From Candidatus Aenigmatarchaeota archaeon (GTDB lineage Archaea; Aenigmatarchaeota; Aenigmatarchaeia; PWEA01), in contig JBKHHE010000004.1 in assembly GCA_046539305.1 (NCBI GenBank), positions 606 through 64,605 on the forward strand: a stretch of DNA of 64,000 bases, in the 5' to 3' direction. Of this stretch, positions 1 to 64,000 are shown in pieces. The notes under the pieces were generated by a model. The model searched no databases. It had not been told where the DNA came from and saw only the letters and a list, made by a program, of their open reading frames with translations. The number at the start of each line of letters is the position of its first letter. The stretch's first letter is position 1. The position numbers were made by a program, and so were the translations under genes.

Positions 1-1
1 G

Positions 2-703
2 GTAAAATCGGATATACCAAAGGACTCGGGAGGACAGAGCAGCTCCACCGCAGTTTTATCCGCGCTCTTGAGGTTTCTCTCCGAAATATACGATGCGAAA
101 GTTCCGAGGAAAGATTACTTCGGACATCTCTACCCGCTCCAGGTCAAAATCCACGGGGGTGCGGCATCGGGATCCGAGCTGACTTCCAGCACCTTCGGCG
201 GGTACAACCGCGTCGTGAAGACCCCTGACAAAGAAAGGCCCGTGGAGTTCGAGAACCTGGGTAACCTGGAGCTGGACCTGGTTATCGGCGATACAGGCAT
301 AGAGGCGAAGACCGGGAAGACCGTGACCCACGTCCGGGAATGCTGGCAGAAAAACAAGGAAGAGTACGGGACTTATTTCGACCAGATAGCCGACCTGGTC
401 GAGGGGGCGGAGGAAGCTATCGCGCAGGAGAACCTGAAACTTCTAGGTGAGCTCATGGACAGGAACCAGGAAATACTCTCCGACAACCTCGACGTTTCAC
501 ACCCGAAGCTCGATGAACTGATCAAGGCCGCAAAAAGCGCAGGAGCCTACGGCGCGAAGCTTTCAGGAGGTGGTGGAGGTGGAATAATGATAGCTCTATG
601 CGACGAAAACAATAAAAAGGACGTGAATAAAGCTATAGAGAAGACTGGTGGGGTTCCAAATACAACGGAGGTGGGTGTTGAGGGTGTTGGGAGGGAAGTT
701 TGA
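2..703 (+). CDS. mvk: mevalonate kinase (GHMP kinase), 5' end cut by window edge
   Basis: ORF 68..703 stays open in frame back to nt 2. That extension encodes the GHMP motif IPKGLGGQSSSTAV. C-terminal GAKLSGGGGGG glycine loop. Lies in a mevalonate-pathway cluster. Confidence 0.85.
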   Translation, partial: VKSDIPKDSGGQSSSTAVLSALLRFLSEIYDAKVPRKDYFGHLYPLQVKIHGGAASGSELTSSTFGGYNRVVKTPDKERPVEFENLGNLELDLVIGDTGIEAKTGKTVTHVRECWQKNKEEYGTYFDQIADLVEGAEEAIAQENLKLLGELMDRNQEILSDNLDVSHPKLDELIKAAKSAGAYGAKLSGGGGGGIMIALCDENNKKDVNKAIEKTGGVPNTTEVGVEGVGREV

Positions 704-704
704 T

Positions 705-1619
705 ATGACGAGAAAGGTAGAGGACTACGAGGTTTCTGGAAAGGTGAACTTGAAGGAGCTGGTTGAGCAGATGGAGGAATCCGGCGGGTTCCAGGCAAAG
801 AACGTGGGAGTCGCGGCCGAGATTCTGAAAGAAATGAAAGAAGACAAAAGATCCACCAACTTCCTCTCTTTTCCCGCGTGTATAGTTTCCACGGGTACCA
901 GAGGCCTTTTACGTGACCTGATAAAGGAAGATATCTTTGACGCCGTTGTTACAACGTGCGGCACCCTGGACCACGACCTTGCGCGGTACTGGGAGGATTA
1001 CTACCACGGAAGCTTCGAGGCGGACGACGTGGAGCTCCATGGAGAGGACACTCACAGGCTCGGAAACGTCTTCGTTCCCGAGTCATCTTACGGGAAGGTG
1101 GTCGAGGACAACATGCAGGAGCTTCTCGAGGAAATATACGAGGAAGGGAAAAACAAACTTGCGCCCTACGAACTGGTCTGGGAGATCGGGAAGAGGATGG
1201 ACGAGGATTCCCTCTGCTACTGGGCGTGGAGGAACGAGATCCCCGTTTTCGTTCCAGGAATAACGGACGGGGCCGTGGGGACACAGGTATGGATGTTCAG
1301 GCAGGACCACGACTTCACCGTGGACGTCTGGAAGGACGAGGACAAGATCTCGGAGATGGTCTACGACTCGGAACGGACCTCCGGGCTCGTGGTGGGCGGA
1401 GGAATCTCGAAACACCACCTCATCTGGTGGAACCAGTTCATCGGCGGACTTCACCGTCTGGTATACGTCACAACGGCACCGGAGTGGGACGGCTCCCTTT
1501 CGGGCGCGAGGCCCGAAGAGGCGATATCCTGGGGAAAGCTGAAGGAGGAAGGGGAGAGCGTGGAGGTGAAGGGCGACGCGACGGTTTTGCTACCGTTGAT
1601 CGTCGGTTCTATCCTGTAA
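705..1619 (+). CDS. dys: deoxyhypusine synthase
   Basis: ATG at 705, 1 nt after the mvk stop. About 304 aa. DHS-like blocks STGTRGLLRDLI and GGGISKHH (catalytic Lys region). Confidence 0.88.
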   Translation: MTRKVEDYEVSGKVNLKELVEQMEESGGFQAKNVGVAAEILKEMKEDKRSTNFLSFPACIVSTGTRGLLRDLIKEDIFDAVVTTCGTLDHDLARYWEDYYHGSFEADDVELHGEDTHRLGNVFVPESSYGKVVEDNMQELLEEIYEEGKNKLAPYELVWEIGKRMDEDSLCYWAWRNEIPVFVPGITDGAVGTQVWMFRQDHDFTVDVWKDEDKISEMVYDSERTSGLVVGGGISKHHLIWWNQFIGGLHRLVYVTTAPEWDGSLSGARPEEAISWGKLKEEGESVEVKGDATVLLPLIVGSIL

Positions 1620-1685
1620 TATGGGTCATTTGTCGAACTCGGATAACGACATTTTTAAATATTTACTCCAAAAAGTTAAGTCAAT

Positions 1686-2990
1686 ATGAGCTTGAGAGAA
1701 TTTCTGGGGGGTGTTGAGGATAAAAATATCCTCAGAGAGAGCGTCAGGCCCGACTATGAACTTCCTGCGCTGATAGCACAGGACGAATCCAAACCCGTTG
1801 TTTTCGAAAACATCGAGGGATATCCTGACTGCAAGGTGGTCTCGAATCTGGTTTCTACGAGAGAGCTGATCTCCAGGGCTTTAAAGACGGAAAGGGGAGA
1901 CCTGATTGGAAAGATAAGCGAATCTCTAGACAGTCCAAAGGAGTGTGAGGTAACCGATCCAGAGTTTGAAAAGGTGGTGGAGAACCCCGACCTACAGGAG
2001 CATTTTCCCGTCCCGATATTTTACAAGAAGAAGAAAAGGAGGTATATGGCGTCTTCCATCGTCATCTCCAAGGACCCAGAGACGGGAGTCCAGAACATGT
2101 CCTTCCACAGGATGATGCTCAGGGAGAAAAACAAGCTCGCCATGCGCCTCGTGAAGAGGCACCTTCACACTATCTATACAAAGTCGGAGAAACCCCTCCA
2201 GATAGCGATAGTTATGGGAGTGGACCCCGCTGTAGAAGTCGCCGCCGCGACGTCGTATTCGCCCGATCTCGACGAGCTGGAGCTCGCGAACACTTATCTT
2301 GACGGAGGTCTGGAGGTGGCGGAGATCGGCGGACTGAAGGTCCCCAGCAAGGCGGAGGTAGTCATGATGGCTGAGATCAAGGACGAGGAAGTTGAGGAGG
2401 GACCTTTCGTGGACCTGTCGAAGACATGGGACATAGAGAGGAAACAGCCCGCGGTGGAGGTGAAGGAGCTTTGGATGAGGGACGATCCCAGGGTAAGGAT
2501 ATTGCTGCCTGGGAAGAAGGAGCACAGCCACCTTATGGGAGTTCCCCAGGAGCCGAGGATATACAAAATCGTGGAGAATACCGTGCCTACCGTGAAGAAT
2601 GTGGTCCTGACACCCGGAGGATGTTCCTGGCTGCACAGCGTGGTTCAGATAAATAAAAGGAACGAAGGGGATGCTAAGAACGCTGGGATGGCGGCTCTGG
2701 CAGCGCACCCGTCCATGAAAAAGGTCACGGTCGTGGACGAGGACGTGGATCCTGCGGACCCAGAACAGGTGGAGTGGGCCACCGCGACGAGGATGCAGCC
2801 CCACAAAGACATAATATTCATAGAGCGCGCCAAGGGCTCTTCCCTTGACCCGTCACAGGACTACGAGAACAGGTTGATGACCAAGTGGATAGTCGACGCT
2901 ACCGTGCCTTACGAAGATAAGGATCCCGGGGACTTCGAGAGGGCCGAACTTCCCAGAGAGGGCAACGTCGACCTGGAGGATTACAGGTGA
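1686..2990 (+). CDS. UbiD-family decarboxylase; candidate trans-anhydromevalonate-phosphate decarboxylase
   Basis: 434 aa. UbiD-type EGPFVD motif and overall UbiD length. The pathway role is inferred only from its position between mvk and the aconitase-X genes. Confidence 0.75.
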   Translation: MSLREFLGGVEDKNILRESVRPDYELPALIAQDESKPVVFENIEGYPDCKVVSNLVSTRELISRALKTERGDLIGKISESLDSPKECEVTDPEFEKVVENPDLQEHFPVPIFYKKKKRRYMASSIVISKDPETGVQNMSFHRMMLREKNKLAMRLVKRHLHTIYTKSEKPLQIAIVMGVDPAVEVAAATSYSPDLDELELANTYLDGGLEVAEIGGLKVPSKAEVVMMAEIKDEEVEEGPFVDLSKTWDIERKQPAVEVKELWMRDDPRVRILLPGKKEHSHLMGVPQEPRIYKIVENTVPTVKNVVLTPGGCSWLHSVVQINKRNEGDAKNAGMAALAAHPSMKKVTVVDEDVDPADPEQVEWATATRMQPHKDIIFIERAKGSSLDPSQDYENRLMTKWIVDATVPYEDKDPGDFERAELPREGNVDLEDYR

Positions 2991-2994
2991 TAGG

Positions 2995-3579
2995 ATGAAC
3001 AAAGAAGACATGAGAAATATAGAGGATCTGTACGAGAAAGGACAGGAGCCAATTCCTGCCCATTCCTTTGAGAACCACGTGCTTGAAGTTTACGAAAATG
3101 CGAAAAATTTAATAGAAGAGGAAAACGTCGAGGATGAGGTCGTGGAATATGCAGCTCTTCTTCATGACGTGGGAAGGTATTATCCTAGGGAGAACAGTCA
3201 TGCTGAGAAAGGCTCGGAAATTGCGAAGAAATTTCTGATTGAAAAGCTTGGAAAGAGTAAGGAGTTTGCTGAAAAGGTCTCCGAATGCATAAGGTTTCAC
3301 TCAAACAGGCCAGGTGTTGAGCCACCGAGCCGCGAGGCAGAGCTTGTATGGGTTGCTGACAAGATGCACGCTTTGGGTATGACAGGGCTTTTCAGATACT
3401 TGCTTTCTTTGGGAGGGAAGGAGTGCTCCTGTGAAGAGGCCGTAAATCTTCTCAAAACCAGAATAGAGACGGCCGAAGAGCGAATCAGGGACTTTGGATT
3501 CGAGGAGCTGATTTCTGGACTTGATCCGATCAAGAAGGCTGTGAAAAAGTACGAGGAGGAGAACGATGCATCTGACTGA
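2995..3579 (+). CDS. HD-domain metal-dependent phosphohydrolase
   Basis: LLHDVGR HD motif, a second His in RFHSNR, 194 aa. Its 3' end overlaps the next gene by 14 nt. Confidence 0.75.
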   Translation: MNKEDMRNIEDLYEKGQEPIPAHSFENHVLEVYENAKNLIEEENVEDEVVEYAALLHDVGRYYPRENSHAEKGSEIAKKFLIEKLGKSKEFAEKVSECIRFHSNRPGVEPPSREAELVWVADKMHALGMTGLFRYLLSLGGKECSCEEAVNLLKTRIETAEERIRDFGFEELISGLDPIKKAVKKYEEENDASD

Positions 3580-4741
3580 GGAAGAGGAGAAGATGCTGGA
3601 GTCGGACAACCCGGCTGTGCGCAAGGCCATGAAGCTCTTGGTAAAGCTTGGTGATATTTACGGTGCGGAGGAGATGGTGGAGGTGAGTTCTGCTCAGGCC
3701 TCGGGCGTTTCGTACAAGTCCATAGGCGACCCGGGGATGAAGTTTCTTGAGGAGTTTGCCGATGAAGGTGCAGAGGTCTCCGTGCCCACATTTGCAAATC
3801 CCGCGGGCATGGATCTTGATAACTGGAGTAACATGAATATTTCTGAGAAGTTCGCGGAAAAACAGAAGAGGATAATAGACGCGATGAAGCAAATGGGGAT
3901 AAACATAACCACCTCCTGCACACCCTATTTATGGAGCAACCTGCCCCGGAGAAACGAGCACATAGCCTGGGCCGAATCTTCGGCGGTTTCGTTTGCGAAC
4001 TCTGTTATTGGAGCCAGGACAAACAGGGAGGGAGGACCCTCTGCCCTTGCCGCGGCCATAACAGGCAGGACCCCGAAGCACGGGCTCCACCTGGAGGAGA
4101 ACAGGGAGCCCACGCACGTGGTGGAAGTTGACGCTGATATGGAAGAAATATCGGACTTCGGCGCCCTCGGCTCCTGGGTCGGGGAGAGAGTAGAGGATGG
4201 AAAGCCCTACTTCTTTGGAATTGGTTCGGCGGGAACGGACCAGCTCAAGTCCCTGGGCGCAGCTATGGCCGCGTCCGGTGCCGTTGCCCTGTACTTTGTA
4301 GAGGATATAACTGTGGATCCTATGGATGTCTCCGGCCTGGAAAGACTGGAGTTTACTGGAAACGAGATGGAAAAAGAGTACGAAAGCCTGAGCAAATCCC
4401 GGGAACCGGAGCTCGTGGTCTTTGGCTGTCCTCACTGCTCGATAAGTGAGATAGAGGAGATTGCGAAGGGTCTGGAGGGGGAAGAATTGAAGAAAGATCT
4501 CTGGGTCCTCACAAGCAAGGCGGTGAAGGCCTGGGCGGACAGGATGGGATATACGCAGACTATCGAAGAGGCGGGAGGTCAGGTCCTGTCCGATACTTGT
4601 AACGTCGTCTGTCCCATAGAGGATATGAAATATGAGAGGACCGGAACCAATTCGGGGAAGGCCGCAAACTACTTGCCTGGGTTTTGCGAGCAGGATGTAA
4701 CTTTTGCAAGCAAGGACGAGCTTCTCGACATGGTGATTTGA
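3566..4741 (+). CDS. aconitase-X catalytic-domain protein (DUF521); candidate phosphomevalonate dehydratase large subunit
   Basis: 391 aa with a DUF521/AcnX-like sequence. Immediately followed by the cognate small swivel-domain subunit. Confidence 0.72.
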   Translation: MHLTEEEEKMLESDNPAVRKAMKLLVKLGDIYGAEEMVEVSSAQASGVSYKSIGDPGMKFLEEFADEGAEVSVPTFANPAGMDLDNWSNMNISEKFAEKQKRIIDAMKQMGINITTSCTPYLWSNLPRRNEHIAWAESSAVSFANSVIGARTNREGGPSALAAAITGRTPKHGLHLEENREPTHVVEVDADMEEISDFGALGSWVGERVEDGKPYFFGIGSAGTDQLKSLGAAMAASGAVALYFVEDITVDPMDVSGLERLEFTGNEMEKEYESLSKSREPELVVFGCPHCSISEIEEIAKGLEGEELKKDLWVLTSKAVKAWADRMGYTQTIEEAGGQVLSDTCNVVCPIEDMKYERTGTNSGKAANYLPGFCEQDVTFASKDELLDMVI

Positions 4742-5142
4742 TGAAGGTAGAAGGTAGGGGTGTGACAGAAGGAAAAGCGGAAGGTGAAGTTTTGATTTCC
4801 GAGGAGCCGATAGGCTTCTACGGAGCGGTTGATATAGATACTGGGGAGTTTATCGAAGAGGGACACGAGCTCGAAGGGGAAAATATCTCGGGCAAGGTCC
4901 TGGTTTTCCCTAAGGGAAAGGGTTCTACGGTCGGTTCCTACGTACTTTACGGGCTTGCGAAGAACGGTGAGGCTCCCGCGGCCGTGGTCAACAAAGAAAC
5001 GGAAACGATAGTCGCGACCGGTTGTATACTCGGCGAGATACCATGTGTGGACAGACTTGATTCAAACCCCGTGGAGACCCTGAAAGAGGGAGATAGCGTC
5101 AAAGTAAATGCAGATGACGGACTCGTGACGGTGAGAGGATGA
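4741..5142 (+). CDS. aconitase-X swivel-domain protein (DUF126); candidate phosphomevalonate dehydratase small subunit
   Basis: ATG overlaps the upstream TGA (TGATG). 133 aa. PIGFYGAVDIDTGEF and GKGSTVGSYVLYGLAKNGEAPAA blocks are typical of DUF126. Confidence 0.7.
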   Translation: MKVEGRGVTEGKAEGEVLISEEPIGFYGAVDIDTGEFIEEGHELEGENISGKVLVFPKGKGSTVGSYVLYGLAKNGEAPAAVVNKETETIVATGCILGEIPCVDRLDSNPVETLKEGDSVKVNADDGLVTVRG

Positions 5143-5921
5143 AAGGACTCAAGATGCTCAAGATAGGAGGATCGGTAATTACGGAGAAGGATAAAGATGA
5201 ACCCTCGCCTGACATACAAAACATGGAAAGGGTGGCCGAGGAGATAAGCAAGGGTTTGGAAGACAGTACAGGACTTGTTCTTATACACGGTGCAGGAAGT
5301 TATGGACATCCTATCGTGAAAAGAACGGAGATACATAAAGGTCTCGAGACTGATGAGGACAAGGTCAACTTTGCCAAGACACAGCGCCTTCAAAATGAAC
5401 TCAACTCGATATTTACTCAGAAATTGATAGAAGAAGACTTGCCTGCTTTTCCCGTTCAGGCTTCGGCCTCCGCAGTGATGGATGATAGACTTAAAAAGAT
5501 GAACGTGGAAGTCGTAAGAAAACTGGTTGGAATCGGTGTAATTCCTGTTCTATACGGTGTCCCTGCTTACGACGAAAATAAGGGCTGCTCCATTCTTTCC
5601 GGGGACGAAATAATGCCTTATCTCGCCGATAGGCTCGGAGTCGACACTGTTCTCCATGGCACTAACGTGGACGGTATTTATACTTCCGACCCCCGGAAAA
5701 GCGAGGATGCTGAACTTATAAGAAAGTTAGAGTCGTGGGAGCAAGTCGAAGAATATTTAGGAGACAGCAAGGATACTGATGTGACGGGAGGAATGTTGAA
5801 CAAGGTAAAAAAGATAATGGATGTGGGAGTTCGAGGGAGAATTTTCGATGTGTCCGAGGAAGGGAACCTTGAGAAAGTTCTTCGCGGAGAGGATATAGGC
5901 ACCCTGGTTGAAGGAGATTAA
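5139..5921 (+). CDS. isopentenyl phosphate kinase (amino-acid-kinase fold)
   Basis: KIGGSVITEK and IHGAGSYGH motifs. ATGA overlap with the upstream gene. Confidence 0.85.
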   Translation: MKGLKMLKIGGSVITEKDKDEPSPDIQNMERVAEEISKGLEDSTGLVLIHGAGSYGHPIVKRTEIHKGLETDEDKVNFAKTQRLQNELNSIFTQKLIEEDLPAFPVQASASAVMDDRLKKMNVEVVRKLVGIGVIPVLYGVPAYDENKGCSILSGDEIMPYLADRLGVDTVLHGTNVDGIYTSDPRKSEDAELIRKLESWEQVEEYLGDSKDTDVTGGMLNKVKKIMDVGVRGRIFDVSEEGNLEKVLRGEDIGTLVEGD

Positions 5922-5976
5922 ACGGAGAAGCAATAGGCCTCAATTTATATTTACCTCCGGTTCAAATATTATTCCT

Positions 5977-7638
5977 ATGAAATACTCCAAGCTCTGCGAC
6001 TACTACGAGCGGCTGGAAGGGACCACTAAAAACCTGGAGATGCGCGACATAGTCGCGGAGCTTCTGGAGGAAACATCCGAGGAGGACATAGAGCTTATAA
6101 CTCTGGCTTCGATGGGGAGGATTTTCCCTGCTTCCGTGAACAAGGATATAGGTATAGCCGGGAAGCTGATGCAGGACATTATCTCGAGGGCCTACGGAGT
6201 GAGCGAGGACGAGGTGGTCGAAAAGTTCAAGGAGACCGGCGACCTCGGCAAAGCTGCTGAACACTTCTGTGGTAACAGGAGACAGAGGAGCCTGATGGAA
6301 AAGGAACTGACGGTCAGGAACGTCTACGAGAACTTAAGGGAGCTTCCCGAGACCACGGGAAAGGGTTCCGAGAAGAGGAAGGAAGGTCTTGTAAAGGAAC
6401 TTCTTGTATCGGCGGAGCCCGTCGAGGCACGTTATATCGTGCGAACGACCCTGCAGGAGATGCGGATAGGTGTTGGTGAGGGTACGGTGAGGGACGCGAT
6501 AGCCGAGGCCTTCGAAGTTCCTGCAGAAAAAGTGGAAAACGCCTTCTTCAAACTAACCAACTACGGCGAGGTAGCGAGAATAGCCAAGAAGGAGGGCGGG
6601 AAGGGGCTGGAAGACGTGGGAGTTGAAGTTGGAAGGCCTCTAAGCGTGATGCTCGCCGAGATCTCCGAGGGGCTGGAGCAGGCGATGGATGAATACGAGA
6701 ACACGGCATTGGAGGTTAAATTAGATGGCTTCAGGGGACAGATCCACAAGGAGGGTGATGATATAACGCTTTTCTCACGTCGTCTGGAGGATAAGACGAG
6801 ACAGTTCCCGGAGGTGGTGGAATGGGCCAGGGAATGTCTGAAGGCGGAGGAGTGTATAGTCGACTGTGAGATAGTAGCGGTGGATGAAGACGGAAATCCT
6901 TTACCCTTCCAGAACCTGTCCAAGAGAATAGAGAGGAAGTACAACATCAAGGAAACGAGGAGGGAGATACCGGTTCAGGTTAACTGTTTCGACCTGTTTT
7001 ACGTGGAGGGTGAGAGCTTTATGGAGAAAAGCCTCAAGGAAAGGTGGAAAAGGCTTGAGGAAATAGTGGAGGAGAAGGACGGAAGGTTCAAGCTCGTGGA
7101 ACATATAGAGACGGGGGACATGGACAAGGCGAACCAGTTTTACCAGAAGGCGCTAAAGCAAAGCCAAGAGGGTATAATGGTGAAAAACCTGGATGCGAGA
7201 TATCAGCCAGGAAAGAGGGTCGGCTACTGGCAGAAGGTCAAGGAGACTATGGAACCTCTGGATCTGGTCATCGTAGAAGGAATATGGGGCGAGGGCAAGA
7301 GATCAAACTGGATCTCGTCTTTAATGCTTGCAGTCAGAAACCCGGATACCGGCGAGTTCCTAAAGACCGGGAAGATGGCCACAGGCATGACGGAGGAACA
7401 GCTGGAGGAGATTACTGAAAAGTTGCAGGAGTTGATCCTGAAAGAAGAGGGGAGAAGGATTATGGTAAAGCCGGAGATCGTGGTCGAAGTTGGGTATGAG
7501 GAAATTCAGGAAAGCCCGAAATATGAAACGGGCTACGCGCTGAGATTCCCGAGGCTCCTTCGCTTCAGGTCAAACAAAGGCCCGAAGGACGCCGACACGA
7601 TGGAAAGACTTAAAAATCTTTACGATAAGCAGAATTAA
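5977..7638 (+). CDS. lig: ATP-dependent DNA ligase
   Basis: Motif I KLDGFRGQIH, then EGIMVK and WQKVK. Start moved to ATG 5977 (MKYSKLCDYYERLE), about 30 nt downstream of TATA-like CAATTTATATTTACC. Confidence 0.9.
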   Translation: MKYSKLCDYYERLEGTTKNLEMRDIVAELLEETSEEDIELITLASMGRIFPASVNKDIGIAGKLMQDIISRAYGVSEDEVVEKFKETGDLGKAAEHFCGNRRQRSLMEKELTVRNVYENLRELPETTGKGSEKRKEGLVKELLVSAEPVEARYIVRTTLQEMRIGVGEGTVRDAIAEAFEVPAEKVENAFFKLTNYGEVARIAKKEGGKGLEDVGVEVGRPLSVMLAEISEGLEQAMDEYENTALEVKLDGFRGQIHKEGDDITLFSRRLEDKTRQFPEVVEWARECLKAEECIVDCEIVAVDEDGNPLPFQNLSKRIERKYNIKETRREIPVQVNCFDLFYVEGESFMEKSLKERWKRLEEIVEEKDGRFKLVEHIETGDMDKANQFYQKALKQSQEGIMVKNLDARYQPGKRVGYWQKVKETMEPLDLVIVEGIWGEGKRSNWISSLMLAVRNPDTGEFLKTGKMATGMTEEQLEEITEKLQELILKEEGRRIMVKPEIVVEVGYEEIQESPKYETGYALRFPRLLRFRSNKGPKDADTMERLKNLYDKQN

Positions 7639-7704
7639 TAGTTACTACAGATAAGTGAAAAATATTTAAATGTGTGGGACGCATAAAAGAATGGGTGTAA
7701 TAAT

Positions 7705-8523
7705 ATGGTTGCTTCCGAGGAAGTACTGGATCAGTTGAAGACCCTTGGACTTAACTCCTATCAGAGAAAGCTGTGGGCTGCACTTCTTTCCAATGGAGCT
7801 TCTACTGCCGGAGAACTTTCCGACATCTCGGATGTCCCGAGGAGCAGGACCTACGACGTTCTAGAAAGCCTTGAGGATTTAGGTCTCGTAAAAATACAGA
7901 CGGGTAAACCCATGAAATATCTTCCTGTGGATCCTGAAGAAGCTCTCGAAAGACTGAAGAAAAAACACAAGGAAGAGTACAAGGAGACGAAGAAGAAGAT
8001 CGACAGGTTTAAAGAGAGCGAAACGTTTGAGGAGTTAGATAAATTATACAACGGCGGTGTTGAGTCGACAGATCCTGGAGAGTTCTCAGGCGCTCTGAAG
8101 GGAAGATATCAGCTTCTTCAGCAACTTGAAACCATGTTCAAAAACTCCAAGGATAGGATACATGTCGTTACTTCCAAAGAAGGTATCAAGGAAATATACA
8201 ATAACCACGTCAACCATCTACAAGATGCCAGTGACAGGGGCGTTGATGTCAAAATAGCCGCGCCGATCAGTGATGAAGTAGAGGAGCTCGTGGATAAGCT
8301 TTCAGATTTTGCTGAAATCAGACATATTCCCGAAACCGAGGATTTCCTCGGAAGGTTTTCCGTAGTGGACGGTAATGAATTTGCCTTTGCTTTAACTCAT
8401 GAGGATGAGGTCCACCCCACACAGGACGTTTCTTTCTGGTCTCAGAGCGATCACGCCGCTGGGGACTTCCTGGAGCCACTTTTCCAGAACTACTGGGGGA
8501 ACCTTAAGGAGTGGAGTAGGTAG
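7705..8523 (+). CDS. TrmB-family transcriptional regulator
   Basis: N-terminal winged-helix LGLNSYQRKLWAALLSNGASTAGELSDISDVPRSRTYDVLESLEDLGLV, plus a TrmB-type C-terminal domain. Confidence 0.8.
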   Translation: MVASEEVLDQLKTLGLNSYQRKLWAALLSNGASTAGELSDISDVPRSRTYDVLESLEDLGLVKIQTGKPMKYLPVDPEEALERLKKKHKEEYKETKKKIDRFKESETFEELDKLYNGGVESTDPGEFSGALKGRYQLLQQLETMFKNSKDRIHVVTSKEGIKEIYNNHVNHLQDASDRGVDVKIAAPISDEVEELVDKLSDFAEIRHIPETEDFLGRFSVVDGNEFAFALTHEDEVHPTQDVSFWSQSDHAAGDFLEPLFQNYWGNLKEWSR

Positions 8524-8524
8524 T

Positions 8525-9397
8525 TTATCCGGCCAGTGCGTAGAGTTTGGGGAAGTCAGCCTCCGTTGCTTTAATAACTTTTTCCTGGGCAGTTTCCATT
8601 TCTCCTTCTGCTCCAAGAAGTATGTCGATCAGGCCTACAGTTTCCCTGTATTCATTGAGGGTAACATCCTCGTTGAGGAGATTTTTGAAGATTTCTTTGG
8701 CTTCTTTCCTTCCACCAAGCTGGTCAACAAGGCCGTATTCCTTGGCTTCTTCACCAAGGATTATTTGACCTCTGGACATCCCTTTAATATTCTCATCTGT
8801 TATGTTCCTGTTTTCTGCGACTGTCTCTATGAACTTGGAGTGAACCCCGTCGAGCATGTTTTGGAAAATTTCTCTCTCCTTTTCCGTGAGGTTTCTGTAC
8901 GGTGATCCCATGTCTTTGAGGTCGCCCTCTGCTAACCTCACGTATTCCACGCCGTACTCCTCCATCAGCTCCGAGTATTCAAGATAAGAGGAAGTCACTC
9001 CTATGCCCCCAGTCATGGTCAGGGGATCGGCGACTATCCTATCACATGCGGATGATGCCCAGTATGCTCCCGAGGTCGCGTAGTCCTGGAACTGACAGAC
9101 CGTAAATTCCTCCACATCGCTTATGACCTTTTCGAGCTGGCTGGAGGCAACAACAGTCCCTCCCGGGGAGTTTATCTGGAAGAGAAATCCTTCTGCGCCC
9201 TCCTTTCTGGCCTCCCCGATCCGGTCTTGGATAACTTCGGGAGATGCCTCCATGGATTGGGGTCCAATAGTCCCTCGGACCGGTATCACTGCTACTTCCG
9301 TTCCCCTCAACCTTTCGACAGGCGCAAAGGCCGCAAGAGCTGCAGTCAGTATTCCCACCAAGACCAGGAGCACGACAATTATCTTTCCTTTCTCCAT
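8525..9397 (-). CDS. sppA: signal peptide peptidase SppA (S49 family)
   Basis: N-terminal TM segment and S49-like blocks INSPGGTV and ATSGAYWASSACD. Confidence 0.8.
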   Translation of the reverse strand: MEKGKIIVVLLVLVGILTAALAAFAPVERLRGTEVAVIPVRGTIGPQSMEASPEVIQDRIGEARKEGAEGFLFQINSPGGTVVASSQLEKVISDVEEFTVCQFQDYATSGAYWASSACDRIVADPLTMTGGIGVTSSYLEYSELMEEYGVEYVRLAEGDLKDMGSPYRNLTEKEREIFQNMLDGVHSKFIETVAENRNITDENIKGMSRGQIILGEEAKEYGLVDQLGGRKEAKEIFKNLLNEDVTLNEYRETVGLIDILLGAEGEMETAQEKVIKATEADFPKLYALAG

Positions 9398-9431
9398 AAG
9401 ACATACTTTGAACTTCTGATTAATAAAAGAA

Positions 9432-11309
9432 CTATCCTACGAACTTTGGTCTTCGTGAGAGCTTCCTTGGGAGGGGAAGCGGCTTGTAGGGATAACCTTT
9501 TATCCTTTCTTTTATTTCCGCCAAGAGATCGCTGGCTTTCATTTTGACCTCTTCACCTTTCCTTCTTTTCCTCACTGAAAGCTTTTCTCCTCCCGCCTCC
9601 TTATCACCGACTACAAGCGTATATGGAATCCACTCTGTTTCAGCCCTCCTTATCCTCCAGCCGACGGACTCGTTCCTGTCGTCTACGTCCACTCTTATGT
9701 CTTCATCCTCGAGTTTCTCACATAGTTCCATGCAGTAGTCCATGTGCTTCTCCGGGCTCACAGGGATTATCCTAACTTGGGTGGGTGAAAGCCATAGAGG
9801 AAGGACGGCGTTTTCTCTTCCCTCTCTTATTGCATCCTCAAGCAGGAAGGTCAGCGTCCTCTCTATAGAGCCGAAAGTGGAGCAGTGAAGTATGGTGCAC
9901 GGGTGTTCCTTGTTATCCTTTCCGGTATAAGTTATATTGAACCTCTCGCCGTTCACCAGGTCCATCTGAACCGTGGATATCTGCGTCTCCATCCCGTTGG
10001 GATGGATACCTTCGAAGTCCAGTTTCATGGAGTAGTAATGGGTCCTCTCGTCTGAGAGCTGGACTATTGCGGGAACTCCCAGTTCCTTTGTCAACTCCTT
10101 CATCCATTCTTTATTCTCCTTCCAGTATTCTTTCGTTCCCTCCCAGTCCAGGACCCAGTCACCCTTGCTTATTATAGACTCCATGATGTCCTTGCAGATG
10201 TGCGCGAGCTCCTCGAACTCTTCCTTCGCCCCTTCTTCGTCGGCGGTGAATACATGGTTGTCCGTCATTGTAAAGTTTCTTACTCTGCGCAGTCCGGTCA
10301 GCTCGCCCTTCTGTTCCTTCCTGAAGCAGAAGGCCTCCTCATACTGTTTCAGTGGGAGGTTCTTGTAGCTTATGCCCAGGTTCTGGGCATATGGGAACTG
10401 ACCAGGGTCGGAGGCAGGCCTCATTGCGAGCTTGGTCCCGTCTTCGTCCCAGGAGTATATCTTCTCCTGGAACTCGCCCATCAGCTTGTTTATCCTCTCA
10501 TCATTCAGTCTGTACATTAGAGGGTTCTGTATCTTGTAGGCTCCGTAGTCCCTGACCAAATCGTCTTGGTAGTCCAGGATAAGTTCTCTGATAAGGACGC
10601 CCTTGGGATGCCACTTCATATGTCCAGAATCGCTCACGTTGCAGTAATCCACCAGCGCCAGGTCTCTCATTATCTCTATATGCGGGGGTTCGTCCCTATC
10701 CTCGGATTCGGCTATCTCACACTCTACGAATCTTTTAAGGTTTTTCCAGGCGCGCTCGTCCCTGTTCAGAAGTTCGTTTTCTCGCCAATCTTTCCTGGTT
10801 ATCTCGTGCTCATTTCCTTCAGTATCTATCATGAAGAAGGTAGAGAACTCTTCACCTTCCTTCCTTTCCTTTGCAGGACCTCCTCCTTCTCCGCTAGGCC
10901 TCACTTCCCTGCTCAGCTCCGAGAGCGGATGTCCCTTCACGTGGATCTCGAACTCCTTGTACCAGCCGAAGGGCGCCCTCGTGACCTCGAAGTCTCCTTC
11001 CAACCCCTCCTCCAGCATCTCCTGACTCTTCCTGGCTTCGTCCAAGCCTCCCGGCTTGGAAGTTAGATGCACCCAGGGGTATATGACAACCTTTTCCGTG
11101 TCCACCTGGTCTATCACGTCCCTTATCTCCTCTCCGGCTCTTTCAACGACGTGGTCGAGGTCCTCTCCATCGCCTTCCTCCAGGGCGTTGAAAACCACGA
11201 GGCACTTCTCCACCCTCCTCTTCCCGTCTTCGTACTCCTCCGCACTGTCTACAGCCTTCTTGTGCGGCTCGAACTCCAGGTGGCTCGAATGCAGCAGCAA
11301 CAACTTCAT
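9432..11309 (-). CDS. thrS: threonyl-tRNA synthetase, archaeal type with N-terminal editing domain
   Basis: 625 aa. N-terminus MKLLLLHSSHLEFEP is typical of the archaeal ThrRS editing domain. Class II core and C-terminal anticodon-binding domain present. Confidence 0.9.
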   Translation of the reverse strand: MKLLLLHSSHLEFEPHKKAVDSAEEYEDGKRRVEKCLVVFNALEEGDGEDLDHVVERAGEEIRDVIDQVDTEKVVIYPWVHLTSKPGGLDEARKSQEMLEEGLEGDFEVTRAPFGWYKEFEIHVKGHPLSELSREVRPSGEGGGPAKERKEGEEFSTFFMIDTEGNEHEITRKDWRENELLNRDERAWKNLKRFVECEIAESEDRDEPPHIEIMRDLALVDYCNVSDSGHMKWHPKGVLIRELILDYQDDLVRDYGAYKIQNPLMYRLNDERINKLMGEFQEKIYSWDEDGTKLAMRPASDPGQFPYAQNLGISYKNLPLKQYEEAFCFRKEQKGELTGLRRVRNFTMTDNHVFTADEEGAKEEFEELAHICKDIMESIISKGDWVLDWEGTKEYWKENKEWMKELTKELGVPAIVQLSDERTHYYSMKLDFEGIHPNGMETQISTVQMDLVNGERFNITYTGKDNKEHPCTILHCSTFGSIERTLTFLLEDAIREGRENAVLPLWLSPTQVRIIPVSPEKHMDYCMELCEKLEDEDIRVDVDDRNESVGWRIRRAETEWIPYTLVVGDKEAGGEKLSVRKRRKGEEVKMKASDLLAEIKERIKGYPYKPLPLPRKLSRRPKFVG

Positions 11310-11509
11310 ATAAACAACCCCTTATACTGAGGTTCGAGAAGGTTTATAATTCTTATGCATTTCCGTCTAGAAAAGGTCTTCTCAGGCTGTAAAACGTCCA
11401 CCGGACCGGTGCCTCATCTCCCATCACTGAATTTATATTTTTGATTGGAACTTAAATAATTTCCCCTGATTGGTGGATAGGTCGGAGACAATGCCTAACA
11501 TTTAAATAG

Positions 11510-11518
11510 TAGTTACTA
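11510..11518. promoter_or_regulatory. palindromic TAGTTACTA site between the TATA box and the start of gene 11532
   Basis: TAGT-N-ACTA inverted repeat directly after CATTTAAATAG. The same arrangement occurs at 60634..60642. Confidence 0.4.
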
Positions 11519-11531
11519 TAAAGTAATAAAT

Positions 11532-12116
11532 ATGAAGCAAGAGAATCCAGACCTTCTTAAAAGGGGCATGAAGCTACCCTCCAAAGGTACCGGACATACT
11601 CTGGAGATTGGCGGATTTGATGGAGAGTTCCGGGATTTTTACCAAGAATTTTCTGAGTATGTAGAAAGGAAGACTGGGAAGGAATTGCCTGAAGATATTC
11701 TTGAAAGGAAAAAAGAGATTCAAGAAATGCCTGACGGCAAAAAAGCGGGGCTTGCCTGCCGTTTCGTAAACGAAAAAATAGATTATGATCTGAACTATGT
11801 TAATGGAAAGGATATCATCAGTACTTCTGAGGTTATAGAAAGGGGTCGGGGGGTTTGTAAAGAATATGCTGCGACTCTAAAGATGCTTTATCAGATGATG
11901 GGTGTAGAGTCGGAATACGTAAGAGGCAGGATGCCCAATGGAAATGGTGACAGAGAGGGGCACGCTGTAGTTAAGGCACACCTTGATGACTATCCTGCAT
12001 CCGACGAAGTACTTGCTGATCCTACGAACGGAAGATTCGGCAAATACGAAAGTGTTTCAGAGCGCATGGACTTTGAAGAAGGAACCAGCCTTGTGAAATA
12101 TCCCAACAATTCCTAG
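11532..12116 (+). CDS. transglutaminase-like cysteine protease-fold protein
   Basis: GVCKEYA (Cys), GHAVVKA (His) and a downstream Asp give a transglutaminase-core-like triad. Confidence 0.6.
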   Translation: MKQENPDLLKRGMKLPSKGTGHTLEIGGFDGEFRDFYQEFSEYVERKTGKELPEDILERKKEIQEMPDGKKAGLACRFVNEKIDYDLNYVNGKDIISTSEVIERGRGVCKEYAATLKMLYQMMGVESEYVRGRMPNGNGDREGHAVVKAHLDDYPASDEVLADPTNGRFGKYESVSERMDFEEGTSLVKYPNNS

Positions 12117-12123
12117 CCTTATT

Positions 12124-12573
12124 TTACTCTTCATTTAGGTAGAGCGCTTTCTCTTTGAAGTCCCTCGGAGCGTCCTGGATCAGCCTAAGCTTCAGCTCAT
12201 GGGGGAGTATCGTGTAGTCCTCCAAATCGTCTACGGGCACGAACCTCGCGTCCTTGAGAATCTCTTTCCCGTCCTCTGCCTCTGGGTCCTCGCCCAGCTC
12301 TACCTCCCCACCTTCGTACTCGCACAGGAAGAAGAACTCCATATGGTGCTTCGTCCCGCCGAAGAAGTCGTGGTAGTACACCGGCCTCTTTACACTCACG
12401 TCCACGTCCGTCTCCTCCTTGACTTCCCTGGCAACGGCTTTGTGTATCCTTTCTTCGGGCTCCACGGCTCCGCCGGGTGGTATCCAGTAGGACATGTTGC
12501 CCTGCTCGTGCTTCACAAGAAGAAGCGAGTTCTTCTTCGGCACTATGGCTGCGGCGCGAGGTATAAGTTCCAT
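12124..12573 (-). CDS. NUDIX hydrolase
   Basis: Nudix box GGAVEPEERIHKAVAREVKEETDV. Confidence 0.85.
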   Translation of the reverse strand: MELIPRAAAIVPKKNSLLLVKHEQGNMSYWIPPGGAVEPEERIHKAVAREVKEETDVDVSVKRPVYYHDFFGGTKHHMEFFFLCEYEGGEVELGEDPEAEDGKEILKDARFVPVDDLEDYTILPHELKLRLIQDAPRDFKEKALYLNEE

Positions 12574-12596
12574 GTTTCAAACAAGCCCTTCTTCAG

Positions 12597-12611
12597 TTAA
12601 ATATTTTTAAG
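12597..12611. promoter_or_regulatory. shared AT-rich TATA element (TTAAATATTTTTAAG)
   Basis: Lies about 30 nt from the NUDIX ATG (12573, minus strand) and about 30 nt upstream of tRNA-Gln position 1 (12637, plus strand). Confidence 0.45.
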
Positions 12612-12636
12612 CCTTACAAAGAAGATTGTTACGGGT

Positions 12637-12891
12637 AGCCCGGTAGTCTAGCCACCTTTTACTCGCTTTTTGGGAACCTGGTTCCCAGACTTGGAAGCTT
12701 GCGCTTCCAAGACGCTCGCAAAACGTGGGCGAAAAGTAAGGTGGGGCAACGGTCAAGGATGTCGGGTTTTGGACACCGCTCGTCCAAAACGTTGAGGCGA
12801 CGATGAGAAAAACCCGGCGACCCAGGTTCGAAGGAAACCTTTAGAAAAGGTTTCATCCAAACTAAGGGTTCCGGAAATCCTGGCCGGGCTA
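12637..12891 (+). tRNA. tRNA-Gln(UUG) with three introns (12652..12749, 12773..12811, 12833..12877); CCA not encoded
   Basis: Hand fold: the spliced 73-nt product is a canonical cloverleaf. It has the A1:U72 pair, A73, U8, A14, G18G19, U33, anticodon UUG and T-loop UUCGAAU. All three insertions sit in bulge-helix-bulge geometry. Confidence 0.82.
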
Positions 12892-13009
12892 TCCCTTATT
12901 TCCTTTAAGTTTTCAAGGCGTGCCGATTTAATCCAGGGTCAAAAATTTCGTGAAGTTTAACAGCTCTATCGTTTTTAACTTTATAAAACTCTGGAGAGAA
13001 GTTTAACAC

Positions 13010-13237
13010 ATGGACTTCGAGGACTTCATGAACTGGTTGAAGGGCGAAAACAGAAGAGAGATGGTGGAAAACTTCTCCTACCTGCTGATAGTGGTTGCCG
13101 CCGTTTTGACTGTGATTGGTCTCGGAGCTGGGACGTTCGTTTCAGGACTACCGGTTCTGATGGCGATAATCGGGGCCTTCCTGGCTCTGGTTGGAATAGT
13201 CCTCTACATAGTTTCGGAGTTCCTCAGGATTCTCTAG
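13010..13237 (+). CDS. small membrane protein (2 TM)
   Basis: 75 aa with two hydrophobic helices. TATA-like TTTATAAAAC upstream. Confidence 0.5.
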   Translation: MDFEDFMNWLKGENRREMVENFSYLLIVVAAVLTVIGLGAGTFVSGLPVLMAIIGAFLALVGIVLYIVSEFLRIL

Positions 13238-13250
13238 AAAGGGTACCACG

Positions 13251-13688
13251 TTAATAGAGCCCTTCAAGGTACTCTTCGATTTCCTCTAATCTCTCTTTTC
13301 CGACCCCCGAAGGAAGCTCCCCTCTGGTGAGTGAGTCGCGCAGCAGCAGGACGTTCGTGAAACTTTTCCCTTCGGTGAATTCAAGTTCTTCTCTGTTGAT
13401 AAGGCGGAGCGGTTTCTCGGCCATGGTGACCATGCCCAGATCGTGCAAGCTCCCCCTACTCTTTTCGTTCCAGTATACGTGGACCTCGTCAGCCCTTTTC
13501 AACCCCTCCTTGTTTTCAAGGCAGATATTCAGGCCGTAGGGGTCGCTTTGATCCGTGTCCTCGGGAGGATAATACACCTCATGGCCCGTCTCCTCCAGAC
13601 TTTCCTTGTAGCTTTCTATCTCCTTCTTTTCCTCCTCGGAGAGATCCCTGACGGGACAGACGAGAAAGATATTTTTACCCTCGGCCAT
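13251..13688 (-). CDS. hypothetical protein, possibly nucleoside 2-deoxyribosyltransferase-like fold
   Basis: 145 aa. N-terminal IFLVCPVR beta-strand/loop, then ADEVHVYW...GSLHDLGM. The family assignment is from memory only. Confidence 0.35.
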   Translation of the reverse strand: MAEGKNIFLVCPVRDLSEEEKKEIESYKESLEETGHEVYYPPEDTDQSDPYGLNICLENKEGLKRADEVHVYWNEKSRGSLHDLGMVTMAEKPLRLINREELEFTEGKSFTNVLLLRDSLTRGELPSGVGKERLEEIEEYLEGLY

Positions 13689-13757
13689 GTCTCTAGACTC
13701 TGTGGAAAACTTTAAATACCTTTAGCCTGAAAAATTGTGCGTTGAACCTGTGATACG

Positions 13758-14210
13758 ATGGCACGGATGTATTCGAGGAAACACGGAAAGTCCGGCTCCA
13801 CCAGGCCCGCCAGAGACGAGCCACCCGAGTGGGTGGAGATGGACCTTGAAGAAATAGAACAGAAGGTCGTGGAGCTGGCCGATGAAGGTATAGAACCGTC
13901 TGAGATAGGCGAAGTTCTCAGGGACCGGTACGGTGTTCCCTCCGTCAAGGACTTCGGGAAGAGCGTGACCGAGATTCTGGAGGAGAACAATGTGGAACCC
14001 GAGATTCCCGAGGACCTGAGAAACCTGGTGAAGAAGGCCAGAAAGATAAGGGAGCATCTTGGAGATCAGCCCAGGGACGCATCCGCTATCCACGGCCTGG
14101 AGCAGACTGAATCCAAGATAAGGAGGCTTGCGAAGTACTACAAGAAGGAAGGAAAGATTCCACAGGACTGGGAACACGAGACCAAGGAAGAGTTCCACAA
14201 GAGGGAGTAG
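13758..14210 (+). CDS. rps15: 30S ribosomal protein S15 (uS15)
   Basis: MARMYSRKHGKSGSTRP N-terminus and archaeal S15 length. Confidence 0.9.
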   Translation: MARMYSRKHGKSGSTRPARDEPPEWVEMDLEEIEQKVVELADEGIEPSEIGEVLRDRYGVPSVKDFGKSVTEILEENNVEPEIPEDLRNLVKKARKIREHLGDQPRDASAIHGLEQTESKIRRLAKYYKKEGKIPQDWEHETKEEFHKRE

Positions 14211-14230
14211 TTTTTCTTTTAGGGATAGAT

Positions 14231-15592
14231 ATGAAGATACCTGGAGAGCTTGAGGAGCTGTTAGAGGAATCAAGGGAGAAGTTTCAGGAGATGGAAAAGG
14301 TCAGAATAGTCTCACATTACGACGCCGACGGTATTTCTTCCGCTGCTATTGCTCTGGCCGCTGCTCTGCGGGAAGGAAAGAAGGTCCACCATACCGTGGT
14401 CAAGCAGCTGCGTCCTGAAACCATGGAGAGGTTCGAGCACGAGGAGAACCTCCTCTTCACGGACCTGGGCTCCGGCCACCTATCCTTGATCAATGAGCTG
14501 GACTCGGAGAACATGATAGTTCTGGATCACCATCACCTGTCAGGAGAGCTGGAAAACGGAGTCCACGTGAATCCTCACCTTGCGGGGATGGAGGAGGATA
14601 CGGTCTCGGGGGCTGGCGTGACCTACCTTTTTGCCCGGACATTAGATGAGGACAACGTAGACCTTTCCTCGCTTGCAGTCGTCGGCGCTATAGGCGACAT
14701 ACAGGAAGAGAACTGGAGGATGAAGGGGCTAAACGAAAAAATAATGGAGGAGGCCGTAGAGGTCGGTGTCCTGGAAAAAGGTGAAGGACTGCGTCTATTC
14801 GGGAGGCTTTCCAGGCCTGTACACAAGGCACTTGAGTACACCACGAACCCCTATATACCTGAGGTCTCCGAGAGCGAGTCCGGCGCGGTGCAGTTTCTGT
14901 CGAGCCTGGACATAGATCTCAAGAACGGCGATGGCTCCTGGAAAAAACTCGTCGACCTGAGTGAGGATGAGAAGAAAGAGCTCGCCTCGGCGATAGTCAA
15001 GAAGAGAGCGAGGAACGGCGTGGACGATGCAGGAGAGATATTCGGAAGTACCTATACACTCCCGCGATTTGACGGAAGGTTCAGAGATGCAAGGGAGCTG
15101 TCTACAGCGCTAAACGCCTGTGGCAGGATGGAGCGGGCCGACGTAGGTATTCTTGCGTGTCTGGGCAGTGCTCGTGCAAAGGAGAAGTTGGAGCAGGTAG
15201 TCCAGGGGTACAGAAAAACTCTTGGGAAACTTATAAGCATGGTCAGAGGGAACGAAGATATGCTTGAAGAAAGGTCTGGTTTTAATCTCCTAGACGGCAC
15301 TGAAGAGATACCGGAGAACTTCGTTGGTACTATATGCTCGATTCTCCAGTCCGATCTTTCCCCGGACAAGATGCTAGTAGGGCTTGCGGAGTCCGAAAAC
15401 GAGAGGTTGAAGGTCTCGATAAGGGCCCCCGACGACTCGGAGATCAAAGTCAATGAAGTAATTGAGGGTGTTTCCGAGGAGATGGATATCGAGGGTGGGG
15501 GACATGAAAAAGCCGGGGGAGCCTACATTCATATGGAGCACAGGGGGGAGTTCCTCGAGGCTCTGGAAAGGGAACTTTCCGGTTCTCCGTGA
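14231..15592 (+). CDS. DHH-family phosphoesterase, archaeal RecJ/GAN-like
   Basis: DHH motifs HYDADGISS, LDHHH and GGGHEKAGG. Confidence 0.8.
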   Translation: MKIPGELEELLEESREKFQEMEKVRIVSHYDADGISSAAIALAAALREGKKVHHTVVKQLRPETMERFEHEENLLFTDLGSGHLSLINELDSENMIVLDHHHLSGELENGVHVNPHLAGMEEDTVSGAGVTYLFARTLDEDNVDLSSLAVVGAIGDIQEENWRMKGLNEKIMEEAVEVGVLEKGEGLRLFGRLSRPVHKALEYTTNPYIPEVSESESGAVQFLSSLDIDLKNGDGSWKKLVDLSEDEKKELASAIVKKRARNGVDDAGEIFGSTYTLPRFDGRFRDARELSTALNACGRMERADVGILACLGSARAKEKLEQVVQGYRKTLGKLISMVRGNEDMLEERSGFNLLDGTEEIPENFVGTICSILQSDLSPDKMLVGLAESENERLKVSIRAPDDSEIKVNEVIEGVSEEMDIEGGGHEKAGGAYIHMEHRGEFLEALERELSGSP

Positions 15593-15641
15593 TTCTCTGT
15601 AAATCTTTTTAAATGTTAACCCAAAAGTATGTGAGGAAACT

Positions 15642-16202
15642 ATGTCGAAGAGCAGCCAGTTAAAAGGGAAGAAATGGTACACTTTGAAGGCACCGGAGAT
15701 GTTCGGGGGCAAGGAAATTGGCGAGGCTCCCGCACAGACCGATGAGGAGTTAAGAGGGAAGACCGTTTCTCTCGGGGCCACGGAACTACATGGAAGCTCG
15801 AACAAGTACTACTTCAAGATAAATCTAAGAGTTGACAAGGTGGAGGGCGATACGGCCAGGTGCAAGTTCATAGGCCACGATTGTTCCAGAGATTTCATAA
15901 CTAGAATTGTTCGGAAGGGCAGCAAGAGGGTAGACGAAATAACTGAGGTAGAGACCAGTGATGGCGTAGAAATGAGAGTTAAAACTATATGTGCAACCAT
16001 AAAATCCGTGGGAGCTTCTACGCAGACCGCGATTAGGAAGAAGATCGACGAAATTTTGGAAGAGCAGGCTTCCCAAATGAGTTGCGAGGATTTTTTCAAG
16101 GACATTTTAATGGACAGGCTCCAGAAAAAGGTAAAAAAGAAAGTGGACAAGATATATCCGCTTCGCGAGATAGAGTTCAGGAAGACGGAAGTAGTCGAAT
16201 AA
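15642..16202 (+). CDS. rps3ae: 30S ribosomal protein S3Ae (eS1)
   Basis: KGKKWYTLKAPEMFG signature, 186 aa. Confidence 0.9.
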   Translation: MSKSSQLKGKKWYTLKAPEMFGGKEIGEAPAQTDEELRGKTVSLGATELHGSSNKYYFKINLRVDKVEGDTARCKFIGHDCSRDFITRIVRKGSKRVDEITEVETSDGVEMRVKTICATIKSVGASTQTAIRKKIDEILEEQASQMSCEDFFKDILMDRLQKKVKKKVDKIYPLREIEFRKTEVVE

Positions 16203-16291
16203 ATCCACGATTAAGTTTAGTTCTTTTAGAATTCTTATTCCACTTGGGAAGGTGCTTAGTATAATTTAAGTGTTGGGGATAAAACATAAAC

Positions 16292-16678
16292 ATGTCGGGA
16301 GAAGGTTCCTACGATCCCTGGTATGAGGCAGTTTATTCGGGAGAAGATCCTGAGATAGTTCCTGAAATTTACTCGCCCGGGGACATGGTCAGGAACCTGG
16401 TCAAAAACTATCTGGACCTGAAGAGGTACCATGGACCTTGCTCCGATTTCAAGAAGGAAAACTTTACCGAATACTACATATCCAGGGACAAGAGAGTCTT
16501 GCTTAGGTTGTCTGATAAGGGGCGTCCGGCCGTAAGAACAGAAGAGTTAACGGTCGAGTTTGACAGCCTGGAGTCCTTTCTGTCAAAAATAAACAAAGGT
16601 ATGATGAGAGATATTAGAAATGGGGAGTTAGATAACCTGGATATAAGTGAGATGGCTCTGAATAAAACACAGGAATAG
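16292..16678 (+). CDS. hypothetical protein
   Basis: 128-aa ORF with the proteome-typical acidic composition. No recognised motif. Confidence 0.5.
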   Translation: MSGEGSYDPWYEAVYSGEDPEIVPEIYSPGDMVRNLVKNYLDLKRYHGPCSDFKKENFTEYYISRDKRVLLRLSDKGRPAVRTEELTVEFDSLESFLSKINKGMMRDIRNGELDNLDISEMALNKTQE

Positions 16679-16743
16679 ACGTTTCTACAGTCCGGTAAAT
16701 TTTTTAAAGGTCGAAATCAACTTTCTTTAGGTGGTGATAAATA

Positions 16744-17040
16744 ATGAGCGCTGCAGCTAAACTCGTGCTTGGCGTTATTTTAGTTTTGGTAGGCCTCTGG
16801 CTCCTGCTACCGGCGGGCGCCGTAGAGAACGTAAAGCCCGAAGAAGGAGTATCCGCCGAACTGGACTGGTGGAAACCCTTCAAGACAGTTGTTACGGGTA
16901 TGATTCCGCCCGTTCTGATAGTGATTGGGGCCCTGGTGGTCTGGATCGAGGCCGAAGAGATGAAGGCGCCTGAAGTCCCTGAGATCGAAGAGGACTTCGA
17001 CATCGAGGAAGAAGTTGAAAAGGAAGGCGAAGAGGAGTAA
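16744..17040 (+). CDS. small membrane protein with acidic C-terminal tail
   Basis: Two TM helices followed by an EEDFDIEEEVEKEGEEE tail. Confidence 0.5.
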   Translation: MSAAAKLVLGVILVLVGLWLLLPAGAVENVKPEEGVSAELDWWKPFKTVVTGMIPPVLIVIGALVVWIEAEEMKAPEVPEIEEDFDIEEEVEKEGEEE

Positions 17041-17062
17041 ACCCCTCCGTATTTTTTATTTT

Positions 17063-18244
17063 TCAGGTTAGGATTTTTATAATGTCGCCGTTCTCTAGAG
17101 TGTGGTCTGCACCTATTTTTCTTCCGGAGCGACAGTCAACCGCTCCTATAAATTCTTCGCCTATGTCGCTGTGGACTTCGTACGCTAAATCCTCCGCTGT
17201 GGAGCCTCTTTCTAGGAGAACGGCATCGGGGAGCACATTCCCCTTCTTGTCGGTGTAGTTGTTCTCGTTTTCTACAGGATAGACCACGATCATGTCCAGA
17301 AGGTCGAAAACAGCCCTGTTCAGGACTTCCTGGATGCCTGTGGAACCGTATTCCTCCAGTATTTTTTCAGCGAACTCCAGTGCCTTGGCCTGCTCCTGAG
17401 AAAGACCCTCTTCCTCCAGTACCTCAAAGCTATCCACACCGGGCACGTATCTGACCTTGCTCTGATTAGATGCCTTCCGCAGCGCGAGCTCAACCTCGGC
17501 ACAGCACGGGATCACATCCATCTCCGTTTTTGACTCGACTTCCTTCAGCTTTTCCTCCGCACCTTCTAGATCTATCTTGTTTGCGGCCACTATCATCGGT
17601 TTTGTCCTTTTTCTCAGCTCCGTCGCAAAACTTTCGATAGCCCTTTCGCTCCAGTTTCCGGGACTGTTCGCGTCCAGTTCCAGCTTGTTCACAACTTTCC
17701 TTATATCTTCTCTGTCTATTTTCAGGCCGGAGAAGCGCGACAGCAGCTGTTCTTCGAAGTCCTTGTCCTCCATCTCCACGCTCGAGGAAAACTTCTTCCA
17801 CTCCCGTTTGAAGATGTCCTTGTACCAGAAGTCCAGTTCTTTCTCCAGAAACTCTATGTTTTCGTAGGGATCGTAGCCCTCTGTTGGCTCGCCTTCCGCA
17901 TCCGTCCTTCCGGAAACGTCCAGGACGTGTATCAGGACGTCCGCCTCCCGAAGGTCGTCCAGAAACTGGTTCCCCAGACCCCGACCCTCGTGTGCGTCAG
18001 GGACCAGCCCAGCGACGTCGAGCATCTTCACGGGAACGAACCTCGTGCCGTCCACGCACTTTCCGTTTGGGTCGCAGGAAACGTTCAACTCCTCGCACGG
18101 GCAGGGAACTGTGACATATCCTACGCCACGGTTCGCCTCTATCGTGGTGAAAGGATAGCTATTTATCTCCACGTCCGCGAGCGTGACCGCCTTCATGAAG
18201 GTGCTCTTTCCGGTGTTCGGCGCGCCCACAAGCCCGACCTGCAT
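17063..18244 (-). CDS. Obg/YchF/DRG-family GTPase with C-terminal TGS domain
   Basis: Start moved to MQVGLVGAPNTGKST (P-loop). DVAGLV G3 motif, NKID G4 motif, and a TGS-like C-terminus. Confidence 0.8.
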   Translation of the reverse strand: MQVGLVGAPNTGKSTFMKAVTLADVEINSYPFTTIEANRGVGYVTVPCPCEELNVSCDPNGKCVDGTRFVPVKMLDVAGLVPDAHEGRGLGNQFLDDLREADVLIHVLDVSGRTDAEGEPTEGYDPYENIEFLEKELDFWYKDIFKREWKKFSSSVEMEDKDFEEQLLSRFSGLKIDREDIRKVVNKLELDANSPGNWSERAIESFATELRKRTKPMIVAANKIDLEGAEEKLKEVESKTEMDVIPCCAEVELALRKASNQSKVRYVPGVDSFEVLEEEGLSQEQAKALEFAEKILEEYGSTGIQEVLNRAVFDLLDMIVVYPVENENNYTDKKGNVLPDAVLLERGSTAEDLAYEVHSDIGEEFIGAVDCRSGRKIGADHTLENGDIIKILT

Positions 18245-18361
18245 GGTTAAGATTTTTAAGAGGAGGTATATAAAATCATGAGGAGTTAAAACTCGCGATG
18301 GACTTGTAACTTTAAAAGTCTTGGAACTCAATACATATAGGATTTCAAGGACTGTGATACA

Positions 18362-18868
18362 ATGAAGGCGGCGATATGTGAGGTATGTCTGAAGAACGAC
18401 ATGCTCTGCGAGGGCTGTTCCAAGAAGCTGGAAGAGGGAGAAATATCGGAAAGGGCTGTGGAGATCTCCAAGTATCTTTATTCTCTGACGGATGATTATC
18501 CCTATCTGGAGGACGTGGAGATAAGCGAGATATATATCGGTGAAGACGTCATAATAATAGTTGCGTCCGAGGACGATGTCGGCAGGGTGGTGGGGAAGGG
18601 TGGCGAAGTTGTAAAGGAGCTTGCAAGCGAGTTCAAAAGGGCTATCCGTGTGGTAGAGTCCAGCGAGGATGTGAAAAAGTTTGCCAGGAACCTGCTTCCT
18701 GATGTCAAGGTCTACGGCGTGAACAAGGTTTTCTCACCGGAGGAAGACTATTACAGGATCGTGGTCGATTCGGAGGACAAGAACAGGATAATGTTGAAGG
18801 AGGAGGAGTTGTCCGAGGTCATGGAAAGGATAACCGGCGAGAAGGCCAGGATTTCTTTCAGGTCCTAG
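18362..18868 (+). CDS. KH-domain RNA-binding protein with N-terminal Cys4 zinc ribbon (NusA-like)
   Basis: CEVC...CEGC N-terminus and KH GxxG motif VGKGGEVVKEL. Confidence 0.6.
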   Translation: MKAAICEVCLKNDMLCEGCSKKLEEGEISERAVEISKYLYSLTDDYPYLEDVEISEIYIGEDVIIIVASEDDVGRVVGKGGEVVKELASEFKRAIRVVESSEDVKKFARNLLPDVKVYGVNKVFSPEEDYYRIVVDSEDKNRIMLKEEELSEVMERITGEKARISFRS

Positions 18869-18931
18869 GCTTGTACCTGAGTAGCTAAAGTTTTAAACTT
18901 CTGGAACTAATTATGGACTGGTGACATTTTA

Positions 18932-19261
18932 ATGGTTTATACGACTTCGCTCGTCAGTTTTCTGACGGGGCTCGTGGTTTCTGCGATCATAATTTATTTT
19001 GTAAGTTCCGCCTTCGGGAAGAAGAGGGGATTGAAGACGGCATTTCTGGCCGCTGCTGCAGGCTCGATAATATACACCCTGTCCTCTATATACATAAGCG
19101 TAGGTCTTGTCGCGACTTTTGTTGGCGGAGTTGTCTGGCTTTTTGCCCTTAAGCACTTCTACGGAATAGGCTGGCTCAAGGCTCTGCTGATAGCCGTCTT
19201 CATATGGGCCGCGGCCAATATAGTCAACACCTTCCTTCCTACGGTCGCAGGTCCTTTGTGA
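18932..19261 (+). CDS. membrane protein (3-4 TM)
   Basis: 109 aa, hydrophobic throughout. Confidence 0.5.
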   Translation: MVYTTSLVSFLTGLVVSAIIIYFVSSAFGKKRGLKTAFLAAAAGSIIYTLSSIYISVGLVATFVGGVVWLFALKHFYGIGWLKALLIAVFIWAAANIVNTFLPTVAGPL

Positions 19262-19376
19262 AAAACATTGCTTAGCCCTTCAGTCAAAACCGAGGGATTG
19301 GGCCATACCTTTAAATATTTTAAGGGTCAGATATGTCTTGAACCTTACTATAAATAACTGCAAAGGGGGTGAAATT

Positions 19377-19505
19377 TTGATCGAAGAAAAATATGAAGGC
19401 CGAAATATACCCTCTTCCACCGACGGGAGGAATGGGCCTGTCTTCAATGTCCATCATGAAGTCGCGAGGAACATGAAAGAATACAAGAACGGAAATCTAA
19501 AGTGA
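19377..19505 (+). CDS. candidate micro-ORF (42 aa, TTG start)
   Basis: TATA-like CTTTAAATATTTTAAG at 19309-19324. Shine-Dalgarno-like GGGGGTGA lies 4 nt upstream of the TTG. A T6 run follows the stop. An alternative 27-aa ATG frame (19392) and an antisense 34-aa ORF compete with it. Confidence 0.25.
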   Translation: MIEEKYEGRNIPSSTDGRNGPVFNVHHEVARNMKEYKNGNLK

Positions 19506-19629
19506 ACGGTAGCATACCGTTTTTTCCTTCTTCGACCTGCATACCCATAGTTTTACAGGTCTTGTCTATTTGAAACTGCTTAGTAGTAACATTTAAATAT
19601 CAGGAGAACAAATAACTAAACGTGATATT

Positions 19630-19743
19630 ATGAATATAGATGAATATAGGAATAGAAACGATGAAGAAATAGACAACATCGGGTACCTCGAGAGTTTCAA
19701 GAAGGAACCCGGACCGGACAACGATCCCCTCGCTATGGACTAA
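19630..19743 (+). CDS. candidate micro-ORF (37 aa, acidic)
   Basis: ATG lies about 30 nt downstream of CATTTAAATATC. Followed by a hairpin and T-runs. Confidence 0.3.
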   Translation: MNIDEYRNRNDEEIDNIGYLESFKKEPGPDNDPLAMD

Positions 19744-19768
19744 TCTAACTTTTAGGAACATCGTCTTT

Positions 19769-19816
19769 GGGGACGGAAAGGAGGGGGTTTCCGACGCCCC
19801 CTTTACTTTTCTTTTC
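19769..19816 (+). terminator. GC hairpin plus T-rich tract
   Basis: GGGG-A-CGGAAA-[GGAGGGGG]-UUUCCG-ACG-CCCC followed by TTTACTTTTCTTTTC. Confidence 0.4.
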
Positions 19817-19879
19817 AGCCTCCCGGGCCCGGTTTTTACTTTCACCATCTTTATAAAATTCTAGTTCGAAGAAACTACC

Positions 19880-21643
19880 ATGCGCATAGCTATAGTGGAT
19901 GAGGAAAAATGCAACCCGAACAAGTGTGACTGGGAATGTTTTAAGGCGTGTCCCGTCAACAGAAAGGGCGAGGACTGCATAACCAAGGGTGACATCGCGG
20001 AGATAGACGAGGGACTGTGTATAGGCTGCGGTATATGTGTCACCAAATGTCCCTTCGACGCGATAAAGATCGTGAACACGCCGGAGGAGCTGGACGAGAG
20101 ACCCGTCCACCGTTTCGGGAAGAACGCCTTCGTCCTGTACAGACTTCCAGTCCCAAAACCCGGGGGTGTCGTAGGCCTTCTTGGAGGTAACGGCCTCGGA
20201 AAGTCCACGGCCCTGAAAATACTTTCAGGAGGTATAGAACCGAACCTGGGCGAGCCCGGACAGAAAGCTTCTTTGGATGAAATATCGAAGCTCTTCCGGG
20301 GTACGCAGTTGCAGGACTATTTCCACAAGGTGGAAGATAAGAAAAAAACTGCTTACAAGCCGCAGCGCGTAGAGGAGATTCCTAGAATGTACGAAGGGGA
20401 GGTGAAGAACTTCCTGGAGAGGACAGACGAAAGGGGGATCTTGGACAAAGTTCTCAGAAAGTTAAGCATAGAAAACGTTCAGGACAGGAGACTGGAGGAG
20501 CTTTCCGGGGGAGAGCTACAGAGAGTCGCGATAGCCGCTACCCTTTGCAAGGACGCGGACATATATTACTTCGACGAACCTTCTTCGTATCTGGATGTAT
20601 ATCAGAGACTTCAGGTGGGGAAATTGATTCAGGAACTTGCGGAGGAGAAGACGGTTATGGTGGTGGACCACGACCTCGCGACTCTGGACTACCTTGCGGA
20701 CACTGTTCATGTATTCTACGGAGAGCCGGGCGCTTACGGCATCGTTTCAAAACCCTACTCAACTAGAAAGGGTATAAACGCGTACCTTGAGGGTTATATA
20801 CGTGAGGACAACGTCCGGTTCAGGGACGAGCCGATAAAGTTCGAAGTCAGAGCACCTACACAGGAGAAAGAGAGGAAGCCGTTGCTCCAGTTTCCGGAGA
20901 CAAAGAAAAAACTTGGAGATTTCGAGCTTGCGGTGGAAGAAGGAAGCCTGGCGGAGGAGGAACAGCTCGGGCTTTTTGGTGCCAACGCCCTTGGAAAGAG
21001 CACCTTTGCCAAGATTCTGGCCGGCGAGATGGAAGCGGACGAGGGCGGACCGGAAGACACATTGGAAATATCTTACAAGCCGCAGAAGATAGAAGTGGGT
21101 GAAAAGGGGAGGGTTATAGATTTTCTGGGCAGAGTTGTGGACAATCCCTATTCAAACGATTTCAAGAACCAGATTCTGAGGCCTCTGGACCTTGGAGATC
21201 TACTTGAGAACAGTGTTTCAAATCTCTCCGGCGGGGAAAGGCAGAGGCTGGCGATAGCTGTCTGCCTGTCCAAGGACGCGGACGTGTACCTTCTGGACGA
21301 ACCCTCTGCATATCTGGACGTGGATCAGAGGCTCGCAGTGGCGAAGCTCGTACAGTCCGTAACTTCCCGCAACGAAGCCTCGAGCATGGTGATAGACCAT
21401 GATATCTTGTTCCTCGATTATTTGTCGGAAAGGGGTATGGTCTTTCTCGGCGAGCCCGGAAAAACGGGCAGGGCACTCAAACCGGGGGACCTTGAGGCCT
21501 CCTTCAATCGCTTTCTTGAGGACGTGGGAGTCACGTTCCGCAGGGACCCACAGACCGGACGTCCGAGGGCGAACAAACCCGATTCTGTGAAGGACCGTGA
21601 GCAGAAGGACAGCGGAAACTACTACTACGTGGGGGAAGAATGA
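19880..21643 (+). CDS. abce1: ABCE1 / RNase L inhibitor ribosome-recycling ATPase
   Basis: N-terminal 2x[4Fe-4S] Cys clusters (CNPNKCDWECFKACP, CIGCGICVTKCP). Two ABC cassettes (GGNGLGKST/LSGGELQR and GANALGKST/LSGGERQR). Confidence 0.92.
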   Translation: MRIAIVDEEKCNPNKCDWECFKACPVNRKGEDCITKGDIAEIDEGLCIGCGICVTKCPFDAIKIVNTPEELDERPVHRFGKNAFVLYRLPVPKPGGVVGLLGGNGLGKSTALKILSGGIEPNLGEPGQKASLDEISKLFRGTQLQDYFHKVEDKKKTAYKPQRVEEIPRMYEGEVKNFLERTDERGILDKVLRKLSIENVQDRRLEELSGGELQRVAIAATLCKDADIYYFDEPSSYLDVYQRLQVGKLIQELAEEKTVMVVDHDLATLDYLADTVHVFYGEPGAYGIVSKPYSTRKGINAYLEGYIREDNVRFRDEPIKFEVRAPTQEKERKPLLQFPETKKKLGDFELAVEEGSLAEEEQLGLFGANALGKSTFAKILAGEMEADEGGPEDTLEISYKPQKIEVGEKGRVIDFLGRVVDNPYSNDFKNQILRPLDLGDLLENSVSNLSGGERQRLAIAVCLSKDADVYLLDEPSAYLDVDQRLAVAKLVQSVTSRNEASSMVIDHDILFLDYLSERGMVFLGEPGKTGRALKPGDLEASFNRFLEDVGVTFRRDPQTGRPRANKPDSVKDREQKDSGNYYYVGEE

Positions 21644-22053
21644 GCGAGATTCATCTGGCGGTTGATGGAGTAGTCCTGAAAGGCGATAAAGTAGTCCTGG
21701 TTTATAGGAAGTACGAGCCGGAGGGCTGGGCGCTGCCAGGAGGGCACGTCGAAGTTGACGAAACGTTGAAAAAGGCCTGTGTGAGAGAGGTCAAGGAGGA
21801 AACCGGGCTAGAAGTGGAGATAGTTGAGGAGGATGATTTGAACCCTCTTGGCGTGTACGACGATCCTGATAGAGATCCACGGAAGAGGATGGTTAGTGTG
21901 GTATATGTCTGTAAGGCGAAGGACGGCGAGCTCAGGGCAAGCAGCGATGCCAAAAGGGTGAAAGCCTTTCACGTGGAGGAGGCCATGGATCTGGAGTTAC
22001 AGTTCGACCATTTTAAAATTCTCAGAGATTTTTTAGAAAGACACGACAGATGA
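21640..22053 (+). CDS. NUDIX hydrolase
   Basis: Nudix box GGHVEVDETLKKACVREVKEETGL. ATGA overlap with abce1. Confidence 0.85.
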   Translation: MSEIHLAVDGVVLKGDKVVLVYRKYEPEGWALPGGHVEVDETLKKACVREVKEETGLEVEIVEEDDLNPLGVYDDPDRDPRKRMVSVVYVCKAKDGELRASSDAKRVKAFHVEEAMDLELQFDHFKILRDFLERHDR

Positions 22054-22091
22054 ACTTTTCCGACGACGTAGGTCTACGACTCCTTCACCAG

Positions 22092-22589
22092 TTAACTTCT
22101 TCTACCTCTTTCCAGCTTCCTGTCGATGTCGTCCAGCTTCCGGAGTATTTCTTCAAGCATCTCCTCGGTATTTCCTCCGGTGCTTCTGGGTCTGTTTTCG
22201 TTTCTCCCCGGGGTTCTCCCACCCTCTTTTGGTCTTCTCTCTTTTCTGGGGCTGTCTTCCCCTCTTCTTCCACCTGAAGATCTCCTGGATCCGGTGGAGG
22301 GGCTACGGGACCCGACATCTTGTCCTCTTTCTTCCCTGGTTAGGTCGGGAGTCCTTCTCTTCCCTCCCTTCGCTTCTGAACCACCAATCTCGGGCGCCTC
22401 GGGAAGATTTTTAACATTTTCCTCGGAGGGCAGTCCAAGATCTTCCTTTCTTCTTCTCGATCCAGGCCTTTGGTTAGAAGGGTTTCTTCGCCTGGGAATC
22501 GCTGTTTCACCTTCTTCGGAACCCCTATCGACTATTTTTCCCTCGTCTTCGGAGGTATGAAGAAATCTCTTAAGTTTGCCCAGTACCAT
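22092..22589 (-). CDS. Arg/Gly/Ser/Glu-rich intrinsically disordered basic protein with short C-terminal helix
   Basis: Start set at MVLGKLKRF, about 30 nt downstream of ACTAATAAATATC. The sequence is almost entirely low-complexity R/G/S/P/E and ends in EEMLEEILRKLDDIDRKLERGRRS. Confidence 0.5.
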   Translation of the reverse strand: MVLGKLKRFLHTSEDEGKIVDRGSEEGETAIPRRRNPSNQRPGSRRRKEDLGLPSEENVKNLPEAPEIGGSEAKGGKRRTPDLTREERGQDVGSRSPSTGSRRSSGGRRGEDSPRKERRPKEGGRTPGRNENRPRSTGGNTEEMLEEILRKLDDIDRKLERGRRS

Positions 22590-22666
22590 AATTTTATTAT
22601 GCAGGCAGAGATATTTATTAGTGTTGGGTAAAGAATGCAAGCTTAGGTTCGTTTTCGGGTTTTATT

Positions 22667-23881
22667 ATGGCTGATTTCAAAGGACCGTTGAGGAAGAGGA
22701 GCATTACCTTTGAAGGAGAGTCAGGCTTTCCTGCAGGTATATATTTTGATATGGTTGATGTCCTGTACTTTTTGGACTACGAGGTGAAAAAGGTCGAGGA
22801 CTGGTTGGAGGTGACACCTAATTCTGAGTTCTACCAGGACATATCCCAGAAGAAGCAGAGCATCGAGAACCAGGTTGCCAATATTACAAACAAGCTATCC
22901 GAGACCAGGAAGGAGCTTGAGATGCTTCGCCACGACAAGAGGAAGCTGGAGAGAATAGTAGACCACAAGGAAGAGGGAGATATAAACGTCCTCAAGGCAG
23001 ATTATATAGATCTCGTTGACAGGAACACGCAGAGGGGTCTCATAAATCTTGCCCAGGCAGGTAAATTCCCCTCTATAGTTGTTGATTTTTACAAGGTGGA
23101 GAGCGAGGAGGATATAGAAAAACTGGACGTTTCCAAGGCCGAAAAAGAAATACTCAGGCGTAAGTGGAAACTGTTTCAGGACTGGTTGGATAGATATGTG
23201 GGAGAAATAGAGACACGGCTTGGGACTGTAGAGAGCGAGATAAGGAGTCAGGAGGCAACGATAGAGAATCTCAAGGACGCCTTGAAACCTTACGCGAAGG
23301 CTATGAAGAGGGTAAGGCTGTCGGAGCCGGATGAGTACGAAGGACTGAGCGACCCGACGATAGTTGAGAAGTACCCCAGCTCAGTAGCCGGTGTGAAGCT
23401 CTATGCCTGGAAGGAGATAAGTCTGGAATCCGTTAAGAGGCATTACGAGGAAATCCCTCCTGAAGCAGATAGCCTGGAGTATTTCTGCTTCCTCGAAATA
23501 ATGGTCGAAAAAAAGGCCAAAGTTGTGGCCCAGGAGGCAAAAGAGGGCATAACCATAGAGATAACCCCTTCGCTCAAACACAGAAGGGATATAGAGGAGA
23601 AAAAGAAGGAAATCAAGAGAAAAGAGAGGGAACTCCTTAAGTCTATTCAGGGTATGAGAGGGGAAATTTCGGAGGAAAAAGAGGAAGAAGAAACCAGGGA
23701 AAGCCTCGGGAAAAAGCTCAAGGGTTTCGGAAAGAGGGTTCTAAAGATTCCAGGAGAGAGGGAATCCCATCCAAAGACCGAGGCAGCCTTTAAAACGGTG
23801 ATCGAGGAAGAGGTCGACATAGTTTACGAAAAAATAAAGGAGCTTGGCGGCGGCCTCAAGCTCAGAAAAATCAAGAGGTAG
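22667..23881 (+). CDS. hypothetical coiled-coil protein
   Basis: 404 aa with long heptad-like E/K/L-rich stretches and no recognised catalytic motif. First gene of an operon-like run. Confidence 0.6.
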   Translation: MADFKGPLRKRSITFEGESGFPAGIYFDMVDVLYFLDYEVKKVEDWLEVTPNSEFYQDISQKKQSIENQVANITNKLSETRKELEMLRHDKRKLERIVDHKEEGDINVLKADYIDLVDRNTQRGLINLAQAGKFPSIVVDFYKVESEEDIEKLDVSKAEKEILRRKWKLFQDWLDRYVGEIETRLGTVESEIRSQEATIENLKDALKPYAKAMKRVRLSEPDEYEGLSDPTIVEKYPSSVAGVKLYAWKEISLESVKRHYEEIPPEADSLEYFCFLEIMVEKKAKVVAQEAKEGITIEITPSLKHRRDIEEKKKEIKRKERELLKSIQGMRGEISEEKEEEETRESLGKKLKGFGKRVLKIPGERESHPKTEAAFKTVIEEEVDIVYEKIKELGGGLKLRKIKR

Positions 23882-23888
23882 TCAGGAG

Positions 23889-25484
23889 ATGCTGAAGAGT
23901 CTCAAAAAGTTTTTCAAGCTCCCGGTCAAGGACAGAAAACTGGAGCCCGAGGGCTACAGGATAGAGACAAGCACATGGCCGGAAGCCGGGGGAGAGAACA
24001 TACTTTCTGGCATCAGCACGGCCCTCCACAGCGGTGCCACGACAGTCGAGGTCACCGGAAACCATCCCTCCTCTTTCGCCCCACATATAATGAGAGAACT
24101 CAAAAACTTCATAGAACAGGAAAACCTGGACATCAACATTCACACCCGGATACAGCTGAGGATAGCCAGAGCTATCAGAAGGGACTACGAAAGGGTCCAG
24201 GACTATTTAAAGGGCTACGTCGAAGTTGCCGAGGAACTCGACAGTGACTATATAAACGTCCATACCTCTTCTTTCCCGAGTCCCGAGCTCGGCAGGGTCA
24301 CTGGAGTTTCAAGGGGCACCACCGTATCCCCGGACGGGAAAACTGCCGAGGAATTTATAATCGATATGGCGAAGAAGTCGGAGAAGGTCTTCAGCCATGT
24401 AATAGACGTGCTCATGGACTCGAGACTGCCAAACGTCACACATTACGCTGCCGAAGACATAATCCGAGAAATTGCCGAGGAGAGGAATGTGGAGCTGGAT
24501 GCGGCAGAGAACGAATTTAAAAGGAAGTTCCGTGACGATGACGAAGACCTCATAGAGATGATAAAGGAGGTCCTCAGGGACAAGTTCAGAAAGGTCAACA
24601 AACTCCCCTTCGAAACCGGATCGAGGATAATCGATGAACTTATGATGTACAAGATGGTGGCCTGGAAAATGTACGAGGAGAACCATCCCATCTGGAACAA
24701 GATATGCGGAGGAGAAGAGCCTGATGAGGTAGCAGACAGGAACATGAGTGACCTGATCGACGCAGTAGCGGGGAGATACATAGAGGGTCATATAGAGAAG
24801 CTCAAGGACGACCTCGAAAGTTCCGGGGTGATACTGACCCTGGAGACCCCGAACGCCGAGGAGGGCAGGTTTATAGGGTACTATCGGCTCGTTGACCCGG
24901 AAAAGATATACCACGTTGTGAAGAGTATAGGCCATCCACTCGTCAGGCTCTGCATAGATTTCGAGCATATAGCGAGTCACGGAATCAGTCCCGCAAAGGC
25001 TATGAAAGAGGCGCCGGGAGGCATAGGTGAGGTGACCTACGTCGTCCACATTTCCGGGGAACCCGTACCCGGCCACAGACACAAGCCCCTTGAGAAGGGT
25101 GATATAGACCTTTACAGGATGTTATGGAACCTGAGAAAGAAAGGATTTGAGGGTGGATACCTAAACTTCGAGAGAGGTGGAGGTGGTGAAAGGATCCAAG
25201 AAGGGAGGGAAGACCCCTACCAGGATTCGCTTCCCAATCTGAAGGAGATAGTCATGTATCTCGAGGACGATACACCCCCCGAGGAGCTACCCGAAGAATT
25301 CTACGGATACACGGACAAAGAGTTCAAGCAGGAAAGGGCCACAGTCCTTTCCCATACCTTCGACCCCCTTGAAGGCTTGATTGAAACGCCTGAGCTGAAG
25401 GACAGCCTCCTTGCGAAGTATGCGAAGGACACTGAACCGCGGATGCGCGGCGAAGGTGCCTGGGAAAGGGAGGAGCACAGGTAG
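23889..25484 (+). CDS. xylose-isomerase/AP-endonuclease-2-like TIM-barrel protein with a large helical insertion
   Basis: Start set at MLKSLKKFF, after CAGGAG. N-terminal barrel strands (TTVEVTG, NIHTR, YINVHTS) and C-terminal ones (LTLETPN, CIDFEHI, VVHISG, LNFERGG) are separated by an acidic helical segment of roughly 150-190 aa. Confidence 0.55.
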   Translation: MLKSLKKFFKLPVKDRKLEPEGYRIETSTWPEAGGENILSGISTALHSGATTVEVTGNHPSSFAPHIMRELKNFIEQENLDINIHTRIQLRIARAIRRDYERVQDYLKGYVEVAEELDSDYINVHTSSFPSPELGRVTGVSRGTTVSPDGKTAEEFIIDMAKKSEKVFSHVIDVLMDSRLPNVTHYAAEDIIREIAEERNVELDAAENEFKRKFRDDDEDLIEMIKEVLRDKFRKVNKLPFETGSRIIDELMMYKMVAWKMYEENHPIWNKICGGEEPDEVADRNMSDLIDAVAGRYIEGHIEKLKDDLESSGVILTLETPNAEEGRFIGYYRLVDPEKIYHVVKSIGHPLVRLCIDFEHIASHGISPAKAMKEAPGGIGEVTYVVHISGEPVPGHRHKPLEKGDIDLYRMLWNLRKKGFEGGYLNFERGGGGERIQEGREDPYQDSLPNLKEIVMYLEDDTPPEELPEEFYGYTDKEFKQERATVLSHTFDPLEGLIETPELKDSLLAKYAKDTEPRMRGEGAWEREEHR

Positions 25485-25537
25485 GACAAGTTTTAAATAT
25501 AAGGAGTTGTAACTATTAGGTGGTAAAGGGTGTTGCA

Positions 25538-26938
25538 ATGACAGGGAAAAAGGAAAAGAAACGTGGGCGAAACGAGAGCCTGAAACCCGAGGAAACCTTT
25601 ACCGAAACGAGGGATTTCCGCTCCACCAAGAAGAAGATCGAGGACTTTCAGAAGGAAAGGAGGATGGACGCCGCGGAGAAGTTCAAGGAGAGGGCGCTGG
25701 AGAAACATGAGGAGGATATAAAGGCTATAATAGGAACTGGTTCTGTCACGAGAAATGAATTTTCGTCGGAGTCGGACCTGGACGTCACAGTTTTTATTGA
25801 CGACACCCATGAAGACATGGACAAGGAAAAAAAGGAAAAGATAGAGGAAGACCTGAAGGAGGTAGCAGAAGGCTGTGGAAAAACGAAAAATGGCAACAAG
25901 ATTCTACATGTCCAGCCGCCATGGACCATAACTGAATACTGGGACATGATGAGAAGGGGCAGTCCGGTCGCACACTCGTGGACCCAGGATGCTGTGGCGC
26001 TATACGATGATGGATTCTTTGAGCCCATCCAGAGGCTTTACAAGATGGGTAAGTTCCCCGCGACTAGGAAATCCGCAGAGAAGAGAATGTCCAAAGTCCC
26101 AAAAAGGATAAACCGTGCCGAGAGGATGAAAGTTCTGATAGTTGCGAAGGACGTGTACTACGCTATGCTGAATTCTCTACAGGCGATTATAGTTTATATG
26201 GGCGAGGAGGCTCCGGCTCCAAAGCAACTGGCCGAGATTGCCAGGGAAAACCTCGTCGAGAGGGATCTCCTCGAGGAAAAATACATAGAGCAGTATGAGG
26301 AAGTTTATTCTATACACAAAGATGTTGAGCGCAACGAAATAGACGAGATGGAGGGTGAAAAGGTAGATGAATATTTGGAAATGGCCAGAGAGTTTATAGG
26401 TGAGATGCAGAAGTTGATGAAGAAGATAGAGCTGAACAGAAAGGCGAGGAAGATACAGTCCAACTACGAGTCTATGGTCAAGACGTCCGTGGCCGCGCTC
26501 AAGGCTCTTGATGAGCTTCCCGAGGACCCCAAGGACCTGCCGAAAGCGTTCAAGGAAAAGCTCATAGACCAGGAGCTCATAGACCCGAGATACGAGAAGA
26601 CCTTCGGGAAAGTTCTTGAAATGAAGAAAAAGCTGAACGACAAGGAGATAGAGGACGTGACGGAACACGAGATAAACGTCGCGGAAGAGTTCGTGAAGGG
26701 GTTCATAAAGGACATACGCGAGCTGTTGGAGGAAAGGAATATTAGCCCCGAGGACCTGAAAAAGGACTTCAAGGCAGAGGAGAAAGTAGAAGCCGGTGAA
26801 CTAGCCGAGCAAGAGAAGCAGGAGGAAGGTTCCACAAAAGCAGAGGGAAATAACGGGGAGAACTTCGCTTGTGAAGATTGTGGAAAGGAGTTCGACACCG
26901 AGAGAGGCCTGAAGATTCATAAAGGTAAGGCGCATTAG
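25538..26938 (+). CDS. Pol-beta-superfamily nucleotidyltransferase fused to a long helical region and a C-terminal C2H2 zinc finger
   Basis: NTase motif GTGSVTRNEFSSESDLDVTVFIDD. C-terminal FACEDCGKEFDTERGLKIHKGKAH. TATA-like GTTTTAAATATAAGG upstream. Confidence 0.65.
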   Translation: MTGKKEKKRGRNESLKPEETFTETRDFRSTKKKIEDFQKERRMDAAEKFKERALEKHEEDIKAIIGTGSVTRNEFSSESDLDVTVFIDDTHEDMDKEKKEKIEEDLKEVAEGCGKTKNGNKILHVQPPWTITEYWDMMRRGSPVAHSWTQDAVALYDDGFFEPIQRLYKMGKFPATRKSAEKRMSKVPKRINRAERMKVLIVAKDVYYAMLNSLQAIIVYMGEEAPAPKQLAEIARENLVERDLLEEKYIEQYEEVYSIHKDVERNEIDEMEGEKVDEYLEMAREFIGEMQKLMKKIELNRKARKIQSNYESMVKTSVAALKALDELPEDPKDLPKAFKEKLIDQELIDPRYEKTFGKVLEMKKKLNDKEIEDVTEHEINVAEEFVKGFIKDIRELLEERNISPEDLKKDFKAEEKVEAGELAEQEKQEEGSTKAEGNNGENFACEDCGKEFDTERGLKIHKGKAH

Positions 26939-26946
26939 TTTTTCTT

Positions 26947-27723
26947 ATGGAATTAGGTATAGTCGTTAACGCGAGAGAGAAGCCTATAGAGGAACAGCTG
27001 GACAAAGCTGGAGAGCTTGGCTTTGATTTCGTCGAGATAGTTGCCGAAGGTCCCAGAGCCGACGTCAACTTTCTTAGAGGCCATCACCAGGAGATAAGGA
27101 AAGCGGCGGACGAAAATTCTCTGGAACTTTACCTTCATTTACCTTGGACCTTGGATATAGGAAGTCCTTACGAGGAATACAGGGGAGCTGCTCTTGACAT
27201 TTTAAAGAACCTGCTCGAAACGGGCAGGAAAATGAACGTTGGAAAGGCTACAGTTCATCCGAAGTCATATCAGCGTTACTGGGATGAGGAGGAGGTGGAG
27301 GAAAATATAATTGATTCCTTAAAGGAGTTGGACAAATTTTCCGAAAGGAAAGATATCAAGCTCGTCGTCGAAAATACGGAGGAATTCGATCTGCTCTGGT
27401 TTGATGATATCCTACAGAGGACGGACTTGAGCATGTGCCTCGATACCGGGCACGCCATCCTCAACGGCTACGATGAGGAGGAGATAACGGGATTTGTCGA
27501 GGAAAACATGGAGAGAATTTCCCATTCCCACCTAAACGACAACAGGAGGGGTGAGGAGGACGAGCATCTTTCCTTGGGGTACGGGTTCGTGGACCTTGAA
27601 CAGATCATCGATTCTTTGAAGGAGATGGGTTGGAAGGGATCCCTTGCTATCGAGCTCTTCACCGAGGACATGGATTACTGGGATCTAAGTAAAAGAAAGG
27701 TCGATGACTGGTTGGAGGAATAA
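26947..27723 (+). CDS. sugar-phosphate isomerase/epimerase-like (xylose isomerase-like TIM barrel) protein
   Basis: 258 aa. Barrel signature blocks VEIVAEG, LHLPW, ATVHP, VVENT, LDTGHA, SHSHLNDN and LAIE. Confidence 0.75.
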   Translation: MELGIVVNAREKPIEEQLDKAGELGFDFVEIVAEGPRADVNFLRGHHQEIRKAADENSLELYLHLPWTLDIGSPYEEYRGAALDILKNLLETGRKMNVGKATVHPKSYQRYWDEEEVEENIIDSLKELDKFSERKDIKLVVENTEEFDLLWFDDILQRTDLSMCLDTGHAILNGYDEEEITGFVEENMERISHSHLNDNRRGEEDEHLSLGYGFVDLEQIIDSLKEMGWKGSLAIELFTEDMDYWDLSKRKVDDWLEE

Positions 27724-27800
27724 TTTCTGAATTTAGAATATTTATATACCTTTCCAGAAATTTCTATTGTTCGAAGGATTTTTGATGAAATTCAGATAAT

Positions 27801-29840
27801 ATGACACAGCTTATCATCGCCGAAAAACCGAACGCAGCCGGCAGGATAGCCTATGCCCTGGCGGAAGGTGACGTAGAGCAGGAGAGGACGGGAAAGGCGG
27901 TCTGGTACGAGACTAACGTTGGGGATAAAAAAACGTACGTGGTTCCTGCCGTTGGTCATCTTTACACCTTAGAACAGGAAGGCGAGGGTTGGGACTACCC
28001 TATTTTCGACGTGGAGTGGAAGCCCACGCACGAGGTCAGGGACGGCTCTGGCTGGATGAAAAACTACTACAAGAATCTGAAGAAGCTGGCCAACAAAGCG
28101 GACAGTTTCATCAACGCATGCGACTACGATCAGGAAGGAAGCGTCATCGGTTACAATATCCTCAAATTTATCGTCGGGACCGAGAACGCGGGCAGAATGA
28201 AGTTTTCGACCTTGACCACTTCCGACCTAAAAGATGCGTACGAAGACGTCTCCGAGAAGCTGGACCACGGGATGGTGGAATCCGGACTGGCGAGACATAT
28301 ACTCGACTGGCTCTGGGGAATAAACCTTTCCCGGGCGCTTACGTTGTCGGTCAAGAGCGCCGACTCCTTCAAGGTCCTTTCCACCGGAAGGGTCCAGGGG
28401 CCCGCGCTGAAGATACTCACAGATCGGGAGAAGGAGATACAGGAATTCAAGCCGGATGACTACTGGGTTTTGGAGGCTTTGTTGACATCGGAAAAAGGTG
28501 AAGTAAAAGCACGCCACGGAAAGGGGAAGTTCTGGGAGGAAGATGAGGCCGACTCCGCCAGGGACAGAGCTGCGGAGAACTCCGCGAAGGTAAAAGAGGT
28601 CGAGAAGAACAAGTTCAAGCATAACCAGCCCTGCCCCTTCGACCTTTCAACGCTCCAGAGCGAGGCATATTCGGCTTTCAATTTTTCTCCTTCCAAGACG
28701 CTGGATCTTGCGCAGTCGCTCTACGAGTCCGGTCTTATTTCCTATCCGAGGACCTCGAGCCAGAAACTGCCGCCGAAGATCGGCTACCAGAAGATTCTGG
28801 AGAAATTGAAGAAGCAGAATAAATACGAAGAATCCGCAAGAAAGGTTCTGGACAAAGACAAGATATATCCCAAGCAGGGAAAGAAAGAGGACAAAGCGCA
28901 TCCCGCTATATATCCCACAGGCTCCAAGCCTGAGAAGGTTTCCAAGGACGAGGGAAAACTATACGATCTTATCGTGAAGCGCTATTTCGCGGTATTCGGA
29001 GACCCCGCGCTCAGAGAGTCCGTACAGCTGAAGTTTGACCTCTCCGGCGAAACCTTCGAGGCCAAGGGAAAGAGGACGTTAAAGGAGAACTGGTTCAAGC
29101 TCTACGAGCCCTACGTCAACAGGAAGGAACAGAAAGTTCCGGATCTGGAAGAGGGTGAAGAACTGGGGATAAAGAAGGTCGAAAAGCTGGACAAGCAGAC
29201 CCAGCCACCGAAGAGGTACACCCAGGCCTCCCTCGTCACGGAGATGAAAAAAAGAAACCTCGGCACAAAGGCTACCAGGTCGCAGATCATAGACAAGCTC
29301 TACGACCGTGGCTACATAGACGGCTCTTCTATAAAGGTCACGGACATAGGGCTCGCGGTCGTCGACGCGCTGGAGGAATATTCGCCCGGAGTCCTTTCCG
29401 AGGAAATGACACGGAAGTTCGAGGAGGAGATGGAGGAAATTAGGGAAGGAAAGAACGATAAAGAAAAGGTTGTTGAGGAGGCAAGGAAGAAGCTGAAGGA
29501 AATCCTGGAGAGGATAAAAGAAAACGAGGAGGAAATCGGACAGGGGCTGAAGGAAGCCGTCATAAAGACCAAGAAAAAGAAGAGCGAACTGGGCGAATGC
29601 CCCGAGTGTGGGGGAACTTTGAAAATCATAAGGACAGGGAAAAGCCAGTTCGTCGGCTGTACGAACTACCCAGACTGTGAAAATTCATTCCCCCTTCCCC
29701 AGAATGCGAAGATAGTTCCTACGGATAAGAGTTGTGAGGATTGTGGCCTCCCAACCTTCAAAGTCATAAGAAAAGGCAAGAAGCCATTCACTATGTGTCC
29801 CGATCCAGATTGCAAGTCCAAGGAGGATTGGGACTCTTGA
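27801..29840 (+). CDS. topA: type IA DNA topoisomerase
   Basis: Toprim LIIAEKPNAA, active-site Tyr block ISYPRTSSQKL, and two C-terminal Cys4 zinc ribbons. Confidence 0.9.
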   Translation: MTQLIIAEKPNAAGRIAYALAEGDVEQERTGKAVWYETNVGDKKTYVVPAVGHLYTLEQEGEGWDYPIFDVEWKPTHEVRDGSGWMKNYYKNLKKLANKADSFINACDYDQEGSVIGYNILKFIVGTENAGRMKFSTLTTSDLKDAYEDVSEKLDHGMVESGLARHILDWLWGINLSRALTLSVKSADSFKVLSTGRVQGPALKILTDREKEIQEFKPDDYWVLEALLTSEKGEVKARHGKGKFWEEDEADSARDRAAENSAKVKEVEKNKFKHNQPCPFDLSTLQSEAYSAFNFSPSKTLDLAQSLYESGLISYPRTSSQKLPPKIGYQKILEKLKKQNKYEESARKVLDKDKIYPKQGKKEDKAHPAIYPTGSKPEKVSKDEGKLYDLIVKRYFAVFGDPALRESVQLKFDLSGETFEAKGKRTLKENWFKLYEPYVNRKEQKVPDLEEGEELGIKKVEKLDKQTQPPKRYTQASLVTEMKKRNLGTKATRSQIIDKLYDRGYIDGSSIKVTDIGLAVVDALEEYSPGVLSEEMTRKFEEEMEEIREGKNDKEKVVEEARKKLKEILERIKENEEEIGQGLKEAVIKTKKKKSELGECPECGGTLKIIRTGKSQFVGCTNYPDCENSFPLPQNAKIVPTDKSCEDCGLPTFKVIRKGKKPFTMCPDPDCKSKEDWDS

Positions 29841-29879
29841 AAATCGAGATTTTCCGGTGTGAAACTCTATTTCAAATGA

Positions 29880-30581
29880 TCAGAGAAAATCAAATTTTTT
29901 ATCAGGTTTTTCTATGCCGTTTTCCGTGAGCACGACTTGCGTTTCCTTGCCTTCAGGCTGAGACCTATGCTTTCTCAGAATCATGACCCTTTTGCCTCTT
30001 TCGAACTTCTTCATTTCTATAAGGCACTTGGACTGATACTTTGCTATGTCCCTGGAAACGAGCTCTACGCCGCCATTTTCTATGTCCGAATAAATCTGGT
30101 TGGTAATCAAGATGGGGATTCCGTAGTTCCTTGAGAGGTTGGACAGCGTTGAGAGCTGATTGGCGAGCCTGCTGTTTATTTCTTGAGTATCGCCTTCATT
30201 CAACTCCAGTCGGTAAAGGGTCACGAGGGAGTCCAGAACGATAAGCCCTACTTTTTTCTCTTTTTCGCAGATGTTCTCTAGCCTCTCTATATTTTCTTCC
30301 TGGCTGTCGAAGTTGTCAGGTTCTATAAGAATTATCTCATTCATTACGTCGTCCATGCCATCAGCTATCTGTCCCAGTCTCTCCTTGGAGAAGCCACCTT
30401 CAGTGTCGATGAACACCACTTTCTGTCCATTTTTTATGCAAGAGACTGTCGTCTGGAGGCATAAGGTCGTTTTCCCACAGCCCGGAGGACCGTAGATATT
30501 TGTCAGAGTGTCCTTTTCTATACCTCCACCTAGCAGGTCGTCCACTGCCTCACACCCCGTTGAAAGACGCTCGACTTTCAT
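29880..30581 (-). CDS. radB: RadB (RecA/RadA paralog, KaiC-like ATPase)
   Basis: STGCEAVDDLLGGGIE, Walker A GPPGCGKT, 233 aa. Confidence 0.8.
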   Translation of the reverse strand: MKVERLSTGCEAVDDLLGGGIEKDTLTNIYGPPGCGKTTLCLQTTVSCIKNGQKVVFIDTEGGFSKERLGQIADGMDDVMNEIILIEPDNFDSQEENIERLENICEKEKKVGLIVLDSLVTLYRLELNEGDTQEINSRLANQLSTLSNLSRNYGIPILITNQIYSDIENGGVELVSRDIAKYQSKCLIEMKKFERGKRVMILRKHRSQPEGKETQVVLTENGIEKPDKKFDFL

Positions 30582-30622
30582 ATAGGATTAAACGGGTCCA
30601 AGGCTTAAAATATTTGACCTCA

Positions 30623-31462
30623 TCAGGCGTAGGATTTGTCGTCTCCACTTTCCCTTAGCTCCCTGATCGATCTGTCCCTTTTCATCTTACTCGACCAAAT
30701 ATCATCTGGGTCTATCCCTTCTTCCGGGCCGGCTTCTGCGTTCCGTTGTTTGTATTCCCACACTATAGCCCTTATATGGTCGGGAGTTATAGGATTCTTT
30801 GTGGACTCGTAGTTCTTTATCTTCCTCTTCAGTTTCTCGTCTACCTCCGTGCTATACTCCTCCTCGTAGTGTTTCACTATTTCTTCTTTCTCCCACTTCT
30901 CGGGCTGTTCATACCTGATAAAAGTGGACATTCTGCCGGGTCTGAGGATGGCATCGTCTATTTTCTCAGGCATGTTGCTTGTAGACAGGACTATGATATT
31001 TTCCTCGGTTCCGAGGGTGGAATCGAGGTTTTCCAGCAAGATATTAGTCCCCGGTCCACGGTCCCTGTCCTTTCCCGTAGCTATATCCACGTCCTCTACT
31101 ACAGGGAAATAATTGTACTGGGGGTATTCATTCGAGAGCTCTCTCACCAAGTCAAAGCCACCTCCCATTGAATGCTTTGGAATATTTATACATTTGCAGT
31201 TCTCGGGAAGTTTGTTCATGAAAGCTTTCAGGGAATCGGTTTTGCCCGTTCCGGGCAGTCCTGCCAAGAAAATCATATTCTCCTCTCGGAGGTAGTCATC
31301 GTCAGCATCCTTGATTCTATTCAACCGGTTCCTGAGCTTCCTCTGTTCGTCCTCGTATCCCTTCAACTCATCGAAAGTAACATGTTCTGGTTCCTCTCCG
31401 GGGGCGTACTCGAAGCCTCGCTGGGTTTTCACTACCTTGAAATATTTGTTCCTCTCCATCAA
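30623..31462 (-). CDS. stand-alone single-domain AAA+ ATPase
   Basis: Walker A GLPGTGKT. Atypical Walker B VVEDVD. Second region of homology ILRPGRMS. 279 aa. Confidence 0.75.
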   Translation of the reverse strand: MMERNKYFKVVKTQRGFEYAPGEEPEHVTFDELKGYEDEQRKLRNRLNRIKDADDDYLREENMIFLAGLPGTGKTDSLKAFMNKLPENCKCINIPKHSMGGGFDLVRELSNEYPQYNYFPVVEDVDIATGKDRDRGPGTNILLENLDSTLGTEENIIVLSTSNMPEKIDDAILRPGRMSTFIRYEQPEKWEKEEIVKHYEEEYSTEVDEKLKRKIKNYESTKNPITPDHIRAIVWEYKQRNAEAGPEEGIDPDDIWSSKMKRDRSIRELRESGDDKSYA

Positions 31463-31665
31463 AGTTCCTGGATATAAAAGACCCCCACGAGCTTATCTCC
31501 GGCACCCGCTCTCCGAGGACACCCGAGATATAAAAATTTTAACTTCTATAGGGCTTTCACCATGAAGAGGGAGGAGCTTGTAGAACATGGGGAAGAAATT
31601 CTCATGAATCTCAACCGGGCCACCGACAGGGCCTACGAAGAATTTGACTTTCTTGGGTGAAAAGC

Positions 31666-31710
31666 TGGCGAGTTCAGCAGGATTTGAACCTGCGGTCTTC
31701 TTCAGGGGTG
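31666..31710 (-). tRNA. orphan tRNA 3' fragment or half (T-arm, 3' acceptor strand, G73, encoded CCA)
   Basis: Minus strand reads GCAGG-UUCAAAU-CCUGC-UGAACUC-G-CCA. No complementary 5' acceptor strand (GAGUUCA) lies within about 300 nt on either side. Confidence 0.5.
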
Positions 31711-31792
31711 GATTTATTTCTCTGCTCACCTTCGTCTTTTTTATTCACTTAAACAAAAACTTTATAAAGTTTAGTTTACATACATAAAAACC

Positions 31793-32179
31793 ATGAAGGC
31801 TGAAATAACCCCAGACAAAAGTGGAAATGTAGCAGCACTCGTGAGCTTTTGCGTGAACTCCGAGGAATTTCCCTCCAACTACAACCGCAACAAGTTTTAC
31901 CGCGGTCTTTACGGCTGGAGGCAGAAGGTCAGGCGCGGTGGGAAAGAATATGTATATGATCGCAAGGGTATACTGGACAGGATACCGCATATAAAAGTGG
32001 ACAAGTCAGTGTACGTCGTTCCCTTTGAAGCATTGGACAGGGTGGTAGACTACCTCGACTCCTGGAGAAAAAAGGTCGACTACAAGATATTCAAGGTTTT
32101 GTTGGAAAAGGATAGATTTAAAAAAATGAACACGAAAGAAACCCAGGAGGAAAGCTGGACCAAAATTCCTGTGAAATGA
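31793..32179 (+). CDS. hypothetical protein, translationally coupled to cdc48
   Basis: 128 aa. Its stop overlaps the cdc48 ATG (ATGA). Alternating beta-alpha-like pattern with no recognised motif. Confidence 0.55.
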
Positions 32180-34467
32180 GGGATATTATGACCGAAAACA
32201 ACAACGACGCTGTTTCGCTGAAGGTAGGCGAGCTTACCTCTCGCGAAGAGTTTGGGAAGGGAATCGCTAGGCTGGACTCAAAGATTATGAAAAAGCTCAA
32301 CGTCACAGAAGGTGACATAATAGAGATCGAGGGCGGAAAAAAGACAGGCGCCCTTGGGGTACGGTCATACCCCGAGGATGTAGGAAGCAACCTCATCCGT
32401 GTTGATGGCCTCGTCAGGAAGAACGCAGGAACCTCCGTTGGCGAGAACGTGAAGGTGAGGAAGGTTGATGCCGAGCCCGCCGATAAAGTCACTTTGGCAC
32501 CGGCGCAGGAGAGAGTAGCTTTGCATATCTCGCCGAACATACTTAAGAAGAACCTCTACATGAGGCCTGCTTCGAAGGGCGACATAATAATACCCACCTC
32601 TGTCAAAAGCAAGAAGAGGGGAAGCCTTTTCAAGGATTTCTTCGGCGAAGATATATTCTCCGACATGATGCCCGGCCTGGGCGGAACGGAAACGAGGCTG
32701 ATGGTCGTTTCTACCAAGCCGAAAGGCATTGTGAAGATAGACGAACAGACTTCTATAGACCTCAAACCCAAGGCCGTCGAGGTAAAGGAAGAGGAAGTTC
32801 CTACTGTAACTTACGAGGATATAGGAGGACTCCACGATGAGATAAAGAAGGTCAGGGAAATGATAGAGGTCCCACTGAAGCATCCCGAAGTGTTTGAGAG
32901 ACTGGGAATTGAGCCTCCCAAGGGTGTTCTTTTGCACGGGCCTCCCGGAACCGGCAAGACGTTGCTCGCCAAAGCCGTGGCGAATGAAGCAGGTGCGCAC
33001 TTTCAGATTATAAACGGTCCTGAAGTGATGAGCAAGTTCTACGGTGAATCGGAGAAGAAGGTCAGAGAGATCTTCGAGGAGGCGGAGGAGAACTCACCGT
33101 CGATAATTTTCATAGACGAGATAGATGCTATAGCTTCCAAGAGGGAAGAGGCCAGCGGCGAAGTTGAGAAACGAGTTGTTTCACAGCTCTTGACCCTGAT
33201 GGATGGTTTGGAAGCAAGGGGACAGGTCATAGTCATCGCGGCCACCAACCGTGTCGATGCTGTAGATCCTGCTCTCCGTAGGCCGGGAAGGTTTGATAGA
33301 GAGATAGAGATTGGCGTACCTGACAGAAAGGGCAGGAAGGAAATACTCCAGATTCATACCAGACACATGCCCCTGACGGATGATGTAGGTCTGGACAAAA
33401 TATCGGAGAGGACCTACGGATACGTAGGTGCCGACATAGAGGCTCTCGCCAAGGAAAGTGCTATGCACGCCTTGAGAAGGGTTCTACCTGACATATCCGA
33501 CCTTAAGGACATGGACGAGCTTCCAGAAGAAAAACTTCAGAAACTTCAGGTTAGCGGCGAGGACTTCGATTATGCGATGAGGATGGTGGAACCTTCGGCT
33601 ATGAGGGAGGTTCTGATAGAGGTCCCTGATGTATCATGGGAAGACGTCGGCGGTCTGGAAGAGGTAAAGCAAAGGCTCAGGGAAGCCGTGGAGTGGCCCC
33701 TCCAGTATCCTGAGTCCTACGAAAATCTGGGAATAAGGCCGCCTTCCGGTCTGTTGTTATACGGACCACCCGGCTGCGGTAAGACTATGCTGGCGAAGGC
33801 CGTTGCGAATAAGTCCGACTCCAACTTCATCTCCGTTAAAGGACCGGAGCTCCTGAGCAAGTGGGTCGGCGAGTCCGAGAAGCGCGTCAGGGAAATATTC
33901 AAGAAGGCCAAACAGGTCGCCCCGACCGTCGTGTTCTTCGATGAGTTGGACGCGCTGGCTTCCGAGAGGGGCCAGTCTGCCGGAGAAAACGTCTCAGAGA
34001 GAGTGGTCTCACAGATACTCACGGAGATGTCCGGGCTGGAAGAACTGAACGATGTTATAGTAATAGGTGCCACCAACAGGCCGGATATGATTGATTCCGC
34101 TCTGCTACGCCCTGGACGGTTCGACAACCAGCTGCTTGTCCCGTCACCTGATGAGGATGCCCGCCTAGAAATATTCAAGATTCACACGGAAGGCACGCCT
34201 CTGGCGGATGACATAGATCTGGAAAATCTCGCGGAGAAAACCGAAGGGTACTCCGGTGCGGATGTAGCGGCTATATGCAGGGAGGCAGCACTCAATGCTT
34301 TGAGAGAGGACAGAGAATCCGATGTGGTCGAAAAGAAGCATTTCGAGGAAGCCATGGAGGACTCCGCAAAGTCTATAACAGAGGATATGAAGGATTACTA
34401 CGAGGATTTCGAGGCCTCGAGGCAGAGGTTGGGCGAAGAAGAGGAGGAAATAGATTACGTGGGATAG
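32176..34467 (+). CDS. cdc48: Cdc48/VCP-like AAA+ ATPase
   Basis: N-domain plus two AAA modules ([13 protein letters not shown] and [13 protein letters not shown]), each with an RPGRFD block. The start could also be ATG 32188. Confidence 0.92.
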
Positions 34468-34473
34468 ATTGAT

Positions 34474-35127
34474 ATGAAACTTCCCCTGTTGCTTGTTAAC
34501 TTCAAGACGTACGAGAAGGGAACAGGTCGAAAGGCGGAGGGGCTGGCCAAAACCTGTGAGATGGTTTCCGAGGAAGCAGGTAAGAACATAGTACCTGTGG
34601 TACAGGTTTCGGACCTTTACCGTGTTTCAAATAAAGTGGATATACCTGTCTACGCCCAGAGGATAGATCCCGTCAACTACGGCTCCAACACAGGTCACGT
34701 CCTTCCGAAAGGCCTCAAAGAGAACGGCGCTTCAGGCGTGGTCATAAATCATTCGGAGGACCGCAGGGATATGGAAGTTATTGAAAGTTGTATTAAAAAG
34801 GCAAGCGGACTAGGATTCGATACACTCGTTTGCGCCGAGAGTCCCGAGGAGGCGGGTAAAATTTCTGATCTTGAGCCTGATATGGTGGCGATAGAGCCTC
34901 CGGAGCTGATAGGTGGCGACGTGTCGGTTAGCTCCGCAAGACCTGAGGTAATTACCGATTCACTGGAGAGGGTGAATCGGCCTTTAATATGCGGTGCCGG
35001 AATAAAAAGCAAGGAGGACGTTGAGAAAGCACTGGAGCTGGGAGCGAGAGGGGTTTTTGTGGCCTCGGGTATAGTCAAGGCAGAGGATCCCGAAGAAAGG
35101 ATAAAGGAGCTTGTTGAACCTTTCTGA
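34474..35127 (+). CDS. tpiA: triosephosphate isomerase (short archaeal type)
   Basis: 217 aa with LLVNFKTY, INHSE and CGAGI blocks. Confidence 0.9.
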   Translation: MKLPLLLVNFKTYEKGTGRKAEGLAKTCEMVSEEAGKNIVPVVQVSDLYRVSNKVDIPVYAQRIDPVNYGSNTGHVLPKGLKENGASGVVINHSEDRRDMEVIESCIKKASGLGFDTLVCAESPEEAGKISDLEPDMVAIEPPELIGGDVSVSSARPEVITDSLERVNRPLICGAGIKSKEDVEKALELGARGVFVASGIVKAEDPEERIKELVEPF

Positions 35128-35131
35128 ATCT

Positions 35132-35704
35132 TCAAGTCTTCATCCTCGACAGAACAGGAAATATTCCTAGGAGGAGAAGTCCACAGATAAGGAAGGCGTG
35201 GCTCAGAGTATATATTTCGGCTACCACCCCGGCCACGATAGGTCCTATACCCTGTCCCAGAGATCGTATCGACTGATACGTCCCCGTAGTTTCTCCTTCA
35301 TGTCCTTTTCCCAATTTAGTGATTAGACCCTCTACGGCCGGGGAGATCATCGAGACTCCTATTCCTAGAAGGAGGGTGAGCACAAAGGTGATGGCCAAGG
35401 ATTTCACTACAAACAGGCCAAAAAACAGGGTGGAGGAGATTAACGTTCCGACGCCGATCATTTTCTTCCTTCCCACTTTATCCAAAAGGTCCCCCAGCGG
35501 CGTCTGTATCAATACCTGTATCAGAAACAGTGAACCTATCAGGATGCCTGTAGCCGAATACGTCCCGGTTATCCTTTCAAAGTATATAGAAAAGAAAGGA
35601 CGTATCGCACCCCAGGAGAGATAATATATGAAGAATACCAGACCCAGGGCCCTGAGCTCTTTGGAGATGTCTTCCATCGAAAACTGCCTGAGAAGTCGAA
35701 CCAT
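35132..35704 (-). CDS. MFS transporter, N-terminal six-TM half only (truncated or half-size)
   Basis: 190 aa. MFS motif A GDLLDKVGRKKMIG lies between TM2 and TM3. The ORF stops 4 nt from the converging tpiA stop, leaving no room for TM7-12. Confidence 0.55.
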   Translation of the reverse strand: MVRLLRQFSMEDISKELRALGLVFFIYYLSWGAIRPFFSIYFERITGTYSATGILIGSLFLIQVLIQTPLGDLLDKVGRKKMIGVGTLISSTLFFGLFVVKSLAITFVLTLLLGIGVSMISPAVEGLITKLGKGHEGETTGTYQSIRSLGQGIGPIVAGVVAEIYTLSHAFLICGLLLLGIFPVLSRMKT

Positions 35705-35727
35705 TTCATATTGGGCCCTCCAGTTTT

Positions 35728-36714
35728 CTAGATATATAAGGATCTTTCTGCGCTACCCGTGACCTCGGTTAATTCTGCCAGTACCTTCGAGATCCTTTCT
35801 CTTATACTTTTTGAGACGACCCTTGGATCGAAAACGTCCTTTTTCGGTGTCCAGTCACCTTCTGTGGAGAACACATCTATTTCTTCATCCATCCCGTCAG
35901 GGGGTAGAATTTCTCCTTCATGTTCCCTGTAGAATTCAAACGCAGCCCTAGCGTACTCGTACTGGTACCTTGTGTCCTTATTGAACTTGGAGATGCCCAT
36001 ACCTGCCAGCTTCTTCATCTGATCGCGGGTGAGTCCGGAAGAACCGTGGATTACCAGGGGTCTCTCCAGTCCTTCTTCTATTAGTCTTTTATCCACTTCG
36101 CTGGCTATATCCATTTTCAAGTCCAAGTTCTTTCCTTTGGAAACGCCATGCTGTGTTCCTATGGATGTCGCGAGGAGATCGCAGTCTGTCCTGTCGACGA
36201 ACTCTACGGCTTCTTCGGGTTTCGTGTAGTAGGTTTGGAGGGACTGGACTCTGTCTTCAGCGCCCTTTATCCTCCCGAGTTCCGCCTCTACCAGGATATT
36301 TTTCTTCCTGCAAATTTCCTTGGCTCGTTTCGATTTCTCCACATTCTTTTCAAAAGGTTCCTCCGAGGCGTCTATCATTATGGAGGAGGGTATCCCTGTT
36401 TCAGTTACCTGGTCTATGAAGTCCAGGTCCTTCAGGTGGTCCATGTTCAGGAAGACTCCAATATCGTAATTTCCCGCGATTTCCTCTATGTACTTTCCTA
36501 GGGCTTTCAGGCCTCTGAGGGCGTCTCCGTTCCCGGCAAACTCACAGGCACTCCGGCTGAGCTGGAGGACGAGGTCCGAGTTTTTCCTGTCCGCGCCTTC
36601 GACGAGTCCTATCAACACGTTTGGCTCTGCGAAATTGCTGGCTACGAATGCGTAACCATTATCCTTCGCTCTTTCGTAGACCTTCCTCAGTTCTTCACCA
36701 TCCTTTATGAAGAT
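35728..36714 (-). CDS. fba: class II fructose-bisphosphate aldolase
   Basis: NMDHL, EAELG, IGTQHG and IHGSSG blocks. The conserved N-terminus IFIKDGEELRKVYERAKDNGYAFVASNF lies upstream of the first canonical start (GTG 36618), so the start is uncertain. Confidence 0.78.
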   Translation of the reverse strand: MFIKDGEELRKVYERAKDNGYAFVASNFAEPNVLIGLVEGADRKNSDLVLQLSRSACEFAGNGDALRGLKALGKYIEEIAGNYDIGVFLNMDHLKDLDFIDQVTETGIPSSIMIDASEEPFEKNVEKSKRAKEICRKKNILVEAELGRIKGAEDRVQSLQTYYTKPEEAVEFVDRTDCDLLATSIGTQHGVSKGKNLDLKMDIASEVDKRLIEEGLERPLVIHGSSGLTRDQMKKLAGMGISKFNKDTRYQYEYARAAFEFYREHEGEILPPDGMDEEIDVFSTEGDWTPKKDVFDPRVVSKSIRERISKVLAELTEVTGSAERSLYI

Positions 36715-36718
36715 TTTA

Positions 36719-38062
36719 TCACCTGAGTGCGTTCTCCACTGCGAACGATGTCGCGGATATCACGTCCCCGAGGCCGACGCTCAGCTCCGGGTCCTCGTAT
36801 ATCTTGTTTGGGACCAGAACTATATCAAAGTTGGCGCTGTGGATGCCCTCTTCCTTGAAGTTTTCATCGCTCAGGTATTCGCCCAGCTCCTCCCTGTACT
36901 TTTCCCCCCTTTCGGACGGCTGGACACGCAGCGCTTCTCTGAGGTTTTCCGGAGTCACTTCCCTGCCGCTTGCCTTGGTCCAGACAGCGTTCCTTGCAAA
37001 CTTGAAACCTTCACGGATGGGCTCCGGGTCCACGTAGTCCCTGGAGACAGAGAGAAAGTAATGGTGGGTGTGAATGCTTACTGCGTCTACCCCCAGTTTA
37101 TTAAGCACTCTTTCCATGATCTCCATAAGTTTCACAGGTGAGTCAGGCCCTGGGACCTCGTCGCGGATATCCAGGTCGTCCTCTATAAGGTCAAGTTCAT
37201 TCAGGTCGAATGAGAACACATCTGCGAGAGGGACGACCTCTTTCAGGATAGCTTTCCTTATTTTTTCCCTGTGCGAGGCCGCGAACTCTATCTGTATATT
37301 TGTTTCGGGAGAAACCTTCTTCACGTTTTTTATAAAGTCCTTGGCACTCTCCAGATGCTCTCGCCAGTCGATCCCGTCGGGATACTCTTCCAGGAGGTTA
37401 TGGTAGCCTGCAAGTATCATACAGTCCACCTCCTCCGCGAGCTTCTCCGTTTTACCCTCAATCTCCCCGAGTTCCAGGTTTTCTTGTTTGTAGGGCGAAG
37501 AGGCTATGAACCTGCTGTTGTTCCCGGCTTTCACTCCGAAAAGCTCCTGGCCCTCGAAGAACTCTATTATCCAGTTCTTCTTCGTGGGTATGTCCTTCCA
37601 GCATTTTCTCGGATGTTTGAATTTCAGCTCGCCATCTTCAACGACAGGAAACCGCAGGTTTTCATTGTCCTCAAACAGCGCCGCCTGTTCCTTGGACAGG
37701 TTCGTGGTATAAACTATCGACCGGCAGCCGAGCTTTGAAAGAAGGTTGGGCATTATCCCTGCCTGACCGCCCATCCTCTTCTCATCGCATTTTACATTTT
37801 CCGTCATCCATTTTTTGAGCTCCGGGTTTTCTATCTGTATTTCGTTGCCCATCCCTCTCTCCATGCAGTCCAGAACTCCTGTGAGAAGATCCTCTTTCTC
37901 ATTCAGAAGCTTCGGATCCTGCTCCTTTGCTTTTTCAATCTCGTCCTCCGAGAAAAGACTCCGAAAGTCGTCGTCCACGTGGGTTATGACGTCCGTGTTC
38001 ACATTGTAAGCGAGAAATATAGACAGGCCCTCCAGCTTCTTTAGAGTTTCCTCGAGGCGCAT
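36719..38062 (-). CDS. ADP-dependent sugar kinase (ADP-PFK/ADP-GK family)
   Basis: 447 aa. N-terminal AYNVNTDV and C-terminal VGLGDVISA signature of the archaeal ADP-dependent kinases. Confidence 0.85.
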   Translation of the reverse strand: MRLEETLKKLEGLSIFLAYNVNTDVITHVDDDFRSLFSEDEIEKAKEQDPKLLNEKEDLLTGVLDCMERGMGNEIQIENPELKKWMTENVKCDEKRMGGQAGIMPNLLSKLGCRSIVYTTNLSKEQAALFEDNENLRFPVVEDGELKFKHPRKCWKDIPTKKNWIIEFFEGQELFGVKAGNNSRFIASSPYKQENLELGEIEGKTEKLAEEVDCMILAGYHNLLEEYPDGIDWREHLESAKDFIKNVKKVSPETNIQIEFAASHREKIRKAILKEVVPLADVFSFDLNELDLIEDDLDIRDEVPGPDSPVKLMEIMERVLNKLGVDAVSIHTHHYFLSVSRDYVDPEPIREGFKFARNAVWTKASGREVTPENLREALRVQPSERGEKYREELGEYLSDENFKEEGIHSANFDIVLVPNKIYEDPELSVGLGDVISATSFAVENALR

Positions 38063-38105
38063 AAAGGTTAAATTTAAGTCCTTCTATAAAAATATAGGTG
38101 AAAGG

Positions 38106-38924
38106 ATGATGGACGACGTACCGGAAAAAATAAAAACCAGGGAGGAAGACTCTCACAAGTACGACTTCGGTAGCTTGCTTGTAGTGGGCGGCTCCAAAAC
38201 TTACTCAGGTTCACCAACTTTCAACTCCTTAGCAGCATACCGCAGTGGTGTGGACCTGGTAACAACGGCTTCTCCAAAACGGGCTGCCGACATAATCGCG
38301 AGCTTCTCCCCTTCTCTTATAGTAGAACCGCTGGAGGGCGATTACGTTTCGCCTGAGTACCTCGGTCGCCTTGAAGAACTGGAAGAAAATGCCGACGCAG
38401 TTCTGATAGGTGGCGGCCTGGAAAGGAGGACGGAGACCTTTAAAACGGTCACGGAGTTTCTGAAACAGGTTGAAATACCGGCGGTAATAGATGCCGATGC
38501 GATTCACGCGGTTGCCAGAAACAAGGACATATTAAGAGAAGGCTTCGTACTCACGCCTCATGCACGCGAATTCGAAGTTCTTACGGGTGAAGAGGTCACG
38601 GAGGAAAACGCCAGGAAAGCGGCGGAAGAGCTCGGCTGTGTAATTCTGTTAAAAGGGAAAGAGGACGTAATAACCGATGGCGATGAAGTTCTGAAAAACG
38701 GAACCGGCAACCAGTACATGACAGTCGGCGGAACAGGAGACACCCTCGCAGGTATAGTTGGTTCCCTGCTTGCCCAGGGCCTTGATCCATTGGAAGCGGC
38801 CTATAGAGGTGCCTGGATAAACGGAAAGGCCGGAGAAATCGCTTCTGAGGAAAAAGGCGTCGGCATGCTCCCTGACGACCTTCTGGAAAAGATCCCTCAG
38901 GCAATTCAGGAAAGTGAAGGCTAG
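38106..38924 (+). CDS. ADP-dependent NAD(P)H-hydrate dehydratase (YjeF C-terminal type)
   Basis: HKYDFGSLLVVGGSKTYSGSP and GGTGDTLAG motifs. Confidence 0.85.
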   Translation: MMDDVPEKIKTREEDSHKYDFGSLLVVGGSKTYSGSPTFNSLAAYRSGVDLVTTASPKRAADIIASFSPSLIVEPLEGDYVSPEYLGRLEELEENADAVLIGGGLERRTETFKTVTEFLKQVEIPAVIDADAIHAVARNKDILREGFVLTPHAREFEVLTGEEVTEENARKAAEELGCVILLKGKEDVITDGDEVLKNGTGNQYMTVGGTGDTLAGIVGSLLAQGLDPLEAAYRGAWINGKAGEIASEEKGVGMLPDDLLEKIPQAIQESEG

Positions 38925-39397
38925 TCCAGGCTTATTATCTGTGCTTCCATTTTCTCCAGGTTTACTAAAGCCACAGTTTTCTCTCCCGTGAGCCATCCCG
39001 AAGCCTCGCCTGGATTGATGGAAACAGCACCGTCCTTCTTCTCGACTTTGGGCTCGTGTGTGTGGCCGTTTACGAGGAGGTCGAAATCACCTTCGACTTT
39101 TTCCCCTGGCTTATGTGTGAGGCGGACCCTTTTCCCTTTAACCTCCAGTGAAGTTGGAGCTTCTTCTATTTTACCGAAGTCGCTGACCTCCTCCTTTAGA
39201 CCTTCCTTCTCTCCATCATTATTCCCGAAAACGCCGTGGAAGTCGCCCTCTAGTTTCGAGAATTTTTCCAGTGCAAATGGAGCCACGTAGTCGCCGGCGT
39301 GCAGAACTAGGTCTGCACCTCTCTCGTTGAACTCCTCCACGGCCTTCTCTATCGCGGGCAAGTTGTCGTGCGTGTCCGATACTATTCCAACTAGCAT
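38921..39397 (-). CDS. MJ0936/YfcE-family metallophosphoesterase
   Basis: SDTHDN, GDYV, GNNDG and GHTH motifs. 158 aa. Confidence 0.85.
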   Translation of the reverse strand: MLVGIVSDTHDNLPAIEKAVEEFNERGADLVLHAGDYVAPFALEKFSKLEGDFHGVFGNNDGEKEGLKEEVSDFGKIEEAPTSLEVKGKRVRLTHKPGEKVEGDFDLLVNGHTHEPKVEKKDGAVSINPGEASGWLTGEKTVALVNLEKMEAQIISLD

Positions 39398-39401
39398 GGT
39401 G

Positions 39402-40577
39402 TCATCTCAGGGCTTTCATCCCCACTAGTTCTTCACCGAGCAGAGCCTTTACAAAAGCTCCCCCTGCCAAAGAAACGTGCGAATAGTCCTCATCTATGTC
39501 GAATCCAAGCTGCTCTATGGCTTCCGATGTGTCCCCTCCCCCTATAAGCACATATTTATCCAGTTTTTTAAGACGCTCGAATATCTTCTCCGTACCTTTG
39601 CTGAAGTTATCGTCCTCGAACTTTCCAACAGGTCCGTTCATCACGACGGTTTCAGCATCGCTCAGTCTACTGTTGAATTTTTCTATGGTTTCCGTCCCTA
39701 TATCGAACACTTCCTCCCTCACAGGCAGTGACTTGACGTCTACTTCCTCTCTCATCCGGTTTTTCTCATAGGCCAGGTCCTCAGGGAGTAGTATCTTGTT
39801 GCCGTAGCCGCCCAAAAGCTCCTGTATTTTCCCCTCAAGCTCGCTGACATCACGCTCCTTCGGACCCAGGTCTTTGTCCTGCACCTGAAGGAAGATTTCC
39901 CCTGGTGCACCTCCGAGCATGGCCAGGTCTGCTATATCTTCTTCGAAGACCTTGTGCAGAACATTTACGGCGTCCTTGGGCTTGTTCCCGCCGAGGACAA
40001 ACTGTCTTGGTCTCCTAGTCTCTTCCAGGTTTCTTATCGCCTCCATGTCCTTCTCAAGCACGGGCCCAGCTGCACTTTCCATTACCTGTGGAAAGCCGGT
40101 TATAGAGGCATGGTTTCTATGACATACGGAAAAGGCGTCGTTGACGTACAGGTCACACCAGCTCGACAGCTTCTGTACAAGCTCCGATACCGCATGCTCC
40201 TCGGGACTTCTCTCCGCGAGCTCGTCGTCGTGCATCCTCACGTTGTCGAGGAGTAGTACGTCTTCCTCCTGAAGCTCTCCTACTGCTTTTTCAGCTAGCT
40301 CGCCGGCTATGTCTTCGATGAATATTACTCTTCTGTCGAGGAGGTGGTTCAGGTGCTCCGCGTGCTGTTCCAGATGTAAAAAGTCGTCCCTGCCAGGTCT
40401 TCCCTGATGCGCCAGGACAACCACTGCTGCACTTCTTTCACAGAGCTCCTCTATGGTTTTTGCGTGCGCCTTCATCCGCGGAGTCAGCTTGACCCTTCCC
40501 TGCTTGACCGTAGAATTGAGGTCGACCCTCAGGAGTACTTTCTTCCCCTCTACGTCCACGTTTTCCATGGACTTCAT
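39402..40577 (-). CDS. pgk: phosphoglycerate kinase
   Basis: LRVDLNS, AHQGRPG and IGGGDT blocks. 1 nt downstream of gap. Confidence 0.9.
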   Translation of the reverse strand: MKSMENVDVEGKKVLLRVDLNSTVKQGRVKLTPRMKAHAKTIEELCERSAAVVVLAHQGRPGRDDFLHLEQHAEHLNHLLDRRVIFIEDIAGELAEKAVGELQEEDVLLLDNVRMHDDELAERSPEEHAVSELVQKLSSWCDLYVNDAFSVCHRNHASITGFPQVMESAAGPVLEKDMEAIRNLEETRRPRQFVLGGNKPKDAVNVLHKVFEEDIADLAMLGGAPGEIFLQVQDKDLGPKERDVSELEGKIQELLGGYGNKILLPEDLAYEKNRMREEVDVKSLPVREEVFDIGTETIEKFNSRLSDAETVVMNGPVGKFEDDNFSKGTEKIFERLKKLDKYVLIGGGDTSEAIEQLGFDIDEDYSHVSLAGGAFVKALLGEELVGMKALR

Positions 40578-40578
40578 C

Positions 40579-41571
40579 TCATAGCAGCTCCTTCATAACA
40601 TCTATCATTCTGCAGGAGAAGCCCCACTCGTTGTCGTACCATCCGAGGACCTTGACCTGCTGTCCTATCTGCATGGTCTTCTTCCCGTCGACGACCACGG
40701 AGTGTGGGTCCTGAATTATGTCCCTGGAGACGATTTCTTCTTCGGTGTATCCCAGGACGCCCTCGAGCTCTCCCCTGGCAGCTTCTTTGAAGGCTCCGTT
40801 GATCTCTTCTTCGGACGCCTCTTCCTCCAGGTTGACCACGAAGTCGGTCACCGAACCGTCGGGGACGGGAACTCTCATGGCTATACCATCCAGTTTTCCT
40901 TTCAGCTCCGGTATAACTTCCGTTACCGCCTGCGCTGCTCCCGTGGTCGTAGGTATTATATTCTCTGCCGCGGCCCTTCTCCTCCTGGGCTTGGGATTGG
41001 GTCCGTCGACAAGGTTCTGTGTGCTCGTGTAGGCGTGGACTGTCGTTATCACACCTTCCTTTATCCCGAACTCATCGTGGAGAACCTTCACCATGGGCGC
41101 CATGGAGTTGGTCGTGCAGGATGCGTTGTCCACTATGTTGTGTTCCCGTGGATCGTATTCGTCTTCGTTTACTCCGTAAACAATTGATGGGACTTCGCCT
41201 TCCCCTTTGGAGGGCGCGGAAATAACTACCTTCTTGGCACCTGCTTCCAGGTGCTTGGCTGCGTCCTCCTTCTTTCTGAAAATTCCTGTCGACTCACAGG
41301 CGACGTCAACGTCCATCTCGTCCCAAGGAAGCTCTTCTGGGCTCTTTTCCTGCAGCAGTTTTATCTCCTCTCCGTCGACTGTCAGCTCTCCGTCCCTTAC
41401 TTTTACGTCCTTCTCGTACCTCCCGTAGACGGAGTCGTGCTTAAGAAGGTAGACAAGTTCTTCGGGCTCCAGTAGGTCATTTATCGCGACAAAGTTTATC
41501 TCGGGGTCTTCGAGGCCGGCCTTGAAAACAGCCCTCCCTATTCTTCCAAATCCGTTTATGGCAACCTTCAT
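40579..41571 (-). CDS. gap: glyceraldehyde-3-phosphate dehydrogenase, type I (bacterial/eukaryal-like)
   Basis: INGFGRIGR and ASCTTN active-site blocks. 330 aa. Confidence 0.92.
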   Translation of the reverse strand: MKVAINGFGRIGRAVFKAGLEDPEINFVAINDLLEPEELVYLLKHDSVYGRYEKDVKVRDGELTVDGEEIKLLQEKSPEELPWDEMDVDVACESTGIFRKKEDAAKHLEAGAKKVVISAPSKGEGEVPSIVYGVNEDEYDPREHNIVDNASCTTNSMAPMVKVLHDEFGIKEGVITTVHAYTSTQNLVDGPNPKPRRRRAAAENIIPTTTGAAQAVTEVIPELKGKLDGIAMRVPVPDGSVTDFVVNLEEEASEEEINGAFKEAARGELEGVLGYTEEEIVSRDIIQDPHSVVVDGKKTMQIGQQVKVLGWYDNEWGFSCRMIDVMKELL

Positions 41572-41662
41572 CTATCTCACCCTTTATACTCTTTCCGGTG
41601 TTTCCTATAAAAAAGTAAACCCGAGTGGAAAGTAGAATTACGACCTTTCGGTTCTCACGAAA

Positions 41663-41676
41663 TTTTTAAATATTTC
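41663..41676 (+). promoter_or_regulatory. TATA-like box TTTTTAAATATTT for the downstream ncRNA
   Basis: Same motif class as at the protein-gene promoters. About 20-25 nt upstream of the first base-paired nucleotide of the RNA. Confidence 0.5.
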
Positions 41677-41690
41677 CAGAACTAATATCA

Positions 41691-41865
41691 GCTTCCCTGG
41701 TGTGGACGAGGGAGTCTATCGAAACACCTGCAGGGCGACCTGCAAGGCCAAGTAAGGAAGGGTTCGGCAACGAACCTGGACCGAAAAGTCTGTGGGGTGT
41801 GGATGGACAGAATATAAGGGAGGACCAAAACTTCCTTGACCTCCAAGCACCAGGGACTAGTTTTC
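41691..41865 (+). ncRNA. structured ncRNA of about 165 nt; RNase P RNA-like sequence blocks (possibly a strongly reduced RNase P RNA)
   Basis: Closing helix CCCUGGUG/CACCAGGG followed by UUUU. Two GNRA-capped hairpins. A 12-bp long-range helix. GCAAGGCCAAGUAAGG resembles the RNase P block GCAAGGCCAAAUAGGG. The ORFs overlapping it have a non-protein-like composition. Confidence 0.6.
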
Positions 41866-42080
41866 TCTCGACTCAATACTTCCGACAGGTACAGTTAAGG
41901 AAGGTATTTCCCCCACTCACACTTTCGTTCGTCTCCAGTTCTGTTATTTCACTGTCAGGCCTTACTCTAAAGCCGTCTTCGCCTTCGTCCGCTTATGTGC
42001 TATCGAGACATAAAAACTTTGTTTTTTGGGCGCTCGTGCCCTTCCAAAAAATTATAAACAGTGAAACCACTTAACAGTTC

Positions 42081-42287
42081 ATGGGCGAGAAAAAGAGACT
42101 TTACAGGACCGAAGGCAAAGACAGGATGCTCGGCGGGGTATGTGGAGGCATAGCCGAGTATTTCGACGTAGATCCTACACTTGTAAGGCTTCTCTGGGTA
42201 TTCTTCACACTCGGTTTCGGCGGGGGCCTTCTCGCCTACATAATAGCCCTGATAATCGTTCCCAATAAGTCAGAGGTAAAGAAATAA
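42081..42287 (+). CDS. PspC-domain membrane protein
   Basis: GKDRMLGGVCGGIAEYFDVDPTLVRLLWV followed by a TM helix. Confidence 0.8.
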   Translation: MGEKKRLYRTEGKDRMLGGVCGGIAEYFDVDPTLVRLLWVFFTLGFGGGLLAYIIALIIVPNKSEVKK

Positions 42288-42309
42288 CATAACCTGAAGA
42301 TTCTGTTCA

Positions 42310-43140
42310 TCAGCTGTCCTTCTTTATGATCTCTAGGTGCGGGAACGGGATCTCGATTCCTTCCTCGCGGAATTTCTCAAGGAGTCTCTTTCTAATGCTG
42401 CTCCTCATTCCGGGCAGGCTCATGTTTCTGTCCTTGAGGTCTTTTCTGTCGACCCAGAACCTCACGAGGAGGTTTATCGAGGAGTCCGCGAACTCGTCTA
42501 TAACTATGGAAGGCTCCGGTTCTTCGAGAACGTCCTCCTCGTCGCCGAGAACTTCCCTGGAAGCCTTCAGAGCTTTGTTCATGTCCGTGTCGTAGTCCAC
42601 ACCTATCTCTATGTCTATCCGCGAGTTAGGCTCTGCCGTCTTGTTTATCACGGTGCTGTTTGTTATCTTCGAGTTAGGTACAGTTACGAGTTCGCCGGAG
42701 AAGTTTCTTATCCTTGTTGTCTGAAGAGAGAGGTCCTGAACTATTCCCTGTTCGTCCCCGACCTCAATCCAGTCGCCTATCTTGAAGGGCCTGTCGATGT
42801 AGAGGACCATGCCGGCGATTACGCCGGAAAGGACATCCTTGGTCGCCATGCCTACCACGATTCCGAGGAATCCCGCCCCGGCCAGCAGGCTTGTGAGCGA
42901 GCTTTTGAGGCCGAATACTGAAAGTATGATTAAGATGGCGGCAACGTAAACTATCGTGGAGGCCACCTTCCTGAAGGGCTTGGTATAGTGCTCCTCTATG
43001 TTTGCCCTCTCCGCGAATTTGCGTATAATCCTCTGGAAAACCAGCCTGTTGGCTAAGTAAGCGACTACTATAGTTATCAATGAGTAGACTATTTCCATCA
43101 GGTAAGGGACGTTGTTTTGGAGAAAGGCCACTATTTCCAT
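42310..43140 (-). CDS. mscS: small-conductance mechanosensitive channel (MscS family)
   Basis: Three TM helices plus IDRPFKIGDWIEV beta-domain signature. Confidence 0.85.
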   Translation of the reverse strand: MEIVAFLQNNVPYLMEIVYSLITIVVAYLANRLVFQRIIRKFAERANIEEHYTKPFRKVASTIVYVAAILIILSVFGLKSSLTSLLAGAGFLGIVVGMATKDVLSGVIAGMVLYIDRPFKIGDWIEVGDEQGIVQDLSLQTTRIRNFSGELVTVPNSKITNSTVINKTAEPNSRIDIEIGVDYDTDMNKALKASREVLGDEEDVLEEPEPSIVIDEFADSSINLLVRFWVDRKDLKDRNMSLPGMRSSIRKRLLEKFREEGIEIPFPHLEIIKKDS

Positions 43141-43196
43141 AGGTCTGTTTTAAATTTCCAGGCATAAAAAACTAACAGGAAAATACTGGTAATAAC

Positions 43197-43856
43197 ATGA
43201 AACTTGCAGCACTCGTCTCCGGTGGGAAGGACTCATTGTACGCGCTCTGGAAGGAGAAAAAACAGAACGAGATAGACTACCTGATCTGCGTGAAACCGAA
43301 GCCCGATTCAAAGTTTTTGCACGCGGAGAACCTGGAGGTCGTAAAGCTTCAGTCCGAGTCCATGGGAATACCCTTGATTTGGAGGGAAGGGTCCGGTGAA
43401 GGAGTGAAACCCCTGGAGGATGCCGTAGAAGCAGTGAGTGGAGAAGTGGACGGCGTGGTTTCGGGAGCTCTGGCTTCCAACTACCAGAAGGAGCGCGTGA
43501 AAAAGATCTGCGAGAAGTTCAGCTTGGAGAGTTTGACACCCCTCTGGCACGGAGACGAAGAGGAGCTCATGGAAGGAGTTCTACAGGAAGGCTTCGAGGT
43601 GGTAGTCACGAAGGTGGCGGCACAGGGCCTCGGGAAGGAGTGGCTCGGCAGGAAGCTGGATCAGGAGGCTATGAAAGAACTGAAAGAACTGAAGGAGAAA
43701 TACGGCATACATATGTCCGGAGAAGGCGGAGAGCTTGAAACTTTGGTTGTTGACTGTCCGCTGTTCCAGAAAAAGATAACCTTGGAAAAAATCAGGAAAG
43801 GGTGGGATGGTAGGACGAAGACTGGGTACCTAGAAGTGCTGGAGGCGTCACTGTAA
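43197..43856 (+). CDS. PP-loop ATP pyrophosphatase of the diphthine-ammonia ligase (Dph6/MJ0570) family
   Basis: LVSGGKDS PP-loop. 219 aa. Confidence 0.72.
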   Translation: MKLAALVSGGKDSLYALWKEKKQNEIDYLICVKPKPDSKFLHAENLEVVKLQSESMGIPLIWREGSGEGVKPLEDAVEAVSGEVDGVVSGALASNYQKERVKKICEKFSLESLTPLWHGDEEELMEGVLQEGFEVVVTKVAAQGLGKEWLGRKLDQEAMKELKELKEKYGIHMSGEGGELETLVVDCPLFQKKITLEKIRKGWDGRTKTGYLEVLEASL

Positions 43857-43909
43857 GGACGAGACCGGAAAACCTTATAAATCATCGCTAGAAAACAAAG
43901 GATGATAGC

Positions 43910-44461
43910 ATGGACCTTGGACCGAAGGAAGCCATAAGAATGATACAGATCCACCCCACCTCCGTAGTCACTACTATAAACGAGGAAGGGAGTTTTGATG
44001 CCGCGGCTTTTTCCTTTCTTTCACCCGTCTCTTTCGACCCTCCGATGGTTGCTGTAATGGTTTCACCTGACAGATATACCTACGAGAACCTGAAGAACGG
44101 TGGAGAGTTCGTTGTAAACGTTTTAACCAAACACTACCTGGAAGAGATAATGTACGTCGGGAAGGTGAGTTTTGAGGACAATCCGAACAAGCTCGAGGAA
44201 AGCGAGCTTAACTTGAAGGATGCGGAGGAGGTCGAGCCCTCTAGGATTGAAGAAGCTGTTGGGTGGCTGGAGTGCGAGGTCGAAGATATACACAGGGCTG
44301 GAGACCACTATATAGTTGTCGGAAAGATAATCTGTGCCAGCGTCGTGGACGAGTTCTGGGACGATGGAAGGTTCCTTGCCGAGGAGGCGGAGACACTGCA
44401 TCACCTCGGCGGAAACAAGTTTCTGGTCGGTGGGAACGTGGTGGAGTGGGAGGAAGAATAA
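43910..44461 (+). CDS. flavin reductase-like FMN-binding split-barrel protein
   Basis: HPTSVVTTINEEG...FVVNV pattern typical of the flavin reductase-like domain. Confidence 0.68.
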   Translation: MDLGPKEAIRMIQIHPTSVVTTINEEGSFDAAAFSFLSPVSFDPPMVAVMVSPDRYTYENLKNGGEFVVNVLTKHYLEEIMYVGKVSFEDNPNKLEESELNLKDAEEVEPSRIEEAVGWLECEVEDIHRAGDHYIVVGKIICASVVDEFWDDGRFLAEEAETLHHLGGNKFLVGGNVVEWEEE

Positions 44462-44512
44462 CTTGGAACGTGTAAAATTTAAGGGTGGCGGAGAAATTAT
44501 AGAGTAGGTATC

Positions 44513-47029
44513 ATGGTAAAGATAGAGAAACTGGAGATGCAAGGTTTCAAGAGCTTTGCCACCCAGACCGAAATTCCCGTTCCTTCCGGCTTCAACTGTA
44601 TATGCGGCCCGAACGGCAGCGGGAAATCGAATATTATAGATGCTATAACTTTCGTCCTCGGGACCCTTTCTACCAAGCAGATACGTGCCGGGAAGCTGGA
44701 GGAGCTGATTTTCTCAGGGGGTGACGGCAGAGAGGCCAGGGACGAGGCCAAGGTTTCTATAGTCTTCAATAACGAGGACGGAGATATCCCCGTGGATGAG
44801 GACAGGGTGGAGGTTACGAGGAAGATAAACAAGCGCGGAAACAGCATCTACAGGATGAACGGCGAGACCGTTACTCGCAGAAAGATAATAGACACGCTTT
44901 CCTCCGCGAAGATACATCCCGACGGCCACAACATCATAATGCAGGGCGCGATAACGAACTTCATAGAGATGAGCCCGACAGAGAGGAGGGAGATAATTGA
45001 CGAGGCTTCGGGCATCCAGGAGTTCGATAGGAAGAAGGAGGATTCTCAGAGGGAGCTGGAGAAGGTAGAGAACAAGCTCAACGAGGCGCGACTGGTCCTC
45101 GGAGAGAAGAAGAAGGCGCTGGACAAGCTTGAGAAGGAAAAGAAGCTTGTCGAGAAGAGGGAGGAAATTGAGAACAGGCTGGAGGGGGTGAGAAAGAAGA
45201 TAGCCAGGCTAACCTACGAGAAGCACAAGGAGGAGAAGGAGGAGCTGGAGGAGAAGATGGAGACAGTTAAAGAAGATCTGGAGGAAGCGAAGGGTAAACA
45301 GGAGGAGCTGGAGGACAGTATCGAGGAGAAGGAGGAGGATCTGGAGGAAGTCAGGGAGAAGATGCGGGAGGAAAAACAGGATAGGGAGCTGATAAAAAGT
45401 ATAGAGTCCGTCAAGTCGAAGATAGAAAGTAAGAAGAGCAAGATAGAGGACAAAAGAGGGGAGATGGAGAGGCTGGACGAGTCCATAGAGAAGCTGGAGG
45501 AGATGGAGAAGAGGCAGCAGAGGATTTCCGGGAAGGGTCCTGCTAAAGAGATACTGAGACTGGACAAGGAGGACGTCCATGGAACTATACAGTCCCTGGG
45601 TAATGTGAAAGAAAAATATCAGAAGGCCTTGGAGGTCGCTGCAGGGGGAAACATGAATTCGCTCGTGGTGGAGAGTGGGGACGTGGCGAAGGACTGTATT
45701 GAATACCTTAAGGAGAACAAAGTGGGGAGGGCCACCTTTCTACCTCTTGACAAACTTCGACCCTGGGACAAGAGCCGGGAGGCAAAGAAGCTCAAGGACA
45801 AGTCGGGGGCGATAGATTTCGCGATAAATCTGATAAACTATGATTCGGACTACGAGCTCGCCTTCCAGTATGTTTTCAAGGACACGCTCGTCGTCGAGAG
45901 CCTGGAGTTCGCAAAGAGACACGCCGGAAAGGCGAGAATGGTGACCTTGGACGGGGAAATAGTCTACAAGTCCGGCGCGATGAAAGGGGGCCATTACGAG
46001 TCCAAGGACAGCTTCGGTTCCTTTCAGAGCGACAAGAGCTCGGAGATCGGCGACTTGGAGAAGGAGAAGGAGGAAATTGAGGAGGAGATAGAAGCTCTTC
46101 GAGAGGAGATTGCTGATCACTCTCAGGAGTTAGAGGAGCTGCGTGAGGAAGAGGAGACAGGTGAAGACGAGCTCACGGAGCTGGAAGAGCGTGAGGAAGA
46201 GATAAAGAGCAAGATAAGCGAGCTTAAAGGTGAAAGAAAAAATTACTACGAGAGGAAAGTCCAGAAAAAGGAGAAGTTCAACCAGCTTAAGGTGAAGAAG
46301 GCGAAGGTCGACACGAAGTTTGAGAATGCTGAAGAGGATCTGGAGGAATACGATGACGCGGAAGATCTGGACATAGAGGAGGACTCCGTTAAAGTTCTTA
46401 AGGAGGAGAAGAAGGACCTTCTGAGGGATCTGGAGGAAATAGGGCCTGTCAATTTCAAGGCTAAGGAGGAGTACAGAAACGCGAAGCAGGTCTACGAGGA
46501 CCTCAAGGAGAGGATAGACAGGATACAGGAGGAGAAGGAGGCGATCGAAGAGACTATAGAGTCCATAAAGCAGAGAAGACGAGATACCTTCATGGAGGCG
46601 TTCAACGAAATAAACGAGCATTTCCAGGAGATATTTGAGGATTTACATGGCCACGAAGGCAGGATAAAGCTGGAGGACGAGGACTATATCAAGTCAGGTC
46701 TCCTTATAGAGGCCAAGGCCTCGGGGGGACAGAAGCTTTCACTCGACTCTATGTCTGGTGGTGAGAAGACGCTCACAGCAATAGCCTTCCTCTTTGCTGT
46801 CCAGCTTTACGAGCCTGCACCCTTCTACATCCTGGACGAAATAGATGCGGCCCTGGACCAGAAGAACTCTAAGAAGGTGGCGGAGATGCTTGAGAGACAG
46901 TCAGAGGACGCACAGTTCATCGTGATAACCCACAACGACCAGACCCTGCAGATGGCGGACTACGTTTACGGCGTCTCGATGGACGACGGCGTCTCGGAAG
47001 TGATGGCGCTGGAGATGCCCGAGGAATAG
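44513..47029 (+). CDS. smc: SMC chromosome-segregation ATPase with unusually short coiled-coil arms (838 aa)
   Basis: Walker A GPNGSGKSN, hinge region (GTIQSLGNV...GRATFLPLDKL), signature LSGGEKT, Walker B ILDEIDAALD. Confidence 0.9.
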   Translation: MVKIEKLEMQGFKSFATQTEIPVPSGFNCICGPNGSGKSNIIDAITFVLGTLSTKQIRAGKLEELIFSGGDGREARDEAKVSIVFNNEDGDIPVDEDRVEVTRKINKRGNSIYRMNGETVTRRKIIDTLSSAKIHPDGHNIIMQGAITNFIEMSPTERREIIDEASGIQEFDRKKEDSQRELEKVENKLNEARLVLGEKKKALDKLEKEKKLVEKREEIENRLEGVRKKIARLTYEKHKEEKEELEEKMETVKEDLEEAKGKQEELEDSIEEKEEDLEEVREKMREEKQDRELIKSIESVKSKIESKKSKIEDKRGEMERLDESIEKLEEMEKRQQRISGKGPAKEILRLDKEDVHGTIQSLGNVKEKYQKALEVAAGGNMNSLVVESGDVAKDCIEYLKENKVGRATFLPLDKLRPWDKSREAKKLKDKSGAIDFAINLINYDSDYELAFQYVFKDTLVVESLEFAKRHAGKARMVTLDGEIVYKSGAMKGGHYESKDSFGSFQSDKSSEIGDLEKEKEEIEEEIEALREEIADHSQELEELREEEETGEDELTELEEREEEIKSKISELKGERKNYYERKVQKKEKFNQLKVKKAKVDTKFENAEEDLEEYDDAEDLDIEEDSVKVLKEEKKDLLRDLEEIGPVNFKAKEEYRNAKQVYEDLKERIDRIQEEKEAIEETIESIKQRRRDTFMEAFNEINEHFQEIFEDLHGHEGRIKLEDEDYIKSGLLIEAKASGGQKLSLDSMSGGEKTLTAIAFLFAVQLYEPAPFYILDEIDAALDQKNSKKVAEMLERQSEDAQFIVITHNDQTLQMADYVYGVSMDDGVSEVMALEMPEE

Positions 47030-47069
47030 TTTTGAAAAGTTTTAAGGTTTGAAAGCCAATTCTACCTGT

Positions 47070-47765
47070 ATGAAAGAGGAAGAGATCCTGGACTTCGCGA
47101 GGACTGAGCCCAACTGGGAGGAAACCCTGGACTGGATTATTTCTAAGGAAGGGATAGACCCGTGGGATGTTGACCTGGTTGAACTGGCAAATGCGTTCTC
47201 TGACCTGATAGGGAAATGGCAGAAAATCAACTTCACGATCCCCGCGAGGATCATAATCGTCATGGCGATCCTGCTGCGCATAAAGGTGGAGCTGCTCATG
47301 TGGGAAGAGGAAGAAAAGGAGGTGGAGGAGGTCGATATAGAGGAGCTGGATATAGATGTCTCGGATATACCACAGCTCGAGGCGCCCAAGAAGAGGAAGC
47401 CTGTCAGGAAAGCCACGGCCGAGGAACTGATCCAGGCCTTCAGGAAGGCCTTCAAGACCAAGGAGAGGCGAGAAGAGAGAAAGAGCCAGAGGGAAAGGCG
47501 GGTCCGGGAGGCGATGCCTATTGACGGGCAACGGGAAGATATAGAGGAGAGGATAGACAAGCTTTACAAACGGATAGACAACATACTTGAAAATATGAAA
47601 AGGGGCGAGACTACCTTTTCGGATCTGCTTCCTGAATGGTCGAGAGAGGAAATCGTCAGGAATTTCTCTCCTCTCCTCCAGCTCAACCACGATGGAAAGG
47701 TTAAGGCGGAGCAGGAGGAATATTTCGATGAAATATTTGTCAAGATGGGTGGTAGGGATGAGTGA
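47070..47765 (+). CDS. scpA: segregation and condensation protein A (kleisin)
   Basis: WEETLDWIISKEGIDPWDVDLVELANAF N-terminus. ATG 47070 lies about 29 nt after AGTTTTAAGG. Directly follows smc. Confidence 0.8.
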   Translation: MKEEEILDFARTEPNWEETLDWIISKEGIDPWDVDLVELANAFSDLIGKWQKINFTIPARIIIVMAILLRIKVELLMWEEEEKEVEEVDIEELDIDVSDIPQLEAPKKRKPVRKATAEELIQAFRKAFKTKERREERKSQRERRVREAMPIDGQREDIEERIDKLYKRIDNILENMKRGETTFSDLLPEWSREEIVRNFSPLLQLNHDGKVKAEQEEYFDEIFVKMGGRDE

Positions 47766-48288
47766 GGAGACTGAAGCGACGGTAGAGGCGGCACTTTTTA
47801 TATCTTCAGGGCCGTTGACCCTTCAGGAGCTGAAGAAGGTCTCCGATGCAAGTAAAAAGGAGGTCAGAGAGGCCCTGGAAGGCCTCAGAGAGGCATTCTC
47901 CGATGATAGCCACGGCGTGGAGCTGTTCAAGTCTCTAGGGGGTTATGAACTGAGGGTAAAACCGGAGTATCTGGGCAAGGTTTCCCACCTCACGCCCTAC
48001 TCGGACCTCTCCCGCGGTCAGTTGAAGGTCCTCGCCCTCGTGGCGTTCAAGGGTCCTATAAAGCAGTCGAACATAGCAAAGATTATAGGGAACCGCGCTT
48101 ACTCCTACATAAAGGATCTCGAGAGGAAAAACCTCATCCGTTCGGAGAAACATAAGCGCACGAAAAAACTGGAGATCACGGACGAGTTCAAGAGCTACTT
48201 CGGGATTGAAGAAAAAGAAGAACTGGAGGAAAAGCTGGAGGAAGCTCTCGGAAAGGAAGAAGCAGAGGACCTGAAGGAGGAACAGTAG
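47758..48288 (+). CDS. scpB: segregation and condensation protein B
   Basis: ATVEAALFISSGPLTLQELKKV winged-helix start. 8-nt overlap with scpA. Confidence 0.8.
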   Translation: MSEETEATVEAALFISSGPLTLQELKKVSDASKKEVREALEGLREAFSDDSHGVELFKSLGGYELRVKPEYLGKVSHLTPYSDLSRGQLKVLALVAFKGPIKQSNIAKIIGNRAYSYIKDLERKNLIRSEKHKRTKKLEITDEFKSYFGIEEKEELEEKLEEALGKEEAEDLKEEQ

Positions 48289-48378
48289 AGGTTTTGGAAC
48301 CTTTTCAAACCAGGGTCAAATCTCGAGCGACCAAAGCTAATAAATTTTTGGGAAGAATAAACAAAGGGAAGTGAAACA

Positions 48379-48615
48379 ATGGTATTTAGCATGGCCGAAA
48401 AAGAATTAATGAGTTTAGTAAAAGAACTGGGGATCGAGGAGGACAACCCTGAGGAAGCTTTCAGGAAGTATATTAGAAGTGCTGAGAAATCCGACTTTCT
48501 CGGGAAAACTGCAGACTATCTTGAGGCAGCAGGTAGCATAGCTTCACTGCTAGGAGATGAAGAGAGCTACAACGAGATGTTCTTGGATGAGATAAACTAT
48601 ACTGAATACGTGTAG
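48379..48615 (+). CDS. hypothetical small acidic protein
   Basis: 78-aa ORF with no recognised motif. Confidence 0.4.
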   Translation: MVFSMAEKELMSLVKELGIEEDNPEEAFRKYIRSAEKSDFLGKTADYLEAAGSIASLLGDEESYNEMFLDEINYTEYV

Positions 48616-48677
48616 TTATCTCACTTGTTTCTGAGAAGATTTTTATTTGGTGGGTTTAAACTTAATTAGTGGGATTT

Positions 48678-50657
48678 ATGGAGGAGATGAACTCCCTGGA
48701 TATCTACTACGCACTGAAGGAGTTGAGGAGCCTCCAGGGTGGGAGGATACAGAAGATATACCAGAGGGATAAGAGGCTGCGGATCCAGATTTACGCGGGG
48801 GGTGAAAGCTATGATTTGCTTCTGGAGCCCGGAAAGATATACGTGTCGGAATACGACAGAAAGGGGCCTGCAAAACCTCCGAACTTCTGCATGTTTCTCA
48901 GGAAGTATTTGAGAAACAAGACGTTGAGGGAGATTAGACAGCACAAATTCGATCGTATCGTCGAGTTGCACACCGAGGAATATATATTGGTCTGTGAACT
49001 TTTCGGAAGGGGAAACTTTGTTCTTGTGGATAGGGATGGGGAGATAGTCCAGCCCCTTGAAGTTCAAAAATGGAGCGAGAGAAAGGTCTCGCCAGGCAAG
49101 AAGTATAAATATCCGCCTGCAGGGAAGGATCCAAGAAAACTTGGCAGTCGCGAGTTCGGAAGGCTCGTAAAGACGGAGGATGAAACCGTAAGGAAGATAG
49201 CACGGGATTTGAACCTGGGAGGGAGGTGGGCGGAGGAGGCCTGCCTCCGTGCGGGCGTGGAAAAATCAAAGCCTGGTGAGGATCTGGGCGATGCGGAGGT
49301 AACCAGGTTGAGAAAGTCCATGGTTTCACTGTTTAAGGAGGAGTTGAACCCTGGCATCTTCTACGAGGACGAGATGAAAAAGGCTGCAGTTCCTTTCCCA
49401 TTGAAGAAGTTTGGTGAAATGAGACTTGAAAGGTATGACAGCTTCAACCGTGCACTGGACGACTTTTTCTCGGGGAAAGAAAGGAAGGAGGTGGAAGAGG
49501 AGGCCGAGGAAACCAAGGAGGAAGAGCTTTCCAGGGTTCAGAGGATAAGAGAGGAGCAGGAGGAAGCGGAAGAAAAATGGGGCGAGAAGCAGGAGAAGTC
49601 GGAGAAGAAGGCCGAACTTATATACCAGAATTACACGCTCGTGGAGGATGTGCTTAACGGTATTCAGAAGGCGATGAACTCGGACATCTCCTGGAGCGAA
49701 ATCAAGGACAGGATAGACGAAGAAGATACACCACAGGCCAGAGCGGTGAAGGAAGTAAGGGAGAATCAGGGCACGGTCCTCGTGGAGATAGAGGACGAGG
49801 AGGTAGAACTGGATTTCAGGAAGTCGGTCGAGGAGAACGCCGAGTCCTTTTACGAGACCAAGAAGAAGTCGAAGGACAAAATAGAGAAGATAAAAGAGAA
49901 GAAGAAAGAAATAATCCAGAAAGAGAAATCCGTAGAGCAGAAAGATAAGGAAGAATTTACAGAGGAGGGGAAGGAGAGAGCAAAGCCTGAGAAAGAGATA
50001 GAAGTAAAGGAAGAAGGAGAGGGCTGGTACAAAAAATATCGCTGGTTCAAGACCTCTGAAGGCTTCCTGGTGGTTGCAGGTAAGAATGCAGACCAAAATG
50101 AAGAGCTCGTGAAGAAAAAGGCCCAGAAGGACGATGTTATACTTCACGCGGAGATAGAAGGCTCACCCTTTACGGTGATAAAGACGGAGGACAGGGAGGT
50201 TACACCTTTGGCGATAAGAGAGGCATCCGAGTTCTGTGCCTCCTTCTCCAAGGCCTGGAAAAGAGGTCTGGGGAGCGTGGACGTGTACTGGGTCCGCCCC
50301 GAGCAGGTAAGCAAGGACGCGCCTTCCGGAGAATACATAGGAAAAGGCTCCTTCATGATAAAGGGCGATAAAAACTACCTTAAGAAGACAGGGCTCAAGA
50401 TTTCGATAGGCGTGAAGTTGGACAGGGAGGAGAACAAAATAAGGGTTTTCAACGGTTCCACTCAGTCCGTGAGGAACAGAGCCGACTATTTTGTGTCTCT
50501 GAATCCAGGGAACACGGAGAAGAGCAATCTGGCCAAGCAGGTCGTCGACAAGCTCGCGGAGAAAGCGGTGCCCGAGGACAGAAAGTTCGTAAAGAAGATA
50601 GACAAGGAACGGGTCAAACCCCTGATGCCTCCCGGCGGGGGCATACTTGTGGGGTGA
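48678..50657 (+). CDS. NFACT-family protein (FbpA/Rqc2 homolog, with DUF814)
   Basis: NFACT-N start MNSLDIYYALKEL, long E/K coiled coil, and DUF814-like VILHAEIEGSPFTVIK...VDVYWVRPEQVSK. Confidence 0.85.
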   Translation: MEEMNSLDIYYALKELRSLQGGRIQKIYQRDKRLRIQIYAGGESYDLLLEPGKIYVSEYDRKGPAKPPNFCMFLRKYLRNKTLREIRQHKFDRIVELHTEEYILVCELFGRGNFVLVDRDGEIVQPLEVQKWSERKVSPGKKYKYPPAGKDPRKLGSREFGRLVKTEDETVRKIARDLNLGGRWAEEACLRAGVEKSKPGEDLGDAEVTRLRKSMVSLFKEELNPGIFYEDEMKKAAVPFPLKKFGEMRLERYDSFNRALDDFFSGKERKEVEEEAEETKEEELSRVQRIREEQEEAEEKWGEKQEKSEKKAELIYQNYTLVEDVLNGIQKAMNSDISWSEIKDRIDEEDTPQARAVKEVRENQGTVLVEIEDEEVELDFRKSVEENAESFYETKKKSKDKIEKIKEKKKEIIQKEKSVEQKDKEEFTEEGKERAKPEKEIEVKEEGEGWYKKYRWFKTSEGFLVVAGKNADQNEELVKKKAQKDDVILHAEIEGSPFTVIKTEDREVTPLAIREASEFCASFSKAWKRGLGSVDVYWVRPEQVSKDAPSGEYIGKGSFMIKGDKNYLKKTGLKISIGVKLDREENKIRVFNGSTQSVRNRADYFVSLNPGNTEKSNLAKQVVDKLAEKAVPEDRKFVKKIDKERVKPLMPPGGGILVG

Positions 50658-50661
50658 TTCT

Positions 50662-51072
50662 ATGGAATACCTTATAGCTTTCCTGGGGTTCGCCGTCCTC
50701 GTTCTGCTAGTCTATGTCACCTACCTTAAGAAAAGGATGAGCTACGAGGTGGATAAGAGGGTAGATGAAAGGGAGGAGGAAATAAGAGGTGACGCGCTGG
50801 AGAGAAGCAGGGCAACTCTGAAAGGTAAGATCTCGGAACACCTGGCACCTTTCCTCGATGAGTTCGGCTACAAGGCCTCGGACGCGAGGTTCCTGGGTTC
50901 ACCCGTCGACTACGTGATTTTCGACGGGTACAGCGACAGTGCGGAAGATATAAAAGTGATCCTTGCGGATGTAAAGACCGGAGAAGGATCAGATTTAAAT
51001 CATGACCAGAGAAAGATAAAGGAGGCCGTGGAGGAGGGGCTGGTGGAGTGGGAAACGATCCGACTGGAGTGA
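50662..51072 (+). CDS. membrane-anchored Holliday-junction-resolvase-related endonuclease-fold protein
   Basis: N-terminal TM helix. GKISEHLAPF...ARFLGSPVDYVIFDG...ADVKTG...Q pattern resembles the family of endonucleases related to archaeal Hjc. Assignment is from memory. Confidence 0.55.
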   Translation: MEYLIAFLGFAVLVLLVYVTYLKKRMSYEVDKRVDEREEEIRGDALERSRATLKGKISEHLAPFLDEFGYKASDARFLGSPVDYVIFDGYSDSAEDIKVILADVKTGEGSDLNHDQRKIKEAVEEGLVEWETIRLE

Positions 51073-51076
51073 TATT

Positions 51077-51610
51077 ATGGACAAAACAGCTGTCAGTAAG
51101 CAGATTTCCTACTGGTTGAGGCACGACCCCGAAGGTCTTGAGATGGACGAAGAGGGCTACGTGGACCTCGACGAGCTGCTGGAGAAGCTTAGAGAGAGGT
51201 TCCCGGAAGTTGACAGAGAGCTTGTAGAAGAGATCAATGGGGAAGGAAAGCGACGATATGAGATAAAGGACGGAAGGATGAGGGCCATTTACGGCCATTC
51301 CATAGAAGTTGACCTCGGTCTTCCCGAGGACGAAGAAGTGGAAGAGGTCTACCATGGGACGACTAGCGATGCCGCCTATCGGATCCTTCGGAACGGCCTC
51401 AAACCGAAGGATAGGAACATGGTACATCTTTCCGCCACCAAGGACATAGCTGAAGAAGTCGGGAAAAGAAGGACGGAGGACCCGGTTATACTGAGGATAG
51501 GTGTCGAGTCTGCAAGGGAGGATGGGTTGAAGTTCTACAGGGCGACTGACGAAATTTACCTCTCTGAAGAGATACCTCCGAAATTCATAGAAAAAATCGA
51601 TCAAAGGTAG
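51077..51610 (+). CDS. kptA: RNA 2'-phosphotransferase Tpt1/KptA
   Basis: SKQISYWLRHDPEGL...YHGTTSDAAYRILRNGLKP...VHLS pattern. Confidence 0.85.
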   Translation: MDKTAVSKQISYWLRHDPEGLEMDEEGYVDLDELLEKLRERFPEVDRELVEEINGEGKRRYEIKDGRMRAIYGHSIEVDLGLPEDEEVEEVYHGTTSDAAYRILRNGLKPKDRNMVHLSATKDIAEEVGKRRTEDPVILRIGVESAREDGLKFYRATDEIYLSEEIPPKFIEKIDQR

Positions 51611-52842
51611 TTTTCATCCAGTTCTCTAGCAATTTCCCTTATCTCCCACTGGGCCGCCTCGTTGTTCCTGTCCTCCATAAAGCCTTTCGTCAGATTGAAT
51701 CCATCCAAACTGAAGGCCACTCCAATGTTCATACCATGTGGCAGGACCTCCAAAGCCTCGTCTTTACCATATCTCCTTGACAGGCCTTCGTAGATTTTGA
51801 GGGACTCGCCACATAGATCCAGATAATCCTCGGTATAGTTGGATTCTTCTATACTTTCCGGGATGACTATCTCGCTTCTCTCTGCCGCATCGTATATTGA
51901 TTCCACAGACTGCTTGACGGTATCGTTTCTCATAAACTGGTGCCAGGCCGAAAGAGACATCTTTGAAACGTAACCCTCTACCTCTTCGGTGTTGTTTGAC
52001 AGGTTTAGAAAGGTGGTCGCCTGGTCATCAAGCTTTTTCGCTCTTCTGAAAAGATTTAGATCCACGTCCTTTTCGAAAGGCCTAACTTCTTCGAAACCGT
52101 CCAGAAAGTTAAGGGTTTCATCGACCCATTCGTTTCCCTCGGAGAACATGTTGGCTACAGGATATCCATTTCCCGTTTCGTTGTATATATCTATCAGTTT
52201 TCTGTCAAAAAGAATAGGTTCCCTGTCTTTCAATTTTTCCAGTGTGTCATCCATGACTCCGGAAGATACACTGGGTACCTTGGACTCTTCGGATTCCAAG
52301 ACCCTGAAGACGTTAGCCAGGCCGACAAAGTTGGTGTTCTGATGTATATGTTTGGCTGATGTAGCGAGAGGTAGCACGTATCTGGCGTCCTCCTTCTCGA
52401 TGCCGCCATCTACCATCTGCTTGTAAAAGTCCATCTGATTCTCAAAGAGTTCCTTTCCTCGGTCATATTTTGTGGTGAAGTCATCCGCCTCTGTGTACCT
52501 CTGGGACTGCTGCAAGTATTTTGGATGATCGAACTGGCAAAGGAACATGGTGGTATGCCTGGGAATCTCATAGTTTAAACCGACATTGGCCTGATAAAAA
52601 CAGGACGTGTGTCCCATCCCGGCAAGCCTTTCCAGAAAACCTCTCTGTTCTTGCTCCAGCTTCTTCGGGTCCATATCTTCCTTTTCCACCTCCCAGATAT
52701 CCTTCGCCGAGCGCCCCTCCTGGTCGTGGGAAATCTTGGCGGGATAAACCGATGCCTCTGTTGCACCCCATTCAGGGTTTTCCGGGTCCTGAGGTATTTC
52801 CGAAACCTCTACCTTGGGATCGCTTAAAGTTATTTCGGACAT
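51601..52842 (-). CDS. thyX: flavin-dependent thymidylate synthase ThyX, apparent tandem duplication (413 aa)
   Basis: First repeat has GHTSCF, RH...QQSQRY and ARYVLPL. Second repeat has a degenerate serine-loop (AWHQFMRNDTVKQSVES) but intact EVLPHGMN and AAQWEIREIA. Confidence 0.8.
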   Translation of the reverse strand: MSEITLSDPKVEVSEIPQDPENPEWGATEASVYPAKISHDQEGRSAKDIWEVEKEDMDPKKLEQEQRGFLERLAGMGHTSCFYQANVGLNYEIPRHTTMFLCQFDHPKYLQQSQRYTEADDFTTKYDRGKELFENQMDFYKQMVDGGIEKEDARYVLPLATSAKHIHQNTNFVGLANVFRVLESEESKVPSVSSGVMDDTLEKLKDREPILFDRKLIDIYNETGNGYPVANMFSEGNEWVDETLNFLDGFEEVRPFEKDVDLNLFRRAKKLDDQATTFLNLSNNTEEVEGYVSKMSLSAWHQFMRNDTVKQSVESIYDAAERSEIVIPESIEESNYTEDYLDLCGESLKIYEGLSRRYGKDEALEVLPHGMNIGVAFSLDGFNLTKGFMEDRNNEAAQWEIREIARELDENYL

Positions 52843-52869
52843 ATTATACTGTAATTTTGTCTAAAACTT

Positions 52870-53490
52870 TTATTCTTCAAATATTTCCCCGCGGATTATC
52901 TCTCTGAAGTCTGAATGAACCTCCTCTATACTCCGTTTCCCATCCACGATGTATATGTTTTCGTCCAGAATTTCCTCCAGTTCTATGTACCTCTCCCGTA
53001 TTTCCTTCTGAAATTCCAAATTCTCAAATATAACTGAGCTTTCTCCCCCGTCCCGGTCCCTTTGTCTCTTTATGGACTCCTTCGCGGGGACGTCCAGGAT
53101 TATTGTGAGATCGGGCTTCCTCGCATACTTGTTTATCTCCCTTACCCACTCCAAATCGGCGCCGTGCTCCGGCTGGTATACCATGGAGGAATGGTAGTAG
53201 CGGTCGGAAACAACTATCTTTCCCTCTTCTACCGCAGGACTGATCTCGTCTTCAAGGTGGACCAGCCTGTCGGCCGCGAAGGCCAGAGCTATGGATTCTG
53301 GAGAATGATCTTCGTCCCCCTGGACCAGATGCTCCTTGATTATTTTCCCTATCTGATTCTCCCTCTTGAAGGGTTCCTCGGTGAGAAGAAATTCTTTTCC
53401 CTCCTCCTCGAGCCACTTGCCCAGAAGCTCACACTGTGTCGTCGTGCCGGCGCCGTCGATCCCTTCTATCACTACAAACTTTCCGGGCAT
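52870..53490 (-). CDS. tmk: thymidylate kinase
   Basis: Start moved to MPGKFVVIEGIDGAGTTT (P-loop). DRY motif. Lies upstream of thyX on the same strand. Confidence 0.85.
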   Translation of the reverse strand: MPGKFVVIEGIDGAGTTTQCELLGKWLEEEGKEFLLTEEPFKRENQIGKIIKEHLVQGDEDHSPESIALAFAADRLVHLEDEISPAVEEGKIVVSDRYYHSSMVYQPEHGADLEWVREINKYARKPDLTIILDVPAKESIKRQRDRDGGESSVIFENLEFQKEIRERYIELEEILDENIYIVDGKRSIEEVHSDFREIIRGEIFEE

Positions 53491-53589
53491 ATCTATTTTT
53501 TCGCGACGCCAATTAAAAACTTTAAGCGAGGATTTAGGCACTACATATTTCGAGATATAAGTAGCTTGTGCCGAAACCCTTAAACTGTA

Positions 53590-54111
53590 ATGCCTATCGA
53601 CTGGCCCGGCCTGAACGAGAAGGACCATTCGGAGAAGATAAGAGCCATTGAGGACGAGCACAGGGACGAAGGAATATGGCCTCCGCACGGCGAGTATCCA
53701 CACAGGTACGGAAGAATCGCGGATGAGTTAATCCGCGAGGTTGAAGGCATGGACTTTGGAAGAATGGATATACTGGATGTCGGGGCCTCGAAGGGCGAAG
53801 GTATAAGGTGTCTGAAGGAAAAAATAGACGAAGAGACTGATATCGATGAAATTTATGCGACGTCCCTGGATCCTAATCCAAATCTTCTCGAGGAAAATAA
53901 AAGGCAGGGAAACTCGGACAGTTACGTCGTAGCCACGGGTCAAAACCTACCCTTCGAGGACGGTTCGTTTGAAATAACCACCTGTGTAGAGGTCGTGTCC
54001 TACCTTCCTAACGGCCATAGGAAAAAGATAACCTCGGAGGTCGAGAGAGTCGCGAAGAATTTCGTCGGGATAGGTATGAACCATGGTTTTGACGTGTATA
54101 CGGTTCAGTGA
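53590..54111 (+). CDS. class I SAM-dependent methyltransferase
   Basis: Motif I ILDVGASKGEG and a downstream acidic loop. 173 aa. Confidence 0.7.
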   Translation: MPIDWPGLNEKDHSEKIRAIEDEHRDEGIWPPHGEYPHRYGRIADELIREVEGMDFGRMDILDVGASKGEGIRCLKEKIDEETDIDEIYATSLDPNPNLLEENKRQGNSDSYVVATGQNLPFEDGSFEITTCVEVVSYLPNGHRKKITSEVERVAKNFVGIGMNHGFDVYTVQ

Positions 54112-54204
54112 GGGGCGGATACTTTCCCAAAAGTTAATGTTCTCATGGATCCTACGATCGATAAGTTTAGGGCTTTTAAGAATTGATCTCCATACATACA
54201 TGGT

Positions 54205-56355
54205 ATGAAAATCGAGGAGCTGGAGATACCGGAAAAATCAAAACAAAAGTTTCTGGACCGTGGCATCGAAAAGCTAAACCCGCCGCAGGAGCAGGCCGTG
54301 GAAAAGGGCGCCCTGGAAGGAGAGTCCATGGTGGTCGCGTCTCCCACGGCGTCGGGCAAGACCGCTATAGTGGAGTTCGCGTTTCTGAAGAAAATTCTCG
54401 AGGAAGGGAAAAAATGCGCCTACATAGTCCCTTTACGTGCCCTGGCCCAGGAGAAGTACAACGACTTCAAGGAGTACGAGGATCTTGGAATAAAGGTCGC
54501 GGTTTCGGTCGGTGATTACGACTCCTCCGCCTCAAGTCTCGGCGACTACGACCTGATCATAACGACGTCGGAGAAGATGGATTCCATCCTCAGACACGAC
54601 CCGGCCTGGGCGCAGGATATAGGCCTCGTGGTCTCGGACGAGATACATCTTCTTAACGACGAGTCCCGGGGACCGACCCTTGAAGTCACTCTCACGAGGC
54701 TTAGGCAGCTAACTGACGCACAGATCCTCGGACTCTCCGCCACCATATCCAACGCGGACGAACTTGCAGGGTGGCTCGGCGCGGAACTTGTATCCTCGGA
54801 CTACAGACCCGTGGAACTGTATGAGGGTGTCTACGACGGCAACGAGGTGGAATTTCAAAATCAGGATAACCTTAATTTTGATAAAGGCGGTAGGGGAGAA
54901 CACGTTATTTCGGACCATACTTTGAAAAAGGATAAACAGGCTTTGATTTTTGCTTCCTCCAGAAGGAACGCGGAGTCGATAGCCGAGAAGACCGGTGAGG
55001 AGATATCACATCATTTATCCGAAGAGGGAAAGAAGAAACTGGATGAGCTGGCCGAGGAAATATTGAATGTTCCATCCCAGCCCACGGAGCAGTGCAAAAG
55101 GCTTGCGAAATGTGTGAGGACAGGCACGGCTTTCCATCACGCAGGTCTCGCCAACGGTCAGAGACATCTCCTGGAGGACGCCTTCAGGGACAGGTTGATC
55201 AGAATAATTTCCGCTACACCTACTCTTGCAGCAGGAGTTAACCTTCCCGCATTCCGTGTATTGATACGCGATGCAAAGAGGTATCACCCGGACAAAGGCA
55301 TGGCATTTATACCTGTTCTTGAGTACGAGCAGATGAGCGGCCGCGCAGGAAGGCCTGACTACGATGACTACGGCGAGGCGATCCTCGTAGGCAAGAACGA
55401 GAATCAGGCGGAGGAACTGAAGGAGAAGTTCATCGAGGGAGAGGCTGAAGAAATCTACTCCAAGCTCGCCGTGGAGCCCGTGCTGCGTACCCACATCTTG
55501 TCACTCGTCGCAACTAGAGTAACGCGCGATAGAGACTCTCTGGATGACTTCCTCTCCAAGACATTCTTCTACCACCAGTATCAGGATATGAAGCGAATAG
55601 AGGCAAAAGTTGACAGGATCCTCAGGAAACTGGAGGACTGGAGGTTTATAACCAGGGAGGAAGGCAGCTTGAAGCCCACGAGGGTCGGGAAGAGGGTCGC
55701 GGAGCTTTACCTGGACCCCGACTCCGCGCACGAACTTCTCGAAGGACTGGAGAGCGAGAAAGAGTATACGGCCTTCGGTCTTCTGACGCTGATCTCGAAT
55801 ACCAGCGAGATGAGGACCTTGCGGATGAAAGACAGCGAGTTCGACCGTATACAGGAGGAACTGGCCAAACATGAGAATGAGTTGCTTAAGCCTGTGCCGT
55901 CGCCGTGGGATCTGGGTTATGAATCCTTCCTCTCTGCCGTGAAAACCGCGCTTATGCTACAGGACTGGATAAAGGAAAGGGGTGAAGATGAACTTATGGA
56001 GGAGTACGGTGAAACGCCCGGAGGTCTCAGGAGCAGACAGGAACTGGCTGACTGGCTTCTGTACTCGATGCAGGAGCTGGCACGACTTCTGAACAAGAAA
56101 GATAAGCTCAGGCCTATCAGAAAGCTGAGAACCCGCTTGAAACACGGCGTGAAGGAGGAACTGGTGCCTTTGGTTAGGCTGAGGGGTATAGGGAGAGTGA
56201 GAGCCAGGAAGTTGTGGAAGGCAGGGTTCAGGGGCCTTTCCGACCTGAGGTCCGCACCGACGAAAAGACTGAAGGATGTCCTGGGAGCAAAGACAGGAGA
56301 GAAGGTCAAGGAGCAACTGGATACCAAGGACGACCAGGAAATACTTGGAGATTAG
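54205..56355 (+). CDS. hel308: Hel308/Ski2-like DNA helicase
   Basis: Motifs ASPTASGKT, DEIH, SAT and QMSGRAGRP, plus C-terminal helix-hairpin-helix LRGIGRVRARKL. Confidence 0.9.
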   Translation: MKIEELEIPEKSKQKFLDRGIEKLNPPQEQAVEKGALEGESMVVASPTASGKTAIVEFAFLKKILEEGKKCAYIVPLRALAQEKYNDFKEYEDLGIKVAVSVGDYDSSASSLGDYDLIITTSEKMDSILRHDPAWAQDIGLVVSDEIHLLNDESRGPTLEVTLTRLRQLTDAQILGLSATISNADELAGWLGAELVSSDYRPVELYEGVYDGNEVEFQNQDNLNFDKGGRGEHVISDHTLKKDKQALIFASSRRNAESIAEKTGEEISHHLSEEGKKKLDELAEEILNVPSQPTEQCKRLAKCVRTGTAFHHAGLANGQRHLLEDAFRDRLIRIISATPTLAAGVNLPAFRVLIRDAKRYHPDKGMAFIPVLEYEQMSGRAGRPDYDDYGEAILVGKNENQAEELKEKFIEGEAEEIYSKLAVEPVLRTHILSLVATRVTRDRDSLDDFLSKTFFYHQYQDMKRIEAKVDRILRKLEDWRFITREEGSLKPTRVGKRVAELYLDPDSAHELLEGLESEKEYTAFGLLTLISNTSEMRTLRMKDSEFDRIQEELAKHENELLKPVPSPWDLGYESFLSAVKTALMLQDWIKERGEDELMEEYGETPGGLRSRQELADWLLYSMQELARLLNKKDKLRPIRKLRTRLKHGVKEELVPLVRLRGIGRVRARKLWKAGFRGLSDLRSAPTKRLKDVLGAKTGEKVKEQLDTKDDQEILGD

Positions 56356-57332
56356 TCTTCTTTTTCCTGTTCTATTTTAAGCTCATCTACTAGAATTATG
56401 GCCAGGGAAAGCAAGATGGGACCTATTATTATTCCTCCTGGACCGAATGCGTGGATTCCTCCTACAAAACCCAGGAGGATTATAAAGGAGTGTATCTTTG
56501 CTTTATTTCCCATTACACGGGGTCTGAGGAAGTAGTCCGCTACGGCCATAACAAAGGCGCCGGAGATCATGTATGCGGCACCTAAGAGATAGTTCTGCTT
56601 CAGCACCTCGTATATACCAACAGGAAAGTAGACTAGGGAAGGGCCAAGGAGCGGAATGAGCGAAAGTATGCCTATAATTATTCCGAAGAAGACCGGATAC
56701 GGATGTCCAAGCAGGTAGAATATAATTCCACCGATAAGACCCTCGATGACTGCTACCAAAATCTGGGCCCGGATGAAGCCATCGACGTTCAGCTTAACCT
56801 TGTTCAGTACTCTCTCTTTGTTGTCCTCGTGGAGCGGAAGGTTCTTCCTGATGTATTTATACAGTTTTTCTCCTTGTGTCAGAAAATAGAAGAAACCTAT
56901 GAAGAATATTACGAGTGAGAAGGTGATGTGGGGTATTCTCGTTCCCAGACCCGTAAGGTAGTTCAGTAATCGGGTCATTGCTGTGTCCGAAGCCTCCTGT
57001 ACAACTCTATAACCCATGAACTCTATTTCCTGGAGGTTTCCGAAGTTCGCCAGTAGCTCCGGTAGCTTTCTGTAAAGCCTTTGAGCTTCTCTTATGAGGA
57101 CTCTGGTACCCTCTCTGACCATGAGTATAGTTATAACCGCCACAAGCGCCGTGAGACTTGCACCTGCCGCAAAATCCGTGGTTTTTTTCCGGAGCCAGTT
57201 GTAGGCGGGATAGCTGAAGTAGGCCAGCATCATCGCGAAGAGGAGTACGGATACGTAGGGCCACAGTATGTACAGCGAAAGGATTAGGAGCAGTATTACA
57301 GAGATCTTGACAACTAACTCGTTGTCGCCCAT
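56352..57332 (-). CDS. AI-2E (PerM/YhhT) family transporter
   Basis: 326 aa, about 8 TM, typical family layout. Confidence 0.78.
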   Translation of the reverse strand: MGDNELVVKISVILLLILSLYILWPYVSVLLFAMMLAYFSYPAYNWLRKKTTDFAAGASLTALVAVITILMVREGTRVLIREAQRLYRKLPELLANFGNLQEIEFMGYRVVQEASDTAMTRLLNYLTGLGTRIPHITFSLVIFFIGFFYFLTQGEKLYKYIRKNLPLHEDNKERVLNKVKLNVDGFIRAQILVAVIEGLIGGIIFYLLGHPYPVFFGIIIGILSLIPLLGPSLVYFPVGIYEVLKQNYLLGAAYMISGAFVMAVADYFLRPRVMGNKAKIHSFIILLGFVGGIHAFGPGGIIIGPILLSLAIILVDELKIEQEKED

Positions 57333-57468
57333 AAGGTTTTATGTTATTCCTTTGTTTTTAAAATTGAACGCTGACAAAGGAGGAATTCCTGCCGTTTTAT
57401 TCTAGGATGTTTGCCGCTCGCCGAACAAAAACCAAAGCATTATTAAAACACCTGATCCAATTTTATGT

Positions 57469-58383
57469 ATGAAAGAACTGGAAGACATTGGTAGCTGGGT
57501 CAGAGAGAACAAGGCGGCGACAGCAGTAATCGTGGTAGTAGTTTTGCTAATTACAGGGGGAATCTATTCTATTTTTCAGGCTTCATTCAGCTACATGGGA
57601 GCAGCGCCCGACATGGCTCAAGAGAGTTTCGAAGGAGGAAGAGCTCCTGAAGGTGATACAGGCACAAGCGGTTCCGGTGAATACGTAGAGGTGAAGGAAG
57701 CGGACGTGGATATAGAGTCTGAGAACGTGGAGCAGGACTCCGAAAGTATAACTGAGAGTGCGGACCTACACGGAGGGTACGTCGAGGAGAGCAGGAAAGA
57801 AACAACCAGCCTCTACAGGAGGATACACCTCACTGTCCGCGTTCCACGGGACAACTTCACCGACTACGTTGATCGACTGAAGGAAAACTACGACCTCAAT
57901 TCGTACAACGTCAGGAACTACAGGATCGGCATTCAAAGGGAACTGGACGAGCTACAGATTCTCAACAAAACGTTTCATGAGTACGAGGAGTACAGAGAGG
58001 AGGCTAAAGAAAAGGAACTGAGCGAGGAGAAGCTCGATCTACTAATGGAAATAACGGAGAAGGAACTCCGAGTAAGAGAAAGAATGAAAAGTTACGAGAG
58101 GCAGCTCGGAGAGAAGCAAAAGATGGCGGAGTACTCGACAGTGAGAGTAACTCTGGAGGAGAGGAGAGTAGTCGACATAACACCCGGGAACATAGGGAAC
58201 CGCTTCAAGCAGCAGGTCAAGGAGATGCTGGACAACGTGGTGGCGACGTTGATAGGCACTGTAACAGGCGCTGTAGAACTCTTCTTCGGAGTGATAAAGC
58301 TCATTGTCTACCTGATTGTTATCGCGGTGCCGCTGGCCCTTGCGTACAAGCTAGGGAAGAGAGTTTACGAGAAGTTCCAGTAG
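57469..58383 (+). CDS. membrane-anchored DUF4349-like protein
   Basis: N-terminal TM, central coiled-coil domain, C-terminal TM pair. Confidence 0.5.
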   Translation: MKELEDIGSWVRENKAATAVIVVVVLLITGGIYSIFQASFSYMGAAPDMAQESFEGGRAPEGDTGTSGSGEYVEVKEADVDIESENVEQDSESITESADLHGGYVEESRKETTSLYRRIHLTVRVPRDNFTDYVDRLKENYDLNSYNVRNYRIGIQRELDELQILNKTFHEYEEYREEAKEKELSEEKLDLLMEITEKELRVRERMKSYERQLGEKQKMAEYSTVRVTLEERRVVDITPGNIGNRFKQQVKEMLDNVVATLIGTVTGAVELFFGVIKLIVYLIVIAVPLALAYKLGKRVYEKFQ

Positions 58384-58563
58384 AACAAAACCCCTTCCTT
58401 GTTTCTTTTTATTTTCCAATTTGGAAAGCACTACTCCCTTTCTTTGATTTTTAATATCCGCGTCAAAATAATTTTTTCTATGTCCGAATATCTGACTCCT
58501 TCTTTTTCAGCCATAGGAGTAGAGAATAGCTTCGATAGATAAAATCTTGATTTTCTTCAGAGT

Positions 58564-59493
58564 CTAGAACAGGAAGTTGAAGACGAAGCCCAGGATGAGG
58601 ATTCCCAGGGAAACGACGGCCGCGTAGGCTGCAATAAGCTTCTTCTCCATCACTTTTTTCAGTATCACGAACTGCGGAAGGCTCAAGGCGGCTACGGACA
58701 TCATGAAGGCGATGGATGTTCCGATGGGCAGTCCCTTAGCGACCAGACTTTCCACGACCGGGATGACGCCCATTATATTGGTGTAGATCGGGACGCCGAC
58801 CAGCACGGCCGCCGGGACTGCCAGAGTCCCGGTAAGGTATTTTCCTATAAGTTCTTGTGGTACGAAGCCGTGAACCGCCGCACCGATTCCGACACCTATG
58901 ATAACGTAGGGTAAAATTTCCCTGACGATGGACTTGGTCTCCTCCAGCGCAAGATCAAACCTCTCCTTTCTTGAGATGTCCTCTTTGCCGTGGTTCCCTG
59001 CTGCGCCGTCAAACTGCCTGAGGTACTTTTCAAACCCCAGCTTCTTCAGGAGGTAACCCCCGGAGACACCGACAGCAACACCACCGAGCACGTAGGCCAG
59101 AGTCACCTTCCACCCGAGGGTCCCAAGAAGAACGACGACCGCGGCCTCGTTGACCATCGGCGAGACAAAGAGGAAGGTGATTATCATGCCGAAGGGGATA
59201 CCCGCGGCCACGAAGCCAAGGAAGATGGGTATCGTGGAGCAGGAGCAGAAGGGAGAGACTATGCCGAGGAGTGCGGCGCCTAGATAACCGAAGACACTAT
59301 GTTTCCCCTTCAGGTAGTCACGGATCTTCTCCGGCTTTATGTAGGTCCTCAGGTAACCGATACCCAGGATTACAGCGAACAGTATAAACAGTATCTTCAG
59401 CGTGTCGTAGATCCAGAACTGGACCGTGTCTGCAAGCCTTCCGGTCAAGCCCAGACTGTTTACCACGAAGGAGGCTATCGCTTCGAAGACCAT
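58564..59493 (-). CDS. predicted permease (DUF318/ArsP-like)
   Basis: Cys-rich motif SPFCSCSTIPIFLGF and about 8 TM. Operon with the thioredoxin-like and ArsR genes. Confidence 0.75.
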   Translation of the reverse strand: MVFEAIASFVVNSLGLTGRLADTVQFWIYDTLKILFILFAVILGIGYLRTYIKPEKIRDYLKGKHSVFGYLGAALLGIVSPFCSCSTIPIFLGFVAAGIPFGMIITFLFVSPMVNEAAVVVLLGTLGWKVTLAYVLGGVAVGVSGGYLLKKLGFEKYLRQFDGAAGNHGKEDISRKERFDLALEETKSIVREILPYVIIGVGIGAAVHGFVPQELIGKYLTGTLAVPAAVLVGVPIYTNIMGVIPVVESLVAKGLPIGTSIAFMMSVAALSLPQFVILKKVMEKKLIAAYAAVVSLGILILGFVFNFLF

Positions 59494-59726
59494 CAGCTGA
59501 TCAGCTCCTCTATCTCTTCTTCGTCAAGCATTTTACCCTTGGCTTCGACGTCGTCATCGATTACGACAGCAGGCGTGGTCATGATCCCCATCTCCGCCAT
59601 CCTTTCCAGGTCGGTGACCTTCTCCACCTCCACGCCCTTTCCGGTCCTCTCAACTACACTTTCGAACCTTTCCTTCAGACTGCTACATTTTTTGCATCCT
59701 TCGGCGCCGAAGATTTCAACTTTCAT
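59493..59726 (-). CDS. thioredoxin-fold small protein (redox-active disulfide protein 2 type)
   Basis: 77 aa with CKKC redox motif. Start/stop overlaps with both neighbours. Confidence 0.75.
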   Translation of the reverse strand: MKVEIFGAEGCKKCSSLKERFESVVERTGKGVEVEKVTDLERMAEMGIMTTPAVVIDDDVEAKGKMLDEEEIEELIS

Positions 59727-60006
59727 CTGGAGACACCCCCTCAGCGATTTCCAGCAGTTTTTTTACCTTTTCTGGATTTTTGACCCGGCCCTCGAGCTTT
59801 TTACCTTTCTTCCTCGTCTCGATGACATCCGCCTCCTCCAGCTTCTTGAAGTGGCGGTAGATGACGGACGTGTCCTTGTCCACGATGTCGTCCATCTCGC
59901 AGTAACACTTGAATTTGTCCGCTTCCAGCAGATTTTCGACTATCCTGAGCCTCTGCTCGGAGGACAGGGCCTTGAGTATCTTTGAAACATTTTTCAAACT
60001 TTGCAT
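59716..60006 (-). CDS. ArsR/SmtB-family transcriptional regulator
   Basis: ALSSEQRLRIVENLL...CYCEMDDIV...VIYRHFKKLEEADVI winged helix-turn-helix. Confidence 0.8.
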   Translation of the reverse strand: MQSLKNVSKILKALSSEQRLRIVENLLEADKFKCYCEMDDIVDKDTSVIYRHFKKLEEADVIETRKKGKKLEGRVKNPEKVKKLLEIAEGVSPDES

Positions 60007-60008
60007 CT

Positions 60009-60024
60009 ATGCACAATTATGCAT
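60009..60024. promoter_or_regulatory. imperfect 16-bp palindrome ATGCACAATTATGCAT, candidate ArsR operator
   Basis: 7 of 8 matching half-sites. Lies between the minus-strand TATA (AATTTTATAAAG, 60030-60041) and the arsR ATG at 60006. Confidence 0.4.
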
Positions 60025-60148
60025 AAGTCTTTATAAAATTAATCCATTCTTACCTCAAGTGGAGCACATATTCCAGCGCTTCTTTTCCCTTATCAACTGA
60101 TAGAGAAAAAGCTCATTTCTGAGTTTTTAATAGCTCCCTTCCGTGGCT

Positions 60149-60610
60149 TCACAGGTTGTCTGGAATGACGTCCTCGCCTATTTCTCCCCCGAAATTTTCC
60201 ATGTACTTTATCACTTCCACGGAAACCAGCGTAGAGTGTGCCTTTTCTCCAGGCATACATTCGACGTACCTTTCTGCCAGCTTACTGTCCGCCTTTTCCA
60301 TGGGGTCCCCGTCCATAGGTATCTCCTTTGACCACCCAAGGTCCGTAACTACCCTCACGGATCCTGGATCCCGTTCATCGATTTCTCTCTCGATTCCCTG
60401 TCTAATTACAGAAAGATTTCCAACAGACATCTCGTACCCACCGAACATTTTGCGCATCGAACTCACTGTCCCGGACTTTTCATCGATTTCATATATCAAT
60501 TTATTCTTTTCCTCATCGTAGTGCATATCCTGCCTTATGTTTTCTTTGGCTATTTCTGTATACGGCTCTGCTATTGCGTCCAATATTTCGTCAAAAACCA
60601 TATCAATCAC
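60149..60610 (-). CDS. hypothetical protein
   Basis: 150-153 aa (GTG 60610 or ATG 60601). The promoter carries the TAGTAACTA site. Confidence 0.5.
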   Translation of the reverse strand: MIDMVFDEILDAIAEPYTEIAKENIRQDMHYDEEKNKLIYEIDEKSGTVSSMRKMFGGYEMSVGNLSVIRQGIEREIDERDPGSVRVVTDLGWSKEIPMDGDPMEKADSKLAERYVECMPGEKAHSTLVSVEVIKYMENFGGEIGEDVIPDNL

Positions 60611-60633
60611 GTATAATTGTTACCACTATATGA

Positions 60634-60642
60634 TAGTAACTA
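60634..60642. promoter_or_regulatory. palindromic TAGTAACTA site just downstream of the TATA box of gene 60149..60610
   Basis: Minus strand reads CTTTAAATAGTAGTAGTTACTAT. This matches CATTTAAATAGTAGTTACTAT at 11499-11519. Confidence 0.4.
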
Positions 60643-60742
60643 CTACTATTTAAAGCTTGTCCTCTTGCAACTCCCCGATTAGGAAAATCAGGATCTGACG
60701 GACCTTTTTGGCTTTTAAATAGACTGCGATCTGGAAGATTAT

Positions 60743-61816
60743 TTGGTTGATTCAGAGCAAAGTTTGAAATGCCTGGCTATACATGGCAGCTTTAGTGGTA
60801 AAGTGAAGTTTCAGGATAAGGAGATGTCGGTTGACCTGGAAAAGGAAGTTTTCAAGGATCCGGGAAAGGGCTTTGATAACGATGGCTGGCTCTGGTGGTT
60901 CTGGCTTTTCTTCATAGACGATCCCTCTGAAGCGGAGAAGCCAAGACAGATGGCGGTTCTCTGGTCCAGAAAGGACGAAAACTCCATAACTTGCAACGGC
61001 AGGAAATTTGGGTTTGGGGGGAATAAAAATGAGGAGGGAATTGTCGCCTCCTGGTATTTTGATGGCGAAGAGATGCACCATAACTACCTTCTTGAGAAGT
61101 CCGAGATGGAGATAGACTCCCGCTCGTTGAAGATGGGGGGCGAAACACCTACAGTTTTCCGGGTTGATGGAGAAACCTGCGAAGTAACTGTTGGAGATAG
61201 CTTTCACTTCACGGCCAGACCAAGAGAGGACTATGATTTTGCCAATAGTTCGAAGTCCTCCGGAGAATATCCCCTTGGTCTAAGTCAGTCAGTTTTGAGA
61301 TGCACACGTCTCGGCCTTGAAAGCGAGGTGGGGAGAGAGGTTGCTAAGGGCAGTGCCTACTTCCAGCGAGTAAACATAAATGCTCCGACGCCAAGCTGGT
61401 ACTGGGGTATATTCCATTTCGAAAACGATGCTTTCCTCGATTACCATAAGTCTTGGCTGTTTGGGAAAACCTTGAAAGAGGAGCTGGCCTTTTACGACGG
61501 TGATGAAGCCTATACTTTCGACAAATTTTCAGTAGAGATGAACGAGGAGAGCGATCTCCCCTCTTTCCATATATCCGCAGAAGCAGAAAACGGACGGAAG
61601 GAGTTAAACTTCACGGTCAAACCTTACTCGAAGGCCTCCTGGAAGTTCAGGAAGAAAGTTGCGAAGGTTATATCCAACAAACTTACGTACAGGGAGTATC
61701 CGGCCAAGATCTCCCAGCTCGAGTTCGTAGACAGGAAGAAAGAAAAGAAACGGACCCTGGAAGATTTAGGAAGTTCAGTCGGAAATACCGAGTACACCAC
61801 GGGATTCCTGCTTTGA
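60743..61816 (+). CDS. hypothetical protein (Trp-rich, possibly beta-barrel/lipocalin-like)
   Basis: Long ORF. Start uncertain (TTG 60743 or ATG 60824). No confident family assignment. Confidence 0.5.
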   Translation: MVDSEQSLKCLAIHGSFSGKVKFQDKEMSVDLEKEVFKDPGKGFDNDGWLWWFWLFFIDDPSEAEKPRQMAVLWSRKDENSITCNGRKFGFGGNKNEEGIVASWYFDGEEMHHNYLLEKSEMEIDSRSLKMGGETPTVFRVDGETCEVTVGDSFHFTARPREDYDFANSSKSSGEYPLGLSQSVLRCTRLGLESEVGREVAKGSAYFQRVNINAPTPSWYWGIFHFENDAFLDYHKSWLFGKTLKEELAFYDGDEAYTFDKFSVEMNEESDLPSFHISAEAENGRKELNFTVKPYSKASWKFRKKVAKVISNKLTYREYPAKISQLEFVDRKKEKKRTLEDLGSSVGNTEYTTGFLL

Positions 61817-61876
61817 AGTAGCTCCTCCAAAATATCTTGGTTCTTGGTCTTCAGGTCTGCCCAAGAAGACCACACA

Positions 61877-61890
61877 TTGACGATCGTCAA
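61877..61890. promoter_or_regulatory. perfect 14-bp palindrome TTGACGATCGTCAA abutting the toxin-gene TATA box
   Basis: Immediately upstream of CTGTTTTAAATG (61891-61902). The relE-like ATG is at 61922. Confidence 0.5.
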
Positions 61891-61921
61891 CTGTTTTAAA
61901 TGAGAAATCTCTACAATACAT

Positions 61922-62179
61922 ATGACCTATCAAGTAGAAATCAAGGAGCCAGCAGAAAAGAAGTTAAAGAAACTGGACAAATCGAAGTCAGAGGAAATTC
62001 TAAATCAGATAGACAAACTCAAGAAGTATCCTCAGAAATATGGAAAACCGCTCGGAGGCCGGTTGAGTGGATTCTGGCAACTCAGGTCGGGAAAATATCG
62101 AATATGGTACACGATTGAGAATAAGGTCGTATACGTCAGGGCAGTAAAGCACAAAGAAGAGGCAGAAGAATACTACTGA
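61922..62179 (+). CDS. relE: RelE/ParE-family type II toxin
   Basis: 85 aa. The AEKKLKKLDK...ILNQIDKL...LSGFWQLRSGKYRIWYTIENKVVYVRAVKHK pattern is typical of RelE/ParE. Confidence 0.8.
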   Translation: MTYQVEIKEPAEKKLKKLDKSKSEEILNQIDKLKKYPQKYGKPLGGRLSGFWQLRSGKYRIWYTIENKVVYVRAVKHKEEAEEYY

Positions 62180-62331
62180 CCCTCGATTTCTTCTCGGACT
62201 TCTTCAAGACTCTTAGAAGGAGCTCCTTCGCTCTCTCTAATCTGTCTCATAACCTCTTCGTCCTCGAGAGTTTCGATTGTGGCCTTCATCTCTTTCAGCT
62301 GTCTCTTGGGAATTTCTATCGTTTCGGGCAT
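62173..62331 (-). CDS. small antitoxin-like protein (52 aa), below the ORF-track size cutoff
   Basis: Own translation gives MPETIEIPKRQLKEMKATIETLEDEEVMRQIRESEGAPSKSLEEVREEIEGQ. GGAGG lies 8 nt upstream of the ATG, with ATATTTAAAG further upstream. The TLEDEEVMRQIRESE block resembles the C-terminus of Phd/YefM/RelB-type antitoxins. Confidence 0.5.
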   Translation of the reverse strand: MPETIEIPKRQLKEMKATIETLEDEEVMRQIRESEGAPSKSLEEVREEIEGQ

Positions 62332-62521
62332 AATTATCCTCCTCATTCAAGTCTTGGTCAGAATACTTTAAATATCTTTCTTCTGGTGTAGAACTGGAAA
62401 GGGTTCGATGCCGGCGGAGTGTACACAGACAAACTGTTCGATTTGTCCGGGTTAGATTTTCTGTATAATACTTGGGTATGGTAGTTTATATATTCTCAAG
62501 AGGCAGTCCTTCATCTTTTTA

Positions 62522-64000
62522 TTATCCTTTTCTTCTCTTAAACGCCTTCAAAGTTTCAAACCCGAACAGGAAAATCCCCGAGGCGCCCCAGACATAGATC
62601 CAGTCGGTCAAGGTGGGAGGTCCGAACATCAATATGTCACTCAGGAACGGACCATAAACTCCAAAGAAGACCATCCCTATTGAAAAAACGACCGACCATA
62701 ACAAAATTTTGTTTGTGAGTGACTTTCTACTGAAGATCGATGTCAACTCATGCCTCCTAGATAGGATGTTCACGAACTGACAGTAGGCGATGGTCAGGTA
62801 GGCTGAAGTGGTGGCTCTAGAATAAAGCAATGATTTGACTTTATCTCCAAGGAAAAATACTCCTTCCCGGAACATAAAAAACACGTAATTACCAAAGGCT
62901 AGAAGCCCGATAAGGAAACCAAAGAATAGGACTTCTATGGCGTCGAACTTATTGATTAAATGCTCGCTTTCTTTTCGGGGCGGAGAGCTCATAATTTCTT
63001 TGGAGGGCGGATCAAACGTCAAAAATGTTAGAGGTAGTAATTCAGCTAGTAAATCTATAGCAAGTATTTGAATGACAAGGATCGGTATAGCCCATCCAAA
63101 TAAGGCAACGCCAAGTAGGCCAAGTAGGACAGTAGCAAGTTCTGCCCCGTTGGTTGTCATTGAAGATAGAACTATTTTCTTAATATTATTATATATTGTA
63201 CGTCCTTCTCTGACTGCATCAACTAACGTTGAAAAGTTATCATCAAGTAAAACTAGTTGTGAAGATTCTTTAGCTACGTCAGTCCCAGTTTGGCCCATAG
63301 ATACACCTATATGAGCTTTCTTTAGAGCAGGTGCATCGTTAATACCATCTCCTGTAACAGCAACAACCTCATCGTTTTCTTCAAGAAGCTTGACTATCCT
63401 GAGTTTCTGTTTGGGATCAACCCTGGAGAAGATAATTGACTCTTTTTCCCCCATAAACTTGGTCAGTTCCTGATCATCCATTTTATAGAGATCTTTTCCA
63501 GTTAGAATAGGAGGATCATCCGATTCAGAGATTCCTATTTCTTCTCCCACTGCTCTGGCAGTGGTTGCATGATCTCCCGTAACCATAAATGTTTTTATAT
63601 GTGCTTTGTGTGCGGCCTGGATAGCTTCCTCAACACCCTCTTTTGGAGGATCCCTCATCCCCATAAGGCTCAAAAATATAGCATCCCTTTCCATTTCCTC
63701 AATATCTCCATCACGCATATCTGAATCAAGAGGTCTGTGGGCTATAGCAAGCACTCGCAAAGCTTCCTTTGAAAATTTTTCATTCACTTCTCTGATTCTT
63801 TCCTTGTCTTTTTCGGTGATCTCACGGACTTCACCGTTCTTGTAAATGTATTTGCTTATGGAAAGGATGCTTTCCACAGCACCTTTTATAGTTACAACAT
63901 CCCGATCCTGGAACTCTCTTAATGAGCTCATTCTCTTTCTTTCCGAATCAAAGGGGAATTGTTTAAGTTCTGGAACTTTCTCATCTTCTTCCGGGGAGTG
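62522..64000 (-). CDS. P-type cation-transporting ATPase, C-terminal part (continues beyond window)
   Basis: MVTGDH and VTGDGINDAPALK motifs plus C-terminal TM bundle. The frame stays open past the listed Met to nt 64000 and encodes FPFDSERKRMS. Confidence 0.9.
   Translation of the reverse strand, partial: HSPEEDEKVPELKQFPFDSERKRMSSLREFQDRDVVTIKGAVESILSISKYIYKNGEVREITEKDKERIREVNEKFSKEALRVLAIAHRPLDSDMRDGDIEEMERDAIFLSLMGMRDPPKEGVEEAIQAAHKAHIKTFMVTGDHATTARAVGEEIGISESDDPPILTGKDLYKMDDQELTKFMGEKESIIFSRVDPKQKLRIVKLLEENDEVVAVTGDGINDAPALKKAHIGVSMGQTGTDVAKESSQLVLLDDNFSTLVDAVREGRTIYNNIKKIVLSSMTTNGAELATVLLGLLGVALFGWAIPILVIQILAIDLLAELLPLTFLTFDPPSKEIMSSPPRKESEHLINKFDAIEVLFFGFLIGLLAFGNYVFFMFREGVFFLGDKVKSLLYSRATTSAYLTIAYCQFVNILSRRHELTSIFSRKSLTNKILLWSVVFSIGMVFFGVYGPFLSDILMFGPPTLTDWIYVWGASGIFLFGFETLKAFKRRKG

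Follow-up and report, generated by a model that had tools for sequence, protein, structure and literature searches.

A Candidatus Aenigmatarchaeota tRNA-Gln(UUG) gene very probably interrupted by three bulge-helix-bulge introns

Whether a stretch of archaeal DNA in which tRNA finders detect nothing can hold a complete tRNA gene in four pieces is the question raised by the locus at positions 12637-12891 of the window, the whole 64,000-nucleotide stretch of DNA analyzed here. Neither the unspliced locus nor the 64-kb window as a whole yields a tRNA with ARAGORN, and the Rfam tRNA model reports none in the unspliced window at gathering threshold or at E up to 5, which bears out the suggestion of an earlier sequence-only reading that standard finders may miss the gene. 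Our analysis indicates that 12637-12891 (+) is very probably a functional tRNA-Gln(UUG) gene of Candidatus Aenigmatarchaeota (DPANN), carrying three introns of the protein-spliced bulge-helix-bulge (BHB) type. Archaeal tRNA genes with up to three introns are known, mainly from the Thermoproteales (PMC4033280, PMC8450103), and multi-intron tRNA genes go together with broad-specificity splicing endonucleases; the literature agrees with the earlier reading on this endonuclease link and gives three introns as the maximum reported for archaea (PMC4033280, PMC8450103, PMC5829648). The T-loop position 59/60 is itself listed as a non-canonical intron site (PMC4090602). The predicted features are as follows.

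12596-12613, + strand: archaeal TATA/BRE-like promoter, GTTAAATATTTTTAAGCC, about 24-41 nt upstream of tRNA position 1
12637-12651, + strand: exon 1, with the acceptor 5' strand, U8, A9, D-stem 5' strand, A14 and G15; the same in 9/9 close relatives
12652-12749, + strand: intron 1, 98 nt, at 15/16, relaxed HBh' motif
12750-12772, + strand: exon 2, with the remainder of the D loop (C16, G18G19), D-stem 3' strand, anticodon-stem 5' strand, U32, U33, UUG and G37
12773-12811, + strand: intron 2, 39 nt, at the canonical 37/38 site, strict hBHBh' motif
12812-12832, + strand: exon 3, with A38, anticodon-stem 3' strand, variable loop including C48, T-stem 5' strand and T-loop positions 54-59
12833-12877, + strand: intron 3, 45 nt, in the T loop at 59/60, strict hBHBh' motif
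12878-12891, + strand: exon 4, with U60, T-stem 3' strand, acceptor 3' strand and discriminator A73
12892-12915, + strand: T-rich trailer, TCCCTTATTTCCTTTAAGTTTTC, read from the sequence; probable transcription stop

The sequence-only reading had proposed these exon and intron coordinates and the spliced 73-mer, and both match the window sequence base for base; its figure of 71% intron content also held on recounting (182 of 255 nt). Joining the exons of 15, 23, 21 and 14 nt in silico yields the 73-mer, which ARAGORN calls tRNA-Gln(ttg), in keeping with the proposal of a canonical tRNA-Gln(UUG) after splicing. The acceptor stem has 7 bp, the D stem 4 bp, the anticodon stem 5-6 bp and the T stem 5 bp, and direct reading finds U8, A14, G15, G18G19, U33, the T loop UUCGAAU, A1:U72 and A73, with the anticodon UUG at 12769-12771. 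The identity features of archaeal tRNA-Gln for GatDE are a UUG or CUG anticodon, an A1:U72 first pair and A73; A1:U72, A73 and the anticodon UUG are common to the window copy and all of the relatives described below. At the spliced junctions, GTAGTCTAG meets CGGTCAAGG at 15/16, GTTTTGG meets ACCCGGC at 37/38 (also given as GGGTTTTGG followed by ACCCGGCG), and GGTTCGAA meets TCCTGGCC at 59/60. CCA is absent after A73 in the window DNA, where the next bases are UCC; unlike the window copy, 9/9 close relatives encode it. No open reading frame of at least 80 aa crosses the locus. A split or permuted tRNA gene was considered as well and rejected, since the four exons follow one another in order on the same strand, span 255 nt in total and share one conserved promoter.

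The splice sites were examined in a fixed layout, in which the 5' bulge consists of the last two exon bases and the first intron base, the 3' bulge of the last two intron bases and the first exon base, and four base pairs lie between the bulges. In this layout the central helix pairs 4/4 at each of the three introns (a slash marks the cut in each bulge). At 37/38, UUUU (12767-12770) pairs with AGAA (12806-12809) between the bulges GG/A (12771-12773) and AA/A (12810-12812); the outer helix is the anticodon stem with continuing pairs, 7 bp counted, and the inner helix has just 2 bp before a mismatch. At 59/60, UUCG (12827-12830) pairs with CGGA (12872-12875), the bulges are AA/G (12831-12833) and AA/U (12876-12878), and the 5-bp T stem serves as outer helix. 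The inner helix of this T-loop intron, earlier given as GAA with UUC, does comprise those 3 bp, but 7 further pairs follow a bulged A and extend it beyond that description. At 15/16, GUCU (12646-12649) pairs with GGGC (12744-12747) between AG/C (12650-12652) and AA/C (12748-12750), followed by a 6-bp inner helix (12653-12658 with 12738-12743); the motif is classed as relaxed (HBh') because it has no outer helix. The geometry proposed by the sequence-only reading, strict at 37/38 and 59/60 and relaxed at 15/16, therefore stands.

The precursor is predicted to be strongly structured. Its minimum free energy comes to -110.7 kcal/mol, with z = -5.3 relative to dinucleotide shuffles, and in the minimum-free-energy fold each intron forms a separate domain and the 9-bp hairpin predicted at 12690-12711 is present. 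This hairpin lies within an extra two-hairpin module of intron 1 (~12667-12711, ~44 nt), and the intron 1 hairpins have no further copy within the window. The BHB bulges are partly absorbed in the unconstrained fold, where not all are present, and enforcing the three BHBs costs 13 kcal/mol. The nearest-neighbor model gives these bulges no preference, which is taken as usual for a motif recognized by protein. When each intron was shuffled 20,000 times, the observed central and inner pairing at the fixed junction was reached with frequencies of 0.00015, 0.013 and 0.0012 for introns 1, 2 and 3, giving a joint probability of ~2e-9 for three BHBs at fixed junctions.

Host and gene neighborhood allow the locus to be followed in other genomes. 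A threonyl-tRNA synthetase (ThrRS) gene lies at a distance of 1.3 kb, and its product matches a protein from a Candidatus Aenigmatarchaeota archaeon MAG at NCBI with 100% identity; the same locus is also found on contig JBKGZB010000005.1 of GCA_046545755.1. The tRNA-Gln gene adjoins NUDIX and ThrRS genes, as it does in two relatives whose ThrRS is 73-74% identical and which have the same four exons. Synteny via ThrRS holds down to ~73% protein identity, and the NUDIX/tRNA-Gln neighborhood is gone in loci with ThrRS 59-61% identical (L004-L010). The window proteins are very acidic. Related contigs come from MAGs labeled T1Sed10 and B1Sed10 and from JGI 'SL_..._SED' samples; we take these sources to be soda-lake sediments and the host to be a tiny soda-lake archaeon.

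Searching for exact copies of the 21-nt exon 3 gave 8 loci in a genome collection and 8 in a metagenome collection. One metagenome match (L020) was rejected as a chance match in coding DNA. Counting the window copy, there are eleven distinct gene versions, 10/11 of them interrupted and one (L015) uninterrupted. The spliced sequences of nine close relatives differ from that of the window at just 1-2 of 73 positions (C/U16 and C/U32), exon 2 varying at positions 16 and 32 only, and exon 3 being identical among the retrieved genes by construction, since it was the search pattern. The introns are 51-76% identical to those of the window and often differ in length; two comparisons fall outside this range, intron 1 against that of L016 (90%) and intron 2 against the much longer intron of L013 (34%).

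In an alignment of the gene versions, 88.4% of the cells at proposed pairs do pair, versus 33-57% when the partners are slid by 1-3 columns, and changes on both sides occur at 9 pairs, a count reached in 0/500 shuffles; both figures lean towards the proposed structure because the alignment was registered on the proposed splice sites. In the 59/60 inner helix, 5 of the 6 pairs have changes on both sides. No single example is more telling than one in the central helix of the intron at 37/38, where the window has U32:A and 10/10 relatives have C32:G, a compensatory double change that links an exon base to its intron partner.

The uninterrupted version L015, at positions 5665-5737 of an outgroup MAG ('archaeon GMC4'), is 65/73 identical to the window's spliced product, scores 62.9 bits on the Rfam tRNA model (threshold 29) and is also detected by ARAGORN. 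It has the same A1:U72, A73, anticodon arm and T arm, and its differences include compensatory changes in the acceptor and D stems. Unlike the window gene, it has no introns, is visible to ARAGORN and Rfam, and adjoins a tRNA-Glu gene.

The core motif ATTTTTAAGC is identical upstream of the gene in 9/9 close relatives, and the full block (G)TTAAATATTTTTAAGCC is near-identical in most of them, with the DNA further upstream diverging; position and conservation together suggest that 12596-12613 is the promoter. The core motif has a single exact match in the window. A search for a second promoter-like ATTTTTAAGC site, meant as a pointer to other hidden RNA genes, gave as its sole other match a site inside a P-type ATPase gene. 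Because archaeal transcription usually terminates at oligo-T tracts, the trailer at 12892-12915 is read as a probable transcription stop; a bacterial promoter and terminator scan called no terminator at the trailer, a scan that is uninformative for an archaeon.

These data bear on several other readings of the locus. Three freely chosen deletions in structured intergenic DNA might produce a cloverleaf by chance, and the BHB motif alone is indeed not specific, since a loose filter (4-bp central helix and at least 2-bp inner helix) is satisfied by 98 of the 24,612 position pairs that the locus offers. The argument rests mainly on the coincidence of BHB sites with junctions that restore a perfect tRNA. 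Set against chance are the low joint shuffle probability, the recurrence of the same four exon blocks in ten independent sequences and the close match of the 73-mer to the high-scoring uninterrupted gene of L015; we regard this reading as vanishingly improbable, and the comparative data rule it out. The locus might instead be a decaying, unspliced pseudogene while a separate intact gene does the work, and the lack of an encoded CCA and the U32 in place of C32, both unlike the nine close relatives, could mean early drift. Yet the U32 change is compensated in the intron, as are others that keep the BHB pairing of the insertions; the exons match those of the nine close relatives at 97-99% of positions, against only 73-76% identity for ThrRS where it is known; the introns and the 3' flank diverge while the exons stay; and the promoter is conserved. 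In the exon-3 scans, moreover, each contig had a single tRNA-Gln gene; all contigs of the close clade carried an interrupted copy, and L015 alone carried an uninterrupted one. A pseudogene is thus very unlikely on comparative grounds.

A real gene with a different intron map, through nested or adjacent introns within intron 1, a shifted boundary, or self-splicing in place of cleavage by the splicing endonuclease EndA, is only marginally more plausible and still highly improbable. The 15/16 boundary is ambiguous by one base, AG/C...AA/C and AGC/...AAC/ giving the same mature RNA, but the BHB register allows cuts only at 12651/12652 and 12749/12750. A second D-loop intron would be possible, as in relatives, and the extra module of ~44 nt sets intron 1 apart from that of most relatives; this module is, however, internal to the intron and needs no separate excision. 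Group I and II ribozyme cores span hundreds of nucleotides, and C/D-box sRNAs have C and D boxes with a k-turn. The introns, at 39-98 nt, are far too small for a group I or II ribozyme, and Rfam gives no match to a ribozyme or other family within 12637-12891 at gathering threshold or at E up to 5. A C/D-box sRNA within an intron was rejected by the same search, at the same thresholds.

For the three-intron tRNA-Gln gene, we propose a route from transcript to charged tRNA in which transcription, cleavage, ligation, the order of steps and the type of enzyme all follow the established archaeal pathway. Transcription would start from the conserved TATA-like box at 12596-12613, and the short leader would be trimmed by RNase P. 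EndA would then cut inside the six 3-nt bulges, and the four exons would be joined by an RtcB-type ligase. The 3' trailer would be removed and CCA added, a step proposed because CCA is not encoded in the window copy; on checking a 472-aa NTP_transf_2 protein of the window, its identity as a CCA-adding enzyme was not confirmed. Finally, the tRNA would be charged indirectly, as Glu-tRNA-Gln and then by GatDE, which A1:U72 and A73 would fit. At 37/38 and 59/60, the tRNA's own anticodon and T stems supply the outer helix of a strict motif. The 15/16 site has no outer helix and should therefore need an endonuclease that accepts relaxed motifs; the implied enzyme would be one that tolerates a motif without this helix. 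Since the 5' strand of the D stem forms the central helix at 15/16, the D arm would form only after excision of that intron. No gene for EndA, RtcB or GatDE was found in the window, as searched by precomputed Pfam hits for 4259-21309 (genes of the NCBI copy) and Pfam scans of other open reading frames of at least 90 aa. The endonuclease requirement therefore rests on the literature. GatD and GatE-like genes lie side by side in L009, a distant Aenigmatarchaeota relative with ThrRS 59% identical.

The interrupted relatives differ widely in the number and size of their introns. They have two or three and in some cases apparently four, with lengths of 54-100 nt at 15/16, 37-86 nt at 37/38 and 10-54 nt at 59/60, and the last of these sites is occupied in 10/10 interrupted versions. 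Six distinct relatives have a 15/16 intron of 54-61 nt (L001, L002, L017, L011, L013, L014 and L022 range). That of L016 measures 100 nt and shares with the window the two-hairpin module that is absent from the 54-61-nt versions. A core of CCACC...CGTGGGCGAAAAG...GGTGGG in the 15/16 intron is conserved across nine sequences. At the extremes, the canonical intron of L013 reaches 86 nt, and L023 has two introns only, one of them a 10-nt mini-intron at 59/60. The version in L018 and L026 has no 15/16 intron and carries instead a clean 20-nt HBh' intron after A21 (GGUC with GGCU, bulges AA/A and AA/G, inner helix of 4 bp).

A further insertion raises the possible count in some sister genomes. L002 (= L024), L017 and L016 (= L025) combine the 15/16 intron with a 40-nt insertion at 21/22, which is flanked by the repeat CGGTCAA, has a BHB center of GGUC with GGUC, and recurs on five contigs in several assemblies. 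These versions appear to have two D-loop introns around a 7-nt micro-exon, and thus four introns in total. The four-intron parse is less secure because the motif is relaxed, with just 1 bp of inner helix before an internal loop. We hold to be evenly balanced the proposal that, in this soda-lake clade of Aenigmatarchaeota, introns turn over at a hotspot formed by the tRNA-Gln(UUG) gene with its sites 15/16, 21/22, 37/38 and 59/60, with apparent four-intron sisters. If true, the published archaeal maximum of three introns would be exceeded, the endonuclease of this DPANN lineage would equal or surpass the crenarchaeal one in permissiveness, and many of the tRNAs that seem 'missing' from DPANN genomes may be concealed likewise. 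Taken together, the eleven versions can be arranged in a natural series: sites are gained and lost at 15/16 and 21/22, and introns lengthen by acquiring hairpin modules (from 54 to 100 nt at 15/16 and from 37 to 86 nt at 37/38) or contract to as little as 10 nt. The series would be good material for studying the origin and turnover of BHB introns.

Functional splicing of the three introns would be compatible with their being kept for a purpose, whether against integration, in intron-dependent modification or as stable circular RNAs. According to the proposal of Randau and Soll, introns break up the tRNA sequence that mobile elements use as an integration target (reviewed in PMC4090602). Occupation of all four sites in several lineages and conservation of the intron 1 core speak in favor of such a function, and an orphan tRNA-like 3' piece in the window would fit, without proving, pressure from tRNA-targeting elements. 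The presence, length and sequence of the introns nevertheless vary freely among close relatives, to the point of absence at 15/16 in L018, and this variation looks more like neutral gain, loss and growth; the introns, in addition, match no C/D-box or other Rfam family and have no copies elsewhere in ~300 kb of related DNA. A retained function, which would add to the splicing interpretation and not replace it, is therefore in our view unlikely, though less so than any of the competing readings. The same BLAST comparison, of all intron variants against the window and all loci, returned no copies outside tRNA-Gln genes, and there is thus no sign of intron transposition.

The gene is of a known kind, at the published intron maximum, in a lineage for which we found no earlier description. 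Our literature search found no account of tRNA introns in Aenigmatarchaeota, which lie outside the genome set analyzed in PMC5829648, and no report of four introns in one archaeal tRNA gene. The closest parallels are the multi-intron tRNAs of the Thermoproteales Pyrobaculum, Thermofilum and Caldivirga (Sugahara et al. 2008, as reviewed in PMC4033280, PMC4090602 and PMC8450103). These likewise have up to three BHB or relaxed introns, at 37/38 and at non-canonical sites including 59/60, with HBh' motifs at the non-canonical sites, and are likewise missed by default tRNA finders. They belong to hyperthermophilic crenarchaea, whereas the present gene is found in DPANN MAGs from soda-lake sediment with an acidic proteome, and intron 'transposition' between tRNA genes is described there but has left no sign in the DNA examined here. 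Our finding extends the maximal tRNA intron load to Aenigmatarchaeota, outside the best-documented Thermoproteales; it is solidly backed by comparative data and useful for annotation, but not categorically new.

The red alga Cyanidioschyzon merolae offers a eukaryotic counterpart in its nuclear tRNA-Ile(UAU) gene, which is interrupted at 37/38 and also in the D arm and the T loop (PMC3728597, PMC9602550). In both genes the D arm, the anticodon loop and the T loop hold a single BHB intron apiece, although the algal gene is spliced by a different enzyme and its D intron lies in the D stem and not in the loop at 15/16. Splicing intermediates of the algal tRNA were detected by RT-PCR and the order of splicing was established by experiment, whereas splicing of the window gene is predicted. 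Within the same superphylum, an epsilon2 EndA occurs in ARMAN-2, split tRNAs occur in Nanoarchaeum, and an alpha4 EndA with an L3 loop occurs in DPANN (PMC3488258, PMC5829648). There, non-canonical or multiple introns accompany EndA variants with specificity loops, to which DPANN tRNA disruption has been linked (PMC5829648). The window gene, by contrast, is contiguous, neither split nor permuted.

For annotation, the consequence is that without this gene the genome would appear to have no tRNA-Gln(UUG). Incomplete tRNA sets in DPANN genomes have been taken to point to undetected disrupted genes (PMC5829648), and the present gene is a concrete instance of that prediction. ARAGORN and the Rfam tRNA model miss all nine interrupted relatives too. 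A scan of the window and all loci for T-arm and acceptor pairs gave no further full tRNA, just the orphan 3' piece, and inspection of the large intergenic gaps by eye recognized no other disrupted tRNA. The orphan piece lies elsewhere in the window and seems to have been left behind when an insertion occurred. A spurious 61-aa open reading frame has been called over the tRNA-Gln gene in one metagenome.

According to the literature, an archaeal tRNA gene contains at most three introns. Among the related genome and metagenome loci that carry interrupted versions of the window's tRNA-Gln gene, the following are candidates for exceeding that limit:

L002 1592..1328, minus strand, four-intron candidate (= L024)
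L017 2335..2599, plus strand, four-intron candidate
L016 7801..7498, minus strand, four-intron candidate (= L025)

These genes appear to contain four introns, at 15/16, 21/22, 37/38 and 59/60. The 21/22 intron, the second in the D loop, is 40 nt long (GGTCAA|...GGTCAA|GG) and is separated from the 15/16 intron by an exon of just 7 nt, CGGTCAA. Its splicing motif pairs GGUC with GGUC at the centre, between bulges AA|A and AA|G, and is relaxed, the inner helix being 1 bp long.

Intron content also varies among other relatives:

L018 1087..1272, plus strand, version without the 15/16 intron (= L026)
L023 1815..1696, minus strand, two-intron version
L013 1518..1258, minus strand, version with an enlarged anticodon intron

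The L018/L026 gene lacks the 15/16 intron but has a clean 20-nt intron at 21/22, of the relaxed HBh' form, in addition to those at 37/38 and 59/60; D-loop intron sites have therefore been gained or lost between close relatives. Only two introns interrupt the L023 gene, and the one at 59/60 is a 10-nt mini-intron, GCTATGAAAC, without an inner helix. In L013, the canonical 37/38 intron has grown to 86 nt through extra hairpins.

An Rfam search detected a tRNA in neither the L023 nor the L018 gene. In L002, the intron-rich tRNA-Gln gene is overlapped in its 3' part by a protein that the metagenome gene caller annotated:

L002 1284-1469, minus strand, 61-aa ORF

This ORF is a spurious protein call, which arose because the tRNA-Gln gene was missed.

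In the nine close relatives A73 is immediately followed by an encoded CCA, whereas the window has TCC at 12892-12894, and its tRNA-Gln therefore depends on CCA addition. One window protein might be the CCA-adding enzyme; none of the NCBIfam cca models matched it:

Window 25520-26938, plus strand, 472-aa NTP_transf_2 protein

Conserved elements also lie upstream of genes in the region. A non-coding block, GTAAAACGTCCACCGGAC...CCTCAT, is conserved upstream of the threonyl-tRNA synthetase (ThrRS) gene, at about 11385-11430 of the window, and recurs in L013, where it adjoins or lies upstream of the tRNA-Gln promoter. The block may serve ThrRS as a leader or as a regulatory element. ORF129, which lies ahead of CDC48 and encodes a conserved protein of unknown function (128-129 aa), is preceded by a second element:

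Window 31761-31770, palindromic TATA box CTTTATAAAG, about 25 nt upstream of the ORF129 start codon (ATG)

The box is also kept upstream of ORF129 in the related loci L028-L031, and it suggests a leaderless operon.

The window further contains an orphan tRNA-like fragment, adjoining an AAA/DUF815-like ATPase gene (30623-31462, minus strand):

Window 31712..31666, minus strand, tRNA-like 3' piece with T arm, acceptor 3' strand, G73 and encoded CCA (GAAGA AGACC GCAGG TTCAAAT CCTGC TGAACTC G CCA)

A matching 5' half, a second copy and a complementary leader are all absent from the window. In the relatives L028 and L030 the same slot lacks the piece, being empty or otherwise filled. Most likely an insertion left the fragment behind as an att-like remnant; that it is a split-tRNA gene is less likely.

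As to other copies of the region, the window comes from a longer form of the NCBI contig with the tRNA-Gln locus: that contig (63,180 nt) stops at about window position 4259, beyond which the window extends, and a 67.5-kb contig of another assembly holds the same genes (window 1-4258 compared with L027).

Follow-up and report, generated by a model that had tools for sequence, protein, structure and literature searches.

Gene organisation of the locus

The window, by which we mean the whole 64,000-nucleotide stretch of DNA analysed here, comes from contig JBKHHE010000004.1 of Candidatus Aenigmatarchaeota archaeon. Five open reading frames, called A to E in the following, were all found at the coordinates given by the first-pass annotation of this DNA. 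A (22092-22589) lies on the minus strand and encodes 165 amino acids counted from the ATG. On the plus strand follow B (22667-23881, 404 amino acids), C (23889-25484, 531 amino acids), D (25538-26938, 466 amino acids) and E (26947-27723, 258 amino acids). Topoisomerase IA (topA), which had been placed directly after the block, starts at 27801, and the spacings of 77 nucleotides between A and B and of 7 nucleotides between B and C agree as well. The C-D gap measures 53 nucleotides and the D-E gap 8 nucleotides. An assembly error does not account for the order A-B-C-D-E-topA: a 26.6-kb contig from an independent run covers 21500-30000 with 6 differences, and the region from A to topA has a depth of about 160-200x in two further runs. 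Each of the five products has homologues at E < 1e-70.

A and B are divergently oriented, and the intergenic region that separates them (22590-22666, not assigned to a strand), read directly from the sequence, contains an AT-rich TATA-like stretch, gagatatttattag, at about 22609-22622, roughly 45-55 nucleotides upstream of the B start, for which a promoter role is predicted. A sigma-70 scan of 22590-22666 found nothing, and the sigma-70 model is not applicable to archaea. The C-D spacer (25485-25537, likewise without strand) holds a TATA-like TTTTAAATATAAGG and a GGTGG-like motif ahead of the D start and may be an internal promoter. E is probably co-transcribed with D in the window. No RNA runs containing sequence of the module described below were found.

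Protein A is basic and RG-rich, with 30 arginines and 22 glycines in its 165 amino acids and a pI of 10.46, compared to a median of 4.9 for the long open reading frames of the window. It is probably disordered and has a short N-terminal segment (MVLGKLKRF) and a C-terminal helix, EEMLEEILRKLDDIDRKLER. Its homologues begin with MVLGK. A has no match in Pfam or NCBIfam. Other Aenigmatarchaeota have proteins built in a similar way, whose alignment to A is weak and confined to the C-terminal helix (hhalign E 0.043).

Conservation of the B-C-D module

In a set of 80 genomes anchored on C, B was found upstream in 62/68 and D downstream in 54/62. A second set of 80 metagenome loci was anchored on a B that is only 15-20% identical to the B of the window. 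Here the split TIM barrel and then D were found in 29 of the 30 loci with enough flank, D being preceded by a PF01261 reading frame of 580-670 amino acids that is split as in the C of the window. The adjacency, order and strand of B, C and D stay constant while the flanking genes vary, the B and C reading frames usually abut or overlap, and where insertions separate the genes in some loci the gene order is intact. In one subclade (L037, L048, L050, L052, L053, L062) C stands without B or D beside it. We are highly confident that B, C and D form a functional unit.

The first-pass annotation had described a five-gene block and had set out co-occurrence in other genomes as the check on it. B, C and D do co-occur, so for these three genes the check came out in favour of a block, while A and E proved to be local neighbours. 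Homologues of A are present in only 6 close loci, divergent from B in each, and A is lineage-restricted, outside the conserved core and putatively an accessory. E follows D elsewhere only in L028, L032 and L057, and the closest relatives whose sequence extends to topA (L003, L004, L005, L008) have no E between D and topA. D itself adjoins topA in only 4 loci.

The surroundings of the module are of a housekeeping kind and include ABCE1, an Obg-like GTPase, DNA ligase, topA, RadB and SMC. Several clades share a wider inherited synteny, with ABCE1, the GTPase and a KH protein upstream. In other Aenigmatarchaeota a small membrane protein lies directly upstream of B. In three clades a disordered charged protein accompanies the module. 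It is of a different kind in each, and homology among the three is not demonstrable.

Protein B

In the AlphaFold2 model (pLDDT 72; helices 54-102 and 157-215, strands 11-47 and 240-305) B, the coiled-coil protein encoded by the first gene of the module, is predicted to have a small alpha/beta domain into which a long helical hairpin is inserted, with further helices at the C-terminus. The family comprises 558 representative clusters, and none of the relatives detected for B has a known function. With Foldseek no PDB match had E < 1e-3 and no TM-score exceeded 0.26 in the PDB or BFVD, and searches against PDB sequences and, including 31 diverse members, against Pfam gave no match.

Proteins C and E carry metal ligands of the endonuclease IV type

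Both C and E belong to the xylose-isomerase-like TIM-barrel superfamily (PF01261, AP_endonuc_2). Endonuclease IV (Nfo), a member of this superfamily, is an AP endonuclease and 3'-phosphodiesterase with a trinuclear zinc site. The PF01261 match of C (E 1e-19) falls into two stretches, and in the best of them residues 301-452 align to profile positions 107-247. In the PDB profile search the best matches were to endonuclease IV (2x7v, 4hno, 6khy), all of them weak. Eight of the nine endonuclease IV metal-ligand positions are kept among 78 sequences: H85, H125, E319, D357, H387, H398 and E428 are invariant, and H360 is a histidine in 72/78. Position 396, the Asp229 equivalent, is variable, so this ligand is not kept. 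The pattern is largely retained in 35 distant orthologues.

The barrel of C had been described as split by an insert, taken as helical, of roughly 150-190 amino acids, and the split was borne out. H125 and E319 are 194 amino acids apart, compared to 38 for the equivalent pair in E, from which we derive an insert of about 155 amino acids. From the alignment and the split Pfam match, the insertion is placed at residues ~134-317, between H125 and E319 (24288-24839, plus strand). Its first half is variable and its second half conserved, including Y254, W269, Y297, G300 and H301. Orthologues of 590-630 amino acids show the same split, with the C-terminal half of the barrel at ~430-530. C differs from endonuclease IV in this insert, in a conserved C-terminal extension of about 80 amino acids and in the lack of an Asp229 equivalent, and it reaches no NCBIfam endonuclease IV model. 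As judged from its residues, C keeps a multinuclear-metal site of the endonuclease IV type. Since the ligands are those of endonuclease IV, C looks phosphoesterase-like rather than like a sugar isomerase, and we take it as the predicted metal-dependent phosphoesterase of the module.

E is the more compact barrel (PF01261, E 1.6e-37) and has all nine ligand positions filled (H64, H104, E142, D166, H169, H195, D205, H207, E236). Its score of 43 bits on the NCBIfam nfo model (TIGR00587) is well below the cut-off of 129.65. The best solved relative, sharing the ligand motifs, is MJ1311 (3wqo; E 2.5e-14, residues 15-236), followed by UlaE and endonuclease IV. MJ1311, an uncharacterised TIM barrel, is given in Table 1 of PMC2770678 as the predicted homologue of endonuclease IV in M. 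jannaschii. As it is without established function, it gives the family of E and not its role. Thus E is a separate MJ1311/endonuclease-IV-like enzyme, adjoining the module in the lineage of the window. The metal-ligand check that had been proposed for these barrels shows in C and E the endonuclease IV type set of His, Glu and Asp, going beyond the Glu-Asp-His-Glu tetrad of sugar isomerases and epimerases.

Another member of the superfamily, which includes phosphodiesterases not acting on DNA, is the cobamide-remodelling phosphodiesterase CbiR (PMC7733943). On the NCBIfam model for CbiR, E reaches 104.6 bits, just under the cut-off of 105, and C reaches 24.7 bits. While 80% of the cbiR homologues adjoin cobamide biosynthesis genes (PMC7733943), no cobamide genes lie beside E or C.

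Protein D is a predicted nucleotidyltransferase

The first-pass annotation had recognised in D a Pol-beta nucleotidyltransferase, a helical region and a C2H2 finger, and all three are supported. D matches PF01909 at 6e-6 and also PF18765, and the PDB profile search detected kanamycin nucleotidyltransferase at 1e-6. With the AlphaFold2 model (pLDDT 76), Foldseek found the structure 1kny at E 7e-4, followed by AadA/ANT(9), HalB, MntA and the HEPN protein AF_0298. The protein is built from a minimal Pol-beta-type nucleotidyltransferase, a HEPN-like bundle, further helices, an acidic linker and the terminal finger. The aligned catalytic motif G68-S69 ... S79-D80-x-D82 ... D88-D89 (25736-25813, plus strand) is invariant in 108 sequences (58/58 long homologues, 18/18 short paralogues and 32/32 distant orthologues). 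The Pol-beta nucleotidyltransferase site of D is thus intact, within a body of MNT and HEPN-like parts that resembles kanamycin nucleotidyltransferase, and we infer that D is a nucleotidyltransferase.

The zinc finger, CEDCGKEFDTERGLKIHKGKAH (26870-26935, plus strand), was identified by pattern match (C-x2-C-x12-H-x4-H, residues 445-466) and a weak Pfam zf-C2H2 hit. It is present in 6/58 genome homologues, all in the subclade of the window, and another 23/58 have a strongly basic, lysine-rich tail in its place. Besides this subclade-restricted finger, no nucleic-acid-binding domain was found. The canonical HEPN motif R-x4-H occurs in 47/58 Aenigmatarchaeota homologues of D. It is altered to H-K-D-V-E-R in the window and to H-K-x-I-x-H in a distant clade, and an RNase step is therefore not to be assumed.

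In its two-domain build and GS...DxD motif D resembles kanamycin nucleotidyltransferase ANT(4'), ANT/AadA and MntA-HepT. It differs from ANT/AadA and MntA in being about 200 amino acids longer, in its basic or zinc-finger termini and in its operon with C and B, and it stays far below the NCBIfam cut-offs for ANT (21.9 vs 350 bits) and MntA (22.5 vs 60 bits).

A further counterpart is found in Table 1 of Makarova et al. 2019 (PMC6393860), a DPANN-specific family described as "MNT fused to HEPN ... typically in house-keeping context", given as uncharacterised at the time and with a conservation called unusual for toxin-antitoxin systems. D shares with it the occurrence in DPANN, the minimal nucleotidyltransferase with HEPN-like bundle, the housekeeping neighbourhood and the unusual conservation, and fits this family (NEQ050) as matched by description. 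B might be the cluster cls.004340 (NEQ484), 'alpha helical protein, housekeeping context', a candidate again by description. For the MNT-HEPN family, a linked TIM barrel or coiled-coil gene is not mentioned in that paper (PMC6393860).

Possible functions of the module

The first-pass annotation had suggested nucleic-acid repair, modification or defence rather than sugar metabolism. Its turning away from sugar metabolism is upheld, and defence is unlikely. Nucleic-acid repair or modification stays a suggestion, to which the ligand pattern, the basic tails and analogy point.

The analogy is to PolX with a PHP domain and to class II CCA-adding enzymes with an HD domain, which join a nucleotidyltransferase to a metal phosphoesterase that cleans 3' ends. 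The module likewise would pair a Pol-beta-superfamily nucleotidyltransferase with a multinuclear-metal phosphoesterase, a pairing that we consider likely. Unlike in those enzymes, the partner folds are others, the module consists of separate proteins with B as a third partner, and D is without the DNA- or tRNA-binding domains of PolX and CCA enzymes. Canonical CCA-adding enzymes are already present in DPANN genomes (preprint 10.64898/2026.05.29.728689).

We tentatively propose that B-C-D is a housekeeping machine which trims and extends nucleic-acid ends. C and D would act on one common substrate, a polyanion, most likely RNA or DNA 3' ends. C would either strip off a blocking phosphate or cut a phosphodiester, D would add nucleotides, B would serve as a coiled-coil adaptor or scaffold, and A would be an arginine-rich accessory protein specific to the lineage. 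Hints at a polyanionic substrate are the finger and lysine-rich tails of D and the pI of A, 10.5 against a proteome median near 4.9. That the substrate is indeed nucleic-acid ends is a weakly favoured part of this proposal, and it is opposed by the closest solved relatives of D, which modify aminoglycosides or proteins.

These relatives, small-molecule O-nucleotidyltransferases and the protein-AMPylating MntA, would rather suit a cycle of nucleotidylylation and de-nucleotidylylation on a protein or small molecule, which we regard as unlikely, with some real chance of being correct. D would AMPylate or NMP-ylate a hydroxyl, like kanamycin nucleotidyltransferase, GlnE and MntA, and C would hydrolyse the phosphodiester, a possible target being B or the disordered protein that accompanies the module. 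The presence of such a charged protein in three clades speaks for the cycle, as does CbiR, a TIM barrel of the superfamily that cleaves phosphodiesters outside nucleic acids (PMC7733943). However, no acceptor residue was found to be conserved, homology among the three disordered proteins is not demonstrable, and the finger and lysine-rich tails of D are better suited to a nucleic-acid partner.

The basic tails could also meet acidic membranes. In a remodelling of membranes or lipid head groups, C would be a phosphodiesterase on head groups and D would activate an alcohol, while B would bind lipids as an adaptor. The small membrane protein upstream of B and recurring low-probability Foldseek matches of the B beta region to START/Bet v 1/Ups1-type lipid binders are consistent with this. 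Yet these matches have probabilities of 0.03-0.15 and query TM-scores of 0.05-0.09, a hydrophobic or membrane segment is absent from all of A-E, and the enzymes known to activate head groups differ in fold. Also counting against it, the window encodes UbiD-like and AcnX proteins, a pair known from the archaeal modified mevalonate pathway. We consider this reading improbable.

Only slightly less doubtful than a defence role is the idea that B, C and D are functionally unlinked and owe their order to inherited synteny in slowly rearranging small genomes. Part of the wider synteny around ABCE1 is indeed inherited too, but the trio persists despite differing flanks between lineages so divergent in B, its order survives insertions, and B and C typically abut or overlap.

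A further reading is a toxin-antitoxin or antiviral module around the fused MNT-HEPN protein. Pairs of MNT and HEPN proteins are well known from type VII toxin-antitoxin systems. Makarova et al. at first took the family as a probable toxin-antitoxin (PMC6393860), and D matches MntA weakly and, at domain level, PADLOC candidate nucleotidyltransferase models. Against this, the MntA score is far under its cut-off, PADLOC detected the nucleotidyltransferase domain only and no system for B, C or E, and the catalytic HEPN arginine is missing in the window and a distant clade. The gene order, conserved across distant DPANN clades in a housekeeping context, is also unlike patchy mobile islands. We give this reading little probability.

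None of the five proteins reaches the cut-off of any model of a characterised sugar enzyme. Metal sites 1 and 3 of endonuclease IV have extra His ligands, which mononuclear sugar enzymes are not known to possess. A role in sugar or polyol metabolism, for which C and E would be isomerases, epimerases or dehydratases, is in line with the public annotation of C ("sugar phosphate isomerase/epimerase") and with matches of E to epimerase models (E 1e-10 to 1e-14) and to UlaE in the PDB, but is the least probable reading by our estimate, as all such matches are far under curated cut-offs (e.g. 53 vs 305 bits), C and E have those extra ligands, and the conserved neighbourhood contains no sugar kinase or sugar transporter.

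B-C-D is a vertically inherited operon, conserved across Aenigmatarchaeota and present in other DPANN archaea, and many of these tiny symbiotic archaea keep its gene order.

A conserved operon with lineage-specific neighbours

The feature is best restated as a B-C-D operon conserved in DPANN archaea, which is flanked here by two lineage-specific neighbours. The first-pass annotation had described a block of five genes, and all five open reading frames are present as placed, with start codons that are backed by homologues. These are the basic RG-rich protein A (22092-22589, minus strand, 165 aa), the coiled-coil protein B (22667-23881, plus strand, 404 aa), the split TIM barrel C (23889-25484, plus strand, 531 aa), the nucleotidyltransferase D (25538-26938, plus strand, 466 aa) and the compact TIM barrel E (26947-27723, plus strand, 258 aa). 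The spacers measure 77 nt between A and B, 7 nt between B and C, 53 nt between C and D and 8 nt between D and E. Topoisomerase IA follows the block directly, as had been noted, with its start at 27801. The domain types proposed for C, D and E agree with Pfam, which annotates PF01261 in C (E 1e-19, in two stretches, above the gathering score), PF01909/PF18765 and a weak zf-C2H2 in D and PF01261 in E (E 1.6e-37); A and B had no match in the Pfam search. The gene order is reproduced in independent assemblies (four runs, from a hypersaline lake and a microbial mat), and a single 26.6 kb contig from an independent assembly covers 21500-30000 of the window.

We searched 80 species-level genome loci with a relative of C, using the window proteins. 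Most of these loci belong to Aenigmatarchaeota, some to Nanohaloarchaea and one to a Woesearchaeota MAG. Of the 68 loci with enough flank, 62 have B immediately before C in the same orientation, the two reading frames typically abutting or overlapping, and D is found downstream of C in 54 of 62 loci. Only at L028, L032 and L057 does E come after D, and the closest relatives reaching that far (L003, L004, L005 and L008) have no E between D and topA. A is detectable in only six close relatives.

The B family comprises 558 representative clusters at 50% identity. As a reciprocal test, we used 80 metagenome loci anchored on a branch of B that is only 15-20% identical to the B of the window. D lies downstream of B in 29 of the 30 loci with at least 5 kb of flank, and an ORF of 580-670 aa is always positioned between the two. 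All five intervening ORFs that were scanned are PF01261 proteins in which the second barrel half lies at about residues 430-530, so they are split as in C. The co-occurrence across genomes, a check suggested with the first-pass annotation, therefore extends to distant clades. Since the adjacency of B, C and D is kept while the flanks of the module differ from clade to clade, the conserved unit is B-C-D and the proposed block of five genes narrows to these three. Mere inherited synteny of the three genes is a rival explanation of their linkage. E is outside the conserved module and is probably co-transcribed with D in the window. B-C-D is made of known superfamilies and is, as a system, undescribed in the literature searched, where we found no paper describing the operon.

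Split TIM barrels like C without an adjacent B or D are found at six loci (L037, L048, L050, L052, L053 and L062). At L037 and L062 an ABC-ATPase-like ORF follows the barrel. This subclade may be a paralogous branch.

By the names of its homologues, the organism falls in Aenigmatarchaeota, within DPANN. The surroundings in the window are those of an ordinary chromosome, with ABCE1, Nudix, Obg-like GTPase, DNA ligase, ThrRS, Cdc48, PGK, SMC and RadB. Rfam and tRNA scans of the window returned zero RNA genes, and none of the RNA runs searched for transcripts of the module contains window sequence. The promoter and terminator scan uses a bacterial model and is uninformative for this archaeal window. 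The Nudix gene overlaps the stop of ABCE1 by 4 nt (21640-21643). Two haplotypes are present in runs X1 and X2 at 21771-21881, with differences at 21801, 21829 and 21851 and depths of about 76-88 versus 112-148. An SMC protein (44513-47029) has the N-terminal, hinge and C-terminal domains in just 838 aa, which is short for SMC. Next to RadB, a gene on the minus strand (30623-31462) encodes a 279-aa stand-alone AAA ATPase that has a DUF815-like match. A UbiD-like decarboxylase and aconitase X are found together (1686-2990 and 3566-4741), a pair that belongs to the archaeal modified mevalonate pathway. The pair is notable for a DPANN genome; DPANN archaea are usually thought to rely on host lipids.

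The split TIM barrel C

Endonuclease IV (Nfo) and C have the AP_endonuc_2/xylose-isomerase-like TIM barrel in common, and the best PDB matches of the C family profile, all weak, are the endonuclease IV structures 2x7v, 4hno and 6khy. The metal ligands of endonuclease IV we take to be His69, His109, Glu145, Asp179, His182, His216, Asp229, His231 and Glu261 in E. coli numbering. By mapping through alignments to 2x7v and to E, eight of these nine positions were found to be kept in C. Seven residues (H85, H125, E319, D357, H387, H398 and E428) are invariant in 78 C sequences and H360 is a histidine in 72 of the 78, while residue 396, the position equivalent to Asp229, varies among P, T and H. The 78 sequences also have an additional invariant glutamate, E359. 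Distant orthologues show an almost identical ligand pattern.

Between H125 and E319, C has an insert of about 155 aa whose second half is conserved, as is a C-terminal extension of about 80 aa. This conservation indicates that both are functional parts and not decoration.

At E up to 0.1, C has no listed match to a curated Nfo model (TIGR00587 or the PRK01060 models). Among curated sugar-enzyme models (UlaE, psicose/fructoselysine epimerase, IolE and hydroxypyruvate isomerase), the one that scores highest for C gives 19.5 bits and has a cut-off of 353. To our knowledge, the superfamily's sugar isomerases and epimerases rely on a Glu-Asp-His-Glu tetrad alone. Because the ligand pattern exceeds this tetrad and no curated sugar-enzyme model is approached, C is best read as a predicted multinuclear-metal phosphoesterase. 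Its usual annotation, "sugar phosphate isomerase/epimerase", is unsupported by the ligand pattern and should be corrected.

The compact TIM barrel E

The best PDB relative of E is MJ1311 (E 2.5e-14), which is itself uncharacterised and is given in PMC2770678 as the M. jannaschii protein predicted to be homologous to endonuclease IV. In alignment to 2x7v and the MJ1311 motifs, E fills all nine endonuclease IV ligand positions with H64, H104, E142, D166, H169, H195, D205, H207 and E236. The scores against curated Nfo models stay below the cut-offs, with 43.3 bits versus 129.65 for TIGR00587 and 19-39 bits versus 244-376 for the PRK01060 models. E reaches 104.6 bits against the CbiR model (NCBIfam NF041277), whose cut-off is 105. 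Of the CbiR homologues, 80% are found beside genes for cobamide biosynthesis or salvage (PMC7733943). None of the annotated ORFs of the window is a cobamide gene, and the neighbours of E are D, topA and RadB. E is plausibly a phosphoesterase. Its best score against the same set of sugar-enzyme models is 53 bits versus 305, and a role of the module in sugar metabolism is unlikely, as neither C nor E approaches a curated model of such an enzyme.

The nucleotidyltransferase D

The GS...SDxD...DD motif of D (G68-S69, D80-x-D82 and D88-D89) is unchanged in every one of the 58 long homologues, the 18 short paralogues and the 32 distant orthologues. The AlphaFold2 model (pLDDT 76) matches kanamycin nucleotidyltransferase, AadA/ANT(9), Hailong HalB, MntA and the HEPN protein AF_0298. 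In Foldseek the match to 1kny has an E-value of 7e-4 and a probability of 1.00, with a TM-score that is low owing to extra helices. On these structural matches, D as modelled is a fusion of a minimal nucleotidyltransferase (MNT) with a HEPN-like bundle. Of the 58 genome homologues, 47 have R-K-x-V-E-H as their HEPN-type motif, which is H-K-D-V-E-R in the D of the window and H-K-x-I-x-H in all 32 distant orthologues; the R-x4-6-H RNase motif of HEPN is absent from the D of the window. As the motif is altered both here and in the distant clade, RNase activity of D cannot be assumed. A classical C2H2 finger (residues 445-466) is present only in the subclade of the window, and many other members have a lysine-rich C-terminal tail.

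D has the two-domain kanamycin-nucleotidyltransferase fold in common with ANT(4'), and scores 21.9 bits against the curated ANT(4')-I model NF033061 (cut-off 350). With the MntA/HepT type VII toxin-antitoxin system it shares the Pol-beta GS...DxD motif, scoring 22.5 bits against the curated MntA model NF047752 (cut-off 60). The gene order around D is kept across distant clades in housekeeping surroundings, unlike the patchy, mobile distribution expected of such a system, and a toxin-antitoxin or defence module is unlikely. PADLOC gives only a domain-level nucleotidyltransferase match for D and a coiled-coil match for B, with none for A, C and E, so that a defence role is unlikely.

D was also considered as a substitute archaeal class I CCA-adding enzyme. 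This was rejected, because the second domain and tail that follow the Pol-beta head in the tRNA nucleotidyltransferase were not found with Pfam at E up to 0.1 and canonical CCA-adding enzymes are present in DPANN genomes (preprint 10.64898/2026.05.29.728689).

By description only, D fits the DPANN MNT-HEPN cluster cls.004259 (NEQ050), which is on a priority list of uncharacterised families (PMC6393860). Our literature searches found no paper tying this family to a TIM barrel or coiled-coil gene.

One subclade has two tandem D genes (L034, L049, L056, L057, L060, L063, L064, L066, L067 and L069-L073). The first is a paralogue of about 290 aa in which W-K-D-I-D-H replaces R-K-x-V-E-H, the second a D of about 390 aa, and the pair may form a heterodimer.

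The coiled-coil protein B

In the AlphaFold2 model of B (pLDDT 72), a long helical hairpin whose tip region is conserved interrupts a small alpha/beta domain, and further helices make up the C-terminal part. Neither sequence nor fold searches found a relative of known function: PDB sequence-profile searches gave no match, Pfam annotated nothing on 31 diverse members, the PHROGs and PADLOC searches returned coiled-coil noise only, and the only Foldseek matches in PDB and BFVD were to coiled coils or overall shape at low TM-score, for example MacA/EmrA. The many conserved polar and aromatic residues of the family indicate that B is more than a generic coiled coil.

Disordered and other proteins beside the operon

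A is rich in arginine and glycine and has a pI of 10.5, compared with a proteome median of about 4.9. In other clades, other disordered proteins are encoded at the module. One kind, of 117-153 aa and mostly ending in RRY, is divergent from the operon and is found at L010 (5559-5924, minus strand) and 15 other loci in the position held by A in the window; its middle is disordered, whereas its C-terminal helix (...IESQLSAIRSQTETINERLKNME...) is very conserved. In the distant metagenome clade (L081-L160), B and the split TIM barrel are separated by an ORF of 180-220 aa whose disordered, K/E-rich product has recurring ...KY... motifs (e.g. L083 1464-2018 and L109 8596-9243). Homology among the three kinds is not demonstrable by hhalign beyond a weak match (E 0.043) between A and the RRY protein at the C-terminal helix.

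In most other Aenigmatarchaeota, two paralogous proteins of about 165-172 aa are encoded divergently from B, and the pair is present in 37-38 loci (e.g. L010 6011-6502 and 6609-7127, both minus strand). Neither Pfam nor the PDB gave a relative for these two proteins, the window encodes no homologue, and they show no detectable relation to B. In about 21 loci, the gene directly upstream of B encodes a small multi-pass membrane protein with a weak DUF308 match (e.g. L010 7472-7810, plus strand), which is absent from the lineage of the window.

Possible function of the module

Pairs of a nucleotidyltransferase and a phosphoesterase recur in end repair, as in PolX-PHP and CCA-HD. In B-C-D, C would hydrolyse a phosphoester and D would transfer a nucleotide, both acting on one substrate, and B would serve as adaptor. 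We favour nucleic-acid 3' ends as the shared substrate, because of the endonuclease IV ligands, the zinc finger or basic tails of D, the basic protein A, the housekeeping setting and the recurrence of such pairs in end repair. Against a nucleic-acid end, the nearest relatives of D modify small molecules or proteins, and a cycle of nucleotidylylation and de-nucleotidylylation on a protein or metabolite is accordingly a rival explanation. Another rival is the remodelling of lipid head groups by the module; no membrane segments are found in A-E.

The first-pass annotation had suggested nucleic-acid repair, modification or defence rather than sugar metabolism. This interpretation is partly supported. 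The ligands of endonuclease IV type and the low sugar-model scores favour nucleic acid over sugar, and the defence part is unlikely, as PADLOC detects no system.

A wider reading, which we consider possible but rather doubtful, is that B-C-D is an undescribed DPANN-specific machine that combines a phosphoesterase derived from endonuclease IV and bearing a conserved lid, an MNT-HEPN fusion and a protein of new fold. Its substrate would be one for which other archaea have another pathway or none, maybe a nucleic acid or nucleotide-linked polymer tied to symbiosis, and the fast-evolving disordered neighbours would be its clients or organisers.

The published shortlist of top-priority uncharacterised DPANN families that includes the cluster fitted by D has another family which a second gene of the module may fit. 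With an endonuclease-IV-like phosphoesterase and a coiled-coil protein as its partners, the orphan MNT-HEPN protein becomes a matter of testable biochemistry, namely nucleotide transfer and phosphoester hydrolysis on a shared substrate. Cultivated DPANN archaea, if they carry the operon, would allow pull-downs and assays that are aimed at B, C and D as concrete targets. Since DPANN genomes are very small and an operon with invariant catalytic residues is kept across phyla, B-C-D probably has an important role in these archaea.

Follow-up and report, generated by a model that had tools for sequence, protein, structure and literature searches.

The presence of a short DNA segment that reads as the 3' half of a tRNA gene, with an encoded CCA end and no 5' half beside it, raises the question of whether the genome concerned employs a split tRNA, carries the scar of an integrated element, or simply retains a piece of a broken gene. 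The segment is located on the minus strand of the window, the 64,000-nucleotide stretch of DNA from Candidatus Aenigmatarchaeota archaeon analyzed in this study. The corresponding assembly comprises 695,701 bp in 17 contigs, with 49% G+C and a completeness of ~90%. A preliminary description, made from the letters of the sequence, had put forward all three explanations: (i) a trans-spliced tRNA half, (ii) the attachment site (att) remnant of an integrated element, and (iii) a decayed pseudogene. Synteny and similarity data support the last of these. With a probability of about 0.8, the segment is a non-functional relic of a class-I tRNA gene, of which it retains positions 38-76 at the 3' end, and it was brought in with, or left behind by, the event that inserted ~1.1 kb of DNA.

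The fragment spans 31704-31666 on the minus strand and accounts for 39 of the ~76 positions of a tRNA. It comprises (i) 11 bases (31704-31694) that fit position 38, the 5-nt 3' strand of the anticodon stem, and a variable loop of 5 nt with C48 as its last base; (ii) a T-arm (31693-31677) with a perfect 5-bp stem, GCAGG/CCTGC, and a 7-nt consensus loop; (iii) the 7-nt acceptor 3' strand TGAACTC (31676-31670); and (iv) the discriminator G73 (31669) followed by CCA (31668-31666), all of them on the minus strand. The elements from the T-stem to the CCA end (31693-31666) read exactly as they had first been described. The reported lack of a D-arm and an anticodon arm is equally confirmed, with nothing tRNA-like fitting upstream of 31704: neither a D-arm, nor an anticodon loop, nor a 5' acceptor strand can be drawn at the locus, and the bases immediately 5' of 31704, which would occupy positions 32-37, offer no U33 and no purine at position 37.

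Standard tRNA detection does not recognize the fragment, with no tRNA called anywhere in the window either by ARAGORN or by Rfam at the gathering thresholds. Under relaxed thresholds, Infernal aligns the locus with the RF00005 model at 23.6 bits, below the gathering score of 29 bits; the alignment is convincing in the 3' part only, the rest of the match forcing an AT-rich promoter into the role of acceptor stem and D-arm, with two acceptor-stem mismatches. This sub-threshold score for a full-length tRNA is what speaks for a merely fortuitous resemblance, a reading that is effectively refuted by the frequency of the motif itself. A consensus T-arm with CCA at the right spacing occurs at 17 sites of the genome, corresponding to the fragment and the 16 listed tRNA genes, and at none in 60 simulated genomes (first-order Markov). 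In addition, the match to a tRNA-Val gene described below extends over 39-45 nt, so that the probability of a chance likeness is negligible. The fragment is genuinely derived from a tRNA gene.

The tRNA genes of this genome (G000) provide the reference against which the fragment can be judged. They are intron-rich, the D-loop and the T-loop included. Introns at the D-loop, anticodon loop, and T-loop display a recurring motif common to many genes, composed of an A/T-rich stem hairpin followed by a tail resembling ...TTCATC-AAAA, as observed at C2:97256-97473, C2:94161-94274, C12:2-125, and C13:9981-10141 of G000 and at 12637-12891 of the window; the recurrence suggests one spreading intron family. 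The last of these loci is tRNA-Gln(UUG), a gene with three introns that was missed by both ARAGORN and Rfam and that carries no encoded CCA. The preliminary description had noted this absence correctly, but the conclusion drawn from it, that an encoded CCA is unusual here, does not hold: CCA is encoded in 16 other tRNA genes of the genome, tRNA-Val(GAC) among them, and its occurrence in the fragment is therefore not anomalous.

Two other features do set the fragment apart. Firstly, its stems are AT-rich, contrary to all working tRNAs in the genome. The acceptor strand contains G or C at three of its seven positions, versus five to seven (nearly all six or seven) in the listed true tRNAs, making it a clear outlier. 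Secondly, the other consensus T-arms of the genome each have a perfect 5' acceptor strand in cis, no more than 190 nt away, with a single exception, a tRNA-Asn(GUU) gene truncated by the end of contig 5. The assembled portion of that gene runs from the anticodon loop to the 3' end and occupies the last ~60 nt of the contig (G000:C5, ~52760-52818, minus strand); tRNA loci therefore do sit at assembly breaks. The truncated tRNA-Asn(GUU) and the fragment have a common T-stem.

The search for a missing 5' half covered both strands of all contigs, retrieving 7-mers that could form a stem with the acceptor strand, with G-U pairs and one mismatch allowed, and combining these matches with U8, with a D-arm signature, or with the anticodon-stem strand required by 31703-31699. 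The 696-kb, ~90% complete assembly yielded no 5' half whose acceptor strand fits, and in particular none beginning with GAGUUCA, the partner that had been proposed for the search. The matches returned by the scan corresponded to (i) chance occurrences in coding regions, (ii) the reverse complement of the fragment itself, and (iii) the 5' end of the intact tRNA-Val(GAC) gene. GAGUUCA is indeed absent from the 31463-31792 region, as originally stated, but an exact copy lies just outside, at 31860-31854 on the minus strand. This exactly complementary 7-mer runs antisense within a 128-aa gene and is not followed by a D-arm. A multi-intron tRNA with 31860-31854 as its 5' exon was considered and rejected, there being neither a D-arm nor an anticodon stem-loop, and the putative exon lying antisense in a conserved coding sequence.

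The leader and the trailer of the fragment provide a second line of evidence on a possible partner. The leader of a split tRNA 3' half is complementary to the trailer of its 5' half, usually over 12-14 nt and with a GC-rich composition. Here, the leader (31705-31736, minus strand) constitutes the part of the insertion nearest the promoter, is AT-rich, and displays no tRNA homology. When the 42-nt leader was searched against the genome, no complementary partner rose above chance level, the best of the 12-14-nt matches reaching an E-value of 0.066; the suggested use of the leader complement as a guide to the trailer of a 5' half thus led to chance-level matches only. An apparent second, degenerate T-arm within the leader was rejected as well, since it reduces to an 11-mer in common with the T-arm of the initiator tRNA, at chance level (E = 4).

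The preliminary description had also pointed to a helix enclosing the fragment, formed by GGTGAGC in the leader (31730-31724) and the trailer just past the CCA (31665-31656). The complementarity and the coordinates stand, and the two segments can pair; the stability of the helix is weak. The leader/trailer helix together with the T-arm folds at -9.9 kcal/mol, compared with -7.9 kcal/mol for the T-arm alone, a gain of ~-2 kcal/mol. The helix contains a single bulge and is not a bulge-helix-bulge (BHB) motif. Furthermore, it gives way to the minimum-energy fold, which reaches -16.5 kcal/mol by pairing the leader with the acceptor/CC end around the T hairpin. Compared with shuffled sequences, the fold z-scores are -0.85 for the minus strand and +0.58 for the plus strand, neither of them significant.

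These results bear directly on the proposal that the fragment is the functional 3' half of a trans-spliced tRNA, the 5' half of which would reside in the unassembled ~10% of the genome. The fragment shares with the split 3' halves of Nanoarchaeum equitans and some Crenarchaeota a start at position 38, a promoter, a leader of ~30 nt, a T-arm, and an acceptor strand. The start coincides exactly with the canonical intron and split site, the T-arm is intact and perfectly paired, G73 and CCA are in place, and a TATA box lies ~25-30 nt upstream of a plausible transcription start. The many non-canonical introns processed from the tRNAs of this organism imply that a splicing endonuclease of broad specificity is presumably present, and the partner search covered the ~90% share of the genome that is assembled. 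In contrast to the known split halves, the fragment has no 5' half in the assembly, no GC-rich complementary leader and trailer, and no partner with which a BHB could be built, and its stems are AT-rich. Position 33 is U in essentially all tRNAs, whereas a canonical BHB at 37/38, with four leader bases forming its central helix, would need G33, as judged from the sequence. Every other complete tRNA gene observed in this genome is encoded as a single unit, and the class-I tRNAs with G73 to which the fragment could belong, namely Asn, Asp, and Arg, are already supplied by the genome, as is Val, leaving no missing isoacceptor to account for. Moreover, the fragment is not kept in relatives, and the promoter upstream of it is the conserved promoter of the host locus and not one dedicated to a tRNA half. 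Taken together, the split-tRNA proposal is not supported and appears extremely unlikely; if true, it would describe a split tRNA of recent origin in a DPANN archaeon outside the nanoarchaea, arising from inserted DNA that captured a host promoter.

The nature of the locus becomes apparent when it is compared with related genomes, using two synteny alignments that include seven and five same-genus genomes, respectively. Among 40 related genomes, only the ~60 nt around a palindromic TATA element are conserved, with 85-90% identity in all seven same-genus genomes. The TATA element itself (31760-31769) is flanked by 30-nt imperfect inverted arms and belongs to a bidirectional promoter at 31737-31792 (conserved block, ~31736-31797), which serves the operon of cdc48 and the 128-aa gene and, in relatives, has radB on its other side. 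The element had initially been read as a TATA-like sequence upstream of a possible start for the fragment; it exists where it was placed, but it is part of this host promoter and not a promoter of the fragment's own. In six of the seven other same-genus genomes the order is cdc48, a small ORF, the palindromic promoter, and then radB. Five of these six loci are long enough to show the promoter running directly into a second TATA-like element and radB, while the remaining one ends with its contig just after the radB start. In the seventh genome, G001, a different gene follows the promoter in place of radB. None of the seven genomes, all of which carry the promoter, contains the fragment.

In the genome under study, radB, encoding a Rad51/RecA-family ATPase (29880-30581, minus strand; Pfam Rad51, 3.8e-31), has been pushed ~1.1 kb away from the promoter. 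Alignment with the same-genus loci reveals a lineage-specific insertion located at ~30628-31736, with breakpoints at ~31736/31737 and ~30628, that separates the conserved promoter from the radB TATA box. The insertion is seen in this genome alone and is absent from the seven same-genus genomes. Along the minus strand it contains the tRNA fragment, 30-70 nt inside its promoter-proximal end, followed by a possible 32-aa ORF on the opposite strand and by a gene for a stand-alone 279-aa AAA+ ATPase. Its G+C content of 46-48% is not distinct from the surroundings, and terminal direct or inverted repeats across it were found at chance level only. The 274-nt spacer that holds the fragment has no homolog in 200 other genomes of the same class, except for the 3' end of one tRNA-Val gene.

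The AAA+ gene (30623-31462, minus strand; Pfam AAA/DUF815) is incomplete. In an exhaustive HMMER search, its product corresponds only to the C-terminal half of a protein family whose members measure ~550-590 aa. Nearest among these is P0012 (556 aa), with 47% identity over P0012 residues 269-541 and an alignment that begins at the first residues of the ORF. The gene is a 5'-truncated copy, and neither the locus nor the rest of the genome yielded the N-terminal half; what was inserted is therefore broken DNA and not an intact module. No ortholog exists in the seven same-genus genomes, a word-indexed protein search returned no close relative, and comparison with PHROGs and PADLOC yielded generic AAA matches only. 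The neighborhoods of the relatives P0012, P0013, and P0016 contain neither mobile-element genes nor a tRNA.

The possible 32-aa acidic ORF (31562-31660, plus strand), taken from the ORF list and the sequence, stops 6 nt short of the fragment, is oriented divergently to the AAA+ gene, and has a TATA-like element ~30 nt upstream. This arrangement admits the notion that the fragment was co-opted as a structured element, for example to terminate the ORF transcript or form its 3' end on the plus strand, or to act as a tRNA-like module in a 5'-UTR on the minus strand. On the plus strand, the T-arm hairpin follows ~15 nt after the stop codon of the ORF and a T-run lies at ~31735-31745; on the minus strand, the minimum-energy fold described above engages the leader with the acceptor/CC end. 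The folding z-scores given above lend significance to neither strand, the ORF is only putative, and no relatives carry the fragment for a covariation test. Such a co-option is accordingly rated highly unlikely.

The fragment is closest to one type of tRNA gene. The best match to the spacer in the 200 other same-class genomes is the 3' end of tRNA-Val(GAC) in G005, a genome of the same genus, with 82% identity over 45 nt, extending into the T-run trailer. Across positions 38-76, the fragment agrees with the same-genus tRNA-Val(GAC) at 32 of 39 bases. The seven substitutions include six transitions, and at five of the seven sites the fragment has A or T where tRNA-Val(GAC) has G or C; some of the changes leave the acceptor stem with a potential G-U pair in place of a G-C pair. 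By comparison, none of the tRNAs encoded in the genome under study matches the fragment at more than 27 of 39 positions; the fragment is therefore not a recent duplicate of a resident gene. The genus harbors two T-stem alleles of tRNA-Val(GAC), three base pairs and six substitutions apart. The fragment resembles the allele of G005 and G001 (GCAGG/CCTGC T-stem) in its T-arm, which is identical, in its CCA, and in its T-run trailer, whereas the intact tRNA-Val(GAC) of the genome under study (G000:C2:85333-85448) carries the other one. It differs from the G005/G001 gene in the seven substitutions, which weaken the anticodon and acceptor stems, in having G instead of A as the discriminator base, and in missing the whole 5' part. 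The tRNA-Val(GAC) loci of the genus (L027-L033) vary between species in the intron content of the D-loop and the anticodon loop.

Neither a donor sequence nor an intact source tRNA was identified in the genome, viral, and metagenome collections searched. An exact 24-mer of the fragment has no match in the genome and viral contig collections. Two metagenome matches were rejected as unrelated, one being a tRNA-Lys(UUU) in an AT-rich contig and the other an orphan T-arm-like piece. The former belongs to contig Ga0307946_1000114 (L037), which harbors nine tRNA genes in ~4.6 kb (146-4731); its T-arm and acceptor 3' strand are exactly those of the fragment, an agreement taken as coincidental.

The extent and position of the fragment also recall an attachment site. 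The tRNA-borne sites of integrative elements usually begin on the anticodon-loop side of the tRNA and reach its 3' end, over ~39-45 nt. The fragment covers the same portion and length, it lies near one end of a lineage-specific insertion, and the accompanying cargo is a truncated AAA+ gene that lacks orthologs in the genus. A site-specific element targeting a tRNA 3' end could have integrated and decayed, leaving one att copy and the AAA+ cargo behind. Several observations oppose this strict att interpretation. A search for a second copy, as had been advised, established that the fragment is present once in the genome, with no direct repeat there or at the other end of the insertion. In the relatives, the site of the insertion is devoid of tRNA genes, and the junction of the insertion falls outside the tRNA-like segment. 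No tyrosine integrase was found in the assembly, the PF00589 profile giving no match where all 14 control genomes were positive, which for this one family extends the earlier remark that no integrase is nearby to the whole assembly. The exact 24-mer, finally, is missing from the viral as well as the genome contig collections. Of the att proposal, then, the location near the end of a 1.1-kb insertion stands, loosely, and the features expected of an integration site do not; as a whole, it is considered unlikely.

The reading that best accommodates the data remains that of a decayed relic. In the proposed sequence of events, ~1.1 kb of foreign or rearranged DNA would have separated the conserved bidirectional promoter from the TATA box of radB. 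The tRNA-Val-like 3' piece most likely arrived with the inserted DNA, or was a remnant of the rearrangement behind the insertion, and would then have drifted towards A/T, the direction of decay that the substitutions point to. Passive transcription driven by the host promoter may still include it at the beginning of a longer RNA. The fragment most likely lacks function, and a tRNA cannot be made from it.

Other archaea are reported to contain partial tRNA fragments, ascribed there to integrations or rearrangements (PMC3218864). The fragment described here resembles them in consisting of an isolated 3' portion with no 5' part, in lying at a break of synteny beside lineage-specific DNA, and in showing no evidence of function. 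It differs in that no intact target tRNA, repeat copy, or integrase is found alongside, in that the host has a very small DPANN-type genome, and in that the insertion lies between upstream promoter elements and the radB TATA box and not at a tRNA locus.

For annotation, neither tRNA nor split tRNA is an appropriate label for the fragment, and the adjoining AAA+ gene should be recorded as a truncated copy. In itself the finding is of little significance, being one more relic tRNA fragment that marks a small insertion of foreign or rearranged DNA. For the biology of the organism, it indicates that a DPANN genome of ~0.7 Mb still acquires and retains debris, in this case wedged into the promoter region of radB.

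Follow-up and report, generated by a model that had tools for sequence, protein, structure and literature searches.

A stretch of 175 nt on the plus strand (positions 41691-41865) of a 64-kb window, by which we mean the whole stretch of DNA that was analysed, comes from a salt-lake Aenigmatarchaeota-like archaeon with a 0.70-Mb genome and has the features of an RNA gene. The question raised by this locus is what kind of RNA it would encode, since the first-pass annotation had left two alternatives, a drastically minimised RNase P RNA or an undescribed structured RNA. The structured element itself was confirmed. The RNase P half of the proposal fell, given a canonical copy elsewhere in the genome and the absence of an Rfam match here, whilst an undescribed structured RNA stands as the best reading, and nothing on such an RNA was found in the literature.

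RNAfold gave a minimum free energy (MFE) of -73 kcal/mol for the plus strand of 41691-41865, with the centroid identical to the MFE structure and a z-score of -4.64, none of 200 dinucleotide shuffles (0/200) being as stable. The reverse complement folded much less well (-56.6 kcal/mol, z = -2.07), in keeping with the seven G.U pairs in the plus-strand model, these becoming A.C mismatches on the opposite strand. The architecture listed earlier for the element was recovered by RNAfold unaided (Table 1) and its parts are present as they had been quoted: the closing helix CCCTGGTG (41695-41702) with CACCAGGG (41848-41855), quoted also as CCCUGGUG/CACCAGGG; the interrupted 12-bp long-range helix of GUCUAUC-GAA-ACACC (41714-41728) with GGUGU-G-GAUGGAC (41796-41808); the first GNRA hairpin, UGCAGG-GCGA-CCUGCA (41729-41744), and the second, which is P5 of our model; and the AAGGGAG/CUUCCUU hairpin (41816-41837). 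P1 and P2 are separated by a 4x3-nt internal loop (GGAC/CAA), the P7 loop and the P6 hairpin have ACC(G)AAAA in common, and both of the 4-nt hairpin loops (2/2) are of the GNRA type, for which the chance expectation is approximately 1/32 each. A BHB (splicing or circularisation) motif at the base of P1/P2 could be drawn solely in a non-canonical version with a 2-nt bulge.

Table 1. Features of the candidate locus and of a hairpin family elsewhere in the genome. Positions are those of the window unless a contig is named.
Feature	Position	Strand	Sequence and description	Basis
Archaeal-type promoter, BRE-like plus TATA	41656-41675	+	Purine-rich CACGAAA, then TTTTTAAATATTT	Sequence
Predicted transcribed unit	41691-41865	+	Self-contained multi-branched RNA, ~165-175 nt	Fold statistics
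P1, 5' strand	41694-41703	+	UCCCUGGUGU; pairs with 41847-41856, joining both RNA ends	RNAfold
P2, 5' strand	41708-41711	+	GAGG; pairs with CCUC at 41840-41843	RNAfold
P3/P3b, 5' strand	41714-41729	+	GUCUAUC-GAA-ACACCU; pairs with 41795-41808 and carries the four-way junction	RNAfold
P4 hairpin	41730-41743	+	GCAGG-GCGA-CCUGC; GNRA loop at 41735-41738	Sequence, RNAfold
J4/5	41744-41759	+	AAGGCCAAGUAAGGAA; sole long unpaired stretch (16 nt), purine-rich, includes the CR-III-like block	
P5 hairpin	41760-41777	+	GGGUUCG-GCAA-CGAACCU; GNRA loop at 41767-41770	Sequence, RNAfold
P6 hairpin	41778-41791	+	GGAC-CGAAAA-GUCU	RNAfold
P3b/P3, 3' strand	41795-41808	+	GGGUGU-G-GAUGGAC	RNAfold
P7 hairpin	41815-41838	+	UAAGGGAG-GACCAAAA-CUUCCUUG	RNAfold
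P2, 3' strand	41840-41843	+	CCUC	RNAfold
P1, 3' strand	41847-41856	+	GCACCAGGGA	RNAfold
3' end signal	41857-41865	+	CUAGUUUUC; predicted oligo-U terminator	Same motif at the RNase P RNA end
Downstream pyrimidine-rich spacer	41866-42045	+	180 nt outside the fold; unstructured, z = +1.21	
GACGUGG hairpin copies	G000:C2:33919-34745, C2:45426-45552, C2:68950-68970, C12:1420-1440		Outside the window	

The fold does not extend beyond 41691-41865, since the spacer downstream is unstructured and the fold signal is gone from a 342-nt span running from the candidate to the next U-run (z = 0.03). G+C content reaches its maximum of 0.54 over the element and the flanks are AT-richer. In a scan of the genome comprising 23,106 windows of 175 nt the exact candidate ranked 11th after G+C correction, in the company of rRNA, RNase P RNA, SRP RNA and intron-bearing tRNA genes and also of a handful of windows inside long ORFs; because the latter score as well, fold stability alone is suggestive rather than decisive.

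The TATA-like TTTTTAAATATTT that had been claimed upstream was found on inspection at 41663-41675, and near-identical copies of this TATA box occur at other promoter-like sites of the same genome. Its TTTAAA core lies 26-30 nt from the first paired bases of the candidate, and the TATA-box distances at the stable-RNA genes of this organism are 33 nt for RNase P, 28 for SRP, 32 for 5S and 33 for tRNA-Gln. At the other end of the element the U-run said to follow the closing helix is present as TTTT (41861-41864). The identical 9-mer CUAGUUUUC also stands 3' of the RNase P RNA gene, with CUAUUUUC 3' of the SRP RNA gene; genome-wide the 9-mer occurs five times, which equals the chance expectation, and two of the five are at the 3' ends of the candidate and of RNase P RNA. 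We define a stand-alone stable-RNA gene of this genome operationally as a unit with BRE/TATA ~30 nt upstream, an oligo-U stop immediately 3' of the terminal helix and a stable, strand-specific fold in non-coding sequence, and the candidate belongs to this class. We infer that it is transcribed, in which case transcription would start ~26-30 nt past the BRE/TATA box and would stop at the U-run in CUAGUUUUC. As a separate observation, a 3' flank motif of the form CUA(G)UUUUC is common to RNase P RNA (G000:C2:34787), SRP RNA (C7:21170) and the candidate (41857-41865), and the 3' flank of the 5S rRNA gene reads GCUAUUUAUUC; flanks of the CUA(G)UUUUC type may be a preferred stop signal of stable-RNA genes in this organism.

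The reading of the element as a drastically minimised RNase P RNA is refuted on the terms that the first-pass annotation had itself set: another contig carries a canonical archaeal RNase P RNA (G000:C2:34357-34787; RF00373, 92 bits versus a cut-off of 84), and no Rfam RNase P model matches at this locus. The genome's real RNase P RNA measures 431 nt, has recognisable CR-I, CR-IV and CR-V and allows a P4 to be drawn (AGCUCCUCC/GGAGGGCU). Rfam at the gathering threshold gave no match anywhere in the 64-kb window, and under permissive filters (E <= 10) 0 of 4,227 families matched the plus strand of a 601-nt region or of the 181-nt element. Among the RNase P models (RF00373, RF02357, RF00010, RF00011 and RF00009) none matches the candidate locus at E <= 10 and none reaches ~10 bits there, nor is the locus among the matches of a genome-wide RF00373 search at E <= 10. 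A weak second RF00373 match elsewhere (G000:C9:26759-26935 (+), 12 bits, E = 0.09) is spurious by our reading, lying inside acidic repetitive protein-coding sequence with an open frame seen on the opposite strand only. The genome also encodes the protein subunits Rpp29 (81 bits) and Rpp30 (119 bits), which counts against a minimised RNase P.

The three RNase P-like blocks, resembling CR-I, CR-III and CR-IV/V, do occur as they had been quoted, but their likeness to RNase P does not rise above chance. The best local alignment between the candidate and the organism's own RNase P RNA is the CR-III-like block (12/14 bases, score 18.0), and among 300 shuffled queries aligned to the same RNA the mean score was 17.97, with 153/300 reaching the score of the candidate. 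That no canonical P4 can be drawn, as had been conceded from the outset, was borne out by inspection: a P4 would need CR-I to pair with CR-V around a bulged U, but GAGGGAGUCUAUC finds no partner in what follows ACAGAA (AUAUAAGGGAGG), the sequence there is not complementary to GAGGGAGUC either, and in the predicted fold GUCUAUC of the candidate pairs with GAUGGAC, upstream of AGAA. Compared with archaeal RNase P RNA (RF00373; type T, RF02357) the candidate is similar in being a stand-alone stable-RNA gene with like promoter spacing and the CUAGUUUUC end of the organism's own RNase P gene, in its few short look-alike blocks and in having its ends closed by a terminal helix, but it differs in having no covariance-model match, no P4 pseudoknot and no homologues in relatives, and its length is ~40% of that of the real 431-nt RNA.

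The absence of homologues was established with a single-sequence covariance model of the candidate (54 pairs). Searched against 60 close relatives this model found nothing but the candidate itself, and against the 370 genomes of the class it again found only the candidate, two weak matches lying inside ORFs; run with filters off on 21 syntenic or viral loci (the GAPDH- and MscS-flanking regions of relatives plus two viral contigs sharing a 17-mer) it gave nothing above 10 bits. A control model, for which a closed 175-nt sub-domain of the organism's own SRP RNA was treated identically, recovered the SRP homologue in 46 of the 60 relatives and scored 137-174 bits in six of seven same-genus genomes, so the negative result is not a failure of sensitivity, though SRP RNA is an unusually conserved yardstick. 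BLASTN against 40 relatives returned short matches only, all within coding DNA, and no relative of the candidate came from blastn against phages and plasmids or from exact-pattern scans of metagenome and viral contigs. In the genome itself nhmmer and short-word BLAST revealed no second copy, the sole intragenomic BLAST match (C1:23777-23807) falling inside a MazG-like ORF. Thus, no conserved structured RNA family emerged, there being no homologue with compensatory changes in the 370 class genomes, the syntenic loci or the other collections. Four other assemblies of the species carry the locus, but as their intergenic region is identical they are uninformative on variation; over 7 kb around the locus the same-species assemblies show 1-3 base differences, all in MscS.

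The surroundings of the candidate (window 34474-42287) were compared with those in relatives. It lies in an intergenic gap of 509 nt, which is long for a 0.7-Mb genome, and the other half of the gap is unstructured and has the base skew of a minus-strand gene. The type I GAPDH gene beside the candidate is absent from all same-genus and all eight same-family genomes. The exact GAPDH protein occurs in four further assemblies, its closest named relatives are proteins of Aenigmatarchaeota MAGs (62-63% identity), its best relatives include those of haloarchaea (59-63%), and no RNA lies upstream of the nearest other GAPDHs (65-68% identity). Same-genus genomes keep the block SMC-flavin reductase (FlavRed)-Dph6-MscS and past MscS carry other genes. 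The 3' end of MscS is precisely where gene order breaks. On the side of the RNA every relative differs, their MscS-flanking loci yielded no pspC, and a search for related loci via MscS yielded distant haloarchaeal genes only. Since the block is kept and the genes beyond MscS differ, the candidate is located at a gene-order breakpoint, on the edge of a glycolytic island which looks lineage-specific or horizontally acquired. This position fits a recent acquisition, but leftover DNA as well.

Other known RNA classes were considered in turn and rejected. SRP RNA and 5S rRNA have copies of their own in the genome (C7:21170-21436, 129.6 bits, and C2:68663-68777, 64.5 bits, respectively) and neither model matches the candidate. 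ARAGORN found no tRNA in the window, none after every single deletion of the candidate and none among ~5 million two-deletion variants per strand, whilst the same double-deletion scan applied as a positive control to a known two-intron tRNA of this genome gave 2,180 matches; low-threshold ARAGORN calls at the candidate had mismatched stems and starts inside the promoter. Neither strand carries a T-loop (GUUCRA), a D-loop (A14, G18G19 in context) or a T-stem beside the closing helix, and the Rfam tRNA models gave no match at the candidate (E <= 10); with Rfam, intron-bearing tRNAs at other loci of the genome obtain 38-57 bits. The deletion scans and the missing signatures rule out a tRNA with up to two introns, the exclusion of one with three or more resting solely on the absence of the T-loop motif rather than on an exhaustive search. 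A split-tRNA partner was rejected for lack of complementarity to the orphan tRNA 3' half at 31666-31735. By inspection, the 175 nt contain no C/D guide boxes (no UGAUGA, no CUGA), no ACA at the 3' end as in an H/ACA guide and no drawable kink-turn in its tandem G.A version, and no riboswitch in Rfam matches the candidate. The candidate does share with the multiple-intron tRNA genes of this genome and of Thermoproteales the character of a promoter-driven, strongly folding intergenic unit (120-260 nt in those genes) that escapes standard finders, with a terminal 7-10-bp helix, but unlike them it lacks a T-loop, a D-loop and U8/A14, and no one or two excisions turn it into a tRNA. Among the tRNA genes of this genome, the Rfam matches at G000:C2:68978-69118, C2:96518-96633, C12:1097-1266 and C2:45458-45593 are 116-170 nt long, implying introns of 45-100 nt, and at least one of these genes (that on C12) is interrupted twice.

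Several explanations have to be weighed against a genuine RNA gene, of which a minimised RNase P RNA or a diverged RNase P paralogue is scarcely conceivable. The short blocks, and a promoter and terminator in the same style as those of the real RNase P gene, speak for such a derivative, but it would have to coexist with the canonical RNA and the Rpp29 and Rpp30 genes, to resemble its parent no more than a shuffled sequence does, to do without P4 and, as an essential RNA would not be, to be missing from all relatives. In practical terms the chief outcome is negative: this lineage is without a miniature RNase P, and the case cautions that short RNase P-like blocks arise by chance. That the locus is a known small RNA (a tRNA, for instance) interrupted by at least three introns is very improbable: intron-bearing tRNA genes are indeed among the best-folding windows of the genome and the closing helix could pass as an acceptor stem plus discriminator base, yet the signature loops, the adjoining T-stem and the C/D and H/ACA boxes are all missing, and the ARAGORN and Rfam searches described above were negative. 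The locus could alternatively be read as a message, since an open frame of 124 codons (41700-42074 (+)) crosses the candidate and the spacer. For a leaderless mRNA one can point to a GTG 25-30 nt after the TATA box, to a stop followed 3 nt on by the ATG of pspC, and to the length of the frame, one of ~134 codons being uncommon where DNA is non-coding (about 1% across six frames). The start codon would however be buried in the 10-bp P1 helix, and the codon score of -0.03 per codon falls below that of all 564 real-gene windows (0.35 +/- 0.11, minimum -0.009). The D+E content of 7% versus 18.6% for the genome gives a non-acidic composition in an acidic proteome, there is no Pfam match, and none of three independent assemblies spanning the locus has a gene called here. 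By codon usage and amino-acid composition the frame is clearly non-coding, which leaves a leaderless mRNA exceedingly improbable, and the frame may be what is left of a former gene.

A regulatory element in cis, that is, the structured 5' domain of a longer transcript with partial termination, acting like a leader or riboswitch on the spacer or on pspC, is improbable as well, if less so. The U-run has just four U's, and a stronger UUUGUUUUUU follows at ~42020-42029, upstream of pspC, which lies downstream on the same strand as the candidate. Against this, the RNase P and SRP RNA genes of the organism likewise end in four U's within the same motif, pspC has a TATA-like AAAAATTATAAAC of its own ~25 nt ahead of the start codon, the spacer lacks structure, folding it jointly with the candidate gives no signal, and no Rfam riboswitch matches. 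The main rival, unlikely but to be taken seriously, is a functionless relic, in which decayed or rearranged DNA between the conserved block and the glycolytic island folds by chance behind an AT-rich TATA-like stretch. The restriction to one species despite a search that demonstrably works, the breakpoint, where junk DNA is plausible and beyond which same-genus genomes differ and have no type I GAPDH, the long gap with its unstructured, skewed other half, and the 124-codon open frame across a region whose fold some coding windows equal are all points in its favour. What tells against a relic is that chance would have to supply jointly a consensus promoter at the right distance, the 3' motif of the RNase P gene, GNRA loops in 2/2 cases, a fold whose limits coincide exactly with the signals and a strong asymmetry between strands, and that no protein homology or coding signal remains. 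On balance, we therefore regard the element as somewhat more likely than not to be a genuine, independently transcribed and unclassified structured RNA gene, restricted within the collections searched to this species.

Were the element such an RNA gene, its 5' and 3' ends would be locked by a 10-13-bp helix and the RNA should be stable. Its long arm would bear a four-way junction with the two GNRA-capped hairpins, two more hairpins would present similar A-rich loops, and one purine-rich junction of 16 nt would stay exposed. Closed ends, GNRA loops and almost no free sequence point most likely to a stable protein-bound or tertiary-folded accessory RNA that would act in trans, an antisense regulator fitting this anatomy poorly. 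Because the relatives lack it, the RNA would be accessory rather than core, and recently acquired or evolved. The order junction-hairpin-junction-hairpin-hairpin recalls what we take to be the arrangement of the specificity domain of bacterial type A RNase P RNA, and it is a long shot that the junction-hairpin-junction core mimics the tRNA-elbow-docking module of that domain, the RNA then being an accessory one for tRNA binding or pre-tRNA handling. The tRNA genes of the genome in which this accessory RNA would operate are unusually rich in introns. A closer parallel may be sought among lineage-specific archaeal RNAs such as the Hgc RNAs, which are reportedly small archaeal RNAs found by G+C screens in hyperthermophiles. 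Like these, the candidate is small and stable-looking, has its own transcription signals and came to light through composition and structure rather than function, whereas Hgc-type families show conservation over a genus or more and are backed by evidence of expression, the candidate being known from one species and from sequence alone. If real, it would add one more unclassified structured RNA to those of the little-studied DPANN archaea, and even a 0.7-Mb symbiont genome could hold a species-specific, ornately folded RNA gene.

Further structured elements were observed in the same genome. A second unannotated intergenic unit of ~245 nt (G000:C2:68345-68590 (+); L158:546-791) lies just upstream of the 5S rRNA gene, with GATTTATAAAAATAAAC upstream and GUCUAUUUU at its end; it folds with z = -3.69 (0/200 shuffles as good) and has no match in Rfam. 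The best-folding window of the whole genome (G000:C6:37750-38200 (-)), near a contig end and likewise with no Rfam match, contains several GC-rich hairpins that are perfect, GGAAGGGCGG-loop-CCGCCCTTCC being one of them, with T-runs after them. Finally, a family of near-perfect hairpins of the form GACGUGG(N)-loop-(N)CCACGUC is present in eight copies, every one inside or adjoining a stable-RNA gene. The 431-nt RNase P RNA contains three as insertions and has a fourth immediately upstream, a single tRNA has one copy upstream and another in its intron, and the remaining two stand upstream of other tRNAs. These hairpins may act as a signal for processing or protein binding, or may represent a small insertion element.
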